NCBI GenBank assembly: GCA_964498095.1
Contig: CAZCFY010000002.1
Span: forward strand, 74,298 to 138,297
Length of the DNA: 64,000 nucleotides
Source of the DNA: an uncultured Bdellovibrionales bacterium
GTDB taxonomy: Bacteria > Bdellovibrionota > Bdellovibrionia > Bdellovibrionales > SG-bin7
Direction: 5' to 3'
Shown here: positions 1-64,000 of the stretch, piece after piece
Layout: every line of letters begins with the position of its first letter
Numbering within the stretch: the first letter of the stretch is position 1
Position numbers and translations under genes: made by a program
The notes under the pieces: model-generated
Told to the model about the DNA's origin: nothing
The model's input: only the letters and a program-made list of their open reading frames with translations
The model's database searches: none

Positions 1-1
1 C

Positions 2-1177
2 AAAAAAAATATTGGGGACGTGGATGTCGTCGTTTATTCCAGCGCCATTAGCGCCGAAAACGACGAAGTCCAAGAAGCTCGCCGCCGCAAAATCCCCATC
101 ATCTCAAGAGCCGAGGCTTTGGCCGAAATTATGCGCTTAAAACGGGGTATTGCGATCGCCGGCTCTCACGGAAAAACCACGACGACAAGTTTAGCTTCCT
201 CCATTTTCTTGGAAGCTAACCTGCAACCTACGATTGTGGTCGGTGGCAAGTTGGAACAAATTAAATCCACGGCACTTCTCGGGGAAGGCGAATGGATCGT
301 CGCCGAAGCAGATGAAAGTGACGGGAGCTTTACCAAACTTTCGCCGGAAATAGTTGTGATTACCAATATTGATAATGATCACCTCGATTATTTTGGTAGT
401 TTTGGCAACTTACAAAAGGCTTTTTTGGCTTTTGCCAATTTAATTCCTTTCTATGGGCGGGCCATTGTTTGTGGAGACGACCCTTTAGTGCGCGAACTGT
501 TTTCTGATTTTCGCAAACCTATAACCTTTTACGGAACCAAAGATACAAATGACTACGTTCTCTCGGGTAACCGCGGAACTTACGAGGTTTCAAAAGGCGG
601 CCGCCAAATAGGTTCGTTCACATGTCAGTTTCCGGGAAAGCATAATGCACTTAATTCTTTAGCTGCGGTTCTTGTCGCGCTTGAGGCTGGTGTGCCGTTT
701 GAACTAGCCCGGCGGGGAATCGAAAAATTTATTGGCGTCGAGCGGCGGTTTCAATTTAAAGGCAAGAAAGCCGAAGTTTCGGTGTTTGACGATTATGGAC
801 ATCATCCTACCGAAATTAAGGCCGTGCTTGAGGCCATGCGGGAGAAGTTTCCGCAAAAGCGACTTGTTGTTTGGTTTCAGCCGCATCGTTATTCGAGAAC
901 GCAACTTTGCTGGAGTCAGTTTCTAAATTGTTTCGAAAGTTCTGACGTACTATTGATTACCGACATCTACGCGGCTAGCGAAAAACCCATTGCTGGAATT
1001 ACCGCTGAGCAGCTTGTTAAGGAAGTAAAGCACTCAAGCTGCCAATATATGCCGACAAAAGATTACGCGTTAACCGCTAAAGATCTAAAAGGGATTTTAA
1101 AGCCCAATGATATTTTTCTGACCTTGGGTGCCGGTGACGGTTGGAAACTGGGCACAAAATTGCTAGAAACCCTATGA
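2..1177 (+). CDS. murC: UDP-N-acetylmuramate--L-alanine ligase MurC, 5' end cut off by window edge
   Basis: Frame stays open back to base 2 (KKNIGDVDVVVYSSAI...), so the codon at 20 is internal. Mur-ligase P-loop GSHGKTTTTS, DNDHLD and FDDYGHHPTE motifs. It precedes murB in dcw order. Confidence 0.93.
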   Translation, partial: KKNIGDVDVVVYSSAISAENDEVQEARRRKIPIISRAEALAEIMRLKRGIAIAGSHGKTTTTSLASSIFLEANLQPTIVVGGKLEQIKSTALLGEGEWIVAEADESDGSFTKLSPEIVVITNIDNDHLDYFGSFGNLQKAFLAFANLIPFYGRAIVCGDDPLVRELFSDFRKPITFYGTKDTNDYVLSGNRGTYEVSKGGRQIGSFTCQFPGKHNALNSLAAVLVALEAGVPFELARRGIEKFIGVERRFQFKGKKAEVSVFDDYGHHPTEIKAVLEAMREKFPQKRLVVWFQPHRYSRTQLCWSQFLNCFESSDVLLITDIYAASEKPIAGITAEQLVKEVKHSSCQYMPTKDYALTAKDLKGILKPNDIFLTLGAGDGWKLGTKLLETL

Positions 1178-2067
1178 TAAAATACTTAAGAGATTATAAT
1201 TTGGCGGCTCTGACTTCTTGGAAGGTTGGCGGCCCCGCCGAGTATTTTTATCAGCCAGAAAACTATAAGGATCTTGCCGATGCCGTTGCTTGGGCGGAAA
1301 AAAACCATCATGTACTGACGGTTCTTGGCGGTGGTTCTAACGTTTTGGTGAGTGATAAGGGGGTCAAGGGGCTGATCCTGCACTTGGGAAAACTAAATCA
1401 AATGACCGTCAAAGAAGAAGACGGAAAATTGAAAATTTCTGCGCAAGCGGGAGTGCAAAAGTCCGAGCTTGGCCGCGCATTTTTAAAGAAGAAATTAGCG
1501 CCCGCGGTTTTTTTGGCGGGCCTACCTGGAGACGTCGGTGGCGGAGTTGTTATGAACGCCGGAGTCGGTGATGCGATCACACCCAAAGAGTTCGTGGAGA
1601 TTACTGAGTGGGTTGAGATTTTTCGGCTGGACGAAAAAAAGTTCATTACGTTAAATGCTGACTACCTCACATGGTCTTACCGAAAATGCAATGGATGGCA
1701 GCCGGGGATTATCGTGCAGGCGGGCTTTCATTGGCCGCTTAAAGAAGTTCCTGACATCGTCGAAACTGTTTTTGCTGCTAACCGGTTGCGGATGAGTAAA
1801 CAACCGCTTAACTTGCCAAGCTGCGGTTCCGTTTTTAAAAATCCACAAGGGGATAAAGCGGGTAGGCTCATTGATTCCTGCGGACTCAAGGGGTTTCAGG
1901 TAGGGCAGGCGCAAGTTTCCCCAAAACACGCAAACTTTATTGTAAACTTAGGCGGAGCGACGGCCAGCGATATTGACCAAGTGATTAGGCACGTGCGGAA
2001 GACCGTCGCCGAAAAATCGAAAATTAACCTGGACGCGGAAGTAATTTATCTTGGCGATTGGACCTAA
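1174..2067 (+). CDS. murB: UDP-N-acetylenolpyruvoylglucosamine reductase MurB
   Basis: WKVGGPAEYFY and VLGGGSNVLV (FAD-binding domain), SCGSVFKNP and SPKHANFIVN motifs. Start moved from ORF-track 1141 to ATG 1174 (MIKYLRDY), which overlaps the murC stop as ATGA. Confidence 0.9.
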   Translation: MIKYLRDYNLAALTSWKVGGPAEYFYQPENYKDLADAVAWAEKNHHVLTVLGGGSNVLVSDKGVKGLILHLGKLNQMTVKEEDGKLKISAQAGVQKSELGRAFLKKKLAPAVFLAGLPGDVGGGVVMNAGVGDAITPKEFVEITEWVEIFRLDEKKFITLNADYLTWSYRKCNGWQPGIIVQAGFHWPLKEVPDIVETVFAANRLRMSKQPLNLPSCGSVFKNPQGDKAGRLIDSCGLKGFQVGQAQVSPKHANFIVNLGGATASDIDQVIRHVRKTVAEKSKINLDAEVIYLGDWT

Positions 2068-2136
2068 GTATAGCTTGGGTATAGACATCGACCCCATTTC
2101 ACTTTTAAATATCTTATAGGAATCACGGAGGATGAA

Positions 2137-2562
2137 ATGAAATTTGGATTGTTAGTTGCCATAGCTGCAACAGTTGGATTGTTTACCGCTTGCGAAACCG
2201 CCCCCAAAAATGATGCTAAAGGTGCTGCTGCGACGGCACCCGCCGCAAAGGCAGGCGCTAAGGCCGGAGCCAAAGCGGAACCGGCAAAAGCTGGCAAAAA
2301 ATTTGAGGACGAAGATATTAGTAAAACAAAACCGACGGCTAAAACCGAAGGTGTAGCGGCCGAAAAAATCACCTGTATTTCTGGTGGCGACACACGCACG
2401 TTGGAAATGTCTAGCGGGGACGGCAAAGTATGCCGCTTAAACTACACAAAAGCGGGAGAGACTAAAGAAGTCGCCTCGGCCGCCGCTGACCCCACGAAAT
2501 GTAACGAAGTTCGCGACCGCATAAAGGGCAACCTCGAGGGCGCTGGCTTTAAATGTGAATAA
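2137..2562 (+). CDS. small secreted lipoprotein with an Ala/Lys-rich tract and a 4-Cys C-terminal domain
   Basis: GGAGG lies 6 nt upstream of the ATG. Signal peptide with lipobox LFTAC. Low-complexity tract AKAGAKAGAKAEPAKAGKK. No family recognised. Confidence 0.6.
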   Translation: MKFGLLVAIAATVGLFTACETAPKNDAKGAAATAPAAKAGAKAGAKAEPAKAGKKFEDEDISKTKPTAKTEGVAAEKITCISGGDTRTLEMSSGDGKVCRLNYTKAGETKEVASAAADPTKCNEVRDRIKGNLEGAGFKCE

Positions 2563-3079
2563 AATTTGCGGCCAGATGAAAATCTGGTTTGTCCTTTTGC
2601 TTTTGGTGATTCACAGCCCAGTAGCTTAACTCGCCGGCCTTGGTTTGCAAAATGCAACTAAGGCCGATGTCCAAGTTCTTATTCGGTAAAGAAATTTCCT
2701 TTAGATTAATAAAGTAACTGCAGGTTAAAGAGTTTTTTTCCAAAATACTTTGGATTTTAAAATCCTTTACGCTAGATGCTTCGGCCATATCTTTGTGGTA
2801 ATCGGAAAATTGATAAAGATTCCAGTCCCCGCTGGGAGATGCATTGACCTCATAATAATTTTGCGCCATTTTCGGTTTTACGAAAGTTTCAAAGCAAGTT
2901 GTCTTCCACAAATCATCAAGACGTTTAGGTTTTGAATTCTTAGCGGGAACGTAGAGATTCTCCAAGTCACCGTGAACCACAAATGTGACTTCGATGCCGT
3001 GGTCCAGATGCTTAAGGTCACAATTCACGGAATATTTTTTGTTTTCGTTAAAGGGTTTAAGTTGAAACTCAAAATTCAT
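2549..3079 (-). CDS. hypothetical protein (176 aa)
   Basis: ORF-track 2549..3217 trimmed to the internal ATG (MNFEFQLKPF). The longer form would run across the ddl start and its N-terminus looks non-protein-like. It converges on and overlaps the preceding lipoprotein gene by 14 nt. No family recognised. Confidence 0.45.
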   Translation of the reverse strand: MNFEFQLKPFNENKKYSVNCDLKHLDHGIEVTFVVHGDLENLYVPAKNSKPKRLDDLWKTTCFETFVKPKMAQNYYEVNASPSGDWNLYQFSDYHKDMAEASSVKDFKIQSILEKNSLTCSYFINLKEISLPNKNLDIGLSCILQTKAGELSYWAVNHQKQKDKPDFHLAANFIHI

Positions 3080-3146
3080 TGACTGTTCCTTTCGTAGTTC
3101 AAGTTTAAGACTAGACGACTCTGAAGCGCGGAAGTATAATTTTTTT

Positions 3147-4076
3147 ATGAGCAAAGTAAAGAAAGTTGCGGTTTTAGTTGGCGGGATGGGCGCGGAGCGT
3201 GAGGTGAGTCTAAACACCGGAAAGGCCTTTGAAAAAGCATTAAAAGAGCTGCCCTATGAATACGTGGTTATTGATGCGCAGGCTGATTTACCACGGCGGC
3301 TCATGGACCTTAATCCAGATGTGGCGTTATTGGCACTTCACGGAAAATACGCAGAAGATGGGACTGTTCAGGGTATCTGTGAGTATTTAAAAATTCCCTA
3401 TAGCGGCTCGGGCGTTATGGGCTCCGCGGTAGCGCTACATAAGATTATGTGCAAACATCTTTTTGTGCAGCATAATTTGCCGACGGCCCCTTACGAATAT
3501 TTTGATTTACGAATGACGTCGGCGCAGCAAATTAAAATTAAGTTGGAATTGCCATTTGTTGTAAAACCGTCACGCGAAGGTTCGAGCGTGGGAATTTCTA
3601 TTTGCCATGAGAAAAGTGAAGTCATGCCCGCGTTAAAGTTAGCTGCCGAGTATGATTACATGATACTCGTCGAAAAATTTATTCCCGGAATGGAGCTCAC
3701 GGTTCCAATTTTTCGCAACAAGGCGATCACACCTATCGAAATCGTACCGAAAACTTCGTTTTACGATTACAAGCGCAAGTACACAAAGGGCGAAACCGAT
3801 TATTATTTACCGCCACGGCTTGATGCTAACGTAATTCAAGACAGCATTCGTATTGCAGAGCGGGCCTTTCAAGTTTTAGAGCTGAGAACTTATGCGCGGG
3901 TAGATTTTCGCGTCCGTGATAACGTTGAGCCCATGATTATGGAAGTCAATGCGCTACCAGGATGCACGGAAACCTCTCTTGTCCCAAAGTCCGCCGCTCA
4001 TGAAGGAATTAATTTTATAGAATTTATTAAAGAACTGGTGGAGTCAGCAACACTCGATTATGCGGACCTTAAGTAA
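3147..4076 (+). CDS. ddl: D-alanine--D-alanine ligase
   Basis: ATP-grasp Ddl motifs VLVGGMGAEREVSL, LHGKYAEDGTVQG, FVVKPSREGSSVG and MEVNALPG. Position upstream of ftsQ. Confidence 0.93.
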   Translation: MSKVKKVAVLVGGMGAEREVSLNTGKAFEKALKELPYEYVVIDAQADLPRRLMDLNPDVALLALHGKYAEDGTVQGICEYLKIPYSGSGVMGSAVALHKIMCKHLFVQHNLPTAPYEYFDLRMTSAQQIKIKLELPFVVKPSREGSSVGISICHEKSEVMPALKLAAEYDYMILVEKFIPGMELTVPIFRNKAITPIEIVPKTSFYDYKRKYTKGETDYYLPPRLDANVIQDSIRIAERAFQVLELRTYARVDFRVRDNVEPMIMEVNALPGCTETSLVPKSAAHEGINFIEFIKELVESATLDYADLK

Positions 4077-4797
4077 AAATCTTTTTTTAATTTCCGCGAC
4101 CCTTTTCCTCTTGTTCTTTACTTATTGGGGTTTCGATTCTTCTTTATTTTCCAATATCCGAATTAGCGTAAGTCCCCTCAAGGCACCGTTGGATAACGAA
4201 CAGTTTTCTGTAATTAAAAACGAAATTCTTGCGGACGTGAAATTCCTGAGTAAGGAATCCCTATGGGACATTGATATTTCTAAAATAGTCGGCGAAATTA
4301 AGCGTAAAGCATGGGTCGAAGACGTGCAGCTCACCCGACTTTTTCCGAACCGCTTGGAAATTGGTGTGGCGCTAAAAAAAGTTGACGTTGTCTACGTCGA
4401 CGATGCGGGAATTTGGATGCCGGTCGCCAATGACGGTAGTTTACTAAATAAAAGTTCTAAATCTTTAATTCCTGACGTGCCTTACTTGCGCGGGCGAAGA
4501 TTTTATGAAAATAAAGAACTGCGCAAACGCGCTATTGATTTTTTGGCGCTCATACCCAGCTCGGGAAACTTTACTTCGAGTATGGTTGCGGAAATTTACT
4601 TCGAACCTAAGACGGGATTTGAGGTCCTTCTGGGGAAAACAGGAACGCGGGTGATTTTTGGGCAAGATGCTCTGGATTTGAAACTCAAACGCGTTGGTAA
4701 AGTATTGGAATACTTGGAAGCTAAGGAAATTATCGGGCGCGTCATCGATGCCCGCTATGAGAAGAAAATCCTTGTCAGGATGCGTAAGCGGTCTTAG
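4060..4797 (+). CDS. ftsQ: cell division protein FtsQ
   Basis: Single N-terminal TM helix (LFLISATLFLLFFTYWGF) followed by a POTRA-like region. Conserved position between ddl and ftsA. Overlaps the ddl stop by 17 nt. Confidence 0.75.
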   Translation: MRTLSKNLFLISATLFLLFFTYWGFDSSLFSNIRISVSPLKAPLDNEQFSVIKNEILADVKFLSKESLWDIDISKIVGEIKRKAWVEDVQLTRLFPNRLEIGVALKKVDVVYVDDAGIWMPVANDGSLLNKSSKSLIPDVPYLRGRRFYENKELRKRAIDFLALIPSSGNFTSSMVAEIYFEPKTGFEVLLGKTGTRVIFGQDALDLKLKRVGKVLEYLEAKEIIGRVIDARYEKKILVRMRKRS

Positions 4798-4818
4798 GCT
4801 TTTAGTCAGGGAAACTCC

Positions 4819-4856
4819 CCTAAAGTTTGGTCAAGGGTGACTAAACCTAAAGTTTG
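4819..4856 (+). promoter_or_regulatory. 11-nt direct repeat (cctaaagtttg x2) in the ftsQ-ftsA spacer
   Basis: Identical 11-mers at 4819-4829 and 4846-4856, 27 nt apart, ending 10 nt before the ftsA ATG. Function unknown. Confidence 0.25.
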
Positions 4857-4865
4857 AGGGCAAGG

Positions 4866-6113
4866 ATGCATAAACCAACTCGCGAAAAGGTCGTTGCCGG
4901 CCTTGATATCGGTTCATCAAAAGTCGTTTTCTTAATCGGATTGCAAAATCATTCCGGCGGCGTTGACGTTGTGGGGTTTGGTTCCGTGCCTAGCCCGGGG
5001 CTGCGCCACGGGGTTTTGATCAATATCGAGCAAACGATCGAAGCCATCAAGAAAGCTAAAGAAGAAGCCGAGCTTATGGCGGGACACAAAACCGATGAAG
5101 TGTGGTTGGGAATCGGCGGTACGCATATAAAATCTTTTGATTCCAAGGGCATGGTCGCGATTAAAAATAAAGAGGTCGGCGCTGATGATATTCATCGCGT
5201 GATTGAAGCGGCAAAGGCCGTCGCGGTTCCAGCCGACCGCGAAGTTTTGCACGTTTTACCGCGGGAGTTTAAAGTCGACGAGCAAGAGGGAATTTCTGAC
5301 CCCATCGGCATGTCGGGAGTCCGTTTAGAAGCATTAATTCACATCGTTACGGGTGCAAATTCGGCCATTCAAAATGTTGTTAAGTGCACCCAAAAGGCGA
5401 ATCTGAAAATCCAGGGCTTAGTCCTACAAAGTTTGGCGTCATCGCTGGCCGTTTTAAGTGACGACGAAAAAAAATTAGGCGTCGCTTACGTGGATATCGG
5501 CGCGGGCACCACAGATTTAATTATTTATAGCCAAGGCAGCGTCGCTTATACATCGGTTCTTCCCGTGGGTGGGAGCTATTTTACCCATGACATTGCCGTG
5601 GGTTTACGTACGCCGCAAGATTGTGCCGAAGAAATCAAAAAGAAACATGGAACGGCATTACTTAATCTCATTAACGAAGAAGAGACGATCGAAGTTAAAT
5701 CCGTTGGCGGCCGCGAAAGCCGCACGGTTTTAAGAAAAAATCTTTGCGAAGTGATAGAGCCGCGCGCCGAAGAGATTTTAAATTTGATAAAAGCCGAAAT
5801 CACCAAGAGCGGACTACAATCACAGTTAGGCTCGGGCATGGTGTTAAGCGGTGGGGGCTGTTTGCTAGATGGATTAGTCGAAATGGGCGAATTTATTTTC
5901 GACATCCCGGTACGCCGCGGTCTACCGTCACAAGTGGGTGGATTAACGGATGTGGTTCGTTCACCGCTTTATAGCGCGCCCGTGGGCTTACTCAAATTTG
6001 GTTTAACAGATAGTAATCAAAATAAAGAAACAAGTAACAACGATAAAAAATTTCCAGAAATTGTCGTCGACTGGGCTAAAAAGCTAAGGGACGTCATTGC
6101 CCAAGGATTATAG
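4866..6113 (+). CDS. ftsA: cell division protein FtsA
   Basis: Actin-like ATPase motifs GLDIGSSKV, VDIGAGTTD and LSGGG. Start placed at ATG 4866 (GAGGG/AAGG upstream) rather than TTG 4854. Confidence 0.92.
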   Translation: MHKPTREKVVAGLDIGSSKVVFLIGLQNHSGGVDVVGFGSVPSPGLRHGVLINIEQTIEAIKKAKEEAELMAGHKTDEVWLGIGGTHIKSFDSKGMVAIKNKEVGADDIHRVIEAAKAVAVPADREVLHVLPREFKVDEQEGISDPIGMSGVRLEALIHIVTGANSAIQNVVKCTQKANLKIQGLVLQSLASSLAVLSDDEKKLGVAYVDIGAGTTDLIIYSQGSVAYTSVLPVGGSYFTHDIAVGLRTPQDCAEEIKKKHGTALLNLINEEETIEVKSVGGRESRTVLRKNLCEVIEPRAEEILNLIKAEITKSGLQSQLGSGMVLSGGGCLLDGLVEMGEFIFDIPVRRGLPSQVGGLTDVVRSPLYSAPVGLLKFGLTDSNQNKETSNNDKKFPEIVVDWAKKLRDVIAQGL

Positions 6114-6133
6114 GGCAAAAAAGGGGGACTTAA

Positions 6134-7540
6134 ATGTTTGAACTAGAAGAAAACATCAGCATCGGCGCCAATATAAAAGTCATAGGTATCGGTGGCGGCG
6201 GAAACAATGCCGTAGCAACGATGATCGAAGCCGGACTGGGCGGTGTGGAATTTATTGTGGGAAATACTGATTTGCAGGCTTTGCAAGCGCATCCTGCCGC
6301 CACAAAAATTCAATTAGGATCGGAATTAACAAAAGGTTTGGGCGCTGGCGCAAATCCAGAGATCGGTAAACGCGCGGCTATTGAATCCTACAATGATATC
6401 GTTGAGTCTCTCGAAGGCGCCGACATGGTGTTCGTGACTGCGGGAATGGGCGGTGGAACGGGAACTGGCGGTGCGCCGATCGTTGCTAAAATCGCCCGCG
6501 AATTAGGTGCGCTCACAATTGGCGTGGTTACAAGACCTTTTGTCTTCGAAGGAAAAAAACGTCAACGTCAAGCGGATGCAGGTATTGCCGAGTTACGCGA
6601 GAATGTGGATACGCTCATCGTAATTCCCAACCAAAAACTTCTTTCTATCTCCGCCGAAAAAACCCCGTTGATCGAAAGCTTCAAAAAAGCCGATGCGGTT
6701 TTACTGCAAGCGGTTAAAGGCATCTCTGACCTCATTAATGTGCGCGGACTTATCAATCTTGATTTCGCTGATATTAGAACTGTTATGCAGTCTAAAGGGA
6801 TGGCGATTATGGGTTGTGGCACTTCTGCCGGCGAGAATCGTGCTGTGGAAGCTGCGACGGCGGCAATTTCTTCTCCGCTTCTGGAAAACATCGCCATCGA
6901 CGGCGCTACGGGGATCATTATCAACGTTACCGGCCCAGAAAACTTGTCTCTTTGGGAGGTCAACGAAGCGTCGACACTTATTACAGAGGCTGCGCATGAA
7001 GATGCTGAAATCATTTTCGGTGCCGTTATTGATAAAGATATGGATCCAAGCGAGGTGCGCGTAACTGTTATCGCCACTGGATTTGGAACCAATGCAGTTA
7101 GCCAGGCGTCGATTCGCGAGCAACTGGCCCGGGCGCAACATATGGTGCAAAATCAAGGTTACAACTTCCAGGAAGTTGTCTTTAACGAAATGGAAATGAC
7201 ACGCCCGATGCAACCGCAGGCGCCGATGCCACAGCAACAAATGCCAAACCCGCTGGCGCAGATGCAACCACAGATGCAAAATCCTAATCAGCCGCCAAAA
7301 AAGGATGATGTCTTACCGCGCGATATTTTGCTAGCTAAAGCGAAAGCCTACCGCGATCAAACAGTCGCCCCTAAGAAATCTCAGCCAGAACAATTGTCAA
7401 TGGAAGTTAATTCCGCCGAGGGGCCAAATTCCTTTCAGGCAGATCCGGCCATGACTTTCGATAATTTTAATCTTGAAGTGCCGGCCTATTTGCGCCGCCG
7501 CCAGCACAACGATCAAGATATTGATTCTGGAAAGTCATGA
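6134..7540 (+). CDS. ftsZ: cell division GTPase FtsZ with a long Q/P/M-rich C-terminal linker
   Basis: [10 protein letters not shown], tubulin signature [13 protein letters not shown], and C-terminal conserved peptide [17 protein letters not shown] Shine-Dalgarno upstream. Confidence 0.97.
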
Positions 7541-7547
7541 TTAGGAA

Positions 7548-8285
7548 ATGGTCGCGTATTTCGTCTCGGATATTCATCTTCGCTCTATCCAAGAAGTAAA
7601 CGCGCGGCTATTAGTGCGGTTTTTAAAATCGATGACCAAAAAAGATGGGGTGACCCATCTTTTTTTTGTCGGGGACATTTTTGATTTTTGGATATCTGAC
7701 CACAAATATTTTATTCAAAAATTTGAACCAATAATTAACGAAGTTCAAAGAATCATTGCCGAAGGGATTGCGGTCTATTACTTCGAGGGTAATCACGATT
7801 TGTATTTACGAAACTACTGGACCGACCGTTTGGGCGTAAAAGTTTACCGCGAGCACGAAGTATTTCAGTTAAATGGATTTAAAGTTCGGGTTGAGCACGG
7901 CGATTTGATCGATCCTGATGATAAGGGTTATTTATTTTTGCGAAAAATGTTACGTACTCCCGTTATGGAGTATGTTGCGCATAATTCTCCGGAAAAATTT
8001 ATCGCCGCACTTGGTGAAAAGGCTTCCAGAGCCAGCCGCTATTATACGACGAATGTGAAAACCCAACGGGTCGATGAAATCATCGAAAAAATTCACGAAT
8101 ACGCTCAGCAAAAAATCAAAGAAACCGAGTTTGATTTTATCATTTCCGGTCACGTCCATGTGCGCGATGAGTTTTCTTTTGTCTGGGGTGATAAGCGCAT
8201 TCAATCGGTAAATCTCGGTAGCTGGATGCACCATCCGAGCGCCTACCGCATCACCGAAAAAGGCGGCTCCTTTGTCGACATATAA
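7548..8285 (+). CDS. lpxH: UDP-2,3-diacylglucosamine hydrolase (LpxH-like metallophosphoesterase)
   Basis: Calcineurin-like motifs SDIHL, GDIFDFW, GNHD and SGHVH. The 245-aa length is typical of LpxH. Confidence 0.72.
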   Translation: MVAYFVSDIHLRSIQEVNARLLVRFLKSMTKKDGVTHLFFVGDIFDFWISDHKYFIQKFEPIINEVQRIIAEGIAVYYFEGNHDLYLRNYWTDRLGVKVYREHEVFQLNGFKVRVEHGDLIDPDDKGYLFLRKMLRTPVMEYVAHNSPEKFIAALGEKASRASRYYTTNVKTQRVDEIIEKIHEYAQQKIKETEFDFIISGHVHVRDEFSFVWGDKRIQSVNLGSWMHHPSAYRITEKGGSFVDI

Positions 8286-8844
8286 AAAGGTGCCCGACAC
8301 CAAATCAAGTCCATGGTGCGTTAAGGTATTGTTTTCTTTGGTGATGATAGCATCGCCGTTAGCCAATGCGTTTGATGCTTTTTATATCGGCGGCTTTCTG
8401 GGAGTTGCCAATACGGATCTTTCTGGTTTTGGAACAAAACCTACTTATGGTTTTCGTGGTGGTGCGCGCTTGGGCGATAAACTTACGACAGGACTTTATT
8501 ACCAAGTTTATTCTACCAAAGTGAGTGACGCTACCGGAAGCGCTGACATTTATATTGTTCCGTTACTCATAGAGCTCAATTTCCATTTATTAAAAGCTGC
8601 GGAAGGCCCGTTTTTTAGTTTAAAAATAGGTGGTATCAGGCATTCCGCCGAAAATATTACGGCGGGCTTTAATCCGGCCATTAACTCCGCGTCTGATTTT
8701 AGCATTGGTGTTGGCGGCGGATATAATCTAGAGCTTATCGAGAAAAACTCCGTCTATTTCCAAATTGATTCCTTCACCATTGATTCCCGACCCCACGGTT
8801 ATGGTTTTTTTAGCATAGTTGCCGGTTATACTCTGGAGCTCTGA
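8272..8844 (+). CDS. small outer-membrane beta-barrel protein (OmpW/opacity-type, tentative)
   Basis: Signal peptide ending PLANA/FD. Alternating hydrophobic beta-strand pattern with Gly/aromatic girdles (YYQVYSTKV, GGGYNLEL, FFSIVAGYTLEL). Start is uncertain. Confidence 0.5.
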   Translation: MSTYKKVPDTKSSPWCVKVLFSLVMIASPLANAFDAFYIGGFLGVANTDLSGFGTKPTYGFRGGARLGDKLTTGLYYQVYSTKVSDATGSADIYIVPLLIELNFHLLKAAEGPFFSLKIGGIRHSAENITAGFNPAINSASDFSIGVGGGYNLELIEKNSVYFQIDSFTIDSRPHGYGFFSIVAGYTLEL

Positions 8845-9332
8845 TGTCCTTTGTGCGCCGGGCCCGAGTCGAAGATGCCCGCCAAATTCACGATGCGCAT
8901 ATGCGCTCCATTCGCGAAGTATGTGCCAAAGATTATTCCACAGAAGAAGTTAGTGCTTGGGGCGGCCGAAACTACAATGAACAACATAGGAAGAACGCCA
9001 TCAAGAATCATTTAGTGTGGGTGGTAGAGGACTTTGGTGTCGTGAAGGGCTACGGTCATTTGGTTCCCGACGTAAAAACAAAAACCGCGAATTTGTGGGG
9101 GTTTTACTTAGTACCGGAGGTAATTGGCCGGGGACATGGACAGGAAATATTTTTATTAATGTTAGCGGAAGCTAACGTCATGGGAATGACAAAAATAGAA
9201 CTTGAGTCTTCAATTACGGCCTTAAGTTTTTATCGCCGCTTAGGATTTAGAGAAACCGGTCCGCAGAAGAAGGTACTGATCAATGGTGTGGGTATTCGGT
9301 GCTTTCCAATGGAATTACAATTAAAGAAGTAA
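8844..9332 (+). CDS. GNAT-family N-acetyltransferase
   Basis: Acetyl-CoA-binding segment VIGRGHGQEIF and FYRRLGF near the C-terminus. Start overlaps the upstream stop (TGATG). Confidence 0.75.
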   Translation: MSFVRRARVEDARQIHDAHMRSIREVCAKDYSTEEVSAWGGRNYNEQHRKNAIKNHLVWVVEDFGVVKGYGHLVPDVKTKTANLWGFYLVPEVIGRGHGQEIFLLMLAEANVMGMTKIELESSITALSFYRRLGFRETGPQKKVLINGVGIRCFPMELQLKK

Positions 9333-9375
9333 GATGGCGGTCGATTTTTAAAAAAAGGTCTTCGCCTGCACGGGC

Positions 9376-10824
9376 TCAGAACGGCAAATCCTTATTGGGT
9401 ATAACATACCCAATTGCGATGCCGGAAGAAACGAAACTGGAACTCGCGATGCGTTGACTTGTGCCTGTGACCTCGGGCCACAACTTTGCCCACAAGTCGA
9501 TGGGTATGTTCGCCGAGCGGGAGTAAAGACGTATAGTCCAGCCAGATTTGAAAAAATACATCACGCCCAATTCTGCACCGCCGCCCACACCGACATCGCT
9601 AAATTCAAACTCATGAGTAGCATTGGCCGTGGCAATGGAGTCGTAAGTTAGAACGGGTAATACATTGATATAGAAATTCCAGCGGTAGTTTTCGTAGTTA
9701 AAACTTGGTCCCCAGCCAACATCGGCGTGGGTACGGGTAAAAATAATTTGGCGTACGGGGGTGGGGCCCGTAGGGAATGTCTCTTTAGCGTAGGAAAAAC
9801 TAGCGGTGGGCACCAAACGAAACCGATATCGCCACTCATCCCGTTGAGAAGGGAGAATGATTCTTCGAATACCAATGGTTGAAACCAGGCGTGAAACTTG
9901 TCCAATAAAATCGTCGGAATGATAGGAGCTCGCACGTATAATTTCTTCTTGGGTTCCCGTAATCGTGGTAAGTGAGGTTGCGGATTCTCCAAAATCCAAG
10001 AAAACAGAGTTTGGCAGCCAATAAAAATATTTTGGTTTCACGCCAACCCAATCGTGTTTTTTTACAATTTCAGCACTTTCCTTGGGTAAAGCAATTTCAG
10101 TAGAGAAGTCACTCGCCGGATCCAAAAAATCTTTTACGTTGATAAGAGCACGGACTTTGTCGTGCTCAATTTCAAGGTTACTGATGACAATTTTATTTGT
10201 TCCTAGGCGGCCATACAGGTTAGGGAGATCTTCGTTCCGTGGGTCATCGTCATAATCAACGCTAAAATCAGCAAAGGTTGATACGGTCGAATGATAAGAA
10301 AGAAAACTGTACTGCGGGTATTTCTTTTGCATTTCCTTTTCGATGTAAGCCGCCATGACATCGGAAATATCAGGGTGGGTTGAACGAGGTGGAGCAATAG
10401 CGATGACCGCGCCTTTTTTAGGAATCTTCTTGGAATTATCTTTTTCTTCCCTAGCCTTAAAAGTAACGCTACCGCCTGGATCTGGCCGCCAGGCCGCTTG
10501 GGATATTAAATCCGTTAACCAGCCGACGGGGGCTAGACTCATAAAAATAAAATTGCGGCCAAAACTTTTTCCCCATTTGTAATGACGCTTTATTTCAAGT
10601 TCCTGGGTGTCCCCGCCGAGGCTTAAGGTGTATTTGCGACTTTCATAACCGCGGGGCACGTAAATTATCGAAGGTGTGACCCCAAGAAATTTTCCATTTT
10701 CTCTGATTTGGGCATTAGGCGGCTCGGAGCGAATTACGGTAAATTCGCCCGGCGCGTCCCAAGTCGCGCACCCGCCAAGTAACCAAAAGAACAGAACACT
10801 AATGTGTAAGTAATGATTCCGCAT
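9376..10824 (-). CDS. lipoprotein with a PEGA-like N-terminal domain and a C-terminal beta-barrel-like region
   Basis: Lipobox LLGGC. PEGA-like segment FTVIRSEPPNAQIRENGKFLGVTP. The C-terminal third has an amphipathic strand pattern and a terminal Phe (...NKDLPF). Overlaps the recN stop by 26 nt. Confidence 0.5.
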   Translation of the reverse strand: MRNHYLHISVLFFWLLGGCATWDAPGEFTVIRSEPPNAQIRENGKFLGVTPSIIYVPRGYESRKYTLSLGGDTQELEIKRHYKWGKSFGRNFIFMSLAPVGWLTDLISQAAWRPDPGGSVTFKAREEKDNSKKIPKKGAVIAIAPPRSTHPDISDVMAAYIEKEMQKKYPQYSFLSYHSTVSTFADFSVDYDDDPRNEDLPNLYGRLGTNKIVISNLEIEHDKVRALINVKDFLDPASDFSTEIALPKESAEIVKKHDWVGVKPKYFYWLPNSVFLDFGESATSLTTITGTQEEIIRASSYHSDDFIGQVSRLVSTIGIRRIILPSQRDEWRYRFRLVPTASFSYAKETFPTGPTPVRQIIFTRTHADVGWGPSFNYENYRWNFYINVLPVLTYDSIATANATHEFEFSDVGVGGGAELGVMYFFKSGWTIRLYSRSANIPIDLWAKLWPEVTGTSQRIASSSFVSSGIAIGYVIPNKDLPF

Positions 10825-12487
10825 GCGCCAAAGACGTTTTTGTAATCTTCTCGCCCGAAATTAACCGTGCGACTTCTTGCACCCGGGACTTTCCGGAAAG
10901 TTCGGCAATTTCCATTTTGGCTTTGCCCGAGGAAACTCTTTTATTCACAAAGAAATGCACATTTCCTTGCGCTGCGACCTGTGGCAGATGTGTGATACAG
11001 ATGACCTGTTGCTTTTTGGCGATTTGATGCAGTTTAATTCCCACCTTTTCTGCGGTTTCACCACTTACGCCGGCGTCAACTTCATCAAATAAGTAGGTGC
11101 GCGGCTTTCCATCGTGACCCGTAACACATTTTAAAGCTAATAGTATTCGGCTTAATTCGCCACCGCTGGCAAATTTAGCCAAAGGCAACGGGGCAGAGTC
11201 TTTTGAAAGTTTAGTTACAAACTCAACATCGGTTAAGCCGTGTGAGGCCACCTCATCCAGTGCCTGAAACGCAATAGCGAGTGATAGGCCTTTCATGTTT
11301 AACCTAGAAAGTTCCGAATTTACTTCTTTAACGAGAGACTTTGCCGCAGCTTCGCGTTCGGCGTGAAGTTTCTTAGCTAACTTTAATAAGGCCGCAGATT
11401 GTGCTTCCCCTTGTTTTTGTAATGTCTCAATGCTTTCGTTGGCGTTTTCAAGTTCGCTAATTTCAGTCTCAATTTTTTCTAGATGCGCTAAAATCTCGGC
11501 CGTCGTCTGACCATACTTTTTTTGCAACAGTCTAAAATCACTTAAACGTTTTTCCATTGATTCAAGTTGATTGGCGTCAAGGTCTAAGGACTGACCATAT
11601 TCACGAATTTCAAATAAAAATTCGTTTAAATTCGCCTTTGCGGCCTCCAGCGGTTTAAAAATTTCTCCCAGTTTAGGATCTATTTTTTGAAAATAGATCT
11701 GGCGCTGCTCTAATTTGTGAAGTGCCGATAAAACTGATTGTTCATTTTCGTACAACACGTCTTCAGCGAGAGTTTTAAACTCAATTAAATGCGAGCTATT
11801 ACGGGCTTTACGAATTTGCGCTTCTAGAGCGTCATCGTCCTCGGGGGCGGGACCAAAAGTTTTAATTTCTTCGCGCTGAAATTTTAAGAAGTCCAAGCGC
11901 TGCTCACGCCATTGCAGCTGCTCTTTCATTTTTCCAAGTTTTTCCTTTGTTAGCTGAAGTTCGCTGTGGGCCTTTTGAACTTCTAGACGTAAGGTCCAAG
12001 TTTTGGCATAAGTGTCTACGAGGTCTAATTGATAAAGCTTCGATGCCAAATTTTTGTTTTCATGTTGCGATGTGATCTCAATGAGTGGAGAAGCGGGGCC
12101 AGTAACTTCGATAAGCGGCGCGACGATGTCGCGCAAGGAATTTAAAGAAGTTAGCGTGTCGTTTAAAAACACGCGGTTTTTACCTTCCGAGGAAACCGTA
12201 CGTCTGACGACAAGAGTATCTTCGGAGGCATCAATGTCCAAGGCGCGCAGGCGTTCGATAATATCATTACGGTCACTAATATCAAAAAGGCCTTCGATGG
12301 TCGCCTGCTCAGCGCCCTGACGAACAGAGCGAGAATCGGCCTTCTCACCCATAAGGAGACCCAAACTTTTCATGATAATGGATTTACCCGCGCCGGTTTC
12401 TCCGCTTAAAATATTTAAGCCGGGTTTAAAATGCACGCTAACTTCGTCAATAATCGCAAAGTTTGATACCTTGAGATCAAGTAACAT
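10799..12487 (-). CDS. recN: DNA repair protein RecN
   Basis: SMC-like architecture with Walker A GETGAGKS, a long coiled coil, signature ASGGELSRILLALK and Walker B YLFDEVDAGV. Confidence 0.93.
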   Translation of the reverse strand: MLLDLKVSNFAIIDEVSVHFKPGLNILSGETGAGKSIIMKSLGLLMGEKADSRSVRQGAEQATIEGLFDISDRNDIIERLRALDIDASEDTLVVRRTVSSEGKNRVFLNDTLTSLNSLRDIVAPLIEVTGPASPLIEITSQHENKNLASKLYQLDLVDTYAKTWTLRLEVQKAHSELQLTKEKLGKMKEQLQWREQRLDFLKFQREEIKTFGPAPEDDDALEAQIRKARNSSHLIEFKTLAEDVLYENEQSVLSALHKLEQRQIYFQKIDPKLGEIFKPLEAAKANLNEFLFEIREYGQSLDLDANQLESMEKRLSDFRLLQKKYGQTTAEILAHLEKIETEISELENANESIETLQKQGEAQSAALLKLAKKLHAEREAAAKSLVKEVNSELSRLNMKGLSLAIAFQALDEVASHGLTDVEFVTKLSKDSAPLPLAKFASGGELSRILLALKCVTGHDGKPRTYLFDEVDAGVSGETAEKVGIKLHQIAKKQQVICITHLPQVAAQGNVHFFVNKRVSSGKAKMEIAELSGKSRVQEVARLISGEKITKTSLAHAESLLTH

Positions 12488-12503
12488 AATGTCTCCTTAT
12501 TAT

Positions 12504-13385
12504 TTAGTCGCGTTGGCCGAATTTTAATTTATCGCGTAACAAATCAAAATAATTATTGCCTGGTTCCCGCACCGTTAAATGATCGCGCGCGCTTTTTTCG
12601 ATTATAACGTGGTCTGCATGTTTAATTTCTTCTACGCGTTGTCCATCCACGGTTAAAAATGCACTCGTATTTTTTGAAAGAACTCGCGCATGGATTTGGC
12701 GGTCATCAGGAACGATTAAAGGCCGCATCGTTAAACTGTGCGGATTAATTGGTGCGATAGAGAATACGCTGGCTGAAGGATAAATTATCGGTCCGCCGGC
12801 GGCTAAATTATATGCCGTAGATCCCGTCGGAGAGGCAACAATGATGCCGTCGGCTTTGAGTTCACAAATCAAATTTTTCTCGAAACTTAAACCGATACTA
12901 ATAAGATGAGTATCAGGGCCCCGCTCAAAAACAACGTCGTTGATTGCATAATAAGAATTGTGCGTCTTTCCGCGCTTCACCACGGTGGCCTTGATGATCG
13001 AGCGTTGATGCAACTCCATTTTTCCTTCAAGAAATTGGGAAATGGCTTTGTAGGCTTCGCTGACCCGGGTTTCCGTCAGAAAACCCAGTGAACCCATGTT
13101 AATTCCTAAAATAGGCGTGGGTTGTCCTTCTAAAAGATTGGCCGCACGCAAGTAGGTTCCGTCACCACCGACGACAACCATTAAATTTAATTTGTCCAAA
13201 GTTTTGCGGGAGTCCAGTCCCTTAACATGGGCGCCGAGCTTTTTGCCGGTGGGCGAGTAGACATGGATTTTTAGTTCATCTAACCAATTGGCAATTTCTT
13301 TGGCTTTAGCTAATGCATCCGGGCTTTCGGGTCGGTAAACAATGGCAATATGTTTATTGGAAAATTTTTTGCCTCCACTTTTCAT
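12504..13385 (-). CDS. nadK: NAD(+) kinase
   Basis: VVVGGDGTYL motif, GINMGSLGFL and SPTGSTAYNLAAGGPI. The nadK-recN adjacency is common in bacteria. Confidence 0.9.
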   Translation of the reverse strand: MKSGGKKFSNKHIAIVYRPESPDALAKAKEIANWLDELKIHVYSPTGKKLGAHVKGLDSRKTLDKLNLMVVVGGDGTYLRAANLLEGQPTPILGINMGSLGFLTETRVSEAYKAISQFLEGKMELHQRSIIKATVVKRGKTHNSYYAINDVVFERGPDTHLISIGLSFEKNLICELKADGIIVASPTGSTAYNLAAGGPIIYPSASVFSIAPINPHSLTMRPLIVPDDRQIHARVLSKNTSAFLTVDGQRVEEIKHADHVIIEKSARDHLTVREPGNNYFDLLRDKLKFGQRD

Positions 13386-15400
13386 AACAGGCCCTCTCGG
13401 CGGAATAAAGCATTCGGATCTGGCTCGCGGCCGCGAAATCTTTTGTAAAGTACCATGGGATGCTCGGATCCCCCTTTAGCCAAAATTTCTTCGCGAAATT
13501 TGCGTGAAACTTCTTTATTAAAAATTCCCTTTTCCTTGAAGTATTCAAAAGCGTCGGCGTCTAAGACCTCAGCCCACTTATAGCTGTAATATCCCGCTGA
13601 ATATCCACCGGCAAAAATATGCGCGAACCCCGTGGAAATCGCCGTTCCCGGCTCTTTGGGAAAAAACGAACTATGGCGCGTAACCTCTTCTTCGAACTTT
13701 TCCACGTCAAGTTCATCGGGGAGCGGCCCTTGGTGCCAGGCCATGTCGAGAAGACCAAAATTAACTTGGCGCAAAGAAAACCAGCCGGCATGAAACTTTT
13801 CGGCCGCACGGAGTTTATCAATTAAACTTTGCGGAATTTTTTCGCCGGATTCAAAGTGGGTGGCAAAGAGATCCAGGGTCTCTTTTTCCATGACCCAATT
13901 TTCCATGATCTGCGACGGTAACTCGACAAAATCCCAATATACTTTTGGACCGGCAACGCTGCGGTAATGGCAATCGCTTAAAAGCGAATGCAGGGCATGG
14001 CCGAATTCATGAAATAATGTTTTTACTTCATCTAGAGTTAATAGCGAAGGTTTTGTTGCCGTCGGTTTCGTGAAATTACAAACAATGGAAACGACCGGGC
14101 GTTCGACTTTACCGGCAAGTACGCCTTGATCGCGGTAATTAGTCATCCAGGCGCCAGATTTTTTTGTTTCGCGCGGAAAAAAGTCCGCCATAAAAATTCC
14201 CATAAAACGGCCTGACTTTTTATCTAATACTTCGTACGTGCGCACGTCTTCATGGTATTTCGGTACTTCGGTGGTCTCTTTAAATTCTAAGTCATAAAGT
14301 AAGCCTGCGACTTTAAAGCTACCGGTTATGACTTTATCCAGCGAGAAATAGGGGCGTAACTCTTCTTCGTCGAAATCGTATTTGGCTTTTTTTAATTTCT
14401 CAGCGTAGTAGGAGTAATCCCAAGGCTTTATAATTTCCTTGGCGAAACTTTTTAATTCTTCAAATTCTCTTTGCGCGGCGGCCCGGGCGGTGTCCAATAT
14501 CTTTTTAAGAAAGGTATTTACCTCTTGCGGCGTGCTGGCCATGCGCTCTTCCAACACAAAATGCGCGTGACTTTGAAAGCCCAGCAAGACAGCGCGCTCG
14601 TGACGGAGTTTGGAGATGCGCAGTAAAATGGGCGTATTATTGTAAGGCTCAGATAACGACCGGCTATTGTAGGCGCGCCAAAACTTTTCGCGGATTTTGC
14701 GGTTATCGCAATAAGTGAGCAGCGGAATTACGCTGGGAGCCTGTAGATTAAAAAGAAATCCGTCTTTGTCCTTGGCTTTCGCGGCTTCTTTAGCGCCTTC
14801 AAGCGTTGACTCGGGAATACCGGCCGCTTCTTCGGCCGTTAAGATCATCTCAAAGGAGTTTGTCGATTTTAAAACATTTTCTGAGAATTTTGGATTTAAC
14901 GCCGCCAACTCTTCATCAATTTTTCGCAGTTTATTTTTTTGCTCTTCGTTTAAGAGTGCGCCGTTGCGGGCAAAGGTCTTATAGGTTTTGTCTAAGATTT
15001 CTTTTTGCTCGATATTAAGTTTAAGTTTGCCGCGCTCTTCGTAAACCGTTTTGACCCGGTCAAATAAATTGGAGTTTAACAACGTGTCACTGGAGTAACG
15101 GCTAAGTTTTTGCGAAATTTCGGCCGCGAGCTTTTGGAGTTCTTCGCTGGCTTCGGCACTGAACAAATTAAAGTAAGTTTCGGAGATTTGGTCGACGGTT
15201 TCGCCGCTAAACTCCAACGCTTCGATTGTATTTTCGAAAGTTGGCGCCGTTTTGTTGTCGGCAATAGATTTTATTTCCGCGGAGGCGGCTGAAATCGCTT
15301 TATCAAAAGCGGGAATAAAATGTTCGGGTTTTATGAGTGCAAAATTAACGACACCAAATTTATTATTTGGTTTTTCAAGAAGTGAATTTAAACCTGGCAT
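13382..15400 (-). CDS. M3-family zinc metallopeptidase (peptidyl-dipeptidase Dcp / oligopeptidase A-like)
   Basis: HEFGHALH zinc site with downstream VELPSQIMENW. The 672-aa length is typical of M3A peptidases. Confidence 0.85.
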   Translation of the reverse strand: MPGLNSLLEKPNNKFGVVNFALIKPEHFIPAFDKAISAASAEIKSIADNKTAPTFENTIEALEFSGETVDQISETYFNLFSAEASEELQKLAAEISQKLSRYSSDTLLNSNLFDRVKTVYEERGKLKLNIEQKEILDKTYKTFARNGALLNEEQKNKLRKIDEELAALNPKFSENVLKSTNSFEMILTAEEAAGIPESTLEGAKEAAKAKDKDGFLFNLQAPSVIPLLTYCDNRKIREKFWRAYNSRSLSEPYNNTPILLRISKLRHERAVLLGFQSHAHFVLEERMASTPQEVNTFLKKILDTARAAAQREFEELKSFAKEIIKPWDYSYYAEKLKKAKYDFDEEELRPYFSLDKVITGSFKVAGLLYDLEFKETTEVPKYHEDVRTYEVLDKKSGRFMGIFMADFFPRETKKSGAWMTNYRDQGVLAGKVERPVVSIVCNFTKPTATKPSLLTLDEVKTLFHEFGHALHSLLSDCHYRSVAGPKVYWDFVELPSQIMENWVMEKETLDLFATHFESGEKIPQSLIDKLRAAEKFHAGWFSLRQVNFGLLDMAWHQGPLPDELDVEKFEEEVTRHSSFFPKEPGTAISTGFAHIFAGGYSAGYYSYKWAEVLDADAFEYFKEKGIFNKEVSRKFREEILAKGGSEHPMVLYKRFRGREPDPNALFRREGLL

Positions 15401-15432
15401 GCCTCATGAATATCATAGGCATGCCGTGAGGT

Positions 15433-15936
15433 CTAATAACTAGTGCAAATTCCGATACCGGAAGAAGGGTATCCAGTGGGAACGCAGTTACAACCAGGAT
15501 AACTACTAGTACATGTGGCCACAGCGTAATAGCTGCTCCAGCCGCTGTTGTAGTAACCGTAGTTAGCGTAGCCGAAAGCACCGCTCGCAAGGTACGAATA
15601 ATAAAGCAAACTTGCGGTCGGTAATCCATAAGTAGCTACACAGGAAAGACCCAGTGTATATCCGTAAGCGGCGATTGTTCCGTTAGGACAACGAAAGCCG
15701 TTATAGTACCCATAATTATATGGCTGAAAATAACCGTTAGCGCCGTAAGCGTAGCAGTTATTGTTATAAGGATAACTTTGCGGATAACCAATTGTGCCGC
15801 CTGCACCCGTCGGAATAGACGACAAACATTGTGTGTTCGGTGTGCCTACAAGCGATGCAGGGGCCGGGTTATCTTTTGGACAACCAATGTTGACTATTGC
15901 GAGAGCAAAAACAGCAATCTTTAAAAGATGTTTCAT
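15433..15936 (-). CDS. Tyr/Gly/Asn/Cys-rich secreted lipoprotein
   Basis: Signal peptide with lipobox VNIGC. The mature part has about 25 Tyr and 9 Cys in about 147 aa by hand count (YNYGYYNGF, GYANYGYYNSGWSSYY). No family recognised. Confidence 0.6.
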   Translation of the reverse strand: MKHLLKIAVFALAIVNIGCPKDNPAPASLVGTPNTQCLSSIPTGAGGTIGYPQSYPYNNNCYAYGANGYFQPYNYGYYNGFRCPNGTIAAYGYTLGLSCVATYGLPTASLLYYSYLASGAFGYANYGYYNSGWSSYYAVATCTSSYPGCNCVPTGYPSSGIGICTSY

Positions 15937-16040
15937 AGGAAAACCTCCACCCTATTCAAACGTCGATACGATGCATCAAAATGAAGAGAATTGCCACAAG
16001 TTTTTGATTTTATGTAAGATATTCACGTAAGGAGGCGAGC

Positions 16041-16610
16041 ATGCAAAAGCTTGTTTTTGTATTGGCCATCGTCGTCGGTTTTGGAACCCTGTCTGAGGCC
16101 GCTATTAAAAAGAATTCTTCTTTAAAATTCAATAAGTTAGACGCATTTGCCGGCACTGGAATTTTCCAGGGTGGAGAGTCGGGACGCGCCTATTCTTTGC
16201 TCGATATTAAACGGCAGCCGTCTAAAAATAAAGGCGCGGCTGTGGAGCGCTTTTCGCTTCTTTATGGCGATGAGGTCGGCCGGAGAATCTTGGGAAAAAC
16301 AGGTTATTTCCATATCAGTTTGGAAAAAAATCCTGATCGCCTAGTTATCGATTTGTCTCAGGTCCAAAAAACCGCCATCGACGAAAAACAGCTCGCGGCG
16401 ATCTTCAAAAATTCGGAGCTTATTTCGGGGACTCAGATGACCATGGACCCAGAGGACTTGAGCACGAATATTACTCTTTATTTGCGCGATCAAGTTAGGG
16501 CACGGGTGAAAACGAATACGGATAGCAAAAAACCCGGCCAAGTCTATGTGGATATTATAAAGCGTAATCCAAAAGGCAAATCTCAGCCCAATCCTAAAGG
16601 CATGAAGTGA
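16041..16610 (+). CDS. secreted protein with a weak AMIN-like region
   Basis: Signal peptide (GTLSEA/AI). The segment RLVIDLSQVQKTAI resembles the AMIN-domain core. GGAGG upstream of the ATG. Confidence 0.45.
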   Translation: MQKLVFVLAIVVGFGTLSEAAIKKNSSLKFNKLDAFAGTGIFQGGESGRAYSLLDIKRQPSKNKGAAVERFSLLYGDEVGRRILGKTGYFHISLEKNPDRLVIDLSQVQKTAIDEKQLAAIFKNSELISGTQMTMDPEDLSTNITLYLRDQVRARVKTNTDSKKPGQVYVDIIKRNPKGKSQPNPKGMK

Positions 16611-17365
16611 AATTAAGAGCTGGTTTAATTTCTGCAAGTTTACTTTTGCTGGTGGCCCAAGCTAACGCGCGGGTTTTTAATTTCGCCGGCGTAAACGTAA
16701 GTTCCTATCTAAAAGGGGCGGGCGGAACCGCATACTTTGGCAATGATGCTTTTGCAAATTCTGCGGGTCCTGGCGTTACTTATAGCGACGGCGTTCTTTA
16801 CCAATTTAGCGGCGAGTTTGGTTTTTCATTTGAAATGTCGTCATTTACGGCGCGGCTTGGGTTTGAAATGCATCGCCCGCAGCATTTAACACTTTACGAA
16901 GGAAAAAATACCGGCGGCACGGTCTTATATACTGTGGATTCCGATATCATTAGTTACAGCCCGACGCTCACCTTAGAATTTCCGCTCGGAAAGGCGCAAA
17001 CGACCAAATCCTATATCTTCTTAGGAGTGGGCTACGGTTATGTGACCTTAAAAAATACTTATGCGTTTACGGCCACAGGTACTTCGACATACAGCTTGGC
17101 AGACTTTTCAGAAGACGGAAAAGGCCAAACTATTTTCGGTACTGCCGGCTGGGGGTTTGAAACCTTGATGGTGGATAATGTCACCTTTGGTATGGAATTT
17201 GGTTACCGGTATATGGAAGCTTACAAGCTAGTTCATAAATCTTCGTCGACGACGTTCTTAGGGAATAAAGTCGAAGGCGATAACATGAAGAATTCCGACG
17301 GCGACGACCGCTTTCTTAATTTAAGTCAGCCGTTCTTGGCGTTTTTATTCCGTTTTTATATTTAG
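16607..17365 (+). CDS. outer-membrane beta-barrel protein (hypothetical)
   Basis: GTG start overlapping the upstream stop (GTGA). Signal peptide AQANA/RV. Repeated amphipathic strands (FGFSFEM, FLGVGYGYVTL, FGMEFGYRYM) and an aromatic-rich C-terminus. Confidence 0.5.
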   Translation: MKLRAGLISASLLLLVAQANARVFNFAGVNVSSYLKGAGGTAYFGNDAFANSAGPGVTYSDGVLYQFSGEFGFSFEMSSFTARLGFEMHRPQHLTLYEGKNTGGTVLYTVDSDIISYSPTLTLEFPLGKAQTTKSYIFLGVGYGYVTLKNTYAFTATGTSTYSLADFSEDGKGQTIFGTAGWGFETLMVDNVTFGMEFGYRYMEAYKLVHKSSSTTFLGNKVEGDNMKNSDGDDRFLNLSQPFLAFLFRFYI

Positions 17366-17374
17366 GTTTTAGAG

Positions 17375-17956
17375 TTAAAACGCGCCGTTGCTGGCTTCTG
17401 CTGCGGGTTTTATGCCTACGTTCCCGCTGACCGATAAAAGGCCGGGGATTATTCCATCCAAATCTAATGTAACTAGCGTCGTTGAGTCGGTAATTTCCAG
17501 ATAAGAAAAAGACAAAAATGTCAGCGTTATTGCGTCGGTGGTCGAAAAAATTCCATTATCATTGGTTATCTGCAGACTGCGCCCGGAACTGCACTGACTG
17601 GAAAGTTTTAGCTGAACACTTTGATACTTTCCGGCCGGTAAAGAAACAAAAGATATACTTGAGCCTGAGGGGTCATAACTAAAATCTTCCAAATCAAAAT
17701 CGTAAGTTTGCGTAACGGCATTGGGATCGGGGTTGGCTAAATCAATATAAGGAATGAATTTAATCTGTGAAAAACAGAAAGTTAAAAGGCGAATCTGACT
17801 GAGTTGCGCCGTAGATAAGTTCGAATCTGAAAAAGACAGTTTAAAAAAGGGCCCGCTGGTGGGTGTGCGGCTAGGAAGCGAACAAAACTGGTAGGCGATA
17901 ATAATCGCGCCTACCAAAGCCAGAACGAAATGGCGGTTTAAGTGCCTTCTATGCAT
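17375..17956 (-). CDS. hypothetical lipoprotein or membrane-anchored protein
   Basis: N-terminal hydrophobic segment ending AYQFC. The rest is Ser/Thr-rich and beta-rich. Start overlaps the acyl-CoA ligase stop by 8 nt. Confidence 0.45.
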   Translation of the reverse strand: MHRRHLNRHFVLALVGAIIIAYQFCSLPSRTPTSGPFFKLSFSDSNLSTAQLSQIRLLTFCFSQIKFIPYIDLANPDPNAVTQTYDFDLEDFSYDPSGSSISFVSLPAGKYQSVQLKLSSQCSSGRSLQITNDNGIFSTTDAITLTFLSFSYLEITDSTTLVTLDLDGIIPGLLSVSGNVGIKPAAEASNGAF

Positions 17957-19721
17957 AAAGACTGTCGATGACTTCCTTATATTTTTTGTCGCAGAATTTG
18001 CGCTTCACTTTTAATGAGGGCGTAAGTTCTCCAGCTTCAATCGTAAAATCGTTGGGTAAAACCTCAAAAGTCTTTATGGTTTCGTAGCTTGCCAGCTGAC
18101 TATTTACATTAGCTACGACGTCACGAATGATCCCTTGCACTTGTGGAGTTTTGGTAAGCTCCGCGAAGCTACTAAAAGACATATTGTTTGCCTGGGCAAA
18201 GCGTTTTACTTCGTCAGGATTTAAAGTTAGCAGCGCCACGACATATTTCTTTTGATCACCGTGAATCAATACATTGGAAATATATTTATTAAGTTTAAGC
18301 AGATTTTCTAATTTTTGAGGAGCGACATATTTTCCGCCGGCGGTTTTAATTAAATCTTTCTTGCGGTCGGTAAGCCTTAGAAATCCACGATCATTAAGCT
18401 CACCAATGTCGCCGGTGGCAAACCAGCCGTCGTGCATGACTTCTTTGGTGGCTTCGGGACTCTTGTAATATTCGCGCATCACTTTATCGCTTTTCACGAG
18501 AACTTCGCCGTCACTGGCAATTTTTATTTTTACGTCGGGTAGAGCGCGCCCAACGGATCCGAACTCGTAATCGTGAGGACGGTTTAGAGTTATGGCTGCC
18601 GTCGTTTCGGTGAGCCCGTAGCCCTCGAGAATTAAAATGCCGGCGGCGTGAAAGAATTCGGCGATTTGCTGGCTTAGCGGCGCGCTTCCGGAAATGCAGA
18701 AGCGCAGTCTTCCGCCAAGTCCCTTATGAAGCTTGGAGAAAACTAATTTTTTTGCAACGCCGTACTCTAGAAAAAGTGTCAGCGGAATTGTCTTGTTACT
18801 GCGTTTGTATTTTGAAACTTGCTGGCCAACACTTAACGCCCAGTTAAATATTTTCTTTTTAGTGGGATTTAAATCGGCTTGCGAGACAACGCCGTTATAT
18901 ATCTTTTCAAAAATTCGTGGAACGGCGACGAGCACTGTTGGCGATACTTCGCGTAAGTTATCCCGGATTTTATCGATACTTTCCGCATAGGCGATTCCAT
19001 ACCCGAGATAAATGCTTCCCCAATACTCCACGTGTCCAAGGATATGTGAAAACGGTAGAAAGGTGAGAGTGGAATCTTCGGCGACCATGCCCAGTTCGCT
19101 GAAGACATCGATAACTTCGCTCATAACTTGTAAGTGAGTTAAAGAAACGCCCTTGGGAACGCCGGTCGTACCGGACGTATAATGAATAGTGGCTAAATCA
19201 TTTAACTGCACTTGACTCACGGAACGCGAATAGAAACTAGTATCGCCTTTTATAATCTCGCGCCCTTCCTTTTCGAGGTCGTCAAGACTTTGCGTTCCCT
19301 TGACCCCGTCGGCGTTAAAAATAAAAACGCCTTTTACTTGGGGGCACTGGCTAGAAATTTTTGCCCACTTGTCTAACTGACTTTTGTCTTCGACAAATAA
19401 AAATTGAGTTTCAGAATTGTTGAGTATGTAGGTCATTTCTTCGGTCGTATTGCTGGGATAAATGGGTATCGATACGGCGCCTAAGCCTAAAATTGCTAAA
19501 TCAGCAGCAGACCATTCCATCCGCGTCGAACTCATGATTGCCACATGGGCGCCCTTGGTTACGCCTTTTTTATTTAAACCTGCGGCGATAAATTCAACTT
19601 TCTGAATGTATTCCTTCCAGTTGTAAGATTTCCATTCACCCGCAACTTTGAATTTAACGGCAAATTGGCTATCTGGAATTGCACGCTTTTTTAAAAAGTA
19701 GCTACAAATATTTTCGGCCAT
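17949..19721 (-). CDS. long-chain-fatty-acid--CoA ligase (AMP-forming, FadD-like)
   Basis: AMP-binding signature YTSGTTGVPKG, plus GYGLTET, TGDIGELNDRGFLRLTDRKKD and GGKYVAPQ. Start placed at ATG 19721 (MAEN, GGAGAA upstream) instead of ORF-track 19790. Confidence 0.85.
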   Translation of the reverse strand: MAENICSYFLKKRAIPDSQFAVKFKVAGEWKSYNWKEYIQKVEFIAAGLNKKGVTKGAHVAIMSSTRMEWSAADLAILGLGAVSIPIYPSNTTEEMTYILNNSETQFLFVEDKSQLDKWAKISSQCPQVKGVFIFNADGVKGTQSLDDLEKEGREIIKGDTSFYSRSVSQVQLNDLATIHYTSGTTGVPKGVSLTHLQVMSEVIDVFSELGMVAEDSTLTFLPFSHILGHVEYWGSIYLGYGIAYAESIDKIRDNLREVSPTVLVAVPRIFEKIYNGVVSQADLNPTKKKIFNWALSVGQQVSKYKRSNKTIPLTLFLEYGVAKKLVFSKLHKGLGGRLRFCISGSAPLSQQIAEFFHAAGILILEGYGLTETTAAITLNRPHDYEFGSVGRALPDVKIKIASDGEVLVKSDKVMREYYKSPEATKEVMHDGWFATGDIGELNDRGFLRLTDRKKDLIKTAGGKYVAPQKLENLLKLNKYISNVLIHGDQKKYVVALLTLNPDEVKRFAQANNMSFSSFAELTKTPQVQGIIRDVVANVNSQLASYETIKTFEVLPNDFTIEAGELTPSLKVKRKFCDKKYKEVIDSLYA

Positions 19722-19764
19722 AGGTTCTCCCATTGCTATCAATGCGTATATTTTACTTGCGAGA

Positions 19765-21768
19765 TTATTTTTTGTTAAGGAACAATTCAACCGTTTTTAC
19801 GCGATTTTCGTCGACAATGACACGTTCCTGGGCTTCCGCACCGGTCCATTTGTCCACAGCTCTAATCACGAGTTCTTTATTTGCTGGGACGGCATAGCGC
19901 TTAAATGGTGGGGTACCAGGAATTTCGTCGCGGTTGATGTAAACGGTCGCATTGTTCGGAAAAATAGTTATATTAAGGTAGCCTTCGGCTGTCTTTTGCA
20001 GAAGTGCTTGTAAAGAGTCACTTTGCTTATCTGCAGTATATTCCGTGCGGTAAATTAAATAACCGGCGAGTTTAAGTGTGATTGCATGCGTACGTTTAGC
20101 TTCTAATTCAATAATCGCCGGTGTAATTTTGCCTATATCCTTGTCGTTAACGATAATCATAGCGCCCGGTGGGTTACTAGTAACGGAGACTTTATACGGC
20201 TCTGCTTTTGAAGGCGAAGCGGTCGTTTGACATTCCAACGGGGGGTTGGGTTGTTCACAAATATTGGCAGTCGTTGGCGAGGTCTTAGTGTTCACTATAG
20301 TAAAAAACCTTGAAACTTTGTCGGGGCCAGTCCAGAGAAGTCCTCCAACGAGGACTATGAACAGCATTAATGTAGGTCCGGGTATGTAGGAGGTCAGGGC
20401 ATTAAAGGAAATACGATTTGTGTCGCGCGCTCCACCTGAGTTCGTCATCGAGGAAGCCCGTGTGGTTGTCTGCGACTGCTTCCTTTTAGCATTAATAATC
20501 TGTTGCGAAAGATTTTCGGTGATCGCGCCCTTACCGGCGGCGCCGATCTTTTCGTGCGACGTGATATTTCGCTGTTGAACTGCTGAGTCGACAAGGTCTT
20601 TAAAGCTAAAATCGGTATCTGTCGTGGTGTTTTGTCGAATGGGTGTTGTGGCCGTAGCGTTGGTCGCACTAATAGCGTTGGTGGCAGTCACTGACTGCAT
20701 CACGGTTTTGCCGTCAAATCTGTTATCAACTGGCGTTTGCGTTGAGGTTAGGGTGCGTGTTGTTTCATCGTTTCCGCTCACGGGAACGTCGGCGAGATCA
20801 ATTTTAGAGTACTCTACTAATTTGTTTCTTATAGTTACGATTTCGTCGGAAAATAACGTTTTTATAACATTGCCAAAATCGTGTTGCGAGAAAGTCGGGT
20901 AATTCTTGTTTAGAAAAGTATTTAAGTCGCGATGAAGTGCAGCTGCGGTTTGATAGCGAAGGTTGCGGTCCTTTGCCAAAGCCTTATTTACAATTTTTTC
21001 TAAGTCCTCTGGAACTTTTGGATTTATTTTTCGCAGCGATGGCACCTGACACTCTCGGATTTTCCTAAGAGTATTCATTTCGTTATTAGCCATAAACAAA
21101 CGGTCGTTAGCGACGAGTTCCCACAAGACGATTCCTAACGAAAAGACATCGGTGCGTAAATCGACTTGAATGCCCTCGGCTTGTTCGGGGCTCATGTAAC
21201 CAAATTTGCCCTTTAGCGTTCCGGCCTTGGTGGCTTCGATTTGGGTTTCGGTTTTGGCGATACCAAAGTCGACGATTTTAATTTCGCCTTCGTAGCTCAT
21301 CATGACGTTTTGCGGACTGATATCACGGTGAGTGATATTCAGCGGGCGTCCGCTCGTACCATCGAGGCAGCGGTGCGCGCTGTCAAGGCCGGCGGCGGCT
21401 TCGCGAATGATAAACAAAATTTGATCAAGACTAAACGACTTGTTGCTTTGTTTCATCCGGTTAATTATTTGCCGCAAGTTTTTTCCTTCGACGAAATCCA
21501 TGACGAGGAAAAACTGACCCTTTTCAACTCCAAACTCAAAGATCGAGACGATGTTGCTGTGTTTTAAGTTAATGGCGATTTTCGCTTCTGACTTAAACAT
21601 TTCCACGAATTCAGGATTGTCGGAGTATTGCGGGAGAATTCTTTTTATGGCTACGTACTTGTTAATGCCGCTGGCACCGGGGGCGCGTGCGAGATAAATC
21701 TCGGCCATACCGCCGGTGGCGATCTTTTCTAAAAGAATATATTTCCCAAATCTTTCAATCTGCGTCAC
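19765..21768 (-). CDS. Hanks-type Ser/Thr protein kinase with a TM helix and two C-terminal PEGA domains
   Basis: VAIKRI, catalytic loop HRDISPQNVM, DFGIAK and YMSPEQ. Ser/Thr/Asn-rich linker, then TM helix LMLFIVLVGGLLW. PEGA-like segments VSVTSNPPGAMIIVNDKDIG and LNITIFPNNATVYINRDEIPG. Confidence 0.9.
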   Translation of the reverse strand: MTQIERFGKYILLEKIATGGMAEIYLARAPGASGINKYVAIKRILPQYSDNPEFVEMFKSEAKIAINLKHSNIVSIFEFGVEKGQFFLVMDFVEGKNLRQIINRMKQSNKSFSLDQILFIIREAAAGLDSAHRCLDGTSGRPLNITHRDISPQNVMMSYEGEIKIVDFGIAKTETQIEATKAGTLKGKFGYMSPEQAEGIQVDLRTDVFSLGIVLWELVANDRLFMANNEMNTLRKIRECQVPSLRKINPKVPEDLEKIVNKALAKDRNLRYQTAAALHRDLNTFLNKNYPTFSQHDFGNVIKTLFSDEIVTIRNKLVEYSKIDLADVPVSGNDETTRTLTSTQTPVDNRFDGKTVMQSVTATNAISATNATATTPIRQNTTTDTDFSFKDLVDSAVQQRNITSHEKIGAAGKGAITENLSQQIINAKRKQSQTTTRASSMTNSGGARDTNRISFNALTSYIPGPTLMLFIVLVGGLLWTGPDKVSRFFTIVNTKTSPTTANICEQPNPPLECQTTASPSKAEPYKVSVTSNPPGAMIIVNDKDIGKITPAIIELEAKRTHAITLKLAGYLIYRTEYTADKQSDSLQALLQKTAEGYLNITIFPNNATVYINRDEIPGTPPFKRYAVPANKELVIRAVDKWTGAEAQERVIVDENRVKTVELFLNKK

Positions 21769-21834
21769 AATATACTTAACCTTATTTATGTATCGGAAAC
21801 TTCATAGCGAAATTGAAAAGTTTTAGGAGATAAA

Positions 21835-22425
21835 ATGCGGTGGATTGGACTCACCGGAGGTATAGGGTCCGGCAAGTCGACTGTTGCGCAATTACTCAGG
21901 AATAATGGCATAGCGGTAATCGATGCCGACGAAGTGGCGCATATGGTGACCAAAAAATCTGGACCCGGCTTTGGTCCAGTCGTGAGCGAATTTGGCCCGG
22001 ATATCGTGGGTGCGGACGGGGAAATTGACCGTCGCAAGCTGGGGCAGGTTGTTTTTGCAAACGCCGTGAAATTAGAAAAGCTGGAGAAAATTTTGCACCC
22101 GCTTATTGCCGCCAAGGTCAAGGAGTTGCGGGAGGACCTTGCGCAAAAAGGCAGAATGTTTGCGGTCTATGACGTGCCTTTGCTTTTTGAAAAAAAAATG
22201 CAAAAGCAATTTGACGAAATTATCGTGGTGTTTTGTTCCACCGATAATCAAATTCGCCGCGCCATGGAGAGAACGGGTCTTAGTGAAAAAGAAATACGCG
22301 AGCGCTTAATGGCGCAGATACCTCTGACGGAAAAGTTAAAGGAAGCCAGCCGCATGATCGAAAACGATGGGACACTCGCTGAATTAGAGGCGCGCGTGAA
22401 AAAACTTGCCGCGAGTTTTAAGTAG
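21835..22425 (+). CDS. coaE: dephospho-CoA kinase
   Basis: N-terminal P-loop GLTGGIGSGKST, ILHPLI motif, 196 aa. Confidence 0.9.
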   Translation: MRWIGLTGGIGSGKSTVAQLLRNNGIAVIDADEVAHMVTKKSGPGFGPVVSEFGPDIVGADGEIDRRKLGQVVFANAVKLEKLEKILHPLIAAKVKELREDLAQKGRMFAVYDVPLLFEKKMQKQFDEIIVVFCSTDNQIRRAMERTGLSEKEIRERLMAQIPLTEKLKEASRMIENDGTLAELEARVKKLAASFK

Positions 22426-22492
22426 TTCCAGGAACTTTAAGTGATGTCGGTACGAGAGCGTGATTACCAGAGCGTGGTTACAAGATCGGCCG

Positions 22493-23152
22493 TTACCAGG
22501 CCCAAGAATAGCCGAGAAGCACAGCTAAAAAAGTTTGATCCGAGCCCACCGCTAAATCCATTCCTACGGCGGCACTCAGGGGATTAATCAAGAGATCTTC
22601 AAAGCCAAACCCCAAACGCAACTGAACGTTATCTTGATTGACGACGCTGGCAAGTCCTTGTTCGCTCTTCATGCGCGAAGAAACGCCCGCCCGCAAGAAT
22701 GGGCGAAATTTCTCTGTACTCGTAAACACCCAGCGCCGATTTACTTGCAAATATCCTACCCCACCGGTGTGGATATCAAATCCTAACTCCCAGTGATTGC
22801 TCGTGTTGGAAGGCAAAAGAAAAACAAATCCAAAAAGAAAGACGAGTTCCAATTTCTCGCGGAGTTTGTCGGGATCAAAAACAAAACCTATGCGTGGCGA
22901 AACTGATTTCTTGTACGGATAAAAGTAGGGCTGATCCTCGCGCTCCTTGGCGCGGTCGCGCAAACTTGATTCTTCCTGGCCCTTGGGTTGGGTAATTTCC
23001 ATTTTTTTGAGTCGTAAGTCTTCTTCGGGCGTCGATGGCGCGACGGGTTCGGACTGAGGTGTAGTCGGTACAGTGATTGTGTCGTTGGGTGCGGCACTGA
23101 CAAAAATGCCGCAAAGAAAAATTCCCAAAAAAAACATGACACAAGTTCGCAT
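22493..23152 (-). CDS. small secreted / outer-membrane protein (hypothetical)
   Basis: Signal peptide FVSAA/PN, a Pro/Glu-rich linker, then a beta-strand-like C-terminal half ending in aromatic residues (LLGYSWAW). Confidence 0.45.
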   Translation of the reverse strand: MRTCVMFFLGIFLCGIFVSAAPNDTITVPTTPQSEPVAPSTPEEDLRLKKMEITQPKGQEESSLRDRAKEREDQPYFYPYKKSVSPRIGFVFDPDKLREKLELVFLFGFVFLLPSNTSNHWELGFDIHTGGVGYLQVNRRWVFTSTEKFRPFLRAGVSSRMKSEQGLASVVNQDNVQLRLGFGFEDLLINPLSAAVGMDLAVGSDQTFLAVLLGYSWAW

Positions 23153-23222
23153 AGCTTTAATAATAATAATCCTAAGTCAAACTTTGAACTTATTTTTTAA
23201 TTTCAGTACCTTGGAGGCTACG

Positions 23223-24377
23223 TTGGGATCTATTAAGGCGTTAATTTTGTTGAGCGCGGTTATTTCTTTGCCGCTGGTGGGTAATGGCCAGGCTCTCGTA
23301 AATCATGCGATTCACCAGGACTATATGAGTATTCGTGCTATGGGAATGGGGAATGCGTTTACCGCTGTTTCTGACGATTATAGCACGATGTTTTACAATC
23401 CCGCAGGTCTAGCTAAACTTCAAAGCGGTACGATTAACATGTTTATCAATGGTGGGATTTCTGACAGCTTCATGTCACTTTACAATGACACGAAAAACAT
23501 TAGCGGTAACACGGATACTGAAAAGACGAATAATGCGCTGGCATTAATTCAGTCAAAATATGATACCGATTATTTTAGCCGTTTAGGTTTGGGCGCGATT
23601 TGGGCGCGTCCACGCTGGGCTATCGCGATTTTACCGCTAGATTTTGAATTAAATATGTCGATTCATCAGGGCGTTGGCCCCCAAATCAACGTTGAAGGAA
23701 ATCAAACAACAACGATTGCCTATGCCTATGGCCGCAAGGTGAAGTGGCACGAAAAACATGAATGGTCGTGGGGCACAACAGTAAAAGCTATGTACCGGGG
23801 TTATGTCGCAAAAAATATGTCGGCGACCGAGTTGGCAACTAATGCGGAGTTTTTTAAGGGTAGTGACGCCAAAGAGGGTTTGGGCGTGGATGCGGATGTT
23901 TCTTTAATGTTCGAGCCCAAGTACGACAGCGGATTTATGAGCGTTGCAGCTCCTACTTTCGTATTTGCCGTGCGCAATATTGCTGACTTAGGGTTTAAAC
24001 AAAATTTACATTTATTTAACAAGGATTCCACCGAGCCACCTGCCGCCGGACGACGAATTGATATCGGTTCGAAGTGGCAATTGCCGACATGGAAGATTTT
24101 TACCGTCCGCGGAATGGTAGACGTGCGCGATATTGGCCACAAGTATTGGAATTACATGAAAGGCCTGCACGTGGGTTTTGAATTTGATTGGAATATAGCA
24201 AGTTGGTGGCGTGGAGGTTGGCGCGTGGGATTAAACCAAGGTTACTGGACCGCAGGCTTCACCGGTAAATTTTTAACTTTTATGCTTGATTTGGCGACTT
24301 GGGGAGAAGAGGTTGGGACCTCGGAAACTCCCACGGAAAATCGCCGTTACATGTTTAACGCGAGTATTGATTTCTAA
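23223..24377 (+). CDS. FadL/TodX-like outer-membrane beta-barrel, paralog 1 of 3
   Basis: Start moved to TTG 23223 (GGAGG 6-7 nt upstream; avoids overlap with the divergent gene). Signal peptide ...VGNGQA. N-terminal motif IRAMGMGNAFTAVSDDYSTMFYNPAGLAKL resembles the E. coli FadL hatch N-terminus ([25 protein letters not shown]). C-terminal NQGYWTAG...ENRRYMFNASIDF. Confidence 0.6.
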   Translation: MGSIKALILLSAVISLPLVGNGQALVNHAIHQDYMSIRAMGMGNAFTAVSDDYSTMFYNPAGLAKLQSGTINMFINGGISDSFMSLYNDTKNISGNTDTEKTNNALALIQSKYDTDYFSRLGLGAIWARPRWAIAILPLDFELNMSIHQGVGPQINVEGNQTTTIAYAYGRKVKWHEKHEWSWGTTVKAMYRGYVAKNMSATELATNAEFFKGSDAKEGLGVDADVSLMFEPKYDSGFMSVAAPTFVFAVRNIADLGFKQNLHLFNKDSTEPPAAGRRIDIGSKWQLPTWKIFTVRGMVDVRDIGHKYWNYMKGLHVGFEFDWNIASWWRGGWRVGLNQGYWTAGFTGKFLTFMLDLATWGEEVGTSETPTENRRYMFNASIDF

Positions 24378-24411
24378 ATCGCAGTTTAAGTTGGCGTTTG
24401 GTTATTGGCGT

Positions 24412-25077
24412 TTAGAGTTTAATCATTACATTCAAGAAAACTGTCGGTTGCATAATATTGTGAGGCGCCCCGCCACCGACAGTACTGCTGTTGACCGCGT
24501 TACCGCCTTCAACGCCATTTTGTAAGTTGCCGGTTCCCCCTGTAAAATTTGGACTGTAATTAACGGTGTGCGCATGCGCGGGCATTTGTTGAACCGTCAA
24601 AGTATGCGTTTCGGCGCCAGCCACGGCACCTAGGGGCCGAGCTGTCAAACCTTGTCCAGCACCGGCTCCCGCCAGAGCGCGGCCGAGTGTTCTTGGCAAC
24701 ATCATACTCTTGTGGGCGGCGAAGTCGGCGGCAGCACTTAGTCCGCGGCCAGAACTCACTGGGCACTGAGGATCAGCGCACGTGGACCACAGCAAAGTGA
24801 AAAGCGCTTGCGTGTCATTATTTGCCAGAGCCGCTCCGCTGAGCGCATCGCCAATTGTGTTGTCGTTCATTAATACCCACCCCGCATCCGCCACGTTCTT
24901 AACGGTGAGTTTGATGTCTCCGGTTGTCCATGCTGCCGAGCCGGATGAAGTTGTATTGCTAGAGGACTGCGCCTCGGCCGTTGTAATTTTCTGCAGTTCC
25001 TTTTCGGTACAAGCGTTGTAGCTAAACGTGATACAGCCAAATAACACCACAAGCGAAAGTACTCTTTCTTTATCCAT
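24412..25077 (-). CDS. phage tail-collar-domain (MdpB-like) lipoprotein
   Basis: GGGGG Shine-Dalgarno upstream. Signal peptide with Cys (FSYNAC). Tail-collar domain pattern GWVLMN...ALFTLL...MLPRTLGRALAGAG...GAETHTLTVQQMPAHAH...GGGAPHNIMQP. Confidence 0.75.
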   Translation of the reverse strand: MDKERVLSLVVLFGCITFSYNACTEKELQKITTAEAQSSSNTTSSGSAAWTTGDIKLTVKNVADAGWVLMNDNTIGDALSGAALANNDTQALFTLLWSTCADPQCPVSSGRGLSAAADFAAHKSMMLPRTLGRALAGAGAGQGLTARPLGAVAGAETHTLTVQQMPAHAHTVNYSPNFTGGTGNLQNGVEGGNAVNSSTVGGGAPHNIMQPTVFLNVMIKL

Positions 25078-25150
25078 TTTTTCCCCCGGTTTATACGTTT
25101 TCTTATCGGCAAAATTTGTCTCCGGATTTAGCTTTCTCAGAGTGAGAATT

Positions 25151-25187
25151 GGGTTGGTGGTGGTGGTGGTGTGAATGGGTGGTGGTT
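25151..25187. repeat. G-rich microsatellite, (TGG)5 plus a GGGTGGTGG tail
   Basis: Read directly as ggttggtggtggtggtggtgtgaatgggtggtggtt. Lies in the divergent region between the tail-collar gene and the transposase-like gene. Confidence 0.9.
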
Positions 25188-25387
25188 TTGAGTTTATTTG
25201 GGCATTGATTGGCTGCTATTATCTTCAAGATTTACAGTCGCCTTTGCAGTTTCATTCCGGCAGCTATTTTTACTTACTTACAAGTAACCCTATTTCCTAA
25301 AAGAATTCGTCGAACACTTTTTAAAAGTAGAAATTACTTTTAAATTAAACTTGATTTTCACAGTGAACATCTGTACCTTCGTTCACG

Positions 25388-26113
25388 TTGCATAAACAAA
25401 TTCCCCTATTGAAAAAAGAAAAGTCGGAGTATGGTGGTGAGCTACTGAAAACGCGTGGTGGCCGCAAAGGGCCGCGTCCGTTGTCGACGGATTACTCTAT
25501 GCATTTGGTGTTGCGTTCATCTTTGGCCAAGGGCAACTGGTCTTTTAAAAATCCACGCAATGAAAGAGAGATTAAAAAAATAATTAAGAAATTTTCGCTA
25601 AAGAATGGCGTAAAAATAATTTCCTATGCCATTGTCGGTAACCATATTCACCTTCAAATTAAATTATCCAATCGCTATACATATAATCGATTTATCCGCG
25701 CGATAGCGGCCGCAATTATGATGGCCGTGACGGGCGTTTGTCGATGGCGCCCGTCGAAGGAAAAATTTTGGGATCTTCGGCCTTTCTCCCGAATCGTAGA
25801 GAGCCTCCGTGCCGTGAGAAATTTGGAAAATTATATTTATCTCAACCGCATCGAAGCGGCCGGCTTCTCTCGCAGCGAAGCGCGCGAGATTTTGCGTCGA
25901 GAGGGGCGGGCGCGGCCGGCGGGGTTTGTGGAAAGGTGCCCAGGGCCGCCAGCTGGGATTGTGGAAATGGGCCACGAGCCGTCTGCTGGATTTGTGGAAA
26001 GGTGCCCAGGGCCGCCAGCTGGGATTGTGGAAATGGGCCACGAGCCGTCTGCTGGATTTGTGGAAAGGCGCTATGGGCCCACTTTGTTTGGCGGTCTCTT
26101 TGAAGTTCTTTGA
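25388..26113 (+). CDS. IS200/IS605-type HUH (Y1) transposase-like protein, RAYT-like, with a repeat-encoded C-terminal extension
   Basis: TTG start. HUH motif in IVGNHIHLQIKL. Tyr motif NYIYLNRIEAAG resembles the YIxxNPxxAG of REP-associated tyrosine transposases. The C-terminus is encoded by a tandem repeat. Confidence 0.7.
   Translation: MHKQIPLLKKEKSEYGGELLKTRGGRKGPRPLSTDYSMHLVLRSSLAKGNWSFKNPRNEREIKKIIKKFSLKNGVKIISYAIVGNHIHLQIKLSNRYTYNRFIRAIAAAIMMAVTGVCRWRPSKEKFWDLRPFSRIVESLRAVRNLENYIYLNRIEAAGFSRSEAREILRREGRARPAGFVERCPGPPAGIVEMGHEPSAGFVERCPGPPAGIVEMGHEPSAGFVERRYGPTLFGGLFEVL
25925..26068 (+). repeat. 66-bp tandem repeat, 2 perfect copies plus 12 nt, with an internal 33-bp sub-period
   Basis: 25925-25990 and 25991-26056 are identical base for base (tttgtggaaaggtgcccagggccgccagctgggattgtggaaatgggccacgagccgtctgctgga). 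A third copy starts at 26057 and diverges after 12 nt. It encodes GFVERCPGPPAGIVEMGHEPSA twice. Confidence 0.95.
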
Positions 26114-26580
26114 AAGTCTCTTTGATTGATCTGTCTGTTGATCTCTCTGATTGGCGCTGTGATGGTCAGGCTGTTAGTCCCTTGTGATTATGATTAATCA
26201 TCTGGGATTAATTATCGCGGACAAAGAAAGTCTTTGAAATTAAAAATTATTAAAAAAAGACCTTATTTGTCTTTTTTAAATAATTTTTGATGAGGTCGGG
26301 GGGCCCGGAGCGGGTAATCTACTTATGTACGTTATTGTTGGCGCGGCCCATTTTTTCGGGATTGCTGCTGCAGATTTTAGATTAATCTCTCAAAAAAATG
26401 ATTTATTTATTGATCGAGCGAGCTGATTCACCGCCGCTAGTGCTTTAGGTCTACCTTCGTTCACCGATTGCGGCTTCTAAGATAGATACCTATGTAGAGC
26501 ACCGGCCTCGACAAGCGACTGATAAAAATTCTAGGAGAGTTGGTATGTCTCCTGATTTTTTTAGAAATAATCTCTTTGAA

Positions 26581-26612
26581 AAAAAGCCAAAGACTGTGCT
26601 TTGGCTTTTTGG
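26581..26612 (-). terminator. Rho-independent terminator (usable on both strands)
   Basis: 10-bp stem aaagccaaag / ctttggcttt with a 6-nt loop, followed by a T-run on each strand. Lies 30 nt downstream of the stop of the minus-strand lipoprotein gene. Confidence 0.7.
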
Positions 26613-26640
26613 TTTTAGAACTATGTGAGCGAAGGTAGAA

Positions 26641-27354
26641 TTATTGAAGAAGAGTGATGAGGGCAGCGCCTATCGCCTGATAGTTTCCGGCATTATTATT
26701 TATTGCCTGACCAATTTGAGTACAGACTGCAGAATTTTGATCCGTAATTACCGCACATTGACTCGAATAAAGAGTCGTAGCAGTTGCTCCAATTGCTGTT
26801 TGCTGTTGTGCGGTAGCTCCTCCCGACGCATTGGTAACGGCAGCGTTAATGTCTGCTGGGTCTGGGGTTTGTCCATTGAGAATATCTGCGAGAATATTTC
26901 CTCCTGCGGCACCACCTGCTTCAGCGACAGTTGTTCCGATTCTCGCGGCACTTGCAAAATAAATATAGCCATTGCTACCAGAAGCTACGCAATCGTTATA
27001 GACGGCAGTTGCTACAGTGCCGCTGCTAAATGCTAACATACCCATCAAAGTCATCGCGGGATCATTAGCGCCGTTATTATCCAACATTCTCCCAACAGCA
27101 TTCGAAATCCGCTGGGAGTCGAGGCCGTCGCCGATGAAGCCGGCGGCGCAACGGATAGAGTAGGACTCGGCAGATGAGTAAGATGCGACCATGGCTTTGC
27201 AGGTGGTCGCGGCGGCGGAGCGGGAAGCGACGGTGCCACCGCTAATTCGGTCCAAACATTTTTGGGCTTTGGCAATGGCGTTGGTTTCGGCGTCTTCGCA
27301 GCCGGTTAGAAATAAAGTGGCGACTCCACATACGCTCAAGAATAAATTTTTCAT
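26641..27354 (-). CDS. Ala/Gly-rich lipoprotein L1, paralog of the 28870..29712 product
   Basis: Start at ATG 27354 (MKNLFL, GGAG upstream). Lipobox LTGC. Shares segments with L2 (SYSIRCAAGF vs ASAYAGKCGL; MTLMGMLAFSSG vs LMMVLIAFAKTG). Confidence 0.6.
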   Translation of the reverse strand: MKNLFLSVCGVATLFLTGCEDAETNAIAKAQKCLDRISGGTVASRSAAATTCKAMVASYSSAESYSIRCAAGFIGDGLDSQRISNAVGRMLDNNGANDPAMTLMGMLAFSSGTVATAVYNDCVASGSNGYIYFASAARIGTTVAEAGGAAGGNILADILNGQTPDPADINAAVTNASGGATAQQQTAIGATATTLYSSQCAVITDQNSAVCTQIGQAINNNAGNYQAIGAALITLLQ

Positions 27355-27681
27355 CCGAATCTCCTGTTGCAATTCAAAATTTCAAAATAAATATGAAGTT
27401 CTATATTAGACCGCGACTGCAAAAGTGTAAAGAGCCTTGAAACTGCGTTGCCGCCAAATGGCCGCCGCGACGTATAGCTGTGGCACCGTAGAACACCATC
27501 TCGTCAAATAAAACCACCTCAGCGCGCGCCAACTTAAGAATATAATAACATTTCTCCTCAACGATCGTCCAGGTGGCGGCGGCCACCTCAACCATAGGCG
27601 CGTCGAGGATGGTAAAAAAGAAGTCAAACGTCTCAAAATCGCTACGTATCATTCCGATAATTTGAGTGAGGAGAATTCATC

Positions 27682-28863
27682 ATGAATCGTCTAAGTTTTT
27701 CTAAATTGCAAGCAGCGAAGAGGTATTTTTTTGAGGTCGATTTCGCGAGAACGAAACTAACGAAATTCATTCTTAAAATTCCCCTAATTTTACTTCTCAT
27801 TGGCAACCAAGTTCTGGCCCGGGAACTTTACGAATTTTACAATGGCGTACGGCAAATGGGAATGGGCGGAGCGACGATTGCAGTGGTAAACGACGAGACA
27901 GCGCTCTTTGCTAATCCCGCGGCTCTGGGTAAACTACGCGACAGTTTTACGACAGTTGCCGATCCCGAAGTGGATTATGGCGAAATTAACTCGGAAATTG
28001 CACCGGGCACGGGAATTCTAGATGCTTTCTCCCTGCAAGGAGTTCTTGATAAACTTAATAGCGCGAAAGACAAACACTTTCACTTAAGGGCTCAGGCTTC
28101 GCCATCATTAGTTCTGTCGAACTTTGGAATCGGGATTTATGAAAAGTACTCGGTTGACGGTGAAGTCACGGCTTCGCCAAATGAGTTGCACTTGGATTTT
28201 CGTAACGATTTGGCGTTTGTCATTGGCTACTGTTTTCGTATTTGGGATGGGCGTATTAAATTTGGTTTTAATGCCAAGTACATTAGCCGCTTAGAAATCA
28301 GCGACCCCACGAATACAATTTCTCCAAGTGTTACGGATTTATCGGCCAAAGACTATGCCGTCGAAGGCGCGGGAATTTCCGCAGACGTCGGCTTAATTCT
28401 TTCGGCGCCTTGGGCTTTGCTTCCAACTCTAGCGGTGGTCGCGCACGATGTTGGCGATACGGCATTTAATGCTGGCACGGGTTTTATGTACGGCACATCG
28501 TCAACGCGGCCGCGGAAGGTTCCGCAAACAATAGATGCGGCGATCGCTTTATTTCCAATTTTGGGGCAAAGAACACGCACCACATTTACGGTTGAAGTCC
28601 GCGACGTTACAAATGTCCTCAAGGAGCACGATGGCACGTTGATTACGGACCCTTACAAAAAGTATCACGCGGGAATTGAATTTAACATCCGCGATATGTT
28701 TTTTATTCGTGGAGGAATGAATCAGCATTATTGGACCGCAGGTCTAGAGTTTGCGTATGACCGCTTTCAGTTTCAAATAGGTACGTACGGAGAAGATATA
28801 GGAACGGGAACCGCAAATAGAGAAGACCGTCGCTATTCGGCAAAATTTGCATATAGGTTTTAA
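27682..28863 (+). CDS. FadL/TodX-like outer-membrane beta-barrel, paralog 2 of 3
   Basis: GAGGAG Shine-Dalgarno upstream. N-terminal VRQMGMGGATIAVVNDETALFANPAALGKL. C-terminal NQHYWTAG...EDRRYSAKFAYRF. Confidence 0.6.
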   Translation: MNRLSFSKLQAAKRYFFEVDFARTKLTKFILKIPLILLLIGNQVLARELYEFYNGVRQMGMGGATIAVVNDETALFANPAALGKLRDSFTTVADPEVDYGEINSEIAPGTGILDAFSLQGVLDKLNSAKDKHFHLRAQASPSLVLSNFGIGIYEKYSVDGEVTASPNELHLDFRNDLAFVIGYCFRIWDGRIKFGFNAKYISRLEISDPTNTISPSVTDLSAKDYAVEGAGISADVGLILSAPWALLPTLAVVAHDVGDTAFNAGTGFMYGTSSTRPRKVPQTIDAAIALFPILGQRTRTTFTVEVRDVTNVLKEHDGTLITDPYKKYHAGIEFNIRDMFFIRGGMNQHYWTAGLEFAYDRFQFQIGTYGEDIGTGTANREDRRYSAKFAYRF

Positions 28864-28869
28864 CAGAGA

Positions 28870-29712
28870 ATGTTGAAAAAGTTAGTTTGGCGAACAACAA
28901 TTATATTTTCCGTCGTCGTGGTGTGTACCGCGTGCAAGAATCTTTTTATCGGATTTACGGATTATAATACCGATGAAGCGAAGTACTCTCAGGCAATAAC
29001 TTATTTAAATGCGCTCGAATACGACAAGGCTATCGCCGAGATTCAAAAGACTTCGGCGACGTTTCAGGCGCGGCGGCAAACCCGGTATATTATGGCTTCG
29101 GCCTATGCGGGAAAGTGCGGACTTAATACTGTGGGCATGATTGAGTCTTTCGACAACATTGGCAGCATGCGCTTATTTCCATTTTTGGTGGGGCAATTTA
29201 TCGCCAAGGGCGTAGACCATCAGACTGCGTGTCAGCAAGCCGAAATGCAATTGCGCTTGGTTTCCGAAGATCCCGACGTGCGCACTCCGAGCGAAAACTT
29301 AATGATGGTTCTCATCGCGTTTGCTAAGACGGGAGTGATTTTAAATAAGTCCGTAGATACTAATGATGATGGCGCTATGGACGGAGGATATCTGCCGGGT
29401 GATCATTGTGTTGATCCAACCATGGTAAGCAATTCAGACGTCAATCAACTCATAACGGCCATCACGCAAATCATTCATAGTTTGCCAAAGGTAGGAACGT
29501 CCTTTGGCAGCGCCGAGCTTGGAACATTAACAAGTGCTTGCGATGCCATGGAAGCCGTAAATCCCATTTATAATTTTTGTAATGTATTAACCGCCAGCGA
29601 TGCCACGGACGAACACCGCCAGGCATTTCGGGCCGTTTTAGGATCTAATACTGGAGTTGGATTAGGAAACTGTAACGGAGGCTTAGACGTATGCGAATGC
29701 TTTCCACCATAA
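28870..29712 (+). CDS. lipoprotein L2, Cys-rich, paralog of L1
   Basis: Lipobox VCTAC. Helical-looking N-terminal half (AITYLNALEYDKAIAEIQK). About 10 further Cys. Sits between barrel paralogs 2 and 3, and its end overlaps the start of paralog 3 by 22 nt. Confidence 0.6.
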   Translation: MLKKLVWRTTIIFSVVVVCTACKNLFIGFTDYNTDEAKYSQAITYLNALEYDKAIAEIQKTSATFQARRQTRYIMASAYAGKCGLNTVGMIESFDNIGSMRLFPFLVGQFIAKGVDHQTACQQAEMQLRLVSEDPDVRTPSENLMMVLIAFAKTGVILNKSVDTNDDGAMDGGYLPGDHCVDPTMVSNSDVNQLITAITQIIHSLPKVGTSFGSAELGTLTSACDAMEAVNPIYNFCNVLTASDATDEHRQAFRAVLGSNTGVGLGNCNGGLDVCECFPP

Positions 29713-30836
29713 TTTTTGTAATTTTGTTGGGTGCAAACTCTTGGAGTCAAAGACTGCAAGAAAATTATATTTCGGCGCGCGCCGCGGGTATGGGAAATGC
29801 CTTTAGTGCGGTCGTCGACAATATTGATTCCATTTTTTATAATCCGGCCTCATTGGTTAAGTCGTCGGGATTTCATTGGACCATTGCCGATATCAATATT
29901 GGTGTTGGTAATCCCGAGGCCTTGATGTTGCTAGGAAATTTGAGTGGAGACTTTCAAAACACAATTAACCAATTACAGGATAAGACGTTTAGTAGTAATG
30001 CCTACGCAAAGACCGCCGTGCAACTGGGAACTTTTGCATTTTATGTTTATGAAAATATGAATTTGGGGGTAGCGACATCTAATCCCGTGAGTCCGCAGTT
30101 TGATATCGACTATATCAACGACATTTCTTATGGAATGTCTTTTGCTTTTCCGCTTATTCCCAGCATCATGGCGATGGGAATTACAACTAAATTTATCCGC
30201 CGCAATGGTAACCGTTTTACGGTGTTGGCTAATGATTTGGCCTCGCAGAATCAAGATTATTTAAGGGGTCTTTGGGATCTTAACGGAACGGGTTATGGCT
30301 TTGATACGGGATTTTTATTTAAGATACCTGGTCCCGTGAGTCCCACATTGTCTTTAGCATGGAAAAATATTGGTGGATCGACTTTTAAGCCGACGACAGG
30401 TAGTCCGGGTACACCACCGTCGGAGGCCGACGAAGTAACAGCCGGCTTTGCACTAAATATTGGTTTGCCGCTGTTGTCGATATCTCCAGCAATAGAGGTA
30501 AAACATGCGGGCGACCCCACTATCCCGTTTGGTAAAAAACTGCATCTAGGTTTCGAGATTAGTTTACTTAATTTAGATATTCGTGGCGGCGTCAATCAAG
30601 GTTACTGGACAGCCGGTTTAGGTTTGGGCTTGGGCTTTTTGGATTTGGATTTGGCAACTTACGGAGTGGAAACCGGTGCAACTGTTGGGCAAAACGAGGA
30701 CCGCCGCTATATGTTGCAGCTAACAATGGGACTGGGCATGGATTTTGGCGGCGGCGATGGCGGAGGGAGTGGCGGCTTTAGTGGGGACAGGGAAAATAAA
30801 GTCCGCGCGCAACGACGCTTGAAAAAACGCCGTTAA
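29691..30836 (+). CDS. FadL/TodX-like outer-membrane beta-barrel, paralog 3 of 3, with a Gly-rich/polybasic C-terminal tail
   Basis: N-terminal ISARAAGMGNAFSAVVDNIDSIFYNPASLVK. C-terminal NQGYWTAG...EDRRYMLQLTMGLGMDF, followed by an extra GGGDGGGSGGFSGDRENKVRAQRRLKKRR. Confidence 0.6.
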   Translation: MRMLSTIIFVILLGANSWSQRLQENYISARAAGMGNAFSAVVDNIDSIFYNPASLVKSSGFHWTIADINIGVGNPEALMLLGNLSGDFQNTINQLQDKTFSSNAYAKTAVQLGTFAFYVYENMNLGVATSNPVSPQFDIDYINDISYGMSFAFPLIPSIMAMGITTKFIRRNGNRFTVLANDLASQNQDYLRGLWDLNGTGYGFDTGFLFKIPGPVSPTLSLAWKNIGGSTFKPTTGSPGTPPSEADEVTAGFALNIGLPLLSISPAIEVKHAGDPTIPFGKKLHLGFEISLLNLDIRGGVNQGYWTAGLGLGLGFLDLDLATYGVETGATVGQNEDRRYMLQLTMGLGMDFGGGDGGGSGGFSGDRENKVRAQRRLKKRR

Positions 30837-30856
30837 AATAGCAATCTGCTCTGGCC

Positions 30857-33523
30857 GTGGAAATTATTCCTATTTCGTCGCCAGACGCCAAAGAAAAACT
30901 TTTTTCTGAATTTGATCCACGAACTACGATCTGGGTGGTACCCGATCTCGTTTCGCGGTCGGCACTCCAAGAAAAATTGCTGCAGAAATTTGACGTTGTC
31001 GAAAACAATGCATGTTTGCGCATAAGTGATTTGTGGCGGCAGCTCTTTTTTCGCGTGCGTCCCGATTTTAGGGTGGTGTCTCCGGCTTATGCCAAAGCTC
31101 TCGTGCGAGAATGGCTAAAGACCAGCGAATTTGAATGGGCGCGTACTCCCGGGGCTAGCGAAAATATTGTCCATTACCTCAATGAACTCATACCGCTCAT
31201 AAGCCATCCCGAGAGCGAAACGCTAATGCCGCAATGGTTTCAAGAAAATCAGGGGGCTTTTGTGCGCTGGGGGCTTTGGTACGTCGAAGCCGTACGGTTG
31301 TGGAAAAGATTTTACGCGGAAAAAATCGTGGCCCGCAATTGGATTAGCGGCTTTTTAGTCAACGAACCGGGATTTGAAAAACAATTAAGCCGGCCGTTAA
31401 TTTTTGATTTGGGCGTGGAAATCTTAGCTCCTGAACTTGAGCTCATGCGGCAGATGTCTCGTTTTGTTGAAGTAAAAATATTAGTGCCCTCTCCCGAATG
31501 GGCGGGCGAATATCCAGCGCTGACGAATCTAATCCCCTGTGAGGAAGTTAAGCGTTGGCAAGGCGGAAAAACAGACTTTCGGCATTTTGCCAGTTCGTTG
31601 GGAGAAATCAAAGATTCGGTTGCTACTGTTAGGCAGTGGATCGAAGAGGGAGTAGAGCCCGAAAAAATCGCGATAGTTGCCCCCAACCGCAAGCGGGTGT
31701 GGTCGACTTTAGTAGAATTTTTGCGCTTTGAGGGCATTCGTGTTCAGGAAAATGAACCGGACCCCGTGAGTGCTTATGGCAGAATTGGCCAATTAATTTC
31801 GCGCTTGCAGAATAATTTTGGCCACATTGAATCCAGCCACATTGAATTGGATCTATTTCATTCTTCGGAAGTTGAGAGAAAATTAATTAATCACGAAGAA
31901 TTTTACCGGCTATTTAATAATATCTACAGCGACCGCGATTTGCGTCGTCATGCCGAGATAAAAAGGGAATATGAAGCGCGTGCCGAGATATCCCAAGCTT
32001 GGAATACCAATGAATTTATCAATAAGGTTAGTGCGCAGTGGAATGACGATTGGCCGCACGAAACTTTAGAAAAGCTGTTAAATGAAGTCGTTAAGGACAG
32101 TCATCCGGGAATTCCGTTAGAGCCGCGAAATTGGTTATCCTATTTTGGGGAGCTTGCCGGAACCGTAGATTTAAACTCTAGCCAAGGTAACGTCTCCGGG
32201 GTCCGCGTTGAAAATTATTTTAGCGCAGATCATCTAAATATCTCGCATCTTTATTTTTTAAATGCGACGGAAGCGGAATTTAAAAAGAATAGACGAACGA
32301 GTATTTTGGACGAGGACTTAAAGAGTTTAAGCCGCGCTCTGGGGTTTAATTTGACAGTGAATGCCCCCGATATTCCCGAATTTATTGCCAAGTGGCTACT
32401 CTCTAGAAATTTTAAAGCCAGTGTTCTTAGTTTCGCGGACTCCGATTTTTCGGGCCGGGAAGAGACGCCGGCGTTTTTCTGGTTGCAAGGATGTCTTGCT
32501 CGCGGCCAGGAGACAAAAATTCTCGTCCCAGGTATGACCGTTTGGGATCAAAAGCAGGAAAGCTTGGCGAAAAATCCCGAAAGTACAGAGGTAGGAAAAC
32601 GCGTACGCGCCGAATTTGAAAAGCCCGCGACTTCGATAGGGCCATGGCATAAGCCGTTAAAAATTTCGGCGACCAGCCTGGCAAATTATAACCGCTGCCC
32701 TTATGTGTATTACGCCGAAAATCTATTGGGAATGAAGGTGAGTGAACCGTTAGATCTGGATCTTGGCTATATGGATTTGGGGCAGTTACTGCACTTTCTG
32801 ACCGAAAAAATAATTTCCGAAAACAGGGGCTTTGATTTAAGCGAAAGTGAAATCAGCAAAATTATTGATTCCTGGGCGCGGGAAAGCGCCGTTCCACTTG
32901 TGGACTCGGACCTTTGGCAACATCAGAAAGTGCGGCTATACCCTTACGTTAAAAAGTTTTTAGAAACGGAAAGCGAATGGCGCCGCAGGTTTCCGCAAAC
33001 AAAAACCGCCGCCGTGGAGCTTGAAATAAAGGGCGAGATCAATACGCCCTTGGGAGTTGTAAAGATCACGGGCCGTATCGACCGGGTTGATCATGATGGT
33101 GAGGGGAGATATTTGGTAATTGACTACAAGCGCTCGGACTCAAATTTATCGGCGCTTAAATCTTGGCTGAAAAATCAACTTTACCAGCCTTTACTTTATA
33201 CTCTGGCAATAGAAAAGGGCTGGACACGATTGGGCCGGCAAAAAGTCGTTGGTGGACAGTTTTATGTGTTACGTGACGGCGACCGTACCCGGGCCTTCTT
33301 TGTTAAAGAAGAAAGCGGCACGTTGTTTGACTCTGATAGTAGGGAAAGAAATAAAATTTCCAATGCCGAAAAGGAGGAGTTAATCGGGGAACTAGAGAAA
33401 GTGATCTCTGACTCCGTTACCCGCGTACTCGGCGGCGAGTTTTTACCTAAGCCAGTTGATGAAGAACAAACATGTAACGATTGTCGTTGGAGATATTCAT
33501 GCCGGGCCCGTCACTTAATGTAA
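30857..33523 (+). CDS. addB: AddB-like helicase-nuclease subunit (PD-(D/E)XK nuclease with Fe-S cysteines, no Walker A)
   Basis: GTG start. C-terminal RecB/Cas4-type nuclease GRIDRVD...YLVIDYKRS...QPLLYTLA, flanked by Cys residues (NRCPYVYY ... CNDCRWRYSC). Immediately upstream of, and overlapping, the AddA-like gene. Confidence 0.7.
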   Translation: MEIIPISSPDAKEKLFSEFDPRTTIWVVPDLVSRSALQEKLLQKFDVVENNACLRISDLWRQLFFRVRPDFRVVSPAYAKALVREWLKTSEFEWARTPGASENIVHYLNELIPLISHPESETLMPQWFQENQGAFVRWGLWYVEAVRLWKRFYAEKIVARNWISGFLVNEPGFEKQLSRPLIFDLGVEILAPELELMRQMSRFVEVKILVPSPEWAGEYPALTNLIPCEEVKRWQGGKTDFRHFASSLGEIKDSVATVRQWIEEGVEPEKIAIVAPNRKRVWSTLVEFLRFEGIRVQENEPDPVSAYGRIGQLISRLQNNFGHIESSHIELDLFHSSEVERKLINHEEFYRLFNNIYSDRDLRRHAEIKREYEARAEISQAWNTNEFINKVSAQWNDDWPHETLEKLLNEVVKDSHPGIPLEPRNWLSYFGELAGTVDLNSSQGNVSGVRVENYFSADHLNISHLYFLNATEAEFKKNRRTSILDEDLKSLSRALGFNLTVNAPDIPEFIAKWLLSRNFKASVLSFADSDFSGREETPAFFWLQGCLARGQETKILVPGMTVWDQKQESLAKNPESTEVGKRVRAEFEKPATSIGPWHKPLKISATSLANYNRCPYVYYAENLLGMKVSEPLDLDLGYMDLGQLLHFLTEKIISENRGFDLSESEISKIIDSWARESAVPLVDSDLWQHQKVRLYPYVKKFLETESEWRRRFPQTKTAAVELEIKGEINTPLGVVKITGRIDRVDHDGEGRYLVIDYKRSDSNLSALKSWLKNQLYQPLLYTLAIEKGWTRLGRQKVVGGQFYVLRDGDRTRAFFVKEESGTLFDSDSRERNKISNAEKEELIGELEKVISDSVTRVLGGEFLPKPVDEEQTCNDCRWRYSCRARHLM

Positions 33524-36516
33524 ATACGATCGTGCGTGCTGGCGCCGGCGCCGGAAAAACCACGCGTTTAATTAAAACGATTTTCGACTTTTGTGCTGAG
33601 TTCAAAGAGAAAAACAGCCGTTTTCCGCGCCTAATAGTATGTACGTTTACCCGCAAAGCCACCAAAGAGCTACGTGAGCGCCTAATGCAGAAAGCCTTAT
33701 TGTCGGGCGACTGGGACTTCGTTCGCTTCGTGGCCTCCAATCAACTGCATATCTCCACAATTCACGGGGTATTACTTAAATATTTAAGTCATTTCGGCTA
33801 CCGGCTTGGCTTGGACCCGCGCTTTCGCTTTGTCGATGGTGCGCAAGTAATGCATACGGCGAAGGACATCGTTCGGTCGGTATTAAATTCCGAAAGTCTT
33901 ACCCCTGACCAGCGGGCGCATATCCTGGAAACATTTGAAATCAAAGGTCTCGCTGAATTAGCGATAAAGTCTTTTGAGTTTTCTGGTTTATTCCCACACT
34001 TAAAAATGCATGGCGAGGAAAGCTTAAAGAACCTACTCAGTGAAGAAATTATAAGTGTGATAGCGGAGCTCTCCCGATTACGAGAAGGTCTCGAGAAATA
34101 TGTTGGCGAAAGGCCCATCATAGGTGAAGTTTCGCAGTGGCTGAATAAGCAGACGAAAGTTTTAAAAAATTACGCTGATGAGCAAATTAAGCTTCAGGAT
34201 GTGCTTACATCTCTGGCCACGCTTCCTAAGTTTCAGATTAGCGCAAAAAAGCCATTTCCATCCGATGATTTGCTCGGCAAAGTTCGCGAGGTGATTAAAG
34301 AAATCCGTGCCAGTTGGGACACACCCGCCTATGACTTTCAAAGTTTTTACCAGGTTGGCCAAACTTTATCCGCTGCCGAAGAGTGCATAAAGCTTTTTCG
34401 TGAAAAATTTCTGGCCCATAAATTAAATACCGGCGAACTTGAAATATCCGACCTGGAGGTGCTTTCCATGGAATTGCTGAGAAAGCATCCCGAGACGATG
34501 GGTTTATTTTCCTTGGATTGGGATTTCTGGATGATAGATGAATATCAAGACACGAGTCCCATTCAGGTGGAACTAATAAATAAGTTAAAAGGTAAGAGTG
34601 CGAGCTTTGTAGTGGGCGATCCGCAACAAAGTATATATTTATTTCGCGGGGCCCGCAGCGAGGTTTTTATCGCTGGCGAAAAAGCGGTTAGGGATAGTAA
34701 TGGCCTTCATGATGTTTTGGATGTAAATCACCGTTCGCGCCCGGAGCTTGTTGCGTTCTTCAACGAAGTTTTTGTGCGCGATGGGAACAAGTTTTTTACC
34801 GCTAAAGCGAGTAAGCCCGCCGGGGCGGCAAAGCTAGCCGACGTTAGGCTATTGATGAGTGATAGAGATGAGAGCGGATATATTCCCCTCATTGCAGAAG
34901 TAAATTTGCTAGTTGAAAGTGGTATTGCACCTGAAAACATTGCGATTTTGGCGCGGCAGAAAAAAAGCCTAAAGCAGGCGGCGAAAGCGTTAATGGATGC
35001 TAAAATTCCGTGCCTTATGCATTCGGCAGGAGCTTTCTATGAACGCCGTGAAATTTTGGACGCTCTGTCCTTATTGCGGTTTCTTTTGAATCCGCACGAC
35101 AATACCAATTTTATCGATTTAATTCGTTCTCCTTGGTTTAAGGTTGAAGATCTAAAGATTTTAGAAAGTCTCGCTAATAAAAAATGTTTTTCATTTTGGT
35201 CGGAAGTAATGAGTCAGCCCCTGTTTGAACCACTTAATAAGCTTTTACTTGAGCGTGATCGCTTTTCGATCACTGAAGTCTTTCGCCGCGCACTCATAGA
35301 CAATGGCTTTTTTGATTTTTCTCACTATCTAGATTTGTCGGGCCGAAGGGAGGCCAATCTTTGGAAGCTCGTAAATGATTTGGAACAAGCGGCCCGGCAG
35401 CCTGGCTTTAATTTTTTAAATTTTGCGCAACAAAAATTAAGAGAATTAAATTTGGATTATTCCGAAGATGAAGACGCTACGGCGGCAAAGCAGGGAAACC
35501 GTGTAAATCTTATGACAGTCCACCAGTCCAAAGGTTTACAGTTCGAACACGTGATCGTGTTAGATATCGACAAGGCGATTAAATCGGGCGGCCACCGCGG
35601 CCGCATGGGTTCCTTCGATGAAGAGAAGGGGTTTGTAAGTTTTCCCATATATAATAGATCGACTGCGAAAAACGAGCGGACATTAGGCGACATTACTTGT
35701 CAGAACGCGATGCGGGTCCGCGAGCTTGAAGAATCGGCGCGAGTATTTTATGTCGCGGTCACGCGTGCGATCAATGGCTTAACGATAATTGGCGGTCTAG
35801 AACCTAAGGAAGATTCCTGGCAGCGACTCATTCCATTTAATTTTGAGTCCGGAGAACACTCTGGTAATGGGTACTGCTACGTGGTGGAATACGGTCCATG
35901 GACGAAAAGTGATTTTAAAGTCCCGAGCGCGGAAATAGTCAAAAACATTTCGCCAGTGACTTTGCCAGAAACCTCTATGTTCGAAAAAATATCAGTCACC
36001 AACCTCGTTAAAGGATCAAGACAAAATAAAGAAAGACCGAAAGTACTTCTTAAATCACTGCAAAATTCAATTCAGACCTCGCGGCGTGGAGTGTTAATGC
36101 ACCAGTTGCTAGAGTCCGTGAAATATCAGGGGATTGATGCGGGACTAACGATGGCGGAGAGTTATTTTCCTGAAACCCCAAACGAAGCGCGTGCGGCGCT
36201 AAACTGGGTTTTTGAACTTAAGGATCCGGACATGAAGCAGATTCTTGAAACTGGATTTGCCGAATGGGGATTTCAATTTCGGCACGGTTCTCAGATTATA
36301 GACGGGCAAATAGATTTGTGGGGCAGGGCCAACGCCAAGGTTTGGATATTAGATTATAAAACCGGATCCTCTGTTTATGCCGATCGCGCATTTTCGCAAT
36401 TGACGTGGTATGCAAAGGCGCTTCGCGCGTATGGAATAACGGACAAAATTCAAATGGCCGTTATGTACCCCTTTGAAAAAAGTTTTGTGACTCAAACTTA
36501 TACGGAAAATTTCTAA
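33499..36516 (+). CDS. addA: AddA-like UvrD/Rep-family helicase with a C-terminal nuclease domain
   Basis: Walker A AGAGAGKTT, motif II MIDEYQDTSP, HQSKGLQFEHVIV, YVAVTRA, and C-terminal nuclease IDLWGRANAKVWILDYKTG. Start at ATG 33499 overlaps addB by 25 nt. Confidence 0.85.
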   Translation: MPGPSLNVNTIVRAGAGAGKTTRLIKTIFDFCAEFKEKNSRFPRLIVCTFTRKATKELRERLMQKALLSGDWDFVRFVASNQLHISTIHGVLLKYLSHFGYRLGLDPRFRFVDGAQVMHTAKDIVRSVLNSESLTPDQRAHILETFEIKGLAELAIKSFEFSGLFPHLKMHGEESLKNLLSEEIISVIAELSRLREGLEKYVGERPIIGEVSQWLNKQTKVLKNYADEQIKLQDVLTSLATLPKFQISAKKPFPSDDLLGKVREVIKEIRASWDTPAYDFQSFYQVGQTLSAAEECIKLFREKFLAHKLNTGELEISDLEVLSMELLRKHPETMGLFSLDWDFWMIDEYQDTSPIQVELINKLKGKSASFVVGDPQQSIYLFRGARSEVFIAGEKAVRDSNGLHDVLDVNHRSRPELVAFFNEVFVRDGNKFFTAKASKPAGAAKLADVRLLMSDRDESGYIPLIAEVNLLVESGIAPENIAILARQKKSLKQAAKALMDAKIPCLMHSAGAFYERREILDALSLLRFLLNPHDNTNFIDLIRSPWFKVEDLKILESLANKKCFSFWSEVMSQPLFEPLNKLLLERDRFSITEVFRRALIDNGFFDFSHYLDLSGRREANLWKLVNDLEQAARQPGFNFLNFAQQKLRELNLDYSEDEDATAAKQGNRVNLMTVHQSKGLQFEHVIVLDIDKAIKSGGHRGRMGSFDEEKGFVSFPIYNRSTAKNERTLGDITCQNAMRVRELEESARVFYVAVTRAINGLTIIGGLEPKEDSWQRLIPFNFESGEHSGNGYCYVVEYGPWTKSDFKVPSAEIVKNISPVTLPETSMFEKISVTNLVKGSRQNKERPKVLLKSLQNSIQTSRRGVLMHQLLESVKYQGIDAGLTMAESYFPETPNEARAALNWVFELKDPDMKQILETGFAEWGFQFRHGSQIIDGQIDLWGRANAKVWILDYKTGSSVYADRAFSQLTWYAKALRAYGITDKIQMAVMYPFEKSFVTQTYTENF

Positions 36517-36704
36517 ATAAATAAGAATTACTTGTACCGATTTGAGGCGCTTAACTTGGCGAACTCCTATACGCTGTCTAAAAAGTTTTTTGCCGCAAGT
36601 TCTATACGCGGTCCATCAAGGTATTATCTTTGCACAACTTTATGCCGATAGGACTAACAGCCAGGGATAGGCAGAGTTTCAATTTGAGACCGGGAAATTG
36701 GGGA

Positions 36705-37421
36705 ATGAAGTTGGCTTTCAAAATATCTTTGGTAACGATTGTATTGCTTGGAATAACTACCTTTTATTCCAACTGCACTCCCCAACACATGGTAGGGGCG
36801 CCGCTCTCAAGTATCAACACCGCCGAAATACTTCAAAGCTTACAAAATCAATCCACAACGATTTTAAGTCAGCGATGTGCTTCTTGCCACAACGACAATT
36901 CGACCAATTCCAGCCTTAAAGATATTTTGGATACGCAGTATTTGATTACGGCCGGTTATATTGATCCCGGTTCGCCACAAACATCTCTTCTCTATATGAA
37001 CGTCGTCGATAAAATTATGCCTCAAGGCGGTCCCGAACTCTCCGTCGAAGATATTGCGGTGTTACGCGACTGGATTGCGGCGCTCGGTGGAAATTTTGAT
37101 ACATTTATTGGTGCTGTTGATGGGCCAACCACTGGCAATACAAATGTTATAGGTACGTTTTTGCAAGTAAACGCAATTTTACAACAGCGCTGTGTTGCTT
37201 GTCATAACGGGCAACGCCGGCCAAATTTAAATTTACCTTATGCCCAACTAATTGCCGAAACAACAGCTGCGGGTCTTCCCTTAATCTCTCCTGGAGAGCA
37301 ATCGAATTCTCGTCTTTATCTCTCTGTGGCCAACAATTCAATGCCACAGGGAAGTCCGCTCACAAATACGCAAAAAGAAATCATCCGCACTTGGGTTGCG
37401 GCAGGAGCTCGTAATGACTAA
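36705..37421 (+). CDS. operon gene A: lipoprotein with two planctomycete-type cytochrome-c-like (PSCyt1-like) CXXCH modules
   Basis: Start at ATG 36705 (MKLAFK). Signal ending FYSNC. Two modules of the form C-x-x-C-H ... S-x-L-Y ... M-P-Q-G ... W-I/V-A-A-G (CASCH at 36876-36890, CVACH at 37191-37205). Confidence 0.65.
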   Translation: MKLAFKISLVTIVLLGITTFYSNCTPQHMVGAPLSSINTAEILQSLQNQSTTILSQRCASCHNDNSTNSSLKDILDTQYLITAGYIDPGSPQTSLLYMNVVDKIMPQGGPELSVEDIAVLRDWIAALGGNFDTFIGAVDGPTTGNTNVIGTFLQVNAILQQRCVACHNGQRRPNLNLPYAQLIAETTAAGLPLISPGEQSNSRLYLSVANNSMPQGSPLTNTQKEIIRTWVAAGARND

Positions 37422-39105
37422 ATTGCGTCGCACCTTAGGTTTTATTGGTTTATTCCTGTTACTTAGTTTGAGTTTCCATAACTGTATTTCGGGTTCGTCT
37501 GCGGATTCGAGCGCGGGGACGGGAAGTAATGGTGGTAATGTTATTCCCGCGTGTACTTACTCAAGCAATCCTGCACCCGTTCTCCAAGGAATTTTTACCG
37601 ACAGTGCTTTGACTAATTCCGTTTCGTCGATTTCTTACCGCGTAGGCATGGGAAATGATGCCGGCAATGAGGCTACTCGCACATTGTATTTGCGTGCCAA
37701 CTCCGGCGATAATTATAGCAGTGTAATATCTGTGAACTGTAATGGTGGTACTGGAATTGCCGCTAACTGCGATATTAATAATGGTAATCTCCGTGTGCGG
37801 ATTAATCCCGATCAAGGCGCTGAGTGTTTATCGGGCTCCACCGCAATACAAATCAATGTGAGTGATTTGGTAAATGCTCCAGGTTGTCAAAACCTTGCAG
37901 CGCAGTCGAACTCCTTAACTTTGAATGTGAATCTTACCAATGGTTGTCTGCCGACAATTCGATTAAATCCTCCCAATCAATATTCCTTTGGACAAATGGG
38001 GGCAAGTGTCGCCATCGACGGCAATTGGGCTGTTGCCGCAACTCCGGGTGATGAGCTTTCTGGGGTTGATGCCGGAGCTGCACATGTTTTTCAGCGCAAT
38101 GTAAATCAATGGACTAATTTTCAAAGAATCGTTCCAAATAGCATTGCTGCCGGCGCTTCGCTGGGCGCGGTTGCAATTTCTGGGACGACAATGGTCTTGG
38201 GCGCAAACTTATATGCCAATGGCACAGGCCGGGCCTGGGTTTACCAGTTTAGCGGAACTTCATGGGTGTTGGCCGCAGAACTTAATGCTCCCACACCGAT
38301 TGTCGGCGAAAAATTTGGTACTTCTGTAGCAATTTCAAATGGGGTTATTGCCGTCGGCGCACCCAGAAACTCTGCTATGGGGTCACAGTCCGGCGCGGTC
38401 TATTTATTTTCAGGATCTAATTTTGCTTCCGTGCAGACTGTTTATCCTTATATTGATGGCAATATCGCCGGTGATACTCTTGTTCAGGGCGAGTTTGGTA
38501 CGAGCGTCTCGTTGAATGGAACTTCATTAGTTGTGGGTGCGCCATTTCCTAATTCCTCTATTACACGCAGTGAAGCCGTCTACTTATTTAGACAAAATGG
38601 AAACTTTGCCGCCGCCCAAAAGATTTCCAATAGTGATGGCGGCAGTACAAAGAGATTTGGGGCAGCGATTCTTCAAAGTGGTAACTCTTTAATTATTGGC
38701 GCGCCATTTTACTCTTCTAATATGAATAGTGAAGTCGGCCGAGCCTATGTTTATTCGCGCGCGGACACGGCCGCAAACTTTAGTTTTACCCGCCAATTAA
38801 ATCCCGGCGATCCCGGTGTAAAAGATCACTTTGGACAATCCGTTTTCTTGAGTGGAAATTATTTTTATGTCGGCGCCCCCGATAAAACTTTCGATCAACT
38901 TGCCAAGGTTGGAGCCGTTTATATTTTCAATAGTGATGGGTCACAAAATTTCAAAGTGCGCTCCCGCCGCGCCGACCGCGAAAATGACTCCTTTGGCGTT
39001 TCGATTGGTGTTTCTAATGGGTGGATGATTTCCGGCGCCTTTAATGACGAAAGCGACGTCAATTACCTGGATGCTGGCTCCGTATATATGGTGGATGTGC
39101 CGTGA
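37414..39105 (+). CDS. operon gene B: lipoprotein with a Cys-containing N-terminal region and a 7-repeat FG-GAP-like beta-propeller
   Basis: ATG 37414 overlaps the gene A stop by 8 nt. Signal ending SFHNC. Seven repeats of the pattern FG.SV...G....VGAP......G.VY.F (e.g. EKFGTSVAISNGVIAVGAP...GAVYLF). Confidence 0.65.
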   Translation: MTKLRRTLGFIGLFLLLSLSFHNCISGSSADSSAGTGSNGGNVIPACTYSSNPAPVLQGIFTDSALTNSVSSISYRVGMGNDAGNEATRTLYLRANSGDNYSSVISVNCNGGTGIAANCDINNGNLRVRINPDQGAECLSGSTAIQINVSDLVNAPGCQNLAAQSNSLTLNVNLTNGCLPTIRLNPPNQYSFGQMGASVAIDGNWAVAATPGDELSGVDAGAAHVFQRNVNQWTNFQRIVPNSIAAGASLGAVAISGTTMVLGANLYANGTGRAWVYQFSGTSWVLAAELNAPTPIVGEKFGTSVAISNGVIAVGAPRNSAMGSQSGAVYLFSGSNFASVQTVYPYIDGNIAGDTLVQGEFGTSVSLNGTSLVVGAPFPNSSITRSEAVYLFRQNGNFAAAQKISNSDGGSTKRFGAAILQSGNSLIIGAPFYSSNMNSEVGRAYVYSRADTAANFSFTRQLNPGDPGVKDHFGQSVFLSGNYFYVGAPDKTFDQLAKVGAVYIFNSDGSQNFKVRSRRADRENDSFGVSIGVSNGWMISGAFNDESDVNYLDAGSVYMVDVP

Positions 39106-41417
39106 GAAATTTACTTTTTATATTGTTGATTCTTGTAACCACACCCGCTTTAGCGCTGGATATTTTTGGGCGTGATGCCGCCAGTGGCGGGCAGGGCTCA
39201 CGTAATGGTCTAGTGGCACTTTACAATTTTAAAGGTACGCGCGCTAATGGTGCCGTTGTTCCCGCAAATATAGTCGCCGACGAATCCGGCGTAGGAACAC
39301 CACTGGACCTCACCATCACTGACCTTACGCGCGCCACGCGTACTTGTGCAGAGTTTGTATTTGATCCGGTTTCAAATCAGCTACAAACGGTTTGTAGTAT
39401 TGATTTCTTAGCTGAGGGTGCCGTTGCGAAAAGTTTATCCGACGCCACAAAAATTACTTCCCAATGCCAATCGACAAACGAAATGCAGGTTGAAGTTTGG
39501 TTGAAAAATGACCGGGATGATGATCCACGTATCCGCAATATGATGGTGCCTCTTAAAATCGTTACGATGAGCTCGCCTACCGGTAGCAGCGAAACAATCA
39601 ATGGAAGCACTACATATCGCGGCGGATCCAATGACGCCAATTTCTTTTTAGGTTATAACTATAATGATGCCGCTCAATATTTAGCGTCAGTGAGATCTGG
39701 TCCCCGCCAAACGCGTGCAGCTACGATGAATGATGGCTTGGTAGAGTTTAACCGTTATCGCGTGGAAAATGGCCATACCGTAGCAACCTCCGGCGATAAC
39801 GCTGATTTAAAAATTTTGGAAAAAGAGAAATTCCAGCATGTGATCTTTAACCGTAATTCGCGGGGGGAAGTTCGTCTTTACGTAAGTTCAGCCAGTTTAA
39901 CGGCACAGGGTACGGTTCCTGTTTTACGTCAACAAGTGGCGGGAGCCGCCAACGCTAATTTTTCGGGTTGGGGAAGTAATCTTGTTTTGTCTCTCGGTAA
40001 CGAGCCTACTTTTAGCGATGCCACCGCGCCGCGTATTTCTAATAATAGCGCAAACCGCACGGAAAGCCGTAATTGGCGCGGTCAAATTTATATGCTCGCG
40101 GTTTACTGCCGGGCCCATAGTGACCAAGATATTTTGGGTGCCGCGGCGCCGAGTGCTAACTTTTTATCGATTCCACCAAATCCGAATGTGACTCTTACAC
40201 CGCTACACACGCAAGCGGCGCAACTCTACACTCGTATTACTGGCGTAAAAATTCCCGCAACGGCGCCAATTATTTCTGGCATAAATGATGCCCGCGTTCC
40301 GCAGCAAACAGTCACACGTGGAATGGTTCAATATCTTCAAGATGGCCAACCTTTGCAGGCGGCACTATTGGCGACCCAGGAAGACAGCTTTTATAATACA
40401 ACCGTAAGAGATTTTGCAAAACGAATGTCGACACGCGATGAGACAGTTAATACTCCACTTAATGATCTTGTCGCTACCGTTATCGGAGTTGCGGCTAACG
40501 AAAAAGACGCCCGCCTTTTATTAACTGGAAATTTCTATTATATGGGAGATCCCGCGACCACGGCGTTACCCAATGATTTGCAGCGCGACCTTTTGACTTC
40601 TAACAACCACTACGAATCCATGGAAAGAGTAGGGTATAACTTGCGCCGGGTATTAAAACGCATGGATGGCCAAAAAGTATTTACAGGTACAACAATTGTT
40701 GATCATCCAGATCCCGCTGGTCTAATTACCTCACGGGCTTTTATGGCCGCTCACGCTGTGGCGGGAACAAATCGCCGGCTCGTAGAATTCGCATTCCGCG
40801 AATTTATGTGCATACCAATCGCGGGCTGGGCAGATTCCACGGGGCCAGATAATTATATTGGCCGCGACGTGGACCGCTTCCCTGGCGGCGATCATGCGAA
40901 ATTCTTAACGACCTGCCGAAGCTGTCACTCAAACATGGATGGCTTGCGGGGCGCCTTCGCTAAATTTAATTTTGCCGACAATTTCGTTAAATACGCACCG
41001 CTGATGCCCGTAGTAACCGACCCTGACGACGAAGGTGCCACTAACATGTGTCAAAACCCCACGGGAATCGCGTGTAAAATGAATCGCAATTTCGACACCT
41101 TTCCTGGAGGTTATGTCACGACTGATGACAGCTGGGTAAATAATGCCAATAGAAATTCAAATGGCGCTTATTTTGGTTGGGGTTCGACTCTAAGCGGGCG
41201 CGGCGTGCGGGCACTTGCAAGCACCATGGCGGCGACGAAATCTTTTTCTAGTTGCATGGCCAAGCGCGCCTTCCGTTCGGTTTGTAAACGCGAGGCCACA
41301 AGTTTTGATTCCGCGCTCATCGATCAAGTAAGTTTGGATTTTGTAAATGAACAATATAATTTAGAGAGATTATTTGCGCGTATTGCAATTTCGCGCGAGT
41401 GCATGGGGGATTTATGA
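39102..41417 (+). CDS. operon gene C: secreted LamG-like plus DUF1588/PSD-like protein with one CXXCH
   Basis: ATGA-type overlap with gene B. SPase-I signal PALA/LD. LamG-like end motif NWRGQIYMLAVYCRAHSDQDILG. C-terminal CRSCHSNMDGLRGAFAKFNF resembles the C..CH...DP.G motif of planctomycete DUF1588-type proteins (from memory, unverified). Confidence 0.55.
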   Translation: MRNLLFILLILVTTPALALDIFGRDAASGGQGSRNGLVALYNFKGTRANGAVVPANIVADESGVGTPLDLTITDLTRATRTCAEFVFDPVSNQLQTVCSIDFLAEGAVAKSLSDATKITSQCQSTNEMQVEVWLKNDRDDDPRIRNMMVPLKIVTMSSPTGSSETINGSTTYRGGSNDANFFLGYNYNDAAQYLASVRSGPRQTRAATMNDGLVEFNRYRVENGHTVATSGDNADLKILEKEKFQHVIFNRNSRGEVRLYVSSASLTAQGTVPVLRQQVAGAANANFSGWGSNLVLSLGNEPTFSDATAPRISNNSANRTESRNWRGQIYMLAVYCRAHSDQDILGAAAPSANFLSIPPNPNVTLTPLHTQAAQLYTRITGVKIPATAPIISGINDARVPQQTVTRGMVQYLQDGQPLQAALLATQEDSFYNTTVRDFAKRMSTRDETVNTPLNDLVATVIGVAANEKDARLLLTGNFYYMGDPATTALPNDLQRDLLTSNNHYESMERVGYNLRRVLKRMDGQKVFTGTTIVDHPDPAGLITSRAFMAAHAVAGTNRRLVEFAFREFMCIPIAGWADSTGPDNYIGRDVDRFPGGDHAKFLTTCRSCHSNMDGLRGAFAKFNFADNFVKYAPLMPVVTDPDDEGATNMCQNPTGIACKMNRNFDTFPGGYVTTDDSWVNNANRNSNGAYFGWGSTLSGRGVRALASTMAATKSFSSCMAKRAFRSVCKREATSFDSALIDQVSLDFVNEQYNLERLFARIAISRECMGDL

Positions 41418-42055
41418 AAAGAAAAATAATGAGCCTAACTTTTGTGGCGCTCATACTCGGGGCTATGGGCTCAGGAATATTTTTCTACCAAGGCTGTGGC
41501 AATGAAATGGCGTCAGGAAATTCAGCAACGATGTGTACCCCAGGAGCCGCCGGTGCACCTATCGACAAAAACTATGATGTTGTTCCGGGAGAGCAAACTG
41601 TATCGGTCGCTTACGGCCGCCCGCTTTTAGATTCCATGGTAGCGTGTACCGGAATAGGCCAACCAAGTACCCGCACGCTAAATGAATGGACAGCCCGCAA
41701 TCAGAGTTTATCTGAGTACGGGAGTCTAACGGAGGTTTCGGGCGCCATGATGATGGCTGTAGCCGCCGTTGCGGGAGAAGTTTGCCGCGATCTATTGGAT
41801 AAGGAAATTCCGCTGACAAACGGGTCACGCGGTATTTTTGCCAATGTTGATTTTGCAAAAGGCGGTAGCATGTCAGTTGCTGAAATTAATTCGGCGGCCG
41901 ATATGCTTGGAATTTCGTGTTGGCAGCGCTTGCCGACTTTAGATGAGAAATCAATGATCGAAACCGCAGTTAATCAGCTCAGCGCAAGTACAGAGCTGGG
42001 AGCTTTAAGTTTATGTACTTCCATGCTTGGCAGCTTAGCTGCCATTGCGCAATAG
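41414..42055 (+). CDS. operon gene D: small lipoprotein (possible DUF1595-like fragment)
   Basis: ATG 41414 overlaps the gene C stop (ATGA). Signal ending FFYQGC. No confident family. Confidence 0.5.
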   Translation: MKRKIMSLTFVALILGAMGSGIFFYQGCGNEMASGNSATMCTPGAAGAPIDKNYDVVPGEQTVSVAYGRPLLDSMVACTGIGQPSTRTLNEWTARNQSLSEYGSLTEVSGAMMMAVAAVAGEVCRDLLDKEIPLTNGSRGIFANVDFAKGGSMSVAEINSAADMLGISCWQRLPTLDEKSMIETAVNQLSASTELGALSLCTSMLGSLAAIAQ

Positions 42056-42068
42056 GATCGGGGATGAT

Positions 42069-43556
42069 ATGAAACTTTTTGGAAAATATAAATCTATTCG
42101 CGAGATGCTAGAAAAAGAAGACTCTAAGGAGCTTGCCAAGCGCTTTCCCCATGGCAAGCCCATTACTCGCCGCGATCTCTTAAAAGCGGGTGCCCTGCAA
42201 TTTGCGGCGACCATGACGGCGCCGACTTTATTTGAAATCTTGCTTAACGCCGAAGTGGCCAGGGCCCAGGCGTGTCTACAGGCGCCAACGTTTGTGGGAC
42301 TAAAATTAAACGGTGGGGCGGCGATGCTTGGCAATTTTGTGGCTATGGCGCAAAATCGCGACTACTTATCCACTTACGAGCAATTAGGACTCGGTACGCG
42401 TACGCAAATTTCGGCGCGGGTAACGAATGCGTTTGGAGAAGCTAAGTTTTTTGACGGCTCCCAATTTTTGGCGGGAATTCAGACTACGGCAGCGGCGACA
42501 ACTTTAGCGAGTACTTCATTTGTTGGAATTCCCGTTGCAAGTAATGATGACACCGACCAAAACCCTTTTGACGTTACTTATTTTATAAGTAAGTTTGGCG
42601 TCGTCGGAAATATTTTGCCAAATCTAGGGCGCCGGCAATCATTAACTGGAATTGCGCAACAACCCGCCTTAGCAAAAACGCCGCCGACACCCTTAAGTGT
42701 TGGCAGTCTCGCAGATATCTCCAATGCGCTTTCGGTCCAGGGCAGTCTTGCGGTTTTAAGTGACGCTCAAAAAGTAAGTGTATTTAACGCCATAAATAAA
42801 CTTAGCGAGTCCCAAGCGAGAACTCTCGCCAGCAATACGGGTGGGACGGTTTTACAACAATTGGTAAATCAGGCGACATCACAAAATATGAGTCTGGTTT
42901 CGAGTTCCACAAATGGTATTGATCCGTTGCAGGACACAGCGGTGAGCGCGCGTTTTAATACTATCTGGGCTAATGCTAATAATCAAAATATGCAAAATCA
43001 AAATGCGGGTGCCATGGAAAGAGTTTTTGGCACCATGGTTTACAACACCTTAAGAGGAAATGCCGGAACCTGCAATATGGATATGGGTGGTTATGATTAT
43101 CACGGGCAAGGACGGGCCACTCAAGACGCGCAGGATTTAGCGGCAGGACGCGTGATGGGACAAATTTTAGAATCGGCGGCAGCGATGCAAAGACCAGTCA
43201 TGCTAATGGTAACAAGTGACGGCGCGGTCGGAGCTCCCGCCGGTTCGGGCCCCGGTGCTGCTTTTACTTCGGACCGGGGACAGGGAGGATGCATATATTT
43301 ATTTGCATACCATCCGTTACGACGGCCGCCAGCTACGGACCGAAATGGCCGAGCTGATCATCAAGTTGGACAGTTAGCGGGACAAGCCGCGGTTGATACA
43401 ACTTTTTTAACGGGTAATGATCCCGCTCTGGCAGGACTTGCGGCTTTTGCGAATTTTGCCTCGTTTGCGGGAAATCTTGGCGCGTTCTTTTCGATTTCAG
43501 GAAATGTTTGGAATCAAGATCAAGTGGAACAAGTAGTACGTTTGAGGAAGGTATAA
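42069..43556 (+). CDS. operon gene E: Tat-signal protein, DUF1501/DUF1552-like (alkaline-phosphatase/sulfatase-superfamily-like)
   Basis: ATG 42069 with GGGGA upstream. Twin-arginine motif ITRRDLLKAGALQFAA followed by ARAQA. GGYDYHG resembles the GGWDTH motif I associate with DUF1501 (unverified). Confidence 0.55.
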   Translation: MKLFGKYKSIREMLEKEDSKELAKRFPHGKPITRRDLLKAGALQFAATMTAPTLFEILLNAEVARAQACLQAPTFVGLKLNGGAAMLGNFVAMAQNRDYLSTYEQLGLGTRTQISARVTNAFGEAKFFDGSQFLAGIQTTAAATTLASTSFVGIPVASNDDTDQNPFDVTYFISKFGVVGNILPNLGRRQSLTGIAQQPALAKTPPTPLSVGSLADISNALSVQGSLAVLSDAQKVSVFNAINKLSESQARTLASNTGGTVLQQLVNQATSQNMSLVSSSTNGIDPLQDTAVSARFNTIWANANNQNMQNQNAGAMERVFGTMVYNTLRGNAGTCNMDMGGYDYHGQGRATQDAQDLAAGRVMGQILESAAAMQRPVMLMVTSDGAVGAPAGSGPGAAFTSDRGQGGCIYLFAYHPLRRPPATDRNGRADHQVGQLAGQAAVDTTFLTGNDPALAGLAAFANFASFAGNLGAFFSISGNVWNQDQVEQVVRLRKV

Positions 43557-43564
43557 TTTATTAA

Positions 43565-45196
43565 ATGAAATTTATTTTAGGGCTGAGTTTTATTTTTATT
43601 TTGGTTGTGGGGTACAGTAATTGTTCTCCCGATCACGAATTAGGTTCGGCGTCGTCTACAGGTACTAATTATTGGAGCTGCGGCGATGCGCTCGATAATT
43701 TGTCACTATTTAGCCGAACCTATCAGCCATTTTTAATGAATAACTGTGCGGCTTGTCACTCTGGCGGTGGACCGGGACCTGGGGCATTTGCGTCGAGTGG
43801 AGTGCAGTTGGCTTACGATAGCTTTTCAGCTCTCGGATTTTCGCGCATTAATGCGCGCGCCTTAGACGGCCACAGTACCGGATCGGGGCCACAACATACT
43901 TCGTCTATTAATTCGATTACTTCTTACTATATTGAAGGAATAGATACTATTGAACGGTGCCAAGCGACGGGAACAGATCAATTGACGCAAGACCAAGACG
44001 ATCCCTCCCGCTGGCGTACGCGCAGTAAACCCATTAACCCGAATATTGATAGCCCGACAACAGTATCTTGGGATTTATCTTCGGAAATTATTCCAAATGG
44101 AAATTACAACGCTGCGGACTTTGCGGGCGTTACTCTTTCGGCGCGCGTGGAGATCTTTCAGCGCCCTGGCGTTTTTGCATATGTAATTTCTAATCCTACT
44201 CTATCGACGTCAAACTCCGACATTCGAATTGAGAGTTTGCTATTTAAAGTCAACGGTACGTCAAGCCCCGCACAACGGGCCTTTTATTTCGTGGACCGCG
44301 GCATCCGTATTGGTACCGAGCGAATTTCCGGTGGCGCCATGGTGATCTTGGGTGACGTGCGTACCACAGATGTACTGTCTGTTTCCATTGGTAAATTAGA
44401 GCGGGTAACGTTGCCGCCGCCCATTTTGGGACCCGAAGTAAGCTTTGGATTAGCAAGCCAAACAGTGAATGAAGACTATCAAATTGTGAATATCCCCGTG
44501 GTACTTTCTAAGCCGTGGGATGTTCCAACTTCGGCAGAAATTGTTTTTGGCACGGATACTACAATTAAAGATCAATGTTGCCGCACGACGATTAATGATA
44601 ATGGGCAAACAATAAATGTGAATCACTTCGACCGCGATATACAAGATTATGACATCGATCCTCTTTTGCCTATTAATAGCCGATTATTGTATGAGGCGGT
44701 AAATGTTCGCGGCCGCTATCTGGTTACCTTTGCCATTGGTGAAACCAGCAAAAACCTACGAATTAAAATTGTTCATGATGATCGTGATGAGCAAAATGAA
44801 GTTTTGCACTTACGAATTGATGCCGCGAAACTAAATGGTTTACGCGCGGCCAATACTTTGCAGGACTTCCGTCTAACAATTACCGATAACGACGAACCTT
44901 TTGCGGGAACGGCTTTATCTTATTCGGCACTTCTGAATAATGGTGGAATTTTGGCGAACGAATGTTTGCGTTGCCATAACTCGGTACTTAACCGTGGCGG
45001 CTACGACATAACCAATTACGAGCAGCTTGTGCGTAAAGCTATCTTAAGACCTGGAGACCCCACGAACAGCTTAATGTTTTTACGGATGGACGCAAATATT
45101 CCAGGCCTAGATCCAATGCCCTTAACGGGTTTGATCGACGCTTCTCAACGTTTTGACGTAAAACAATGGATCCTTCAGGGCGCACCTAACAACTAA
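43565..45196 (+). CDS. operon gene F: lipoprotein with an N-terminal CXXCH, a central Calx-beta-like domain and a C-terminal PSCyt1-like CXXCH module
   Basis: Signal ending GYSNC. CAACHSGGGPGPG. Calx-beta-like FAIGETSKNLRIKIVHDDRDEQNEVLHLRID...FRLTITDND. C-terminal CLRCHN...PGDPTNSLMFLRM...MP...WILQGA. Confidence 0.6.
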   Translation: MKFILGLSFIFILVVGYSNCSPDHELGSASSTGTNYWSCGDALDNLSLFSRTYQPFLMNNCAACHSGGGPGPGAFASSGVQLAYDSFSALGFSRINARALDGHSTGSGPQHTSSINSITSYYIEGIDTIERCQATGTDQLTQDQDDPSRWRTRSKPINPNIDSPTTVSWDLSSEIIPNGNYNAADFAGVTLSARVEIFQRPGVFAYVISNPTLSTSNSDIRIESLLFKVNGTSSPAQRAFYFVDRGIRIGTERISGGAMVILGDVRTTDVLSVSIGKLERVTLPPPILGPEVSFGLASQTVNEDYQIVNIPVVLSKPWDVPTSAEIVFGTDTTIKDQCCRTTINDNGQTINVNHFDRDIQDYDIDPLLPINSRLLYEAVNVRGRYLVTFAIGETSKNLRIKIVHDDRDEQNEVLHLRIDAAKLNGLRAANTLQDFRLTITDNDEPFAGTALSYSALLNNGGILANECLRCHNSVLNRGGYDITNYEQLVRKAILRPGDPTNSLMFLRMDANIPGLDPMPLTGLIDASQRFDVKQWILQGAPNN

Positions 45197-45203
45197 ATTG
45201 ACT

Positions 45204-45240
45204 GGCCTCCCCAATGGTAGGAAAATTTTAGGGGGAGACC
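45204..45240 (+). promoter_or_regulatory. candidate anti-Shine-Dalgarno hairpin upstream of operon gene G
   Basis: ggcctcccc (45204-45212) can pair with ggggagacc (45232-45240) at 8 of 9 positions with a 19-nt loop. The right arm contains the GGGGGAG Shine-Dalgarno of the TTG start at 45244. Confidence 0.3.
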
Positions 45241-45243
45241 GGC

Positions 45244-46761
45244 TTGCAATTGTTTATAACTCTACTGTTATTTTTAGGTTCTATCGGCGCTAAGGCGGAG
45301 CCCTGGATGTCCAATCGCTACGCGCAGAATTGTTCTTCTTGTCATAGTCCGGGGCGGCTAAATTTGCCAACCAAAGACCGCCGCTGTACTTTGTCTTGCC
45401 AGGCCTGCCACGTAAATCCTAGCGGTGGCGGCATTCGCAATAGTTATGGAGTGTGGAATCAGCAGAGATGGTTACGCTCGTTTAAAACCGAATTTTTGGA
45501 AAGTAAAAATACGCCTGCGCCCTTTCGTTCCCAGGTGTGGGGCAGCAATGTAGGTAAGAATAAGAAATCTGGCGGGAAAGACTCTAAGGAGACGCAAAGA
45601 GATCAGCGCGACAAAAAAGATTTTCCAATTTTATATATTGTCAAAGAAATTGACTACCGCGAAAAAGACTATGACCGTGGAGATAATCAAGAGCTAATTA
45701 CCGCAAAATCCATGAGTGAGTTCTTGGCCCGAGTTCCCGAAGAGGATCCGTATATCCATGAACGCCGCCAATGGGTTTTTGCTGGCGGGAACTTGCGTTT
45801 ACTAAATTTTGATCAGAAGGTGACGGCGCCGTCAGGAACCGTAACTTCCGGCAATTATACTTTGCCCATGTCGTTTGACGTAGGAGTGCGCTTAAAGCCA
45901 TTTGTTAAAAAGAATCTAAATTTGGTTTTTGAGCACCGCTATTATAATTATCCCGGTCAAAACGGCAACGTGCGCACGAGTCCCGATTGGATTACGGCGG
46001 CGGATGGATCAAAATCACGTTCGGCTTATGTGCTCATTGATGATTTACCTTTTGCGAGTTACGTGCAGTATGGTCTTTATCGGCCCCTGATGGGCATGAA
46101 TACTCCAGATCACACTTCGCTAGCGCAAAGCATGATGTACACCTACGATACCTCCGATGGCTTAACGAATATTCCCGCCGACGCGGCATTATACGTGGCA
46201 AAAGCGCTGTCGATAGGGACTTCTCCTAACGTACCATTTGCCAATGTTCACCTCATAAAACCTGTGGATAATCCTTCTTTCCCCAATTTTTCGCAAGACG
46301 ACGGCTTCGCGGTGAACTTGGGAGGGCGCTTCGTGCGTTATGGTTTTTCGGCTATGCTGTCCTACTGGAATACAAAAGCTAAAATCACCGGTTTTGAAGT
46401 GAATAAAAAAATGATTGGCCTAAACTTCGGTGGAACCTGGAACAATTTCATCGCTAACGTGGACCTTACGCAAATCGAAAAAGATTATACCGGTGGAACC
46501 AGCGACAAGGGACATGTCCAAACCCTGGAATTAAAATACCGCATGTGGCGTGAAATCTATGCGCAAGTTAATGTGGCGCGCGCCAATACGACCCGTACTC
46601 TCAAAGACGGTACCGCGAGCGAATTTATGTTTGGGTTAAAGTCTTTCTTAACTCCCGGCGCGGAATTTGAAATTTTAAACGTGGCACGCGAGGATGGCTC
46701 AGCTTCCGGTGGGAAGTATTCGCGCAGTCAGTGGCAAATGATGTTAAATCTCTTTTTCTAA
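45244..46761 (+). CDS. operon gene G: outer-membrane beta-barrel-like protein with two N-terminal CXXCH motifs
   Basis: TTG start with GGGGGAG 6 nt upstream. SPase-I signal GAKA/EP. CSSCH and CQACH within the first about 45 mature residues, then a Lys/Asp-rich linker. The long strand-like remainder ends in an aromatic beta-signal (WQMMLNLFF). Confidence 0.6.
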   Translation: MQLFITLLLFLGSIGAKAEPWMSNRYAQNCSSCHSPGRLNLPTKDRRCTLSCQACHVNPSGGGIRNSYGVWNQQRWLRSFKTEFLESKNTPAPFRSQVWGSNVGKNKKSGGKDSKETQRDQRDKKDFPILYIVKEIDYREKDYDRGDNQELITAKSMSEFLARVPEEDPYIHERRQWVFAGGNLRLLNFDQKVTAPSGTVTSGNYTLPMSFDVGVRLKPFVKKNLNLVFEHRYYNYPGQNGNVRTSPDWITAADGSKSRSAYVLIDDLPFASYVQYGLYRPLMGMNTPDHTSLAQSMMYTYDTSDGLTNIPADAALYVAKALSIGTSPNVPFANVHLIKPVDNPSFPNFSQDDGFAVNLGGRFVRYGFSAMLSYWNTKAKITGFEVNKKMIGLNFGGTWNNFIANVDLTQIEKDYTGGTSDKGHVQTLELKYRMWREIYAQVNVARANTTRTLKDGTASEFMFGLKSFLTPGAEFEILNVAREDGSASGGKYSRSQWQMMLNLFF

Positions 46762-46774
46762 CAGAGTTAATACA

Positions 46775-48097
46775 ATGGAAGAAAAAATTAAGTCTATTCT
46801 TGAATGCCCTGTCTGCCGCAAATCCGAATTAAATTGTGAACATAAGTTTCCACTCATCAATGGAATTCCCTGGGTGTTTAAATCTACGGAGTCTACTCTT
46901 CTCCAGTGGCAGGCGCGGACAACCAAGCTCTTACAAATGTGCCTGGTGCAAATGGCGCAGCTTGATGATGAACTGTTAAAAGTAGATTTGTTACCAGAAA
47001 CCAAAGAGCGCCTCAAAATATTACGCCAAGCGATCGACGAAAATGAAAAGTTTTTGCAGAAGTTTTTGAGCCCCCTATGGCCAAAAAGCCAATCGGAGGT
47101 CGCGCCCAGTTTGGCGCAGGCGTTAGAAGAAAAAGTAGCCTCGCAACAGGCCATAGAAAGTTATTTTAATAATGTTTTCCGTGATTGGGCTTGGCGTACC
47201 GGGGAAAACGAAAAGAGCTTAGAAGCCATTATGGGAGTCCTACCCAAAACATTTAAACCAAAAAAGATGGTTGTTTTAGGTGCCGGAAGTGGCCGTTTGA
47301 CAGTGGATTTGCAGACAGAATTAGGAATTGAAGATGCCTTTGCCGTCGATATTAATCCGTTTCTTCTATTCCTCTTTCGAGACCTGATGGCCGGAAAGTC
47401 TCATGAGCTTTGGGAAATTCCTATTTCGCCCTTGTCACTTGCCAATACGGCGAAAAAGCAAACCTTAAAGACTTCTGGAAAAACAAAAGGCAGTGTACAG
47501 TTCCTATTTGCCGACGCCACAAATTTGCCGTTTAAGAAAAAATCCGTCGATTGCATTTTGACTCCTTGGTTTATCGATATTATCAAACAAGATTTGCGTC
47601 AGTTAATGAGGCGTATTAATAATACGCTTGAACCCGGGGGGCATTGGATTAATTTTGGTCCCTTGGGCTTTAGACACTTTGCCAATGCCGAAAATTATAG
47701 TGTCGAGGAAATCGCCAGCTTACTTGATGAAGAGGGATTTAAACTCATAAAGAAGGATATTACGCCAGTTCCTTACCTCAGCTCGCCACTCAGCGGCCTT
47801 GAGCGCAGCGAAAAGGTTCTAATTTTTTTGGCGGAAAAGAAAAAGGAGTCCAAGTCCGCCGAAAAATACTCACCGTTACCAGAGTGGATTATGGACCCCG
47901 CGAAACCTATAAAACCAAATCGTGATTTAAAATACGAAATTTCGCGCCATCATCTTGGTTTTCAAATTCTGAGTTGCATCGACGGCAAAAACTCAATCCA
48001 CGGTATTGCTGGTATGGTGGCTAAGCACTATGGGGTAAACCCGGCCCAGGCCCAAGAAATCGTGACGGGATTTTTAATTGAGAAGTTTGAGGACTAA
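46775..48097 (+). CDS. operon gene H: cytoplasmic Trm112-like zinc ribbon + class I SAM methyltransferase + PqqD-like C-terminal domain
   Basis: No signal peptide. CPVCRKSEL...CEHKFPLINGIPW (Trm112/UPF0434-like). SAM motif I VVLGAGSGRLTVDL, then FADATNLPF and LEPGGHWINFGP. C-terminal IDGKNSIHGIAGMVAKHYGVNPAQAQEIVTGFLIEKF resembles PqqD/RRE domains. Confidence 0.6.
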   Translation: MEEKIKSILECPVCRKSELNCEHKFPLINGIPWVFKSTESTLLQWQARTTKLLQMCLVQMAQLDDELLKVDLLPETKERLKILRQAIDENEKFLQKFLSPLWPKSQSEVAPSLAQALEEKVASQQAIESYFNNVFRDWAWRTGENEKSLEAIMGVLPKTFKPKKMVVLGAGSGRLTVDLQTELGIEDAFAVDINPFLLFLFRDLMAGKSHELWEIPISPLSLANTAKKQTLKTSGKTKGSVQFLFADATNLPFKKKSVDCILTPWFIDIIKQDLRQLMRRINNTLEPGGHWINFGPLGFRHFANAENYSVEEIASLLDEEGFKLIKKDITPVPYLSSPLSGLERSEKVLIFLAEKKKESKSAEKYSPLPEWIMDPAKPIKPNRDLKYEISRHHLGFQILSCIDGKNSIHGIAGMVAKHYGVNPAQAQEIVTGFLIEKFED

Positions 48098-48114
48098 TTT
48101 CGCACACGATCGAA

Positions 48115-48714
48115 TTACTTTGGAAAACTAACTTCGGCCGCACCCATGGGACCGGCGAGAGTAAATTTAACGGGACCGGACTGTGCCGCCGTTGCTGGCA
48201 AGCGAAATTTAACCAAATAAGGTGTGCTCCAGCGGTTGTGGTAGGGATATAGCTTTACGAGTTCGGGAAACTCATCGGTGTTTTTAATAACTGTGCCTTC
48301 AAAACGACGGCCATTGGCTTCGAGATAAACTTGCCAGATAGAACTTTTCTTTCCCAGGTTATTGTCTTTGGGATAGGGAGTAAAAAAACTTAAGAAAAAA
48401 TAGGTGTCGTAGTTGAGCTCATCGAGAACTTTATTTAACTCCGTCTGAAGCTTTTCTTGCGACCACTGCAAATAGGTGGCTTGATAACGCTTTCCGGCTT
48501 CGCGAACTTCGCTATTTAGATATGTAACGTTAAATTCAAAGGCGTTATAAAAGCCAGAATAAACGACTTTTCGCTCTGACCACTTTTCAACGGTGTCAGC
48601 ATATTTGTCGGGGTCAAACTCGTGGCCGAAGGTATGACTACCTTCTTCCTTTGTATCTTTGCTGGTGCAGCCCCACAGAAATAAAGTGGCAAAAGCTATT
48701 GCAAGAATTCTCAT
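48115..48714 (-). CDS. lipoprotein (hypothetical)
   Basis: Lipobox LWGC. ATGA overlap with the upstream hydrolase gene. No family recognised. Confidence 0.55.
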   Translation of the reverse strand: MRILAIAFATLFLWGCTSKDTKEEGSHTFGHEFDPDKYADTVEKWSERKVVYSGFYNAFEFNVTYLNSEVREAGKRYQATYLQWSQEKLQTELNKVLDELNYDTYFFLSFFTPYPKDNNLGKKSSIWQVYLEANGRRFEGTVIKNTDEFPELVKLYPYHNRWSTPYLVKFRLPATAAQSGPVKFTLAGPMGAAEVSFPK

Positions 48715-49562
48715 GATTTAGTCAAAAATCCCTTTAAGAAATTGTTGAGATCAGTATATACCGTTTCTCGACCTATATCGTTAAAAATTTCGTGATAGTA
48801 ACCCTTATAGACCTTTAAGTCTTTACGTTGGGAACCAAGCCGTTCAAAAAATCTTTCTGCGGCCTTTCGGCTAGTAATTTTATCGTCGCCGGCAAGCTGC
48901 ATAAGAATGGGAAGGCGAATTTTCCCAGCGTTTAGCAGCGCAAAGTTAAACGTATCAATCATCCCCAAGTAGAGCGCCAAGGATATGCGGTCGTGGCGAA
49001 GTGGATCACGGTCATAAGTGCGGTAGACGGACTCGTCGCGGGTGAGATCTTCGTAAATTATTTCGTTGTTCAAAGTGAGAGAGGGAATCCAGGATTTCAA
49101 AAAGCGTGCGGCCATATCTTTTACGGCTGGGACGGGTAGCGCAATTCCCAAAAGTGGGGAACTAAAAGTCGCGGCCGTAAATCCCAAATCACCAAATTTT
49201 ATCAGAGCGTTAATATTTACAAGACCACCCATTGAATGGCCCAGGAGAAAATAAGGTTTGGGCAGATTTATTTTGTTGATCGTTTCGGCCAGAACTTTTA
49301 AATCTTGCGAAAAATCATCAAAAGAGTTCACGGCTCCGCGTTTACCTTCGGACTTTCCATGACCCCGCATGTCCCAACCGCACATTGTCCATCCGTGGGG
49401 TAACATCCCGTCAACTAGTCTTTGGTAGCACTCGGAGTGTTCGGCTAAACCGTGCGTTACGACGATGGTCCCGCAAGAATTTGGAGGTTCCCAGGTTTGA
49501 TAAAATAATTCCGCGCCATCAAAGCCGCGGAAGTGTCCTTCTCGACGCTGCATAGGTTTCAT
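48711..49562 (-). CDS. alpha/beta hydrolase (lysophospholipase / monoacylglycerol-lipase-like)
   Basis: HGLAEH oxyanion region, nucleophile elbow GHSMGG, and a C-terminal His in YYHEIFND. Start is uncertain (49562 or 49553 preferred over the TTG at 49589). Confidence 0.8.
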   Translation of the reverse strand: MKPMQRREGHFRGFDGAELFYQTWEPPNSCGTIVVTHGLAEHSECYQRLVDGMLPHGWTMCGWDMRGHGKSEGKRGAVNSFDDFSQDLKVLAETINKINLPKPYFLLGHSMGGLVNINALIKFGDLGFTAATFSSPLLGIALPVPAVKDMAARFLKSWIPSLTLNNEIIYEDLTRDESVYRTYDRDPLRHDRISLALYLGMIDTFNFALLNAGKIRLPILMQLAGDDKITSRKAAERFFERLGSQRKDLKVYKGYYHEIFNDIGRETVYTDLNNFLKGFLTKS

Positions 49563-49620
49563 TGTCAGATGAATCCACATAACGGTCAAGAATCACAAGA
49601 TAAATTCCGTTATTACTGTC

Positions 49621-50166
49621 ATGATGTACAGCCTGAGAATCCTCGCACGGACTTTAGTCATTCTCATACTACTTATGGGGTTTGAAACCTTTGCCCAAGA
49701 AGACAAGCCAGATGAAATTGGCGCTAACGTAGGTTCTGAAATGGGTTTTCATGTCGGTCGTCTTTTGCCGGATCAAATAAACGGACTTACCGAAATCATT
49801 TCGGGTTGGGGCGTTCGCTATGGCACAAAGACAGCGCGGGGCTTTGTGGAATTTGGCGGAAACTTTCATAGTGGCGAAGGCTCTACTTATAACACGCTGT
49901 CAGTGAGTATGCGTGGGGATATTCCTGTGGAAAGCTTGGTCGCCGAAGTATTTGGCGGCTTTGACTTAGCGCAAATTTCCACGCCATTAACTGGTGAGTC
50001 ATCTTACTTAGGTGGCGGGCATGTTGGCGGCGGAATTATGGCCCTCATCGGTGGAGATGTTTGGTTTCGTTCCGACATGAAATTTAATATTAATCCGGGC
50101 ACGAGCCTATACATCGGCTTCGGCTTTGTCATTCGATTTGCCGAAGGTTCTGGCGGCGCCCGTTAA
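49621..50166 (+). CDS. small outer-membrane beta-barrel protein (hypothetical)
   Basis: Signal peptide ETFA/QE. Gly/aromatic-rich strand pattern (GVRYGT, FVEFGGNF, LYIGFGFVIRF). Confidence 0.5.
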   Translation: MMYSLRILARTLVILILLMGFETFAQEDKPDEIGANVGSEMGFHVGRLLPDQINGLTEIISGWGVRYGTKTARGFVEFGGNFHSGEGSTYNTLSVSMRGDIPVESLVAEVFGGFDLAQISTPLTGESSYLGGGHVGGGIMALIGGDVWFRSDMKFNINPGTSLYIGFGFVIRFAEGSGGAR

Positions 50167-50174
50167 AATTCTAA

Positions 50175-50939
50175 TCAGATATTTGCTTTAATTCCAGAGT
50201 CCTTATTGGGAACACCATCGCAAGAGAAATTCCAAAATCCGACCTCATGATATGATCCGCCCATTGCGGTGCAGATGCTATGACCATTATTAGCCTCGGC
50301 AGGATTGTCGTCACACCCATAAGAGAAGCCGCATGTCGGCTCCATGGTTAAGCGTCCTTGACAGGTAGATTGGCGAAGGCAATTTATAGATACTTTGCGT
50401 TCAATGTAGACAGTGCCATCACCTTCGGGTGCGGTTGTTGAGCTGGGCGAGCGTCCGCAAGGTTCTGTTGCGGCGATGGCGCCGGGGCCATCTTTTAATC
50501 TTACCGAGCCAATATTTCGCGAGGCTACGATTCCAAATCCGCGCTTTTTGTAAGTAATCGACATGTCGTATGTGGCTGGAGTTTTAGTATTTCTTTTACT
50601 TAGTTCGTAACTCTGGATTTCAATATTGGGTTTACCGTATTTGTCGATTAAATTGCCAAGTGGGCTTGCTTTAATTTTCTCTAAGACGTTGCTCTTGTTT
50701 TCGAGTTGTTGATTGGCTATCTGCAACCCAGCAAATGTTTGATTACAGACATCAACGTCACCAAGAAGTCTTGAAACTTCCACGCCCAAAGAAACGGCGG
50801 TTAGCCCTGACTCCAAATCCTGAATAAATTTTTGCTGGTTTATCATCAGTGTTGTTGTCGCTGTGGCGATTAGTAAACCGACACCTAAAGCAATCACTGT
50901 ACTTATTAATGAAAAACCTGATTGCGATTTAAGGATCAT
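50175..50939 (-). CDS. prepilin-like protein A (type IV pilin/pseudopilin N-terminus lacking Glu+5, Cys-rich C-terminus)
   Basis: AAGGGGG Shine-Dalgarno upstream. Leader MILKSQSG / FSLISTVIALGVGLLIATATT matches the prepilin-peptidase pattern G/F-S-L-I, but position +5 is Ser. There are 9 Cys in the C-terminal about 110 aa. Confidence 0.6.
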   Translation of the reverse strand: MILKSQSGFSLISTVIALGVGLLIATATTTLMINQQKFIQDLESGLTAVSLGVEVSRLLGDVDVCNQTFAGLQIANQQLENKSNVLEKIKASPLGNLIDKYGKPNIEIQSYELSKRNTKTPATYDMSITYKKRGFGIVASRNIGSVRLKDGPGAIAATEPCGRSPSSTTAPEGDGTVYIERKVSINCLRQSTCQGRLTMEPTCGFSYGCDDNPAEANNGHSICTAMGGSYHEVGFWNFSCDGVPNKDSGIKANI

Positions 50940-51275
50940 AGAATGCCCCCTTAATATAATTCTAGAGCCTTTTGCCTATGAGAAATTCTTCATTTTGGCA
51001 AAAAGATGACTCATTTTGAGACGCTGTTTTACTGTTTTATTTGGATTTAGCAGCCGGCTACTGAGATTGCTAATTTGTTAAGTGAGGGACAGATTCGAGG
51101 ATGACCGCATCAAAGATTGAGACATCCTTTCTAAAATATACTCTGGACGCCCGAACTTAACTTGGACCTTCTTCCTTTTTATCTACCATCTCTTCAATTC
51201 CTTCCAAATCATGCTCAAGTTCCAGAGGCTACCACTTCTGAGACTGCGATTTTTCCGCGAAGCTCCGCCCTGCCG

Positions 51276-52532
51276 TTAGGGATCGTTTGGAATTTCATTT
51301 GCGGCTTCAAGCAGTTCTTTGACCCTCTGGTCGAATCCCAAAGTGATTTCCTGTAGCCATATCTCAGGAGTAGAAATTTCGTGGTTTGCTTGAGGCGCCT
51401 CAGCCTTATGGAGATCTACAAAGTCTTCGGCAATTTTTTGAAGCTTTGTAAAATCCTCTTGCGTAAGATTTATTTTTTTATAAATCGCGGAGTTGCCATT
51501 AAATGTGCTTCCCGTTTTAACCGTAGGTAATATCTCATCGCGCGAAATTCTAACTCCTGTCGTTAGACAGATATTCAACATAACGGCTGCCAGCGGGGAA
51601 ACGTAAGGACGGGAATAAAATTCGATGGCACTTAATGACGAATCTTTGGGTTGAGACTTATCTCGAGTTGTCTCTAAGAGAGCCGGTAAGATCGCAGAAA
51701 ATGGAACAAAGTTATTTGCTCCTCTGAGAGCGGCGAAACTTGACGTAAGATTGGCCATGCCGGCGTCATTATCAAACCCTCGGGTCAACAATATCTTTTC
51801 AACCACAAGATCTGTAGCTGAACCCAATTCGGATCTCCGGCTTTTTAAAAATTCGACAAACTCCTTCGTTAGCATATTTATATCATGACCGCGTTTCATA
51901 AACTTGCGAGGGTATAGAATTGCGCCGAGATGAAATGCAATTTCATGTGGGGTCAATTTGGGGTTGTTATCAGCATAAGGAAAATATAAAAGAATATCGC
52001 GTTCGGGATCAGCCTTTACATATAATTCAAAAAACTCTTTGGGAGAAACAAAGCCTGCTTGTTCTGGCATGTAAGATATCGGTTCATATCCCTTACGTTT
52101 CAAAATGATATTCATTTGCCTAATCCACTTTTCGAGCCTTTTTGCGCCCGGCACTAACATATAGATCGTTCCATCTTCTGCTATTTTAATTCGGAAGCCC
52201 ATTTTAAATGCCAACCTCTTGCCAAATAGAAAAATAGGATTACGGGGATCTGATTGTTGTGTGGACGCGCCTAAATGATCATAGGAGGAGTCCCATTCTG
52301 CATTTTTATTCTTTTTTAAAAGTACTCGACCGTCACTTTGTTGAAGTTCGACAAACCTAACGGTAGGATTCGCTTCTCTGACGTTATTGCGCCTAAGGTT
52401 TCTTTGCAGCGATTTAAACTCCGAACGAAATTCTTCAATCGAAAATAGAGCTGAGCATTCGTTAGCGGCTTGGGTTGAAAAGCTAAGAAAAGCAAAACTC
52501 AAAATTACAAATAATAAGGAAATCTTGGTCAT
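51276..52532 (-). CDS. secreted protein of unknown function (about 418 aa)
   Basis: Start placed at the internal ATG (MTKISLLFVILSFAFLSFSTQA/ANE signal peptide). No motif recognised; HEIAFH is HExxxH, not a zincin HExxH. Confidence 0.5.
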   Translation of the reverse strand: MTKISLLFVILSFAFLSFSTQAANECSALFSIEEFRSEFKSLQRNLRRNNVREANPTVRFVELQQSDGRVLLKKNKNAEWDSSYDHLGASTQQSDPRNPIFLFGKRLAFKMGFRIKIAEDGTIYMLVPGAKRLEKWIRQMNIILKRKGYEPISYMPEQAGFVSPKEFFELYVKADPERDILLYFPYADNNPKLTPHEIAFHLGAILYPRKFMKRGHDINMLTKEFVEFLKSRRSELGSATDLVVEKILLTRGFDNDAGMANLTSSFAALRGANNFVPFSAILPALLETTRDKSQPKDSSLSAIEFYSRPYVSPLAAVMLNICLTTGVRISRDEILPTVKTGSTFNGNSAIYKKINLTQEDFTKLQKIAEDFVDLHKAEAPQANHEISTPEIWLQEITLGFDQRVKELLEAANEIPNDP

Positions 52533-52699
52533 TATAAAACTATAAGCAATTAAAATGCCTACCAAAAACAACCTATACCATCTGGGGAGAGTTCTGGCCC
52601 TTGAAATGCCATTTTGCAGTTGCAGCTGTAAAGGGTTTTTACGGCTTGGCTACTGTGGGAGATTCTTATTCTTGCGCTTCAGAAGCCCCCAATCACACT

Positions 52700-52746
52700 C
52701 AATCCTTTGTCAGCCTCCGCCGCGGAGGTGAAGGGTCCTCTTAAAG
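52700..52746. repeat. GC-rich palindromic element, copy 1 (inverted relative to copy 2)
   Basis: Its reverse complement reads CTTTAAG-N10-CACCTCCGCGGCGGAGG-N4-CAAAGG. The 17-nt core is identical to that of copy 2. Confidence 0.8.
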
Positions 52747-52907
52747 CTCCCGCGCCGGAGTTCAAGAAATAGGTACCGTCGGAAGTAGCTCGCGGCAATT
52801 CCAATTGGTTGAGTTTTTCATGTTTTGAAATTTGCCGATGGCTTTATTTTTTCTATCTTAGAAAAACAGAAAGTTTTCGAGTTTAATCCTATTTGTTACG
52901 ATGACGC

Positions 52908-53750
52908 TCATCTGCAAACATAGCCGGTACCAGCTTCCGTCATCCCCCAAACAACACCATCTCCTGAGGAGTCTATGTACTTTGTATAAAGAGGAACTGC
53001 TTGCCAAGTCGTACCCGGAGGACATCCTCCAGACGACGAACTTGGCGGCGCCGAACAAATCGGTGCGCCCGTGGACGAAAGACCGGTAACCACTTGACCG
53101 GTAGGGCATGACCCCCCAGTGGAGCCAGAAACTATACATTGAGGGGTTCCATCCAAATTAATCCCAATCATAGTTTGTCCCGCTGAACATGAACCCAGTG
53201 TACCTCCGCTTGAGATTGCCGCGCATGAGGCTATGACTGGGGGAGCCGTGATTACAAAAAGAATGCGAGGGCCGTCCACGTTAATAAGTCTTCCGGTCAA
53301 ACTTCCTTTTTCTGTAGCTGCTATTTTAAGGTGAAATTCGTAAGGAGACGAATTATTGAGTCCACCAGTGCTTTTATTATAGGGTTTAAAAAGTCTTATT
53401 CCGGATATGCTGATGTAGCGGCTATTTAACGCGTAATTATCCACCAATGATTTCAAAGGTGTGCCGTTAATGGCGTCGGTCAAAATAGTATAAGTTCCAC
53501 TGGCGTCAGAAGCTAAATTTACTGTCTTCCCCGAAAACGTAGCATTGCAATTTACAGCGTTAGCTAGCGTTTGGATCAATTCCTGTTTCATGTTGATTGA
53601 TTCGATCTTTGCTTCCAAGTAACGAATCTGTTGGGAACTTGAAATCAACTGCGAAGCGATAGCTGTCATCAGGATCATTCCAATGCCAGCGGCAACCATA
53701 ACTCCAAGTAAGCTAAATCCTGCCCGACTCTGCAGATTTTCCCTCGACAT
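52908..53750 (-). CDS. prepilin-like protein B (lacks Glu+5; C-terminal Cys-bounded repeats)
   Basis: ATG 53750 with GGGGA upstream. Leader MSRENLQSRAG / FSLLGVMVAAGIGMILMTAIA has Gly at +5. C-terminal repeats GSCSAGQTMIGINLDGTPQC and GSCPTGQVVTGLSSTGAPIC. Confidence 0.6.
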   Translation of the reverse strand: MSRENLQSRAGFSLLGVMVAAGIGMILMTAIASQLISSSQQIRYLEAKIESINMKQELIQTLANAVNCNATFSGKTVNLASDASGTYTILTDAINGTPLKSLVDNYALNSRYISISGIRLFKPYNKSTGGLNNSSPYEFHLKIAATEKGSLTGRLINVDGPRILFVITAPPVIASCAAISSGGTLGSCSAGQTMIGINLDGTPQCIVSGSTGGSCPTGQVVTGLSSTGAPICSAPPSSSSGGCPPGTTWQAVPLYTKYIDSSGDGVVWGMTEAGTGYVCR

Positions 53751-53902
53751 GCCTGTCCCCAATTCCTTTATATTATTTTATAATATCCATTGGCATTTAT
53801 TAAGCAATTTTAAGTGAATTGCCTTAGACTCAGCCAATGCACTTTCTAATCGATGATTTGTATCAGAATGAGATGCCCGGGGGCAGATACATCGCCGGCA
53901 AA

Positions 53903-53954
53903 TTTTAAGTGGAGCGCTATCCACCTCCGCGGCGGAGGTGGAGACTCTCAAAGG
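53903..53954. repeat. GC-rich palindromic element, copy 2
   Basis: TTTTAAG-N13-CACCTCCGCGGCGGAGG-N10-CAAAGG. The core forms a 9-bp stem with a 3-nt loop (ccacctccg cgg cggaggtgg, 53921-53941). Confidence 0.8.
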
Positions 53955-53984
53955 CCACACGTTTCTTTGCCTGTGAGACAAGTG

Positions 53985-54533
53985 TTAAATAGCTTTACCG
54001 GGGGGTTTCCGCTCAGACTGGGGTTTTGGTTGCGGCTTCATTTTTCTCGAGGGTGGTACGTCATACCCGACAGTAACCAGTTCAAACTCTTTAAAGTTTT
54101 TGAGGACGTCTATTCTTAGAGGAAGATCGAACATACGAGAAACATTCGTGCCTTGGGAATTTTCGGCGGCACAAGAAAAGTGGATTGGTGCCTTGGCGCC
54201 CTCCAATACTAAGGTAGTAACTTCGTCGGAACTGTTTCGCTCAACTTCTTTCACTTTCAGTATACGCGGTTCACTTATTTCAAGTTTAGAGACATTTTCC
54301 CCTTTAACTTTGAAGGTGCATACTATCTTACTTTTGAAGAAAGGTGTATTATCCAAAATTTTTTCAAGGGTGGCGCAGGAAGAACTTTCCTCAGCGGGAC
54401 AAGGTTCAAAGGGTAAACTACTTATCTTTTTCGGATCAAATTTAAGCTCAGTCATGGACCCTATGTAAAGTTCTTCGCCCTTTGCAATCAAAGTAAAAAA
54501 TAACGCCATAAAAACGAAGCGACTTAAGGTCAT
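53985..54533 (-). CDS. secreted protein of unknown function with a Pro/Lys-rich C-terminal tail
   Basis: Signal peptide FFTLIAKG/EE. C-terminus PPSRKMKPQPKPQSERKPPGKAI. No family recognised. Confidence 0.45.
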   Translation of the reverse strand: MTLSRFVFMALFFTLIAKGEELYIGSMTELKFDPKKISSLPFEPCPAEESSSCATLEKILDNTPFFKSKIVCTFKVKGENVSKLEISEPRILKVKEVERNSSDEVTTLVLEGAKAPIHFSCAAENSQGTNVSRMFDLPLRIDVLKNFKEFELVTVGYDVPPSRKMKPQPKPQSERKPPGKAI

Positions 54534-54634
54534 GTACCCCCCTTGATCTCATTCACTAGGTTATCAGGAAATGTTAAAGAAACCAGCGGCACCTTCGTCC
54601 AAAAACGCGGCACACCCACTAACCGCCATCCCAG

Positions 54635-55081
54635 TCACCGCAGCGAAGCCACTGCCAATCTAACAAATTTTCCGTGCCCGGCGTTTAGCGAGCCCAGCTT
54701 TTCGTCTGTTACGCGCATCCAGCGAATGGCGGCGGCATCATCACCGGCGGAAAAATTAAGTTCGACATCGGTACCAACGTGTTTGTGAAACACCGTCGTC
54801 TCTACCCATGACTCCTTGGTGTTACGCGGATCTTCGACCAAGCCTTTATAAATTTCCGTGCCTGCCACATGACTCAAATCTACTCCCGCTTCTTCCCGAA
54901 GTTCCCGCGCAGCAGTGGTTTCCGCCGCCTCACCTTTTTCGATAAATCCACCAGGCAGCGCCCAGCGCCCACTGTCTTTACGCTGAATAACCAATACTTC
55001 AAAAATATTATCGCGCGAATTGAAACGCGTGACCACGGTATCAGCGGCAAGGTTGGGTCCTTTGTACCAAAGATCCGGCAA
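54635..55081 (-). CDS. Nudix hydrolase (ADP-ribose pyrophosphatase-like)
   Basis: Nudix box GGFIEKGEAAETTAARELREEAGV. Confidence 0.85.
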   Translation of the reverse strand: MPDLWYKGPNLAADTVVTRFNSRDNIFEVLVIQRKDSGRWALPGGFIEKGEAAETTAARELREEAGVDLSHVAGTEIYKGLVEDPRNTKESWVETTVFHKHVGTDVELNFSAGDDAAAIRWMRVTDEKLGSLNAGHGKFVRLAVASLR

Positions 55082-55088
55082 TGTACAC

Positions 55089-56660
55089 CTACCTAATTAT
55101 GGAATCTTCTAAATTCTTGTTTTTGGTTGGCGGCAGGTCTTCGTTGTAGTGAATGCCAACAGACTCCTTGCGCATCAAAGCACAGCGGACGGAAAGCGTG
55201 GCCATTAAAGCAATGTTACGGCACTCAAGGATGTCCTGATGCAAAGGAAACTTACGATAATATTCCGCGATCTCTTCTTGAATGATCTGCAGGCGTTTTA
55301 GTGCGCGCTGCAAACGGAAAGTCGTGCGCACGATTCCCATATAGTTCCACATCAGTGTGCGAATCTCTTGCCACAAATGCGCGATTACCACCATTTCCGG
55401 ATGAGTAGGGGCGGGTGGGTTCTTCCACGCATCGATTTCTAACGGCGAAATCGGGATAGTGGGAATTTTATCTTTTAAAAATTCGGCGGTATTCTGTGCG
55501 GTCGCCAAGCATTCCAGCAGGGAATTGCTAGCTAAGCGGTTAGCGCCATGGAGTCCATTGCAAGCCGTCTCGCCAATTGCAAACAAGTTCGTAACGTCGG
55601 TTTTGCCAGTAATGTCACTTAATACTCCGCCACAGAGATAATGAGCTGCCGGCACCACGGGGATGGCATTGCGAGTAATATCTATGCCGTAATTCAAACA
55701 TTGTTTATAGATTGTCGGGAAGCGCTCTCTTATTTCTTCGGCTGGTTTATGAGAAATATCGAGATAAACACAAGGATGGCCCGATTTTTTTATTTCGGCA
55801 TCCATCGAGCGCGCCACGATATCGCGGGGAGCGAGCGTTCCCATCTCGTGGTATCTTTGCATAAACTCTTCGCCGCTAGAGTTAATAAGTTTAGCGCCTT
55901 CTCCGCGTAGGGCTTCTGTAAGTAAAAAATTTCGCGCTTCAGGGTGATAAAGGCAGGTGGGATGAAACTGCATAAACTCAAGATTGGCAACTCGCGCGCC
56001 GGCACGATAAGCCATGGCGATGCCATCGCCAGTGGCGCCGGTCCAATTTGAGGTGTAAAGATAAATTCTGCCCGCCCCACCCGTTGCTAAAATCGTAACT
56101 TTGGATTTTATGGCGATGACTTCTTGATTTTTCACATCAAAAACATTGCAGCCGATACATGTGTTGGGATTTAAATCATGCGGATCAAGTCTTTTTGTTG
56201 ATAAAAGGTCGATCGCGAAATGGTCTTCTAAAATTTCTATATTTTTGTGTTCGCGAGCCCGTTTTAGTAAAGTGCTATGAATGATATTTCCGGTATGATC
56301 TTTAACATGCAAAACGCGCGCTTCGCGGTGGCCTCCTTCGCGGTTAAGGCTGCTATCAAACTTTACTCCCCATTGGATGAGGTCATTTATGCGTTCGGGG
56401 CCCTGGCGAATTATATTTTCCACGACCTCGCGGCGGCAGAGGCCCGCACCGGCGTTCAGAGTGTCTTCGATGTGTTTATCAAACGAATCATCTTGGCTGG
56501 ATACCGAGGCTATTCCCCCTTGGGCAAGGTTCGAGCTAGACTCGGTCGCTTTGTATTTGGAAAGGATAGTGATTTTGGTGGTTTCCGCCATCTTCAGAGC
56601 TAGACCAAGGCCTGCCACACCGGAGCCAATAACCAAGATATCTGTCGTCAACGTCTTCAT
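55089..56660 (-). CDS. nadB: L-aspartate oxidase
   Basis: FAD-binding DILVIGSGVAGL, plus NLAQGGIA, RPGHHT-type flavoprotein regions (THCAQGG-like AHYLCGGV) and GLHGANRLASNSLLE. Start is uncertain (ATG 56660 or GTG 56690). Confidence 0.9.
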   Translation of the reverse strand: MKTLTTDILVIGSGVAGLGLALKMAETTKITILSKYKATESSSNLAQGGIASVSSQDDSFDKHIEDTLNAGAGLCRREVVENIIRQGPERINDLIQWGVKFDSSLNREGGHREARVLHVKDHTGNIIHSTLLKRAREHKNIEILEDHFAIDLLSTKRLDPHDLNPNTCIGCNVFDVKNQEVIAIKSKVTILATGGAGRIYLYTSNWTGATGDGIAMAYRAGARVANLEFMQFHPTCLYHPEARNFLLTEALRGEGAKLINSSGEEFMQRYHEMGTLAPRDIVARSMDAEIKKSGHPCVYLDISHKPAEEIRERFPTIYKQCLNYGIDITRNAIPVVPAAHYLCGGVLSDITGKTDVTNLFAIGETACNGLHGANRLASNSLLECLATAQNTAEFLKDKIPTIPISPLEIDAWKNPPAPTHPEMVVIAHLWQEIRTLMWNYMGIVRTTFRLQRALKRLQIIQEEIAEYYRKFPLHQDILECRNIALMATLSVRCALMRKESVGIHYNEDLPPTKNKNLEDSIIR

Positions 56661-56818
56661 AATGGGGAACTTGTAAGAGAGCTTTTCCACTTTGTCATTA
56701 ACTCACGATTAATGCGCCATGTAACACAAGGGGAGTCTTGATTCTGACAGAGAGCCGAAACTAAAATTTATAGCAAGGGTTTGACTCGGATGTTGACCCC
56801 CAAAAAACGAGGGCATGG

Positions 56819-58531
56819 ATGCAAAAAAGATTACAGTCTTTGGTCGTGATCACACTTGCGGTGATCATAGTTTCAGTCGTTGCAATAAGAACAAAATATT
56901 CTTGGTCAAGTTTTGCCCGGCAAAATTTGCGTGAAGTCGTTAGTAGCGAACTTTTAGTACTGAGCCACTTGCTAACGCAAAAAGCGCAAACGCTAGAGGA
57001 CGCTTATGTAAGTGCTCTCAATAAAAAACCAAATCCCAACGTAAAAATCATCTATTCCCGTGTTCTGCAAAAATCAGAAAACGGCCATTGGTCGTTAGTC
57101 GACACGCAAGAGGTCCCGGGATCAGGCGCTTACTTTGCCAAACAAATTCCTGAAAACTTCAAACCCACGGGCAAGCAATGGATGCGTCTTAGTGATTCTA
57201 AGGGAGAGTCTTATGCGGGGCTTTTGTTACCCGTAGCCGCTGGCGAAAATGGTATTTGGCGACCCACGGCCGCGAGTGACGCCAAGACCATCGTATTTGC
57301 CGTTTTCAAAGATCCTTTTGGCGACATTGTAGAAATTTTTAAAGGCGCCGGTGCTAGTTTTATAGTTTTAGATAACCGCAACTTTGTAATGGCGCATTCC
57401 ACGGAGGAATACCAAGGCATGGCCGTGGCTAAAGATATTCAACGGCTCATTGATACTTACCGCTTGGAATCCTTTGTTGAAAGAAAAGCGGGTAAAAAAG
57501 CCGGTGGCTATATCGGAATTCAAAAAGTTCCCGAACTCAACCTTGTTTTAGCTGCCGAATTGCCTGGGAATTTGGTGGGCATGAAATTTTATCGTTGGCT
57601 GTTTGAATTCATCGCTGGCGGAATTCTGTTTACGGCCCTAACACTTTTTGCCCTCGGCCGGCGTCGTCAATTCAGCGCGGAGGTTTCTGAAGAAATTGTG
57701 GCGGTAAGAATTCCTTCGCCGAAGACCGCAACTCCAGCTCCAATCACGGCCGCAATTCCAACTCCGGCTTTACCGCAAAAAGATTTTGTAATTGAAGAGC
57801 CTGAAATTGAAAAGCCCCAAGGCCGCTTGGAAAAACTCATGAATCTGGCTGCCGGCATGAAAAATAAAAAAACAAAACCCACTCCTCCGCCGATTCAAAC
57901 TCAAGTCACCGGCTTTCAAAGCCAGCCGACCATGGTTACCTCGCCCATTTTAACGCTGGAAACTGCTAACTTGCGGCCCCTGTTAATAACTCTCTTGGCG
58001 GAAGCCGCGCACGACATTCGCGTTTATGGCGTTGAGGTTGAAGACAAAATTGACGAAGTGCCAGAAGTTAATGGTTCCGCAAAAGATTTACAGCAGGCTC
58101 TAGCAGGACTTATGAAGCTAACGTTTTATGGCGTCCGCCAAAAAATGGCCAAGAAAGTTAAGATTCGTCTGCAGCGCTTAGGAAAGAGCGTTGAATTAAT
58201 TTTAAGTGACAATGGGTTGCCGCGAAAAACTAATGAAGACGCGCTCCTCACGGATATTATTAATTATCCCGAGCTAGTTACCGCAGTTTCATCGGCGCTG
58301 CAGAATTTACGCCGGCTAAAAGCCGAAATACAAATGCGCTATGACTTTCACAACGGTAATCAAATTATAGTGCGCTTGCCTGTTGGCCAGGAAAAGGCGC
58401 CGCCGCGGATTACTCCAAACCTTGCGGCGCAAAATAGCGAAGAAATAAAAAAGCGCTTTAATCAATTCCAGATTAAAAATATTGCCATAAACGTGCGTAA
58501 ACCCAAAATAAAGGAAATCGAAAATGACTAA
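56819..58531 (+). CDS. membrane sensor-like protein: Cache-like periplasmic domain, Pro-rich linker, degenerate HATPase-like C-terminus without a recognisable H-box
   Basis: Two TM helices (LVVITLAVIIVSVVAI; FIAGGILFTALTLFALG) bracket an about 240-aa extracytoplasmic domain. C-terminal KVKIRLQRLGKSVELILSDNGLP resembles the G1 region of histidine-kinase ATPase domains. I could not find a phospho-acceptor His box. Confidence 0.45.
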   Translation: MQKRLQSLVVITLAVIIVSVVAIRTKYSWSSFARQNLREVVSSELLVLSHLLTQKAQTLEDAYVSALNKKPNPNVKIIYSRVLQKSENGHWSLVDTQEVPGSGAYFAKQIPENFKPTGKQWMRLSDSKGESYAGLLLPVAAGENGIWRPTAASDAKTIVFAVFKDPFGDIVEIFKGAGASFIVLDNRNFVMAHSTEEYQGMAVAKDIQRLIDTYRLESFVERKAGKKAGGYIGIQKVPELNLVLAAELPGNLVGMKFYRWLFEFIAGGILFTALTLFALGRRRQFSAEVSEEIVAVRIPSPKTATPAPITAAIPTPALPQKDFVIEEPEIEKPQGRLEKLMNLAAGMKNKKTKPTPPPIQTQVTGFQSQPTMVTSPILTLETANLRPLLITLLAEAAHDIRVYGVEVEDKIDEVPEVNGSAKDLQQALAGLMKLTFYGVRQKMAKKVKIRLQRLGKSVELILSDNGLPRKTNEDALLTDIINYPELVTAVSSALQNLRRLKAEIQMRYDFHNGNQIIVRLPVGQEKAPPRITPNLAAQNSEEIKKRFNQFQIKNIAINVRKPKIKEIEND

Positions 58532-60194
58532 TGATGTACGCAGTAGTTTTTTGATTTACCTCATCGGTGAAGAGACTCTTGAGCTGGCGGCACTTCGGGT
58601 ATCTTTGACTCAAGCGGGCTTTCATATAATTAATTTTCGAAAAGTAGAAGCGGCGTTTGAAAAAGTGGCAAAAAATCCGCCGCATGTCACAGTTGTCGAT
58701 CTTGAGGGGCAGAACCTCAATGCCGAACAGTACTTGGAAAAATTTGCCAATCTTTCTCCGGAAACACTTCATATCGCGACCATTGGTAAGGGGCGAGATT
58801 TACATGCGCCGATACTTATGGAAATGGGTTTTTACGAAACCATTGAGCGGTCCCAAACCGACGGCCGAGTGTTAATTGGAATTTTGGATAGGGCGATAGA
58901 ACGCATTTATTATCAGTATCAGGCCGAACAGGTTGGTGAGACCAGTGAAAAGAAAATTTCTGAACTAGAGCAGGTTATTAGCGATAAAGACAAAACTATT
59001 GCAGCATTAAACGAAAAACTCACTAGTCAGACAAAACAAGCCGAAGATTTATTTCAAAAGATTAGAAACTTTCAGATCCGCATTAGCCAGCTAGAGTCGG
59101 AGCTCGAAGCCAGTGAAAGCAAAACACAAAGATATATCGCTGATTACGTAAAAATAAAAAACGATAAAGATTCTCTAGAAACTCAAGTTAAACGCTATAA
59201 AGGCGATGCCGGCACTTCGTCACTGGGCTTTACGGGTTTAATGTCGTCTTTAGGAAAATGTCACTCGGTCGAAGATGCCGTTCAGGATTGGCTAAATAAA
59301 ACTCACCGCTTATATCAAGACGTACCGGTCGCTTTTTTCCGTTATATCCCCAATCACAGTCATTTGGTGCTCGCGCAATGTGCGGGTCTTGAAATTCAGA
59401 AAGTGCGTGGAATTGGCATTCCGCTCGCGGGCCTAAGCTTGAAGGAGCAAAAGTACTTTTACTCGCACGTGAGATTCTTGGCGAATCTGCGGGATTTATT
59501 AAAAGGCGCATTTAATGTGTCTGAGTTTGAATTCCGTGAACTTGTTACCGACCGAGGTGTTGTTGGGATATGTGTAATCTTTAGATCGCTAAAAACCGAT
59601 GTTGAGAAGAGATTTTTTAATGATTCCATAGAACTTTTAAACTTAGTGGCTAACCGTAATTCACTCGCCTTTAAAGTTCACGAATATGACTTAAGGGATG
59701 ACCTCACTCAGCTCTATACCCGCCGGTCCTTGGACGAAAGTTTAACCGCCGAGATGTCGCGCGCGGGGCGCACACGCTTACCACTTTCCGCTCTCTATAT
59801 CCGCATCGACGATTTTGCGGAATTGGAAAAGAAGTGGGAATCGGAAACAGAAAAAGTTATCAAAGCTGTCGCCACCATTTTGCGCAAGACAAGCCGTATA
59901 AATGATTTACTTTATCGCATAGAAAAAGATCAATTCGTAGCACTCCTCCCGCACACCGATTGTCAGGGGGCAAAAGTAAAGGCGGAGACTTTACGAAATT
60001 TCATTAAGAAGGCGCAAATCCGTACTACGCAAGGCCAGATCATTCCCAATGTCTCAATTAGCGTTGGGATAAGTGAATATCCAAAGCTTTGCCGTGACTC
60101 CGAAGGATTGTTAATTTCCTCGGATGAAGCACTTTTTGAAGCGGCAAAATCCGGTGATTGCGTCCAACTTGCTACGAGCATCGAAGCGCTGTGA
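58524..60194 (+). CDS. receiver-like domain + coiled coil + GAF-like region + degenerate GGDEF domain with a retained I-site
   Basis: ATG overlaps the upstream stop by 8 nt. The REC-like N-terminus keeps the Asp of VVDLEG but lacks the acidic DD pair. Coiled coil from about residue 140 to 230. GGDEF-domain frame DDLTQLYTRRSL...ALYIRIDDF...SISVGISEYP has the active site replaced by EKDQF and is preceded by RIND (RxxD) 5 residues upstream. Confidence 0.7.
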   Translation: MTNDVRSSFLIYLIGEETLELAALRVSLTQAGFHIINFRKVEAAFEKVAKNPPHVTVVDLEGQNLNAEQYLEKFANLSPETLHIATIGKGRDLHAPILMEMGFYETIERSQTDGRVLIGILDRAIERIYYQYQAEQVGETSEKKISELEQVISDKDKTIAALNEKLTSQTKQAEDLFQKIRNFQIRISQLESELEASESKTQRYIADYVKIKNDKDSLETQVKRYKGDAGTSSLGFTGLMSSLGKCHSVEDAVQDWLNKTHRLYQDVPVAFFRYIPNHSHLVLAQCAGLEIQKVRGIGIPLAGLSLKEQKYFYSHVRFLANLRDLLKGAFNVSEFEFRELVTDRGVVGICVIFRSLKTDVEKRFFNDSIELLNLVANRNSLAFKVHEYDLRDDLTQLYTRRSLDESLTAEMSRAGRTRLPLSALYIRIDDFAELEKKWESETEKVIKAVATILRKTSRINDLLYRIEKDQFVALLPHTDCQGAKVKAETLRNFIKKAQIRTTQGQIIPNVSISVGISEYPKLCRDSEGLLISSDEALFEAAKSGDCVQLATSIEAL

Positions 60195-61288
60195 GAAAGA
60201 CTGTTGCTGAGATTTCGCTAAGCAACTTACGCCATAATTTTAAAATCATCCAAAGTATTGTTGGCGAATCTCGCTTCATTTGTCCAATGGTAAAAGCCAA
60301 TGCCTATGGCCACGGGGACGTCGCCGTCTCGAAGGCTCTAATCGCCGCCGGGGCTGAGCGCGTGGGTGTTTGCTTGGCCGAGGAGGGGATGCATTTGCGT
60401 AAGCACGGTGTTTCCATTCCTATTTTGGTTTTTGATATTTTTGACGACGCTTCCGCCGAGGAAATTATTGATCATGAACTTACCCCGGTAATTTCCACAT
60501 GGATTCAGCTAGAGGGAATGGCCAAAGCACTGCAAAGTAGGCTTTGGCCAATTCACCTAAAATTTAACACGGGTATGAACCGCTTGGGCTTTGATTTGAG
60601 TGATGCGCAAGCCGTTCATGATTTTATAGTGAGCAAGAAATGTTTTCTTTTGCAGGGGGTGTGCACTCACTTACGTAATGGTGAGGACGCCGGAAAGAGC
60701 AAAAGTGTTAGTGAGGCGCAGCTTAAACGATTTTTGTCACTAGAGAAAATTTTCTCGGAAGAGGGAATTAAATTCCATGCCCTAAATTCCGCCGCCTTGT
60801 TTTCGGCGAGTTCCAAATATAAAAAACTTGGGGTGCGGCCGGGAATTTCGCTCTACAGTGCCGAGACCAATAAGAAGTTGCGGCCGGTGATGTCGATTAA
60901 ATCTGAGATAGTTTTATCCCGTTTTATCGAAAAGGGAGAAAAAGTTTCCTACTCGGGAAAATGGACGGCAAAAAAGAAATCCGTCATTGGCGTGGTGCCC
61001 ATAGGCTACGAAGACGGATATTTCCGCGCGTTTTCAAATAAAACAGAAATGCTCTTCCGTGGTAGGCGTGTGCCCGTTATTGGTACTGTCTGCATGGACT
61101 ATACGATGGTTGATTTAACGAAAGTTTGCAGTGGTAAGCTGGCGAGTGTAGGCGAAGAGATTGTCGTTCTCGGCGCGCAGGGCGCCGAAGAAATTACCGC
61201 CGCCGAACTGGGTAAATGCGCGAGTACAATTTCGTATGAAGTTTTAACTTCTGTGGGGAATAGGATCCCTCGCGTCTATGTCAGATGA
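60191..61288 (+). CDS. alr: alanine racemase
   Basis: PLP-lysine motif PMVKANAYGHG. C-terminal VPIGYEDGYFR, GTVCMDYTMVD and SYEVLTS. GTG 60191 overlaps the upstream stop (GTGA). Confidence 0.92.
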   Translation: MRKTVAEISLSNLRHNFKIIQSIVGESRFICPMVKANAYGHGDVAVSKALIAAGAERVGVCLAEEGMHLRKHGVSIPILVFDIFDDASAEEIIDHELTPVISTWIQLEGMAKALQSRLWPIHLKFNTGMNRLGFDLSDAQAVHDFIVSKKCFLLQGVCTHLRNGEDAGKSKSVSEAQLKRFLSLEKIFSEEGIKFHALNSAALFSASSKYKKLGVRPGISLYSAETNKKLRPVMSIKSEIVLSRFIEKGEKVSYSGKWTAKKKSVIGVVPIGYEDGYFRAFSNKTEMLFRGRRVPVIGTVCMDYTMVDLTKVCSGKLASVGEEIVVLGAQGAEEITAAELGKCASTISYEVLTSVGNRIPRVYVR

Positions 61289-61501
61289 TTTTGCTGTTTG
61301 AAAATGTATCAAAGAACTTCCGGGCAAAAATGCTCTCCCCAAAAAAAGTCCGCCACCGCGAAAAGACCAGTCAAACCAACCAAAGCACAGGTCCGGTCCC
61401 TACGAAGGTCTCTAGCAAAACGTGGAGAAAAATCGTCAAAAGGATAAGTTCTTCCCACTTACGCGAGCGGACGAATACAATATTCATAGAGAGAATTCCC
61501 A

Positions 61502-62335
61502 ATGAATGTTGATACCTTGACGATCAGACTTACCAAAACGGGTTGGGAGAAATTCGTCCAATTTCTTGAGGACGTGCACACCTGGATCGCCGATATCGGC
61601 GCCATGTTTTATTTTCTTACGGCCGCTATCAAGGGGATTTTCGACAAACCCTACCGCGTGAGTGAGTTCTTTCGCCATGCCGAATTTATTGGAAATAAAT
61701 CCATTGTGATCGTCGCGCTCACCGGAACTTTTACCGGCATGGCGCTCTCTTACCAAATCTACCTTGGATTTAGTTTAGTAAATGCTTCTAATCTTGTTGG
61801 CCCCACGGTGGCGCTGGCCATCAGCCGGGAGCTCGGGCCCGTGCTCACGGGTCTAATTGTAGCCGCTCGGGCGGGGGGAGCGATGGCCGCGCATATTGGT
61901 ACTATGCGTGTGAGTGAACAAATCGACGCTCTCGAGGTTATGGGTGTTGATCCCGTGCAGTATCTCGTGTCTCCTCGGATGGTCGCGACACTCATGGTAA
62001 TGCCGCTGCTGACCGCAGTATTTGACTTCGTGGCGATGGCGGGTGCGCAATTTCTTTGTATCGGAATTCTAGAAATGGATAAGGCGATTTTTTGGGAAAA
62101 AATTAGACTCTGGATAGAACCGCGTCATATCTATGAGGGATTTTTTAAGTCCCTCGTTTTTGGATTTTTCTTCGCGACAATTTGCACCTTCAGCGGTTAC
62201 ACCACAAAAGGTGGCGCCCGGGGCGTGGGAAACGCTACCAACCGCGGCGTGGTATCGAGTATGGTTATGACTATCGTTCTGGATTATTTTCTCACGCATA
62301 TTATTCGCTTTTATTACAAGATTGCTGGAATATAA
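61502..62335 (+). CDS. mlaE: ABC transporter permease MlaE (phospholipid/lipid-asymmetry maintenance)
   Basis: MlaE/Ttg2B family pattern: five hydrophobic segments, ISRELGPVLTGLIVAARAGGAMAA and EQIDALEVMGVDPVQYLV. Confidence 0.88.
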   Translation: MNVDTLTIRLTKTGWEKFVQFLEDVHTWIADIGAMFYFLTAAIKGIFDKPYRVSEFFRHAEFIGNKSIVIVALTGTFTGMALSYQIYLGFSLVNASNLVGPTVALAISRELGPVLTGLIVAARAGGAMAAHIGTMRVSEQIDALEVMGVDPVQYLVSPRMVATLMVMPLLTAVFDFVAMAGAQFLCIGILEMDKAIFWEKIRLWIEPRHIYEGFFKSLVFGFFFATICTFSGYTTKGGARGVGNATNRGVVSSMVMTIVLDYFLTHIIRFYYKIAGI

Positions 62336-63094
62336 ATGGAACAAACCGCCATTGACATAAAAAATTTACGCAAGACTTTTGACGGCGAAAACTATGTGTT
62401 TCAGGGCGTGAATTTACAAATTCCAAAAGGTAAGATTACTTGCATCATCGGGTTTAGCGGTACGGGAAAAAGTGTATTATTAAAACATATTTTGGGACTG
62501 GTGGCGCCGTCGGACGGCACTATTTCGGTTCTTGGTCAGGAAGTCTCGCACCTTAACATGCACGATAAAATTGAATTGCGAAAACACTTTGGCGTGCTTT
62601 TTCAAAACGCGGCCCTGTTTGACGACATGACCGTGATAGAAAACGTATGTTTTCCATTGCGTGAGCACCGCGCCTACTTATCAGAGAGAGAAATTTTGGC
62701 CACCGCCCAGGCGCGACTAAAGTTAGTTAAACTCGATGAGATTCACTTCCACAAATTACCCAATGAGCTCAGCGGTGGAATGCGTAAGCGCGTGGGACTG
62801 GCGCGCGCGATCGCCCTTGATCCAGATATTTTAGTTTACGACGAACCAACGACGGGTCTTGATCCGATTCTCACCGAAACTGTTGATGATTTGATTCTTG
62901 AAACCCACCGTCACCGGACTGGTTTAACGTCGCTAGTAGTAAGTCATGATTTGTATGCAGCATTTCGCATAGGTGATTACATCGCCATGCTGGATAGTGG
63001 TAGAATCTTATTATTCGGAACTCCTCAGGATTTTTATAATTCTGAAATTCCGCTGGTGAAAAAATTTGTGTCTAAAGGAATGAAGAAGTCATGA
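62336..63094 (+). CDS. mlaF: ABC transporter ATP-binding protein MlaF
   Basis: Walker A GFSGTGKS, signature LSGGMRKRVGLARA, Walker B ILVYDEPTTGLD. Confidence 0.9.
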   Translation: MEQTAIDIKNLRKTFDGENYVFQGVNLQIPKGKITCIIGFSGTGKSVLLKHILGLVAPSDGTISVLGQEVSHLNMHDKIELRKHFGVLFQNAALFDDMTVIENVCFPLREHRAYLSEREILATAQARLKLVKLDEIHFHKLPNELSGGMRKRVGLARAIALDPDILVYDEPTTGLDPILTETVDDLILETHRHRTGLTSLVVSHDLYAAFRIGDYIAMLDSGRILLFGTPQDFYNSEIPLVKKFVSKGMKKS

Positions 63095-64000
63095 ATTTAC
63101 TTGGCTCCGCTGAATTTAAAGTGGGCATCATGGTCATCGCCGTGCTCGCGATCATTGGCGTTATGTCAATGAAAGTCAGTGAGAATCCCGAAATTCTTCA
63201 CAAAAACAAAGAGGCTTGGTTTCTTTTAAAAGACGCCAGCGGACTCATTAAAAACTCAGGCATCAAAATGGCGGGCGTAAATGTTGGGACCATCAAGGAT
63301 ATTCGCTTACAAGATGGTATGGCGCGCATTGATATCAAAGTTTCCGGAGATATTCCACTTACCACGAGCACTTCCGCCGAACTCAGAGCCAATGGCATAC
63401 TTGGCGATAAGTATATCGAGATCGTTCCGGGAAATCCACAGGACCCAGCACTTCCCGAGGGTGGGCAAATTACCCGTACCGTAGACCATGGTTCCATGAA
63501 CGTGGTAATGAACGAGATTTCGAAAGTCGCCAGCGCGTTTTCAAATATCGCGGAAAAGTTAAAAACGGCTACAGATGATAAACCGGATCAAAATCAGCCT
63601 ATTGGCCGCATCGTTAAAAATATTGAAAATCTGACCCATGACCTCGCCGAAATTACCAGCCACAATAAAGGTAAAATTAACGAAATCATTGACCGTGCTA
63701 ATAAAATCGCCGGAACTTTAGATGGTGTGATCAATGATAATTCCGAAGAGGGCTTTAAGCAGACCTGGAAACGTGTCATGAAAAGTCTCAATCGCCTTGA
63801 TGTGGTGATGAAAAACGCGGAAGAAGTTTCAGATAAAATTAACAGCGGCAAAGGTACGATTGGCCGTTTGATTAATGATGATGCTACCGTGGAAAAAATT
63901 GAAACCGCGGTAGAAAAAGTATCAAGTGTGTTCGATACGGCAACAGCCATCGAAACAAGTTTTGATTTCCACTCGGAATTTATGACAAAGGCGGGCGAAG
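63091..64000 (+). CDS. mlaD: MCE-domain substrate-binding protein MlaD-like, 3' end cut off by window edge (absent from ORF track)
   Basis: ATG 63091 overlaps the mlaF stop (ATGA). I translated the frame by hand and it stays open to base 64000. N-terminal TM helix (VGIMVIAVLAIIGV) and MCE core IKMAGVNVGTIKDIRL...ELRANGILGDKYIEIVPG. Confidence 0.8.
   Translation, partial: MNLLGSAEFKVGIMVIAVLAIIGVMSMKVSENPEILHKNKEAWFLLKDASGLIKNSGIKMAGVNVGTIKDIRLQDGMARIDIKVSGDIPLTTSTSAELRANGILGDKYIEIVPGNPQDPALPEGGQITRTVDHGSMNVVMNEISKVASAFSNIAEKLKTATDDKPDQNQPIGRIVKNIENLTHDLAEITSHNKGKINEIIDRANKIAGTLDGVINDNSEEGFKQTWKRVMKSLNRLDVVMKNAEEVSDKINSGKGTIGRLINDDATVEKIETAVEKVSSVFDTATAIETSFDFHSEFMTKAGE

Follow-up and report, generated by a model that had tools for sequence, protein, structure and literature searches.

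What function is served by three FadL-like β-barrel genes interleaved with two lipoprotein genes in an uncultured Bdellovibrionales bacterium, and are these barrels channels for hydrophobic substrates, as an earlier note on this DNA had suggested? To place the locus in context, we compared the window, i.e., the whole analyzed stretch of 64,000 nucleotides, with 84 related loci (L001–L084) of 21 kb each, four Bdellovibrio bacteriovorus strains among them.

Gene content and conservation of the module

The three barrel ORFs (381–393 aa) and both lipoprotein ORFs described previously are present, and each lipoprotein gene adjoins a barrel gene. The features of the region are as follows.

22493..23152, minus strand: s219, a small secreted protein of 219 aa, divergent from barrel A (ORF and family HMM)
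23223..24377, plus strand: barrel A, 384 aa, PorV/FadL-like 14-strand barrel paralog, HD100 ortholog Bd3145
23334..23420, plus strand: N-terminal hatch-type motif of barrel A, RAMGMGNAFTAVSDDYSTMFYNPAGLAKL (translation)
24412..25077, minus strand: phage-tail-like putative lipoprotein, a lineage-specific insertion outside the conserved module
25388..26113, plus strand: RAYT-like Y1 transposase ORF, an insertion outside the module
26641..27354, minus strand: lipoprotein 1, 237 aa, HD100 ortholog Bd3144
27682..28863, plus strand: barrel B, 393 aa, HD100 ortholog Bd3143
27850..27936, plus strand: N-terminal hatch-type motif of barrel B, RQMGMGGATIAVVNDETALFANPAALGKL (translation)
28870..29712, plus strand: lipoprotein 2, 280 aa, probably HD100 ortholog Bd3142
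29691..30836, plus strand: barrel C, 381 aa, HD100 ortholog Bd3141
29778..29861, plus strand: N-terminal hatch-type motif of barrel C, RAAGMGNAFSAVVDNIDSIFYNPASLVK (translation)
30747..30833, plus strand: C-terminal extension of barrel C, following the last barrel strand (...GLGMDF), with a Gly/Ser-rich linker

Barrel A initiates at a TTG codon with GGAGG 5 nt upstream, and barrel B at an ATG codon with GAGGAG 8 nt upstream; the products of the A, B, and C ORFs are also recorded from an NCBI contig. Comparison of the 84 loci confirms that these genes are co-located in relatives and that their order is conserved, and the module is well supported as a six-gene chromosomal core outer-membrane cluster of the order Bdellovibrionales, the products of which are a small barrel-like protein, three 14-strand FadL-superfamily barrels that diverged anciently, and two Cys-rich α-helical lipoproteins. 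The order small barrel, A, lipoprotein 1, B, lipoprotein 2, C is conserved in ≈80 Bdellovibrionales genomes, including that of B. bacteriovorus HD100, in which the counterpart is Bd3146–Bd3141, annotated as “uncharacterized”; coaE flanks the module on one side and addB/addA on the other. Barrel B is the best-conserved member, with 43 to 52% identity in most related loci and 84% at most in the closest, and none of its 743 homologs is named. Mass spectrometry of HD100 (PMC12546842 supplement) records peptides from Bd3145 (13), Bd3143 (10), Bd3141 (6), and Bd3144 (2), at a low abundance of about 3.5 to 6.7 on a normalized scale on which the major porin-like PopA reaches 10.6. A FadD-like long-chain acyl-CoA ligase gene and coaE are conserved neighbors of the module in related loci, with the ligase gene on the opposite strand and a kinase gene and coaE standing between it and the module; these neighbors would suit fatty-acid uptake and count against a reading of the barrels as docking platforms.

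The small protein s219 harbors a signal peptide, a Pro/Glu-rich linker, and a β-rich C-terminal part of ≈130 aa terminating in ...GYSWAW, a sequence pattern that probably marks a small barrel of the outer membrane. Its family HMM matches 56 related loci, including B. bacteriovorus, with position and orientation unchanged; s219 has no match in Pfam or NCBIfam, and hhalign finds it unrelated to the three barrels. The accessory, rearranged character formerly ascribed to this region does not extend to the module itself, which is core synteny across Bdellovibrionales, the insertions being just the RAYT-like and tail-like genes. Both gene calls are supported, the latter by PHROG 8763 (tail protein, E 2.9e-28; Pfam Gp10_C reaches just 0.022), with a homolog absent from all related loci, and the former by Pfam Y1_Tnp (30.9 bits, cutoff 23), with NCBIfam REP_Tyr_transpos at 24 bits falling below its cutoff of 80. 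The RAYT-like ORF, the 3′ end of which enters 33-nt GC-rich tandem repeats (25903–26067), is found only in the window, in L005 (on the other strand), and in L050.

Paralogy, fold, and family placement of the barrels

The three barrels are paralogs far beyond chance, with BLASTP identities of 25% for A/B (E 4e-20), 27% for A/C (E 4e-22), and 27% for B/C (E 1e-31), and family-profile comparisons of 1e-42 to 1e-52. The N-terminal motif is shared by all three, and its R, M, G, N, P, A, and L columns are invariant or nearly so among 123 family members; the C-terminal block NQ(G/H)YWTAG...(W/Y)G(E/V)(E/D)xG(T/A)...(E/N)(D/N)RRY is likewise present. To our knowledge, this block (NQGYWTAG...EDRRY) is not a recognized feature of FadL. 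The barrels are indeed shorter than FadL, by about 60 to 70 residues, a length that fits PorV, the solved chains of which have 345 to 367 residues.

Barrel B, as modeled with AlphaFold2 (pLDDT 85.9, pTM 0.79), has 14 strands, with the motif segment forming short helices rather than β structure (residues 56–84) ahead of strand 1. The best Foldseek match of this model is 8gl6_F (E 5.9e-8), which is PorV as chain F of the T9SS SprA complex, with 6h3i_F likewise among the leading matches; FadL, CymD, TodX, and TbuX are matched at E 1e-7 to 5e-5 (TM 0.40–0.56), and BamG (9hiv_F, 1.7e-4; 9n2d_B, 2.3e-4) ranks well below PorV and FadL. Comparison with PorV/PorQ family models (NCBIfam NF033709, NF033710, NF033711, and NF052325) identifies these as the best HMM relatives of all three paralog groups: PorV_fam matches 122 of the 123 members (33/33 for barrel B; E 2.7e-7 for barrel A), PorV2 112, and PorQ 65, with every score falling far short of its family cutoff (44 bits versus 90; 34 versus 325), and PorV proper and PorP/SprF are also matched weakly. 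The Pfam Toluene_X model (PF03349) aligns residues 31 to 79 of barrel C with profile positions 20 to 73 at E 0.093 and 11.6 bits (cutoff 29.7), and the hatch motif aligns to the CymD N terminus at E 0.07. Treponema UPF0164 (PF03687) is matched by barrel A above the gathering score (25.4 bits versus 21.4), but over residues 39 to 84 only, i.e., 46 residues of the N-terminal motif in a 325-position model, and barrels B and C are unmatched. The three barrels are well supported as their own PorV/PorQ-nearest branch within the FadL superfamily. The suggested likeness to FadL is upheld at the level of the superfamily (14 strands, a non-β N-terminal GMG...NPA segment, and structural matches to FadL, TodX, CymD, and TbuX) and not at that of the closest relatives, which are of the PorV/PorQ type.

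The lipoproteins and their pairing with the barrels

Lipoprotein 1 carries the lipobox LTGC followed by an acidic CEDAETN sequence, is Ala/Gly-rich with six further conserved Cys, and matches no Pfam or NCBIfam family; its own family HMM finds a match in 74 of the 84 loci, each time between A and B. Lipoprotein 2 (lipobox CTAC, lipid Cys22) is characterized by an invariant N24 within a conserved unstructured tether, eight further conserved Cys, and a C-terminal CxGxxxxCxCP motif, and its relatives comprise 874 representatives (E ≤ 1e-3), all ≈265 to 300 aa. An AlphaFold2 model (pLDDT 88.7, pTM 0.83; residues 21–25 below 50) confidently predicts an all-helical fold (13 helices) whose N-terminal half is TPR-like; the PDB holds no match to this fold below E 0.3 and just local TPR matches.

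The proposed paralogy of the two lipoproteins is a borderline case: BLASTP detects no similarity (E 18) and the HMMER family models do not cross-match at E < 1, but profile–profile comparison of the mature proteins gives P 0.078 with shallow alignments and P 0.0062 with a 193-sequence lipoprotein 2 profile, with the register unchanged over 109 columns, and none of 120 block shuffles scores as high as the actual comparison. From these profiles, the N-terminal halves may plausibly be distant homologs. The related idea of a duplicated barrel-plus-lipoprotein unit is weakened further because the closest barrel pair is B/C, and not the two barrels whose presence tracks that of a lipoprotein.

Gene overlap or abutment, joint loss, and rate covariation point to lipoprotein 2 and barrel C as the tightest pair in the module. 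The first 22 nt of the barrel C gene are shared with the end of the lipoprotein 2 gene; across 77 loci the median gap is −1 nt, and it is ≤30 nt in 95% of them. Both genes are missing together in one locus (L062), and the partial rate correlation is +0.73 for lipoprotein 2 and C versus +0.42 for lipoprotein 2 and B; these mirror-tree values are soft evidence, and rate shifts common to the whole envelope could account for them. A second unit appears to be formed by barrel A and lipoprotein 1, which are missing together in L037 and L069, and inversions in related loci carry s219/A or lipoprotein 1/B as units. Barrel C terminates in RLKKRR-COOH (nt 30816–30833), and the ending K[QKV]RR (consensus RLKQRR) is shared by 74 of 77 orthologs, in which it follows a linker that varies in length and sequence; just one of ≈3,570 other ORFs of the related loci has such an end. 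The Gly/Ser linker and LKQRR terminus of barrel C, the overlap of its gene with that of lipoprotein 2, and the lipoprotein 2 fold are newly noted here.

Docking, transport, sorting, or barrel assembly

Taken jointly, these data are best explained, if tentatively, by a core outer-membrane cluster whose barrels chiefly function as docking platforms for partner proteins; simple fatty-acid pores seem a less likely role. It is possible, but rather unlikely, that all three conduct hydrophobic molecules in the manner of FadL-type channels, for example fatty acids or lipids derived from prey, with an N-terminal hatch and lateral opening and with the lipoproteins as accessory binding or hand-over factors. 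The structural matches to FadL-type transporters, the invariant GMG...NPA motif and its marginal alignments to CymD and Toluene_X, and the conserved acyl-CoA ligase and coaE are consistent with such channels. However, this reading is not favored because the nearest relatives of the barrels, by length and by a much stronger HMM similarity, are of the PorV/PorQ type; moreover, known FadL channels need neither three fixed orthogroups kept in nearly all genomes, nor coupled lipoprotein genes, nor a conserved tail, and the low abundance in HD100 and the position of the ligase gene argue in the same direction.

The PorV kinship, together with the pairing of barrel genes with other envelope genes, could instead indicate PorV/PorQ-like cargo collectors of an unrecognized sorting pathway, acting in surface hand-over or anchoring with the lipoproteins as attached or attaching partners. 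We consider this improbable given subthreshold scores, no T9SS core gene in the window or the 21-kb related loci, no identified cargo signal, and the description of T9SS, in one review (PMC12398890), as confined to the FCB superphylum; the Bdellovibrionales lie outside the phyla known to have T9SS, and the partners here are, in addition, Cys-rich helical lipoproteins of no known family, and barrel C has its LKQRR-terminated tail. Less probable still is that one barrel belongs to the β-barrel assembly machinery as an accessory subunit akin to BamG, with the lipoproteins as its BamH-like partners. The BamG structures are matched and 11 of 123 members weakly match the NCBIfam BamG model, but at E ≥ 4e-4 against a 250-bit cutoff; bamA and bamD are absent from the module neighborhood, the lipoproteins are unrelated to BamH in fold, and the barrels lack the N-terminal extension of ≈10 to 12 residues that marks BamG, because their mature N termini begin only ≈10 to 13 residues before the hatch motif. 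BamG/BamH are also reported as conserved within the FCB superphylum (PMC12611786).

BamG–BamH nonetheless provides the closest working analogy to the module. BamG is a nontransporting FadL-like barrel that grips the lipoprotein BamH by its lipidated N-terminal tail, and its own C-terminal residues contact a periplasmic subunit, BamD (PMC12611786, PMC12578637); PorV is described as a FadL homolog with a binding and shuttling role (PMC12578637), which would fit the gene pairing here. By analogy with PorV, PorQ, and BamG in Bacteroidota, the barrels would be membrane-embedded platforms that hold partner proteins. The lipidated tether of lipoprotein 2 probably rests on a barrel surface, since N24 beside the lipid Cys is invariant despite a pLDDT <50, and the flexible periplasmic tail of barrel C with its LKQRR end may act as a tether to, or be bound as a ligand by, a periplasmic partner, which could be peptidoglycan, a component of the inner membrane, or lipoprotein 2 through its TPR-like half. 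In the Myxococcus Glt platform, the barrels GltA/B/H, the lipoprotein GltK, and the TPR protein GltC form one outer-membrane complex (PMC9946355), in which the unstructured extensions of the barrels into the periplasm are bound by GltC (PMC11761067); the resemblance in parts is an analogy only, and the module does not adjoin glt or agl genes. All protein–protein contacts in the platform proposal are deduced from gene arrangement, and the barrels may yet transport, because the invariant N-P-A motif is one that functional FadL channels need. In the cell, the platforms could ultimately serve surface display, tethering of the envelope, or uptake. The module spans essentially all Bdellovibrio-type predatory bacteria, and its products, previously unstudied, are made in the model strain.

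Barrel paralogs within the FadL superfamily

The module analyzed here lies between coaE and addB/addA and comprises six genes, with two insertions between barrel A and lipoprotein 1:

22493–23152, minus strand, small secreted protein s219
23223–24377, plus strand, barrel A
24412–25077, minus strand, phage-tail-like putative lipoprotein of 221 aa (PHROG 8763, E 2.9e-28)
25903–26067, four to five GC-rich 33-nt tandem copies inside the 3′ end of a RAYT-like ORF
26641–27354, minus strand, lipoprotein 1
27682–28863, plus strand, barrel B
28870–29712, plus strand, lipoprotein 2
29691–30836, plus strand, barrel C

The five ORFs described in an earlier note as three FadL-like barrels and two lipoproteins are present at these coordinates, and the same five products are found among the gene calls of an NCBI contig. 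Barrel A starts with TTG at 23223, with GGAGG 5 nt upstream, and barrel B with ATG at 27682, with GAGGAG 8 nt upstream. In barrel B (window 27682–27820), ≈28 residues (MNRLSFSKLQAAKRYFFEVDFARTKLTK) precede the hydrophobic core of the signal peptide; because most homologs are called 20 to 35 residues shorter, its true start is uncertain despite the strong Shine-Dalgarno sequence at this ATG. Translation reproduces exactly the N- and C-terminal motifs quoted as common to the barrels, which are true paralogs sharing 25 to 27% identity over nearly their full length by BLASTP (E 4e-20 for A/B, 4e-22 for A/C, and 1e-31 for B/C), with hhalign E values of 1e-42 to 1e-52 between profiles of 59 to 79 orthologs each. 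s219 was considered as a fourth paralog and ruled out (hhalign probability <1%).

An AlphaFold2 model of barrel B built from a 33-sequence alignment (pLDDT 85.9, pTM 0.79) is a 14-stranded β-barrel by DSSP, with residues 56 to 84 (GMGG...NPA) forming a non-β segment with short helices ahead of the strands. N78 and P79 of this hatch motif are invariant and A80 nearly so, in alignments of both 33 and 123 sequences. The first match of the model in a Foldseek search of the PDB is chain F of SprA translocon complexes (rank 1, 8gl6_F, E 5.9e-8, TM 0.47/0.50; 6h3i_F, E 3.5e-6, TM 0.47/0.52). This chain has a PorV-like length of 345 to 367 residues, and we take it to be PorV. FadL and its mutants, CymD, TodX, and TbuX come next (E 1.6e-7 to 4.5e-5, probability 1.0, TM 0.40–0.56), with CymD giving the highest TM of all matches (0.54/0.56) and BamG placed lower.

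Sequence models place the barrels in the same neighborhood at subthreshold scores. NCBIfam PorV_fam (NF033709) scores barrels B, A, and C at 44.2, 30.5, and 26.7 bits, all under its curated cutoff of 90, and matches nearly all members of the 123-sequence superfamily.

Matches of NCBIfam models among the 123 superfamily members
PorV_fam: 122 of 123 (E ≤ 0.01; best E 5.2e-15, score still under 90 bits)
PorV2: 112 of 123
PorQ: 65 of 123
FilD: 31 of 123
BamG (NF053685): 11 of 123 (best E 4.3e-4; cutoff of 250 bits not reached)
PorV proper: 10 of 123
PorP/SprF: 9 of 123

Pfam Toluene_X reaches barrel C at 11.6 bits (E 0.09), below its gathering threshold of 29.7; it matches neither A nor B, and only two of 33 B-family members at E ≥ 0.03. 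UPF0164 (PF03687) matches barrel A at 25.4 bits (gathering threshold 21.4), over only the 46 residues 39 to 84 (profile positions 52–97 of 325), and leaves B and C unmatched; barrel B has no Pfam match of any kind. Sequence-profile searches of the PDB returned nothing significant for the B family (best 4poi, E 0.053) or for the 123-sequence superfamily, where CymD (E 0.071) is reached via the hatch motif, the hatch-type segment of the barrels aligning with the CymD N terminus. From the Foldseek and the subthreshold NCBIfam and Pfam matches, we therefore place barrels A, B, and C within the FadL superfamily, nearest the PorV/PorQ branch, yet as a family of their own. The FadL assignment of the earlier note is thus right at the superfamily level and is refined here to PorV-like.

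Order-wide conservation and expression of the module

Word-index searches with barrel B returned 743 homologs, all unnamed or “hypothetical,” whose named sources are Bdellovibrionales MAGs. A scan with one genome per species yielded 247 relatives. Every one of the best 80 loci belongs to Bdellovibrionales, Pseudobdellovibrionaceae, or Bdellovibrio, with four Bdellovibrio bacteriovorus strains among them. A 2,746-bp contig labeled as a “Natrialbaceae archaeon” MAG (L070; PWMF01000039.1) encodes B, lipoprotein 2, and C at 33 to 43% identity to the window and almost certainly reflects misbinning of bdellovibrional DNA.

When all ORFs of the related loci are compared by BLASTP, one gene order recurs: acyl-CoA ligase (−), PEGA-domain Ser/Thr kinase (−), and coaE (+), followed by s219 (−), A (+), lipoprotein 1 (−), B (+), lipoprotein 2 (+), and C (+), and then addB (+) and addA (+). 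The s219 HMM finds matches in 56 loci, including ORFs of 187 to 193 aa in Bdellovibrio proper, and s219 is a member of the module. In the window, the upstream neighbors (17949–21768, minus strand) are a FadD-like acyl-CoA ligase and the PEGA-domain kinase, and a cytochrome c–like protein and an FG-GAP repeat protein lie downstream of addA (36630–39105, plus strand). Colocation of the module genes in relatives is therefore borne out by this recurrent order; the accessory, rearranged character ascribed to the region is wrong, and an accessory island is ruled out by order-wide synteny and by a GC content that stays flat over the window (0.44–0.49). The module is an order-wide core, an uncharacterized outer-membrane cluster with unusual and testable features.

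The genes of the module are tightly coupled, and their variation among loci hints at units within it. The end of the lipoprotein 2 gene overlaps or adjoins the beginning of the barrel C gene (median gap −1 nt in 77 loci; 95% of gaps ≤30 nt), and the median gap from B to lipoprotein 2 is 17 nt. A and lipoprotein 1 are jointly absent at two loci (L037 and L069), where s219 then adjoins B; lipoprotein 2 and C are jointly absent at one (L062), and lipoprotein 1 alone at two (L021 and L034). In a mirror-tree analysis of 22 taxa that controlled for four housekeeping neighbors, soft evidence in itself, the partial correlation is +0.73 for lipoprotein 2 and C versus +0.42 for lipoprotein 2 and B, and every other module member correlates best with C. 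Promoter and terminator scans were uninformative; terminator-like sites are no more common than in shuffled sequence.

Recurrent small inversions inside the module (L019, L033, L035, L039, L046–L050, and L075; L001; and L026, L029, L043, and L044) affect the lipoprotein 1/B pair, flipped as a block in about a dozen genomes, the s219/A pair (in L001), or lipoprotein 1 alone, and leave the outer gene order unchanged. The window also carries two insertions between A and lipoprotein 1. None of the related loci has an equivalent of the tail-like putative lipoprotein, which is thus a lineage-specific insertion into the module. The RAYT-like ORF recurs in just two related loci (L005, in the opposite orientation, and L050) and scores 30.9 bits with Pfam Y1_Tnp (cutoff 23) and 24.2 bits with NCBIfam REP_Tyr_transpos, under its cutoff of 80. 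The 33-nt copies within it, whose translation is a repeat of AGFVERCPGPPAGIVEMGHEPS, are candidate REP-type elements beside their transposase.

Because gene order in B. bacteriovorus HD100 matches that of the related loci, barrel A corresponds to Bd3145, lipoprotein 1 to Bd3144, B to Bd3143, and C to Bd3141; Bd3146 would be s219 and Bd3142 lipoprotein 2. Four of these proteins are detected in a 2025 time-course proteome of HD100, as recorded in its supplement (PMC12546842); Bd3146 and Bd3142 do not appear in the part of those tables consulted.

Unique peptides from the module and its neighbors in HD100 (PMC12546842, supplement)
Bd3148, Pkn kinase (neighbor): 38
Bd3147, dephospho-CoA kinase (coaE): 19
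Bd3145, Uncharacterized protein (barrel A): 13
Bd3144, Uncharacterized protein (lipoprotein 1): 2
Bd3143, Uncharacterized protein (barrel B): 10
Bd3141, Uncharacterized protein (barrel C): 6
Bd3140, PD-(D/E)XK exonuclease (addB): 52
Bd3139, UvrD helicase (addA): 49

In the same supplement, normalized abundance is ≈6.3 to 6.7 for A and 3.5 to 4.6 for B and C, on a scale where PopA (Bd0427) stands at 10.6, and levels dip slightly during intraperiplasmic growth (PMC12546842). The main texts of the literature searched make no mention of Bd3141–Bd3146.

Lipoproteins and the barrel C tail

Both lipoproteins, which the earlier note had regarded as paralogs of each other, have signal peptides and lipoboxes (lipoprotein 1, LTGC; lipoprotein 2, CTAC). 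BLASTP finds no homology between them (E 18), and their family HMMER models do not cross-match at E < 1. With shallow profiles, hhalign gives P 3e-4 when signal peptides are included and 0.078 for the mature parts, a score reached by 2 of 150 column shuffles and 25 of 150 block shuffles. When the lipoprotein 2 profile is enlarged to 193 sequences, the same register is recovered at P 0.0062, with lipoprotein 1 residues 4 to 136 aligned to lipoprotein 2 residues 13 to 149 (mature numbering) and two conserved Cys in matching columns; none of 120 block shuffles reaches the observed score of 24.6 (shuffle mean 15.6, sd 2.3). On these profile comparisons, remote homology of the N-terminal halves is plausible but not established, and the proposed paralogy is weakly supported; with the accessory reading, this is where an otherwise largely correct account needs amendment.

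The lipoprotein 2 family amounts to 874 representatives in an exhaustive profile search (E ≤ 1e-3), all single-domain proteins of ≈265 to 300 residues, as compared with 17 and 15 homologs from word-index searches. Its predicted structure contains 13 helices (pLDDT 88.7, pTM 0.83), and a Foldseek search gives no match to a solved structure below E 0.3. Matches are local only, to three-repeat TPR domains of ≈120 residues (probability ≤0.98, TM normalized to target 0.5–0.6), several of which are peptide-binding. Beyond the lipid Cys, lipoprotein 2 conserves eight Cys and a C-terminal CxGxxxxCxCP motif. The Asn two positions past the lipid Cys is invariant and falls within a segment that the model leaves unstructured, which suggests that the lipidated segment may serve as a partner-binding tether.

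Barrel C carries a tail of its own (window 30747–30833), a Gly/Ser-rich linker that follows the last strand (...GLGMDF) and ends in RLKKRR. The linker varies from ≈10 to 45 residues among orthologs; K[QKV]RR forms the C terminus in 74 of 77 (consensus RLKQRR-COOH), and only one other ORF among the ≈3,570 in the loci has an ending of this type. Since the barrel has 14 strands, its topology indicates that the tail should be periplasmic.

Candidate roles for the barrels and lipoproteins

Three described systems offer precedents. BamG is a FadL-family barrel without transport whose surface groove holds the lipidated tail of BamH and whose last three residues touch BamD (PMC12611786); PorV has been described as a shuttle that binds substrates (PMC12578637); and a TPR protein of the Myxococcus Glt platform grips unstructured segments of the barrels that extend into the periplasm (PMC11761067). 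By analogy with these systems, the barrels may act as docking platforms for lipoproteins, with lipoprotein 2 forming a complex with barrel C, lipoprotein 1 pairing with A or with both A and B, and the LKQRR tail of C acting as a periplasmic ligand or tether. Glt itself, considered as a homolog, is kept as an analogy only; no glt genes adjoin the module.

The main alternative to such docking is that the barrels take up hydrophobic compounds in the way of classical FadL channels. This reading is favored by the invariant NPA of the hatch and by an acyl-CoA ligase and coaE as conserved neighbors but sits less well with the closer kinship of the barrels to PorV/PorQ, the fixed triplication, the coupling of lipoproteins to barrels, the barrel C tail, and the low abundance of the barrels in HD100. 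Two further roles appear less likely. One is a cryptic PorV-like sorting function, which the family placement brings to mind; no T9SS genes (SprA/Sov, PorKLMN) are found among the annotated neighbors in the window or in the related loci, and a review assigns the T9SS to the FCB superphylum only (PMC12398890). The other is a BamG-like role, given the likeness in fold: the extended conserved N terminus of BamG threads a lateral opening, whereas barrels A, B, and C have no comparable extension, their mature N termini placing ≈10 to 13 residues ahead of R-x-x-G-M-G.

Extending the docking proposal, it is conceivable, though rather unlikely in our judgment, that Bd3141–Bd3146 and their orthologs form one unrecognized hetero-oligomeric machine of the outer membrane that is confined to Bdellovibrio-like predators. 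Each PorV-like barrel in such a machine would hold either the small barrel or a Cys-rich helical lipoprotein, and the TPR-like groove of lipoprotein 2 would capture the LKQRR-tipped tail of barrel C; alternatively, the tail would connect the whole assembly with the cell wall or the inner membrane. Such a machine could display surface factors, or couple outer membrane and envelope, while the predator attaches to, enters, or leaves its prey.

Beyond the Bacteroidota, annotation routinely labels PorV/FadL-like barrels as fatty-acid transporters or leaves them hypothetical. Here, a whole predatory order keeps three such barrels and dedicated lipoproteins as single-copy core genes, and the invariant LKQRR tail and a lipoprotein 2 fold without match offer experimental handles. 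If these proteins do form barrel–lipoprotein platforms, the docking-module principle of FadL-like barrels known from BamG and PorV would reach beyond the FCB superphylum, and the Bdellovibrio field would gain a defined, deletable target in envelope and predation biology.

Follow-up and report, generated by a model that had tools for sequence, protein, structure and literature searches.

Genes A to H lie side by side on one strand of the 64,000-nucleotide stretch of uncultured Bdellovibrionales DNA that was analysed (the window). We tentatively read the cluster as an extracytosolic redox enzyme system located in the periplasm and the outer membrane, a reading to which we give a probability of about 0.45. 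Judged from related loci, the universally conserved core of this system is C-D-E, joined by F in the Bdellovibrionota, and only a minority of loci extend that core to all eight genes.

The preliminary description had reported eight co-directional genes at positions 36705 to 48097, and our reading of the open reading frames matches this layout and its junctions exactly (Table 1). The pairs A/B, B/C, and C/D overlap by 8, 4, and 4 nt, and the gaps D-E, E-F, F-G, and G-H measure 13, 8, 47, and 13 nt. The genes upstream, encoding a PD-(D/E)XK nuclease and a UvrD-type helicase-nuclease, have no relation to the cluster, and both of its flanks in the window consist of unrelated housekeeping genes. 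The intergenic region preceding A is likely the promoter region of the cluster; no consensus promoter stood out there in the promoter-site scan.

Table 1. Genes, noncoding regions, and CXXCH motifs of the cluster
Feature	Position in window	Strand	Size or product	CXXCH motifs
Upstream intergenic region (AddA-like gene to A)	36517..36704	+	188 nt, from sequence	
A	36705-37421	+	238 aa	CASCH58, CVACH163
B	37414-39105	+	563 aa	
C	39102-41417	+	771 aa	CRSCH605
D	41414-42055	+	213 aa	
E	42069-43556	+	495 aa	
F	43565-45196	+	543 aa	CAACH61, CLRCH467
F-G spacer	45197..45243	+	47 nt, with a promoter-like site	
G	45244-46761	+	505 aa	CSSCH30, CQACH52
H	46775-48097	+	SAM methyltransferase	

All seven CXXCH motifs described earlier were found on the proteins named for them. 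They fall within the 3,911 aa of A to H, where the Cys and His content gives an expectation of 0.01, and none occurs in the remaining 17,655 aa of long open reading frames in the window. The preliminary description had also raised the possibility that the cysteines are not conserved; they are kept in the homologues of each family. The motif of C is invariant in 28 aligned sequences and present in 78 of 80, the second motif of A is kept in 49/50 homologues, and the first motif of F in 64/65. For the second motif of F, 51 sequences could be aligned; 50 of them retain its first Cys, and 43 retain its second Cys and its His. Both motifs of G, along with C48, are invariant in 33 sequences. The excess over expectation, together with the (near) invariance of the motifs across families, suggests that haem binding by the cluster proteins is under selection.

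Export signals were assigned by reading the N-termini, and the seven described previously can be recognized, being four lipoprotein-type, two signal-peptidase-I-type (C and G), and one twin-arginine signal. A, B, D, and F show a hydrophobic stretch followed by a cysteine (YSNC, FHNC, YQGC, and YSNC); these lipoboxes are non-canonical, and the putative lipoprotein Cys is kept in 26/30 aligned homologues of A, 11/12 of B, 61/63 aligned of D, and 64/65 of F. The twin-arginine motif of E reads TRRDLLK, with R34 and R35 invariant in 32 homologues.

In a locus survey with family profiles, the C-D-E triad was found, across two phyla, in about 77 out of 83 loci of this kind from the Bdellovibrionota and the Steroidobacteraceae/Woeseiaceae. 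The exceptions are L047, where the survey recovered no C and no intact E, and loci truncated by contig ends. Nearly every Bdellovibrionota locus has E followed by F. In 10 loci the order is B-C-D-E-F, with A next wherever the contig runs on (A is absent in L043), and the B-C-D-E-F set is also present in L011, which carries two adjacent sets. G lies near the core in only 4 and H in only 11 of the loci examined, which speaks against the system as a whole. All eight genes recur in L005 and L204 with changed order and orientation, and their staying together despite rearrangement argues for a functional connection and against inherited synteny. The genes are thus co-conserved, as the idea of an eight-gene unit would have it, but the conserved unit is the smaller C-D-E, with F in the Bdellovibrionota. 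HMM, PDB-sequence, and fold searches did not assign the cluster to any characterised pathway.

C is predicted to be a secreted monohaem protein. Residues ~371-771 form a PSCyt3/PSD2-like half, which appears to be the universally conserved partner of E; PSD2 scores 19.2 bits in the window, under the cut-off of 25.8, and 27.2 bits, over it, in the homologue from L005. Close C homologues carry precomputed PSD2 and Laminin_G_3 annotations. Homology marks the N-terminal half as LamG-like, the LamG domain of the preliminary description being found by HMM scan in homologues but not in the window's own C. D is a small lipoprotein-type protein with 6 Cys, always located between C and E, with no Pfam or NCBIfam match. 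A profile built in this analysis places it in about 80 of 83 loci, and in the Gammaproteobacteria it is fused onto the C-terminus of a LamG/haem protein.

The closest known system is found in Planctomycetes and Verrucomicrobia, where PSCyt3/PSD (DUF1588, DUF1592, DUF1585) or PSCyt2/PSD1 proteins are combined with Tat-exported DUF1501/DUF1552 proteins. Its function is given as unknown in the literature (PMC5615132), as had been said before, and the pairing itself was seen in three metagenome loci (L121, L131, and L135) with PSCyt/PSD directly upstream of a Tat DUF1501 gene. The shared arrangement is a PSD2-tailed haem-c protein, often with LamG/CBM, immediately 5' of a Tat protein of ~450-500 aa. 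A and F had been taken as the counterparts of the planctomycete partner, whereas the real counterpart is C, through its PSD2/PSCyt3-like C-terminal half; the C-family HMM matches true PSCyt3/PSD4 proteins directly upstream of true DUF1501 genes. C-D-E is a distant version of these gene pairs, from which it differs in that D always intervenes between C and E, the PSCyt1 modules sit on separate lipoproteins, and a cytochrome-porin (G) and a methyltransferase (H) are attached. Furthermore, large PSCyt gene families are reported for PVC genomes, whereas C-D-E occurs in Bdellovibrionota and Gammaproteobacteria with one or few copies per locus. The widespread, uncharacterised DUF1800 and DUF1501 pairs are a similar two-gene unit with the Tat DUF1501-type protein second (DUF1800 was upstream in 10/10 loci checked). 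Unlike C, DUF1800 has no haem motif, and the C profile matches that of DUF1800 only marginally (E 1.5e-3 over 61 columns of the PSD2 region).

E, the presumed catalytic subunit, matches no Pfam or NCBIfam model, and no Pfam match was found in 32 members of its family, which comprises 1,529 clusters at 50% identity. Membership in DUF1501 was rejected, since the DUF1501 HMM fails in all 32 members tested. What stands of the earlier term "DUF1501-like" is a remote similarity: the profiles of E and true DUF1501 are collinear across 353 columns, with L.L.GG shared and GGYDYH, TSDG, and SDRG aligned to GGFDTH, SEFGR, and TDHG, and the E-family HMM matches 13 Pfam-type DUF1501 ORFs. When the Tat signal is removed, the two profiles do not match significantly (E 0.04-0.075). 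At the key positions, true DUF1501 has GGND, FDTH, SEFGR, and TDHG, where E has GGA, YDYH, SDG, and SDRG. The residues G341-Y-D-Y-H345, D161, D384, and D402 are invariant, and E thereby has a set of conserved motifs rich in D and H. E appears to represent a separate, unmodelled family that is a remote relative of DUF1501 and not a member of it.

The AlphaFold2 model of E (pLDDT 82.9) was compared with the PDB by Foldseek, and all 50 matches listed are alkaline-phosphatase-superfamily enzymes, namely phosphoglycerate mutases, sulfatases, alkaline phosphatases, and phosphoethanolamine transferase. The predicted fold of this Tat-exported protein is alkaline-phosphatase-like, although the match is weak (best E 2e-3, TM ~0.2). 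To our knowledge, the known enzymes of this superfamily are hydrolases or transferases and not oxidoreductases, which counts against a redox enzyme. The same matches would suit a hydrolytic nutrient-scavenging complex, with E as an ordinary phospho-, sulfo-, or phosphono-esterase of the superfamily, B and the LamG and Calx-beta parts binding a polymer, G as an uptake porin, and structural or regulatory haems that form no electron wire. Verrucomicrobial PSCyt genes with LamG/CBM-type domains and sulfatase neighbours (PMC5615132) and the likeness of the G barrel to general and phosphate-selective porins are in line with such a complex. We nevertheless consider it unlikely, because a scaffolding role would hardly account for separate haem proteins with conserved CXXCH motifs (A, C, F, and G), the core repeatedly lies beside a flavin/thiol electron-transfer unit, and in E the Asp that serves DUF1501 as first metal ligand is missing (GGND to GGA) and no conserved nucleophile is obvious.

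The CXXCH-bearing barrel proposed for G is supported by its AlphaFold2 model (pLDDT 78.9), which has 16 strands across residues 178-504 and matches the porins Omp32, PorB, OmpF, and OprP in Foldseek (E 3e-12 to 1e-10, target TM up to 0.70). The last two residues are FF. G is thus modelled as a 16-strand outer-membrane porin fused to an N-terminal dihaem domain. This architecture matches that of Cyc2, a fused cytochrome-porin that oxidises Fe(II) (PMC8406198), in its signal peptide, short N-terminal c-type haem domain, and OprP-like 16-strand porin. A conserved N-terminal motif beside CXXCH is also shared, AEPW[LM]SNRYAQN-CXXCH in G resembling AxPxFAR[QK][TY]-x5-CXXCH in Cyc2. The cluster could accordingly be imagined to serve oxidation or uptake of iron or another metal, G being a Cyc2-like Fe(II) oxidiser, A and F periplasmic carriers to the respiratory chain, and C-D-E a metal-handling accessory, and the G homologues away from the core (L205 and L206) do adjoin small cytochromes c. 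However, where Cyc2 has a single haem, G has two, besides an additional invariant Cys; it also departs from the signature PxFAR[QK][TY] in residues and spacing and contains a variable Lys-rich insert of ~100 aa. The cluster has no Fe-oxidiser context, with no inner-membrane component or oxidase and no Fe-related gene among its neighbours in the window, and the universal core occurs without G in most loci, so that a metal-related role seems decidedly unlikely.

The PSCyt1 modules described in A and F both exceed the Pfam cut-off of 22 bits (31.4 and 25.5 bits). A also matches Cytochrome_CBB3 (30.2 bits, cut-off 27) and is predicted to be a dihaem c-type cytochrome lipoprotein with two PSCyt1/cbb3-type modules; it follows F in L004, L005, L025, L026, L041, L042, L045, and L204. 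F is likewise a predicted dihaem lipoprotein, with an N-terminal haem module, a Calx-beta-like middle, and a C-terminal PSCyt1. The Calx-beta domain claimed before is borderline, with a match in the middle of F at 22.8 bits, under the cut-off of 27 (26.9 in a homologue). The FG-GAP propeller is confirmed in B, where FG-GAP_2 matches seven stretches over the Pfam cut-off (E 2.9e-45), as would befit a seven-repeat beta-propeller lipoprotein. In 11 loci, B lies ahead of C in its long form.

H, described earlier as a methyltransferase, matches CARME at 70.8 bits (cut-off 27), as do 8/8 homologues scanned over the cut-off, and its PDB sequence matches are the carnosine N-methyltransferases 5x62 and 5yf0 only. 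We predict a cytoplasmic SAM methyltransferase of the carnosine/histidine N-methyltransferase (CARME) type. The related CARNMT1 methylates histidine N1 of carnosine and of proteins (PMC10546975, PMC12275196); H differs in being bacterial and in having an added N-terminal Cys-rich CPVC motif, Trm112-like by one homologue's sub-threshold match only, and a C-terminal domain that appears PqqD/RRE-like (PqqD 17.5 bits, under the cut-off, in H; 25.4 bits, cut-off 23.4, in the L060 homologue). The gammaproteobacterial loci L064, L071, and L075 have H right after E, and the link of H to E persists across phyla.

In L055 and L059, the opposite strand carries G and H next to each other, and the two may be a transcription unit of their own. 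Together with the solitary G in L205 and L206 and with the longest gap of the cluster, F-G, this would fit two or three independent units (G-H beside either A-F or B-F plus A) packed tightly by chance or genome streamlining. The F-G spacer contains a promoter-like site (TTGACT-17-GAAAAT, 45198-45226), only a lead towards separate G-H transcription because such sites are overall no more numerous than in shuffled sequence. Independent units seem quite unlikely, as G and H lie at most 10 kb from the core in independently rearranged contexts (L005, L055, L059, and L204), H directly follows E in a different phylum, and the flanks in the window are unrelated.

The reading as a trans-envelope redox conduit gains support from the association of the core with a published extracytosolic electron-transfer module. 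DUF3570, thioredoxin-like, and DUF4266 genes adjoin the core in 17-20 of 23 gammaproteobacterial loci and lie beside it co-directionally in three Bdellovibrionota loci. Experiments have shown that ApbE flavinylates DUF3570, as part of an extracytosolic electron-transfer system (PMC8238504). The ApbE/DUF3570 system, which is absent from this window, likewise includes a putatively barrel-like protein of ~370-420 aa with an aromatic last residue and covalent redox cofactors, but with flavin/thiol in place of haem; homology between G and DUF3570 was not detectable (hhalign E 0.098). The thioredoxin-like neighbours could merely serve cytochrome c maturation.

In the proposed redox system, E would be catalytic and C its dedicated haem partner. 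The dihaem lipoproteins A and F would relay electrons between the core and G, which would carry the path across the outer membrane towards a donor or acceptor outside the cell, in either direction. Holding a surface or polymer ligand may fall to the propeller of B together with the LamG half of C and the Calx-beta-like middle of F. H, the sole cytoplasmic protein, would probably modify a component before export, E being the obvious candidate, since proteins exported by Tat are folded before they leave the cytoplasm and the leader of E is long and conserved. The prey-derived substrate envisaged earlier does not fit the presence of the core in non-predatory Gammaproteobacteria, which makes a prey-specific role unlikely. 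Redundancy of flavins and cytochromes between species is reported for the ApbE/DUF3570 system (PMC8238504), and the position of the core next to this unit argues that the core would be a redox enzyme with interchangeable electron modules.

Eight co-directional genes, A to H, occupy one stretch of the window as the preliminary description had it (Table), and they are closely packed, the A/B, B/C, and C/D junctions overlapping by 8, 4, and 4 nt and the other gaps measuring 13, 8, 47, and 13 nt. The seven CXXCH motifs also stand where they were first placed; the Cys and His content of the cluster would lead to an expectation of 0.01 in its 3,911 residues, and the motif is absent from the other long open reading frames (ORFs) of the window (17,655 residues). 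The N-termini, read by eye, bear out four lipoprotein-type signals, two signal-peptidase-I-type signals (C and G), and one twin-arginine signal (E, TRRDLLK), with H lacking an export signal. The lipoboxes are atypical (YSNC, FHNC, YQGC, and YSNC), and the lipoprotein cysteine is nonetheless kept in homologues. Promoter and terminator candidates in the cluster are no more numerous than in shuffled sequences. Since G and H form an adjacent pair of their own in two related loci (L055 and L059), they may be transcribed together, apart from the other genes.

Outside the cluster, the window is ordinary chromosome. An AddAB-type helicase-nuclease pair lies upstream of the cluster and a convergent lipoprotein gene and an alpha/beta hydrolase gene lie downstream, all of them unrelated to it, and the remaining genes are ftsA, ftsZ, a recN-like gene, and those for an M3 oligopeptidase, an acyl-CoA synthetase, a Ser/Thr kinase, an L-aspartate-oxidase-like protein, and a GGDEF protein. 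An Rfam scan of the whole window found no family. A mobile or defence island was set aside because the flanks are housekeeping genes (ftsA/ftsZ, recN, addAB-like, and nadB-type) and the base composition is unremarkable, being flat across the window.

Table. Coordinates of the gene cluster and of further features in the window and in related loci (L-numbers)
Sequence	Coordinates	Strand	Feature
Window	36705-48097	plus	Genes A to H
Window	36705-37421	plus	A; haem module homologous to that of F (A-family HMM against F, 1.8e-35)
Window	42069-42176	plus	E residues 1-36; extension of ~25-30 residues before the twin arginines, in E and all 32 aligned members
Window	43565-45196	plus	F; haem module homologous to that of A (F-family HMM against A, 2.5e-17)
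Window	45197-45243		F-G spacer, 47 nt, longest in the cluster; contains promoter-like TTGACT-17-GAAAAT
Window	45540-45620	plus	Lys/Asp/Ser-rich low-complexity stretch between haem domain and barrel of G, residues ~100-125
Window	30857-36516		AddB/AddA-type pair: PD-(D/E)XK nuclease, then UvrD helicase with C-terminal PD-(D/E)XK domain; 43-nt overlap
Window	19765-21768	minus	Ser/Thr protein kinase with C-terminal PEGA domain
Window	9376-10824; 51276-52571; 56819-58531		ORFs of 430-570 aa without Pfam match
L011	2-12645	minus; plus	Bdellovibrio MAG contig: long B-C-D-E-F (minus) back to back with short C-D-E-F (plus)
L002	3471-6086		~870-aa protein with HZS_alpha (hydrazine synthase alpha-like) domain
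L003	3373-6039		~870-aa protein with HZS_alpha domain
L046	4330-5118; 6963-7388		Small Pfam-less ORFs in DUF3570-to-C-D-E-F block
L060	1209-1709		Small Pfam-less ORF in DUF3570-to-C-D-E-F block

At the center of the cluster is C-D-E(-F), a conserved unit. Scanning genomes with the E family yielded 80 loci at 28 to 42% identity, and three more were reached via E homologues; BLAST and iterated hidden Markov models (HMMs) were applied to all of them. C-D-E is present in essentially every locus that is not cut by a contig end, including those of Steroidobacteraceae, Woeseiaceae, and other Gammaproteobacteria; in the gammaproteobacterial loci, D forms the C-terminal part of a fusion with a LamG/haem protein, and C is of the short form. 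Nearly all Bdellovibrionota loci have F after E. A long form, consisting of B, a LamG-bearing C, D, E, and a long F, is found in 10 loci and is followed by A where the contig continues (not in L043), and the B-C-D-E-F set also occurs in L011, which carries the long set next to a short one without B; the family is therefore paralogous within genomes. The cultured Bdellovibrio sp. strains HCB337, HCB209, HCB185ZH, and HCB2-146 have the short form. A follows F in other genomes and has moved to the cluster front in the window. Eleven loci have H no more than 10 kb away, and in three gammaproteobacterial loci (L064, L071, and L075) it immediately follows E. Mere adjacency of independent units is a rival explanation for such a cluster, and G, which is near the core in 4 loci, is found elsewhere too, beside small cytochromes. 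Checking co-conservation in related genomes, we find C-D-E to be nearly universal and all eight genes to recur together twice, in L005 (G divergent, then B-C-D-E-F-A-H) and in the complete genome CP060220 (L204; H divergent, B-C-D-E-F-A, G convergent). A prey-specific (predatory) role was set aside because C-D-E is equally conserved in Steroidobacteraceae and Woeseiaceae.

The Tat-exported protein E had been called DUF1501-like. It has 93 homologues in a word-index search, all of them unnamed, and an exhaustive profile search extends the family to 1,529 cluster representatives at 50% identity; the best 150 of these, which are the matches listed, are strong E-family members only and do not reach DUF1501. 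A Pfam scan of 32 diverse members matched no family except a weak TAT_signal, and the DUF1501 model (PF07394) gives no match for E or these members even at E-values up to 1 to 10, while true DUF1501 proteins reach 67 to 132 bits in the same tool. The PDB sequence search with E found nothing. True DUF1501 loci were fished with GGFDTHANQ, which we take to be a DUF1501 motif, and the ORFs checked are all Pfam DUF1501 (10 of 10; 86 to 110 bits). The profile-profile comparison (hhalign) of the E family with true DUF1501 gives 81% probability (E-value 1.2e-5) over the Tat signal and first strand-loop only, and is not significant without the Tat signal (E-values 0.04 to 0.075). The signal-free alignment is collinear over 353 columns, superposing L.L.GG on QLSGGNDG, GGYDYH on GGFDTH, TSDG on SEFGR, and SDRG on TDHG. 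The E-family HMM likewise matches 13 true DUF1501 ORFs, mainly in the Tat signal and first strand, with a second, sub-significant match at GGYDYH.

The two families differ in their conserved residues. The invariant columns of the DUF1501 alignment (A5) read GGNDG ... RSH ... GGFDTHANQ ... SEFGR ... GTDHG, whereas E has the collinear but different GGA, S.DD, GGYDYH, TSDG, and SDRG; its invariant columns include L80-x-G82-G83, D161, G341-Y-D-Y-H345, D384-G385, and D402, besides those of its leader. The twin arginines are near the N-terminus in true DUF1501 proteins, whereas in E they follow a long extension with the motif H-x-x-P-x-T-R-R, where H28, P31, R34, and R35 are invariant or near-invariant, R34 and R35 being invariant in 32 sequences. 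One possible role of the extension is to dock a partner in the cytoplasm, for example H.

The AlphaFold2 (AF2) model of E (pLDDT 82.9, pTM 0.79) has weak Foldseek matches in the PDB, with a best E-value of 2e-3 and a TM-score of about 0.2, and all 50 matches listed are alkaline-phosphatase-superfamily enzymes; we take this to be the fold to which the DUF1501 clan is assigned. By these weak fold and profile links, E is probably an alkaline-phosphatase-like exported protein with a remote relation to DUF1501. The first assignment holds for the remote collinear similarity, the Tat signal, and the partner context, but not for Pfam membership or the residue set, and from the alignments we conclude that E is probably a remote DUF1501 relative with an altered residue set, not a member. 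A plain hydrolase complex is a rival reading for a protein with such matches.

The conserved part of C, a secreted monohaem protein, is the C-terminal half (about residues 371 to 771); across 28 sequences representing two phyla, this half keeps its CXXCH, a GTNRR motif, and four additional cysteines without exception. The PDB sequence search with C found nothing. The profile search yielded 1,777 relatives, several with precomputed PSD2 and Laminin_G_3 domains. PSD2/DUF1585 (PF07624) scores 19.2 bits in C, below the cut-off of 25.8, and 27.2 bits in the L005 homologue, above it, and is precomputed in many close homologues; PSCyt3/DUF1588 (PF07627) remains sub-threshold at 13 to 16 bits. The C-family HMM matches three ORFs in DUF1501 loci, two with PSCyt3 and PSD4 above cut-off and one PSD2/PSCyt3-like, and all three are immediately upstream of Pfam-confirmed DUF1501 genes. 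In the true pairs seen here, the DUF1501 gene comes right after its partner, PSCyt/PSD or DUF1800, and E likewise follows C, with D between. Since its HMM matches sit upstream of true DUF1501 genes, the C-E pair appears to be a distant homologue of the PSCyt3/PSD and DUF1501 pair. In 10 of 10 other loci checked, DUF1800 is upstream of DUF1501; C was rejected as a DUF1800 homologue, the profile similarity being marginal only. The planctomycete module had been recognized in A and F, correctly for PSCyt1, but its partner counterpart is C, which was missed. The LamG domain claimed for the cluster (PF13385) gives no match in C even at an E-value of 10, but is seen in its homologues P0419 (56% identity), P0405, and L023, and reaches 73.5 bits in a gammaproteobacterial LamG-D protein.

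PSCyt1 (PF07635) is found with CXXCH in the lipoproteins A (31.4 bits) and F (25.5 bits; cut-off 22), whose haem modules are homologous to each other. In alignments, the CXXCH cysteines of A, C, F, and G are conserved among homologues, and by the criterion of a conserved CXXCH in an exported protein all four are putative c-type cytochromes. The propeller of B is confirmed by FG-GAP_2 (E-value 2.9e-45, seven repeats). Calx-beta (PF03160) in F is borderline, at 22.8 bits and 26.9 bits in the L004 homologue against a cut-off of 27, with the match confined to the last half of the model. For D, a small lipoprotein, E, and G there is nothing in Pfam or NCBIfam. The cluster resembles quinohaemoprotein amine dehydrogenase in its set of parts (a dihaem subunit, a propeller, a small subunit rich in Cys, and a cytoplasmic modifier), but this is taken as no more than an analogy, the sole match being Dehyd-heme_bind in A (E-value 0.087).

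G is a predicted dihaem porin fusion, as its description as a CXXCH-bearing barrel implied. The AF2 model (pLDDT 78.9) has 16 strands over residues 178 to 504, with Foldseek matches to Omp32, PorB, OmpF, and OprP (E-values 3e-12 to 1e-10). In 33 sequences, both CXXCH motifs, an extra cysteine (RRCTLSCQGCH), and AEPW[LM]SNRYAQNC are invariant, and the C-terminus is FF. G has at least 197 unnamed homologues, almost all without a precomputed Pfam domain; those with a source label come from Bdellovibrionales or Pseudobdellovibrionaceae MAGs, except one older "Proteobacteria bacterium" record. The low-complexity stretch between haem domain and barrel ranges from almost nothing to about 100 residues in homologues (alignment A3, columns 130 to 245). 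The PDB sequence search with G found nothing, MauG at an E-value of 0.75 being noise. A haem-bearing DUF3570 homologue was considered and rejected, with no detectable homology (hhalign E-value 0.098).

The closest design is Cyc2, a fused cytochrome-porin Fe(II) oxidase with a single CXXCH, PxFAR[QK][TY] five residues upstream of it, and a 16-strand OprP-like porin (PMC8406198), and a Cyc2-type iron pathway is the rival explanation that G brings in. G shares the signal peptide, the N-terminal c-type haem domain, the 16-strand porin, and a length above 365 residues, but it has two invariant CXXCH motifs, and AEPW[LM]SNRY lies 3 residues upstream. With its second haem motif and different spacing, G is therefore Cyc2-like in design and not a Cyc2.

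The core recurs beside a further redox module. In 17 to 20 of the 23 gammaproteobacterial loci, it is divergent from a block encoding an HZS_alpha-like haem protein, an SH3 protein, a small outer membrane protein, a thioredoxin-like Redoxin, DUF4266, and DUF3570. In three Bdellovibrionota loci, DUF3570-Redoxin-DUF4266 is co-directional and tightly upstream of C-D-E-F (Pfam scores of 142.6, 77.3, and 61.4 bits, respectively, in L046). DUF3570 is an experimentally shown substrate of ApbE flavinylation, and ApbE, DUF3570, a thioredoxin-like protein, and DUF4266 have been proposed to form an extracytosolic electron-transfer system, the end function of which was left open; flavin/cytochrome redundancy between species is also reported (PMC8238504). 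Our interpretation is that one and the same core enzyme works with different electron modules.

Several further genes accompany these loci. In 20 of 23 gammaproteobacterial loci, the HZS_alpha-like gene and the C-like gene are divergently oriented, and the product of the former may fill the role of B and the cytochromes of the window. In Steroidobacteraceae-type loci (L002, L062, L064, and L071; about 11.4 to 21 kb), an AhpC/Redoxin-like gene and one for a 178-aa protein come after E or H, and beyond them are genes for two large TPR proteins and for ExbB-ExbD-ExbD-TonB. Of 23 loci, 20 have the AhpC-like gene, and 12 to 17 have the genes farther along. The L003 region after E encodes a glutathione peroxidase and a catalase-peroxidase. 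Among the small Pfam-less ORFs of the Bdellovibrionota block, that of L060 is weakly F-like and thus may encode a haem protein.

The methyltransferase assignment of H is upheld by CARME (PF07942), at 70.8 bits against a cut-off of 27, and H is linked to the core across phyla. All eight homologues scanned are CARME above this cut-off (30 to 55 bits), one with PqqD above cut-off and one with a weak Trm112p, and the only PDB sequence matches of H are carnosine N-methyltransferases (5x62 and 5yf0). The CARME family methylates histidine N1 in carnosine and proteins (PMC10546975, PMC12275196).

On the main reading of the cluster, E would be the catalytic subunit and C its haem partner, F and A would relay electrons via G, inward or outward, across the outer membrane, the propeller B and the LamG and Calx-beta parts would bind a ligand, and H would modify E before Tat export. 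A more tentative reading, to which we give a probability of roughly 15%, is that C-D-E represents a new class of extracytosolic oxidoreductase with an alkaline-phosphatase-type fold, the catalytic subunit E being matured in the cytoplasm by H. As a dedicated histidine-N-methyltransferase, H would dock by its RRE-like domain on the unusually long, conserved Tat leader of E with its invariant H-x-x-P-x-T-R-R. The enzyme would work with interchangeable electron modules, here the dihaem cytochrome-porin G with the PSCyt1 cytochromes and elsewhere flavinylated DUF3570/thioredoxin/DUF4266.

PSCyt/PSD genes with DUF1501/DUF1552 were first found in the Rhodopirellula baltica genome and are very numerous in some Planctomycetes and Verrucomicrobia. 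The literature examined assigns them no function (PMC5615132). The cluster is a divergent version of PSCyt/PSD with DUF1501, with a single copy or a few copies per locus, and it brings apparent working partners in its periplasmic cytochromes, outer membrane cytochrome-porin, and cytoplasmic modifying enzyme. Three sizeable families without a Pfam or NCBIfam model emerge, namely, E (about 1,500 clusters at 50% identity), G, and D, and cultured strains exist within the lineage of the cluster. A core found with cytochromes in one lineage and with a flavinylated unit in others provides a concrete, testable redox hypothesis, and the oxidoreductase reading, if true, would give the first functional handle on the PSCyt/PSD and DUF1501 superfamily.

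Follow-up and report, generated by a model that had tools for sequence, protein, structure and literature searches.

A predicted cytochrome-porin gene among cytochrome genes

The 64-kb stretch of DNA that we analysed (the window) contains a gene for a predicted diheme cytochrome-porin. It starts with TTG, stops at 46759-46761, and encodes a product of 505 amino acids; the translation of the open reading frame (45244-46761) matches exactly the letters quoted in the first-pass annotation. From N-terminus to C-terminus, the protein comprises a signal peptide, two CXXCH motifs, a Lys/Asp-rich linker, a conserved segment of about 50 residues, a 16-strand barrel, and the terminal residues LNLFF. We delimited the following features:

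45244 to 46761, + strand: predicted diheme cytochrome-porin gene
45244 to 45297, + strand: signal peptide, residues 1-18, cleavage A-K-A / E-P-W
45298 to 45543, + strand: predicted N-terminal heme segment, residues 19-100, the most conserved part of the protein
45331 to 45345, + strand: predicted heme motif 1, C30-S-S-C33-H34
45385 to 45387, + strand: C48, a fifth, unpaired Cys
45397 to 45411, + strand: predicted heme motif 2, C52-Q-A-C55-H56
45544 to 45624, + strand: variable Lys/Asp/Ser-rich linker, residues ~101-127
45625 to 45774, + strand: conserved pre-barrel segment, residues ~128-177, YDRxDxxE...EFLxRxxxxDPYRxER
45775 to 46758, + strand: 16-strand porin-type beta-barrel, residues 178-505, ending in the LNLFF beta-signal (from AF2, Foldseek, and hhalign to Cyc2)
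46081 to 46197, + strand: long L3-like loop, residues 280-318, between strands 5 and 6 of the AF2 model

The signal peptide was read from the sequence (MQLFITLLLFLGSIGAKA / EPW), and the export proposed in the first-pass annotation is supported. Relative to the first Cys, Ala at -12 is kept in 86% of the family and Pro at -10 in 92%. The same annotation correctly described two CXXCH motifs (residues 30-34 and 52-56, 17 residues separating H34 from C52), a Lys/Asp-rich linker (about residues 101-127), and the LNLFF C-terminus. Its strand-rich part of about 400 residues was too long: in the AF2 model, the barrel proper has 16 strands in about 328 residues (178-505). A scan for promoters and terminators around the gene gave counts at chance level, with one promoter-like site (9/12) in the gap of about 47-48 nt upstream of the barrel gene and no + strand terminator on either side of it.

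We took ten independent genomic contexts from the contigs of homologs. An ORF with a CXXCH motif (a c-type cytochrome) lies within about 2 kb of the barrel gene in nine of the ten and is directly adjacent to it in six. The window itself has three such genes upstream:

43565 to 45196, + strand: lipoprotein of 543 aa with two CXXCH motifs and PSCyt1 and Calx-beta domains, about 47-48 nt upstream of the barrel gene, syntenic in L001
36630 to 37421, + strand: diheme PSCyt1-type lipoprotein cytochrome c of 263 aa (Pfam PSCyt1, 30.9 bits), a candidate periplasmic partner
39102 to 41417, + strand: protein of 771 aa with one CXXCH (TCRSCHSNMDG) and a weak PSD2/DUF1585 match, in a conserved upstream cluster

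In L002 and L125, the barrel gene adjoins homologs of the 263-aa cytochrome; its neighbour in L128 is a comparable diheme lipoprotein cytochrome c. Between the 771-aa protein and the PSD4/PSCyt3 protein adjoining the barrel gene in L126, only the heme site aligns (E = 0.004). A fixed operon with DUF1552/DUF1592-type pairs was considered and rejected: the 503-aa Tat protein of the window has no similarity to the HXXSHH protein of L126. Genes of this operon type are missing altogether from L003, L127, and L130, three of the ten contexts. The recurrent feature of the neighbourhood is some nearby c-type cytochrome, not a particular operon. We detected no Ccm or System II genes in the 64-kb window, either as ORFs with a W-rich motif or by Pfam scans, which covered 45 of the larger ORFs of the window but not several located at 21.8-24.4 kb or past 60.2 kb. 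The same cluster encodes other PSCyt1 cytochromes that pass the Pfam threshold, from which we infer a cytochrome c maturation system in the genome.

A conserved putative heme segment in a family of Bdellovibrionota

The search for homologs identified 197 proteins, and a profile search gave 494 representatives (about 500). The named members are all from Bdellovibrionota, including P0163 of the cultured Pseudobacteriovorax antillogorgiicola (GCA_004346105.1), and the family is spread across predatory-type Bdellovibrionota. The genome CP060220.1 likewise contains a member. Searches of Pfam, NCBIfam, and PDB sequences returned only sub-threshold matches to the heme motifs, and neither Pfam nor NCBIfam has a model for the family. 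The heme motifs weakly match MtrC/MtrF and decaheme models, at exactly the CXXCH residues. The window protein matches NF041762 (GEGP motif-containing diheme protein) with 13.9 bits against a curated cut-off of 300 bits; 31 of 53 members match it weakly (best E = 0.005), only at the two CXXCH. Our literature search returned nothing on this family, GEGP diheme proteins, cytochromes of Pseudobacteriovorax, Cyc2 in Bdellovibrionota, or diheme cytochrome-porins.

The heme segment has the consensus AEPWxSNRYAQNCxxCHxPGRxN...RRCTLSCQGCHVNPxGGGxRNxYGxWNQQRWLRSF...PAP..Q. Its residues C30, C33, H34, C48, C52, C55, and H56 are 100% conserved in an alignment of 228 sequences. Among 187 full-length homologs (36-73% identity), 181 have two CXXCH and 180 the signature CxxCH-x13-CxxxCxxCH; the exceptions to the signature are mostly 5'-truncated gene calls, and the spacing of the motifs is fixed in 178 of the 180. 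The invariance of both motifs, on which the first-pass annotation had made its heme proposal depend, thus holds across the family, and this conservation in homologs means that the CXXCH motifs are no chance feature. Conserved CXXCH and predicted export to the periplasm, the marks of a c-type cytochrome, are both present. Exactly five Cys are found in 164 of the 180 mature proteins, so that in most of them C48 has no disulfide partner. One member (P0186) has Phe in place of C48. Two rare monoheme members (P0209, P0312) lack exactly the 22 residues of the motif 2 unit and also C48. In these natural minimal proteins, the heme motif is joined almost directly to strand 1, giving the architecture of Cyc2; P0209 lies about 1 kb from an aa3-type oxidase operon.

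The heme segment may depend on the barrel. In the alignment of 228 sequences, other His or Met residues conserved in at least 95% of members are found only in the barrel part. Residues 60-100 have pLDDT of 85-90 in the full AF2 model versus 41-59 when modelled without the barrel, the latter on a shallower alignment (23 versus 53 sequences). Confidence is low at residues 12-29 and 49-54; low pLDDT is expected at an apo heme site.

The barrel and its likeness to Cyc2

The linker has pLDDT of 51-55 and varies among homologs from about 0 to more than 100 aa. The pre-barrel segment that follows is partly helical, with D168 and P169 invariant. The AF2 model (pLDDT 84, pTM 0.84) has 16 strands, and the beta-barrel of the first-pass annotation is predicted to be closed: Foldseek against the PDB gave probability 1.00 for 16-strand porins (Omp32, PorB, and OmpF, with target-normalised TM of 0.57-0.72). 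The matches include Omp32 (2fgq, E = 1.5e-12), PorB, VhChiP, OmpF, and OprP (2o4v, E = 6e-10), the best being Omp32, PorB, OmpF, and OprP (E from 1e-12 to 1e-9, target-normalised TM of 0.51-0.72). The family thus has the 16-strand fold of general porins and shares with them a long loop in the L3 position, which carries the near-invariant motif YRPxFGxxxPDH290xSL (P281 99%, G284 95%, H290 97% in the alignment of 228 sequences). In contrast to the family, general porins are without a heme segment, and its extracellular loops L4-L8, very short in the AF2 model, are much shorter than theirs. We found no match to a Pfam porin family at E up to 0.1, and none to a solved porin with the family profile at E up to 10.

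Membership in MtrB/PioB was tried and rejected, the barrel having 16 strands versus 26 and no MtrB_PioB Pfam match. The MtrCAB, MtoAB, and PioAB systems also place hemes in an outer-membrane barrel that moves electrons across the membrane, as predicted for the family, but in them the hemes, ten in number, and the 26-strand barrel belong to separate proteins, whereas the family has one protein, 16 strands, and two predicted hemes. None of the ten homolog contexts has a decaheme gene.

The fusion of barrel and cytochrome has precedents. Cyc2 is a fused monoheme cytochrome-porin whose heme is experimentally established and whose published structural analogue is OprP (Keffer et al. 2021, PMC8406198). 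Cyc572 of Leptospirillum is another, with an N-terminal CXXCH (PMC10654088), and the barrels of the two have 16-17 strands (PMC8406198, PMC10654088). Cyc572 resembles the family as an outer-membrane porin with an N-terminal CXXCH, and differs in being monoheme; the likeness is taken from its published description. The first-pass annotation had called such a fusion unusual. The fusion itself is not new, while the second heme site, the fifth Cys, the linker, and the phylum are indeed unusual.

To compare the family with Cyc2, we retrieved 87 full-length proteins satisfying the published Cyc2 definition by a back-translated DNA pattern scan of the genome collection. They come from named genomes of Mariprofundus, other Zetaproteobacteria, Acidithiobacillus, and others, and all 87 have one CXXCH. 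A bait search with synthetic Cyc2-motif peptides returned only fragments of 53-85 aa. The family agrees with the Cyc2 definition in having a signal peptide followed by an N-terminal cytochrome region, and a length above the minimum of 365 aa (505 aa) with a predicted 16-strand OprO/OprP-like porin domain. It departs from it in the single CXXCH, found only in the rare P0209 and P0312; in the upstream motif PXFAR[Q/K][T/Y], replaced by P-W-[LIM]-[SAG]-[NTS]-R-[YF]; and in the downstream PXL, replaced by H-x-P-G-R-x-N after heme 1. Pro, basic, and aromatic residues occupy the Cyc2 offsets upstream of the motif, but the invariant F, A, and R of Cyc2 are not kept.

The detailed correspondence with Cyc2 of Acidithiobacillus ferrooxidans and Mariprofundus ferrooxydans PV-1 extends beyond the order of signal peptide, heme motif, and 16-strand OprP/porin-like barrel in one polypeptide. 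The cleavage site is at the same distance from the first Cys, with the heme motif 12 residues past it, and the N-termini align in register (Ala -12, Pro -10, hydrophobic -8, small -7, basic -5, aromatic -4), so that motif 1 coincides with the heme motif of Cyc2. Both end in an aromatic residue, both have a c-type cytochrome partner encoded nearby, and in both the heme segment is proposed to lie at the periplasmic mouth of the barrel. The differences are the second CXXCH, on a 22-residue insertion relative to Cyc2, the extra C48, the variable charged linker and conserved segment of about 50 residues before the barrel, and the hosts, known iron oxidisers for Cyc2 versus Bdellovibrionota for the family. 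Bdellovibrionota are not known to oxidise iron.

Profile comparisons may point to a distant relationship. Aligned locally with Cyc2 by hhalign, the barrel scored 61.8 (93.5%, E = 2e-7), and no reversed or column-shuffled control exceeded 19.1. The global alignment runs collinearly through 372 columns (96.9%, E = 3e-10; none of ten controls exceeded 35.2), leaves motif 2 in a gap, and pairs the RNxYG after heme 2 with the LNxFG of Cyc2. Some of the barrel match may reflect a similarity common to porins in general, the controls being reversed or shuffled profiles rather than the profile of an unrelated porin family. The intact CXXCH block alone scores 43-52, so the motif match to Cyc2 is not specific in itself. 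HMM searches against sequences, in both directions between the family and Cyc2, were insignificant (10-18 bits, at most 17.7 with the Cyc2 HMM). The flank upstream of the motif scores above expectation against Cyc2 (z = 3.2, p about 0.004; top ~2% of 256 other CXXCH contexts), and the flank downstream of heme 1 no better than permuted registers (z about 0).

A proposed two-heme outer-membrane module and its alternatives

On balance, we lean towards reading the protein as a redox module of the outer membrane, built on the Cyc2 design as a distant variant with two hemes. This reading builds on the architecture of the protein, the conservation of its motifs, its porin fold, the cytochrome genes nearby, and the collinear match of its profile to that of Cyc2; the model proposed here adds to these heme attachment, barrel docking, the identity of the ligands, electron flow, and substrate. 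The Sec signal peptide would direct export, and the maturation system would attach c-type hemes at C30/C33 and C52/C55, where H34 and H56 would be the proximal ligands. The BAM machinery would insert the C-terminal 328 residues as a 16-strand porin-type barrel. The heme segment (residues 19-100), presumed to have no fold of its own, would most likely dock at the periplasmic mouth of the protein's own barrel, or within it, because residues 60-100 gain pLDDT with the barrel and the other His and Met conserved in at least 95% of members are only in the barrel part. The barrel could supply the missing sixth ligands (candidates are H290 in the L3-like loop, M209, and H502), and C48 may be another. 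Two close hemes would then pass electrons between a small redox-active solute, coming into the pore from outside, and one of the periplasmic PSCyt-type lipoprotein cytochromes c whose genes lie close by. Judging from Cyc2, the reaction would most likely be the oxidation of dissolved Fe2+, with substrate and direction both tentative.

Several observations count against this reading. A plug has no need of the long, variable, charged linker, which would suit a tethered periplasmic domain, and the docking argument rests on pLDDT, not coordinates. The position of H502 is Asn in the window protein itself, and M209 is on the hydrophobic face of its strand, as judged from sequence alternation. The hosts are not known iron oxidisers, the HMM similarity to Cyc2 is insignificant, the F-A-R triad and PXL are not kept, and no maturation genes were detected among the ORFs of the window that were scanned.

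The alternative already raised in the first-pass annotation, that the CXXCH pairs are a metal site or disulfides in an ordinary porin, is very unlikely. Heme attachment is a prediction from sequence, and the low AF2 confidence at residues 12-29 and 49-54 would suit this alternative, but such confidence is also expected of an apo heme site. All 228 aligned sequences keep the His that follows each CXXC, the Cys count, being odd, does not fit a disulfide scheme, motif 1 is in register with the established heme site of Cyc2, members weakly match multiheme cytochrome models at exactly the CXXCH residues, and c-type cytochromes are co-located. A sulfur- or thiol-directed redox enzyme, with C48 as the distal ligand of a His/Cys heme and either a sulfur substrate or a low-potential heme for catalysis or sensing, is improbable, if less so. 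His/Cys ligation occurs in SoxAX, TsdA, and DsrJ; C48 equals the heme cysteines in conservation, exactly five Cys are present in most mature proteins, and the heme segment has no conserved His or Met ligand. Yet no sulfur-metabolism genes recur in the ten contexts, P0186 tolerates Phe at position 48, and the monoheme members dispense with C48.

It is also conceivable, if unlikely, that the barrel is a mere anchor or diffusion pore and that the diheme segment, on its linker, shuttles between periplasmic partners such as the neighbouring PSCyt-type proteins, with no transfer across the membrane. The variable, charged, low-confidence linker between heme segment and barrel, the periplasmic lipoprotein nature of the neighbouring cytochromes, and the very short L4-L8 loops of the model all favour this tether. 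It leaves unexplained why an 80-residue heme segment has no sixth-ligand His or Met that is conserved and is modelled with less confidence when the barrel is absent, why His, Met, and Arg positions of the barrel are unusually conserved for an anchor, and why in minimal members hardly anything separates the heme motif from strand 1. Somewhat less unlikely is a convergent fusion, in which a porin of Bdellovibrionota gained a diheme peptide independently and resembles Cyc2 through shared constraints (signal peptide, CXXCH, 16-strand barrel). The collinear global alignment with clean controls, the identical distance from cleavage site to Cys, the upstream flank similarity, and the pairing of RNxYG with LNxFG speak against convergence. 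The insignificant HMM searches in both directions, the score of the CXXCH block alone, the replacement of the F-A-R triad, and the lack of similarity downstream of heme 1 favour it, and porins have been proposed to have gained heme motifs more than once (PMC10654088).

Extending the Cyc2-like module, we tentatively suggest that the protein could be the first multi-heme fused cytochrome-porin, perhaps with a His/Cys heme at C48 in addition to barrel ligands, acting in electron exchange at the outer membrane, and an intermediate from Cyc2 to multiheme systems. Fused cytochrome-porins have so far been described only as monoheme iron oxidases, and extracellular electron transfer is not a known trait of the predator phylum Bdellovibrionota. 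If the suggestion is correct, the protein would be a self-contained two-heme wire in a 16-strand barrel and would extend the range of structures known for outer-membrane electron conduits; a stack of two hemes could span more of the membrane than one, so that the substrate need not enter the pore as deeply. It would represent an evolutionary intermediate between monoheme Cyc2 and multiheme porin-cytochrome complexes. Fused cytochrome-porins serve as marker genes for iron oxidation, and screens with Cyc2 motifs or HMMs miss this family, so that surveys of electron transfer overlook it. With a single gene and a cultured host (P. antillogorgiicola), it would offer a small system in which to study how hemes are housed and ligated inside a barrel. 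The family would then point to unrecognised redox chemistry at the surface of Bdellovibrionota, which may exchange electrons across the outer membrane with iron, another solute, or even redox compounds derived from prey.

A fused CXXCH and beta-barrel protein family

The TTG-initiated open reading frame at 45244-46761 (+) encodes 505 residues, and its translation is identical to the protein sequence quoted in the first-pass annotation. A signal peptide (residues 1-18, ending in A-K-A) precedes a mature protein that opens with E-P-W and carries two CXXCH motifs (residues 30-34 and 52-56, putative heme motifs 1 and 2), a Lys/Asp-rich stretch (around 101-127) and the C-terminus LNLFF. The AlphaFold2 model, built on a 53-sequence alignment (mean pLDDT 84, pTM 0.84), places 16 long strands in residues 178-504, after a conserved, partly helical segment (128-177). 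The strand-rich barrel described in the first-pass annotation is thus present in the model, but is shorter than the approximately 400 strand-like residues proposed there. The observation of a fused reading frame therefore stands, with good support for the gene.

Neither Pfam nor NCBIfam has a model that matches the protein at threshold, the weak matches being confined to the heme motifs (residues 25-59), and neither the single protein nor the family profile detects a solved structure by sequence. The NCBIfam model NF041762 ("GEGP motif-containing diheme protein", 359 positions), on which we found no literature, matches 31 of 53 family members weakly at both CXXCH (best E 0.005). We retrieved 197 homologs, all unnamed, from a collection of 5.8 billion proteins, and the family profile found 494 sequences at E ≤ 1e-3 (156 at E ≤ 1e-30) among 1.84 billion representatives. 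The named sources are Bdellovibrionales, Pseudobdellovibrionaceae/Bdellovibrionaceae, Oligoflexales and the cultured Pseudobacteriovorax antillogorgiicola, i.e., two classes of the phylum Bdellovibrionota. Our literature search returned no paper tying Cyc2 or diheme cytochrome-porins to this phylum.

Conservation is strongest in the N-terminal segment (residues 19-100). The pattern CxxCH-x13-CxxxCxxCH occurs in 180 of the 187 full-length members, with the same spacing in 178. Departures from the pattern come from gene calls truncated at the 5' end, one H56→Y substitution and one C48→F substitution. In an alignment of 228 sequences, C30, C33, H34, C48, C52, C55 and H56 are all 100% conserved; the comparison of homologs suggested in the first-pass annotation thus shows both CXXCH motifs to be invariant in this alignment. 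Linker length ranges from roughly 0 to over 100 residues.

Cytochromes encoded near the barrel gene

The barrel gene lies downstream of a conserved six-gene cluster, syntenic in a close relative (L001), whose products are exported and largely uncharacterised.

Genes flanking the barrel gene. The first six form the upstream cluster at 36630-45196 (+).
PSCyt1 lipoprotein cytochrome c, 263 aa, two CXXCH
FG-GAP protein, 569 aa, FG-GAP repeats
Uncharacterised protein, 771 aa, one CXXCH, weak PSD2/DUF1585 match
Uncharacterised protein, 218 aa, no features
Tat-signal protein, 503 aa, twin-arginine motif ITRRDLLKAG, no family match
PSCyt1/Calx-beta lipoprotein, 543 aa, two CXXCH
46775-48097 (+), CARME-like SAM methyltransferase, starting 13 nt past the barrel gene

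The cluster also adjoins the barrel gene in a second locus (L002), but inverted. The methyltransferase, which has an N-terminal zinc-ribbon-like motif (CPVC...C) and a weak PqqD-like C-terminus, is found after or near the barrel gene in both loci. Elsewhere, the immediate divergent neighbour is a diheme lipoprotein cytochrome c of 248-261 aa (L125 and L128), alignable in L125 with the 263-aa protein of the window; an HXXSHH and PSD4/PSCyt3 pair adjoins the gene in L126, and two small cytochromes surround it in Pseudobacteriovorax. We found no fixed operon common to these contexts. Yet a CXXCH-bearing frame lies within about 2 kb in 9 of 10 independent contexts, and directly adjacent in 6, when only 18 of the 313 frames across these loci bear the motif. 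In the marine members, a conserved exported protein of about 140 aa lacking CXXCH is encoded immediately upstream (L003:9478-9903, L127:9521-9943), and paralogous lipoproteins of about 280 aa downstream.

Pfam scans of 45 of the larger frames in the 64-kb window, and a search of the window for frames with a W-rich motif, found no cytochrome c maturation genes; only the c-type cytochromes encoded nearby suggest that the genome has them. The cell-division and cell-wall cluster at 20-7540 (+) (Mur ligase, MurB, Ddl, FtsQ, FtsA, FtsZ) identifies the window as chromosomal core DNA rather than a mobile element. The window also encodes an IS200-like Y1 transposase (25388-26113, +; Pfam Y1_Tnp, E 3e-7), a Ser/Thr protein kinase of eukaryotic type that carries a fused PEGA domain (19765-21768, -), and two proteins whose N-termini resemble those of type IV pilins (N_methyl motif, hydrophobic helix); these two have Cys-rich C-terminal parts and otherwise match no family (50175-50939 and 52908-53762, both -).

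Relationship to Cyc2

The first-pass annotation considered that a barrel fused to a putative diheme segment would be unusual, which overstates its novelty. Cyc2 combines a 16-strand OprO/OprP-like barrel with a signal peptide and a single CXXCH, and the sequences that define its family are AXPXFAR[Q/K][T/Y] before the heme motif and PXL after it (PMC8406198). Cyc572 of Leptospirillum is likewise described as a fused cytochrome-porin (PMC10654088), and both are monoheme (PMC8406198, PMC10654088). For comparison, we back-translated the published motif into a DNA pattern and searched a genome collection with it, which yielded 87 full-length Cyc2 frames (each at least 365 aa) from Mariprofundus, other Zetaproteobacteria, Acidithiobacillus, Nitrospira, Chlorobiaceae-related lineages and others. 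All 87 have exactly one CXXCH, whereas our family typically has two, plus an invariant fifth cysteine.

Searches of HMMs against sequences were insignificant in both directions (10-18 bits): the Cyc2 HMM fails to detect the family, which falls outside Cyc2 as defined. We also compared the two families profile to profile with hhalign. Local alignment matched the C-terminal 125 barrel columns (93.5%, score 61.8, E 2e-7) and placed the N-termini in register (score 30.5), with reversed and column-shuffled controls at 19.1 or less; some of the barrel match may reflect a general likeness among porins. Global alignment was collinear across 372 columns (96.9%, score 55.1), and none of ten reversed or block-shuffled controls exceeded 35.2. 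It sets signal peptide and heme motif 1 opposite those of Cyc2, and RNxYG opposite LNxFG; residues ~39-64, bearing heme motif 2, form an insertion. Because an intact CXXCH block by itself reaches local scores of 43-52, we scored the flanks apart. The upstream flank (-12 to -1) matches in register (z = 3.2, p ≈ 0.004), scoring 8.1 against -9.4 ± 6.4 for 256 other CXXCH contexts (Cyc2 self-score 37.5). Both share Ala -12, Pro -10, a hydrophobic residue at -8, a small one at -7, a basic one at -5 and an aromatic one at -4, and the same distance from cleavage site to cysteine. The downstream flank of heme motif 1 shows no similarity.

Two members of about 360 aa from independent sources (P0209 and P0312, 65% mutual identity) have a single motif, AEPWFVNRFxExCxHCHVNPxGGG, nearly abutting strand 1. 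Precisely the 22 residues of the second heme unit are missing from both, together with most of residues 65-175, which leaves the Cyc2 architecture. An aa3-type oxidase operon (COX2(+cyt c)/COX1/COX3/COX4/SCO1) lies about 1 kb downstream of P0209 (L130:10001-11083). Taken together, these sequence comparisons make a distant relationship between the family and Cyc2 probable. Origin by convergent fusion, a question separate from function, has perhaps one chance in four.

Heme placement and possible function

C48 (45385-45387, in RRCTLSCQGCH) lacks a disulfide partner, since 164 of 180 mature proteins hold exactly five cysteines; it could serve as a reactive thiol or as the distal ligand of a heme. 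The 228-sequence alignment shows no further conserved His or Met within the heme segment; the only others conserved at 95% or more are M209, H290 (in a long loop, 280-318, with the motif YRPxFGxxxPDHxSL) and H502 (replaced by Asn in the protein of the window), and the three belong to the barrel part. Because candidate ligands are missing from the segment itself and those of the barrel are strongly conserved, we favour a docked position, with the segment on or inside the barrel of the same protein. A similar arrangement is proposed for Cyc2, in models of which the cytochrome part plugs the periplasmic mouth and Fe2+ has to enter the pore (PMC8406198). Modelled without the barrel, residues 19-177 reach a mean pLDDT of 53.5, and the segment equivalent to 60-100 falls from 85-90 to 41-59, a drop that is only suggestive as the truncated model used a shallower alignment.

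The long, variable linker argues against docking and for a tethered periplasmic cytochrome, which we consider an unlikely reading. A His/Cys heme enzyme for sulfur compounds or thiols is less probable still, and a non-heme Cys/His site very improbable.

In the mechanism that we propose, the protein would be exported by Sec, receive two hemes and have its 16-strand barrel inserted by BAM. The diheme peptide would sit at the periplasmic mouth, with distal ligands supplied by the barrel, and a periplasmic PSCyt-type cytochrome would exchange electrons with a small solute in the pore. The analogy with Cyc2 would make Fe2+ the most plausible solute, though for that specific claim the odds are well short of even. 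Our data show the architecture, its conservation, the modelled fold, the gene neighbourhood and the profile match, from which we infer heme binding, docking, the ligands, the direction of electron flow and the substrate. What is new, within the known class of fused cytochrome-porins, is a conserved, putative two-heme form with five cysteines, absent from the literature that we searched, seemingly confined to Bdellovibrionota and missed by existing models.
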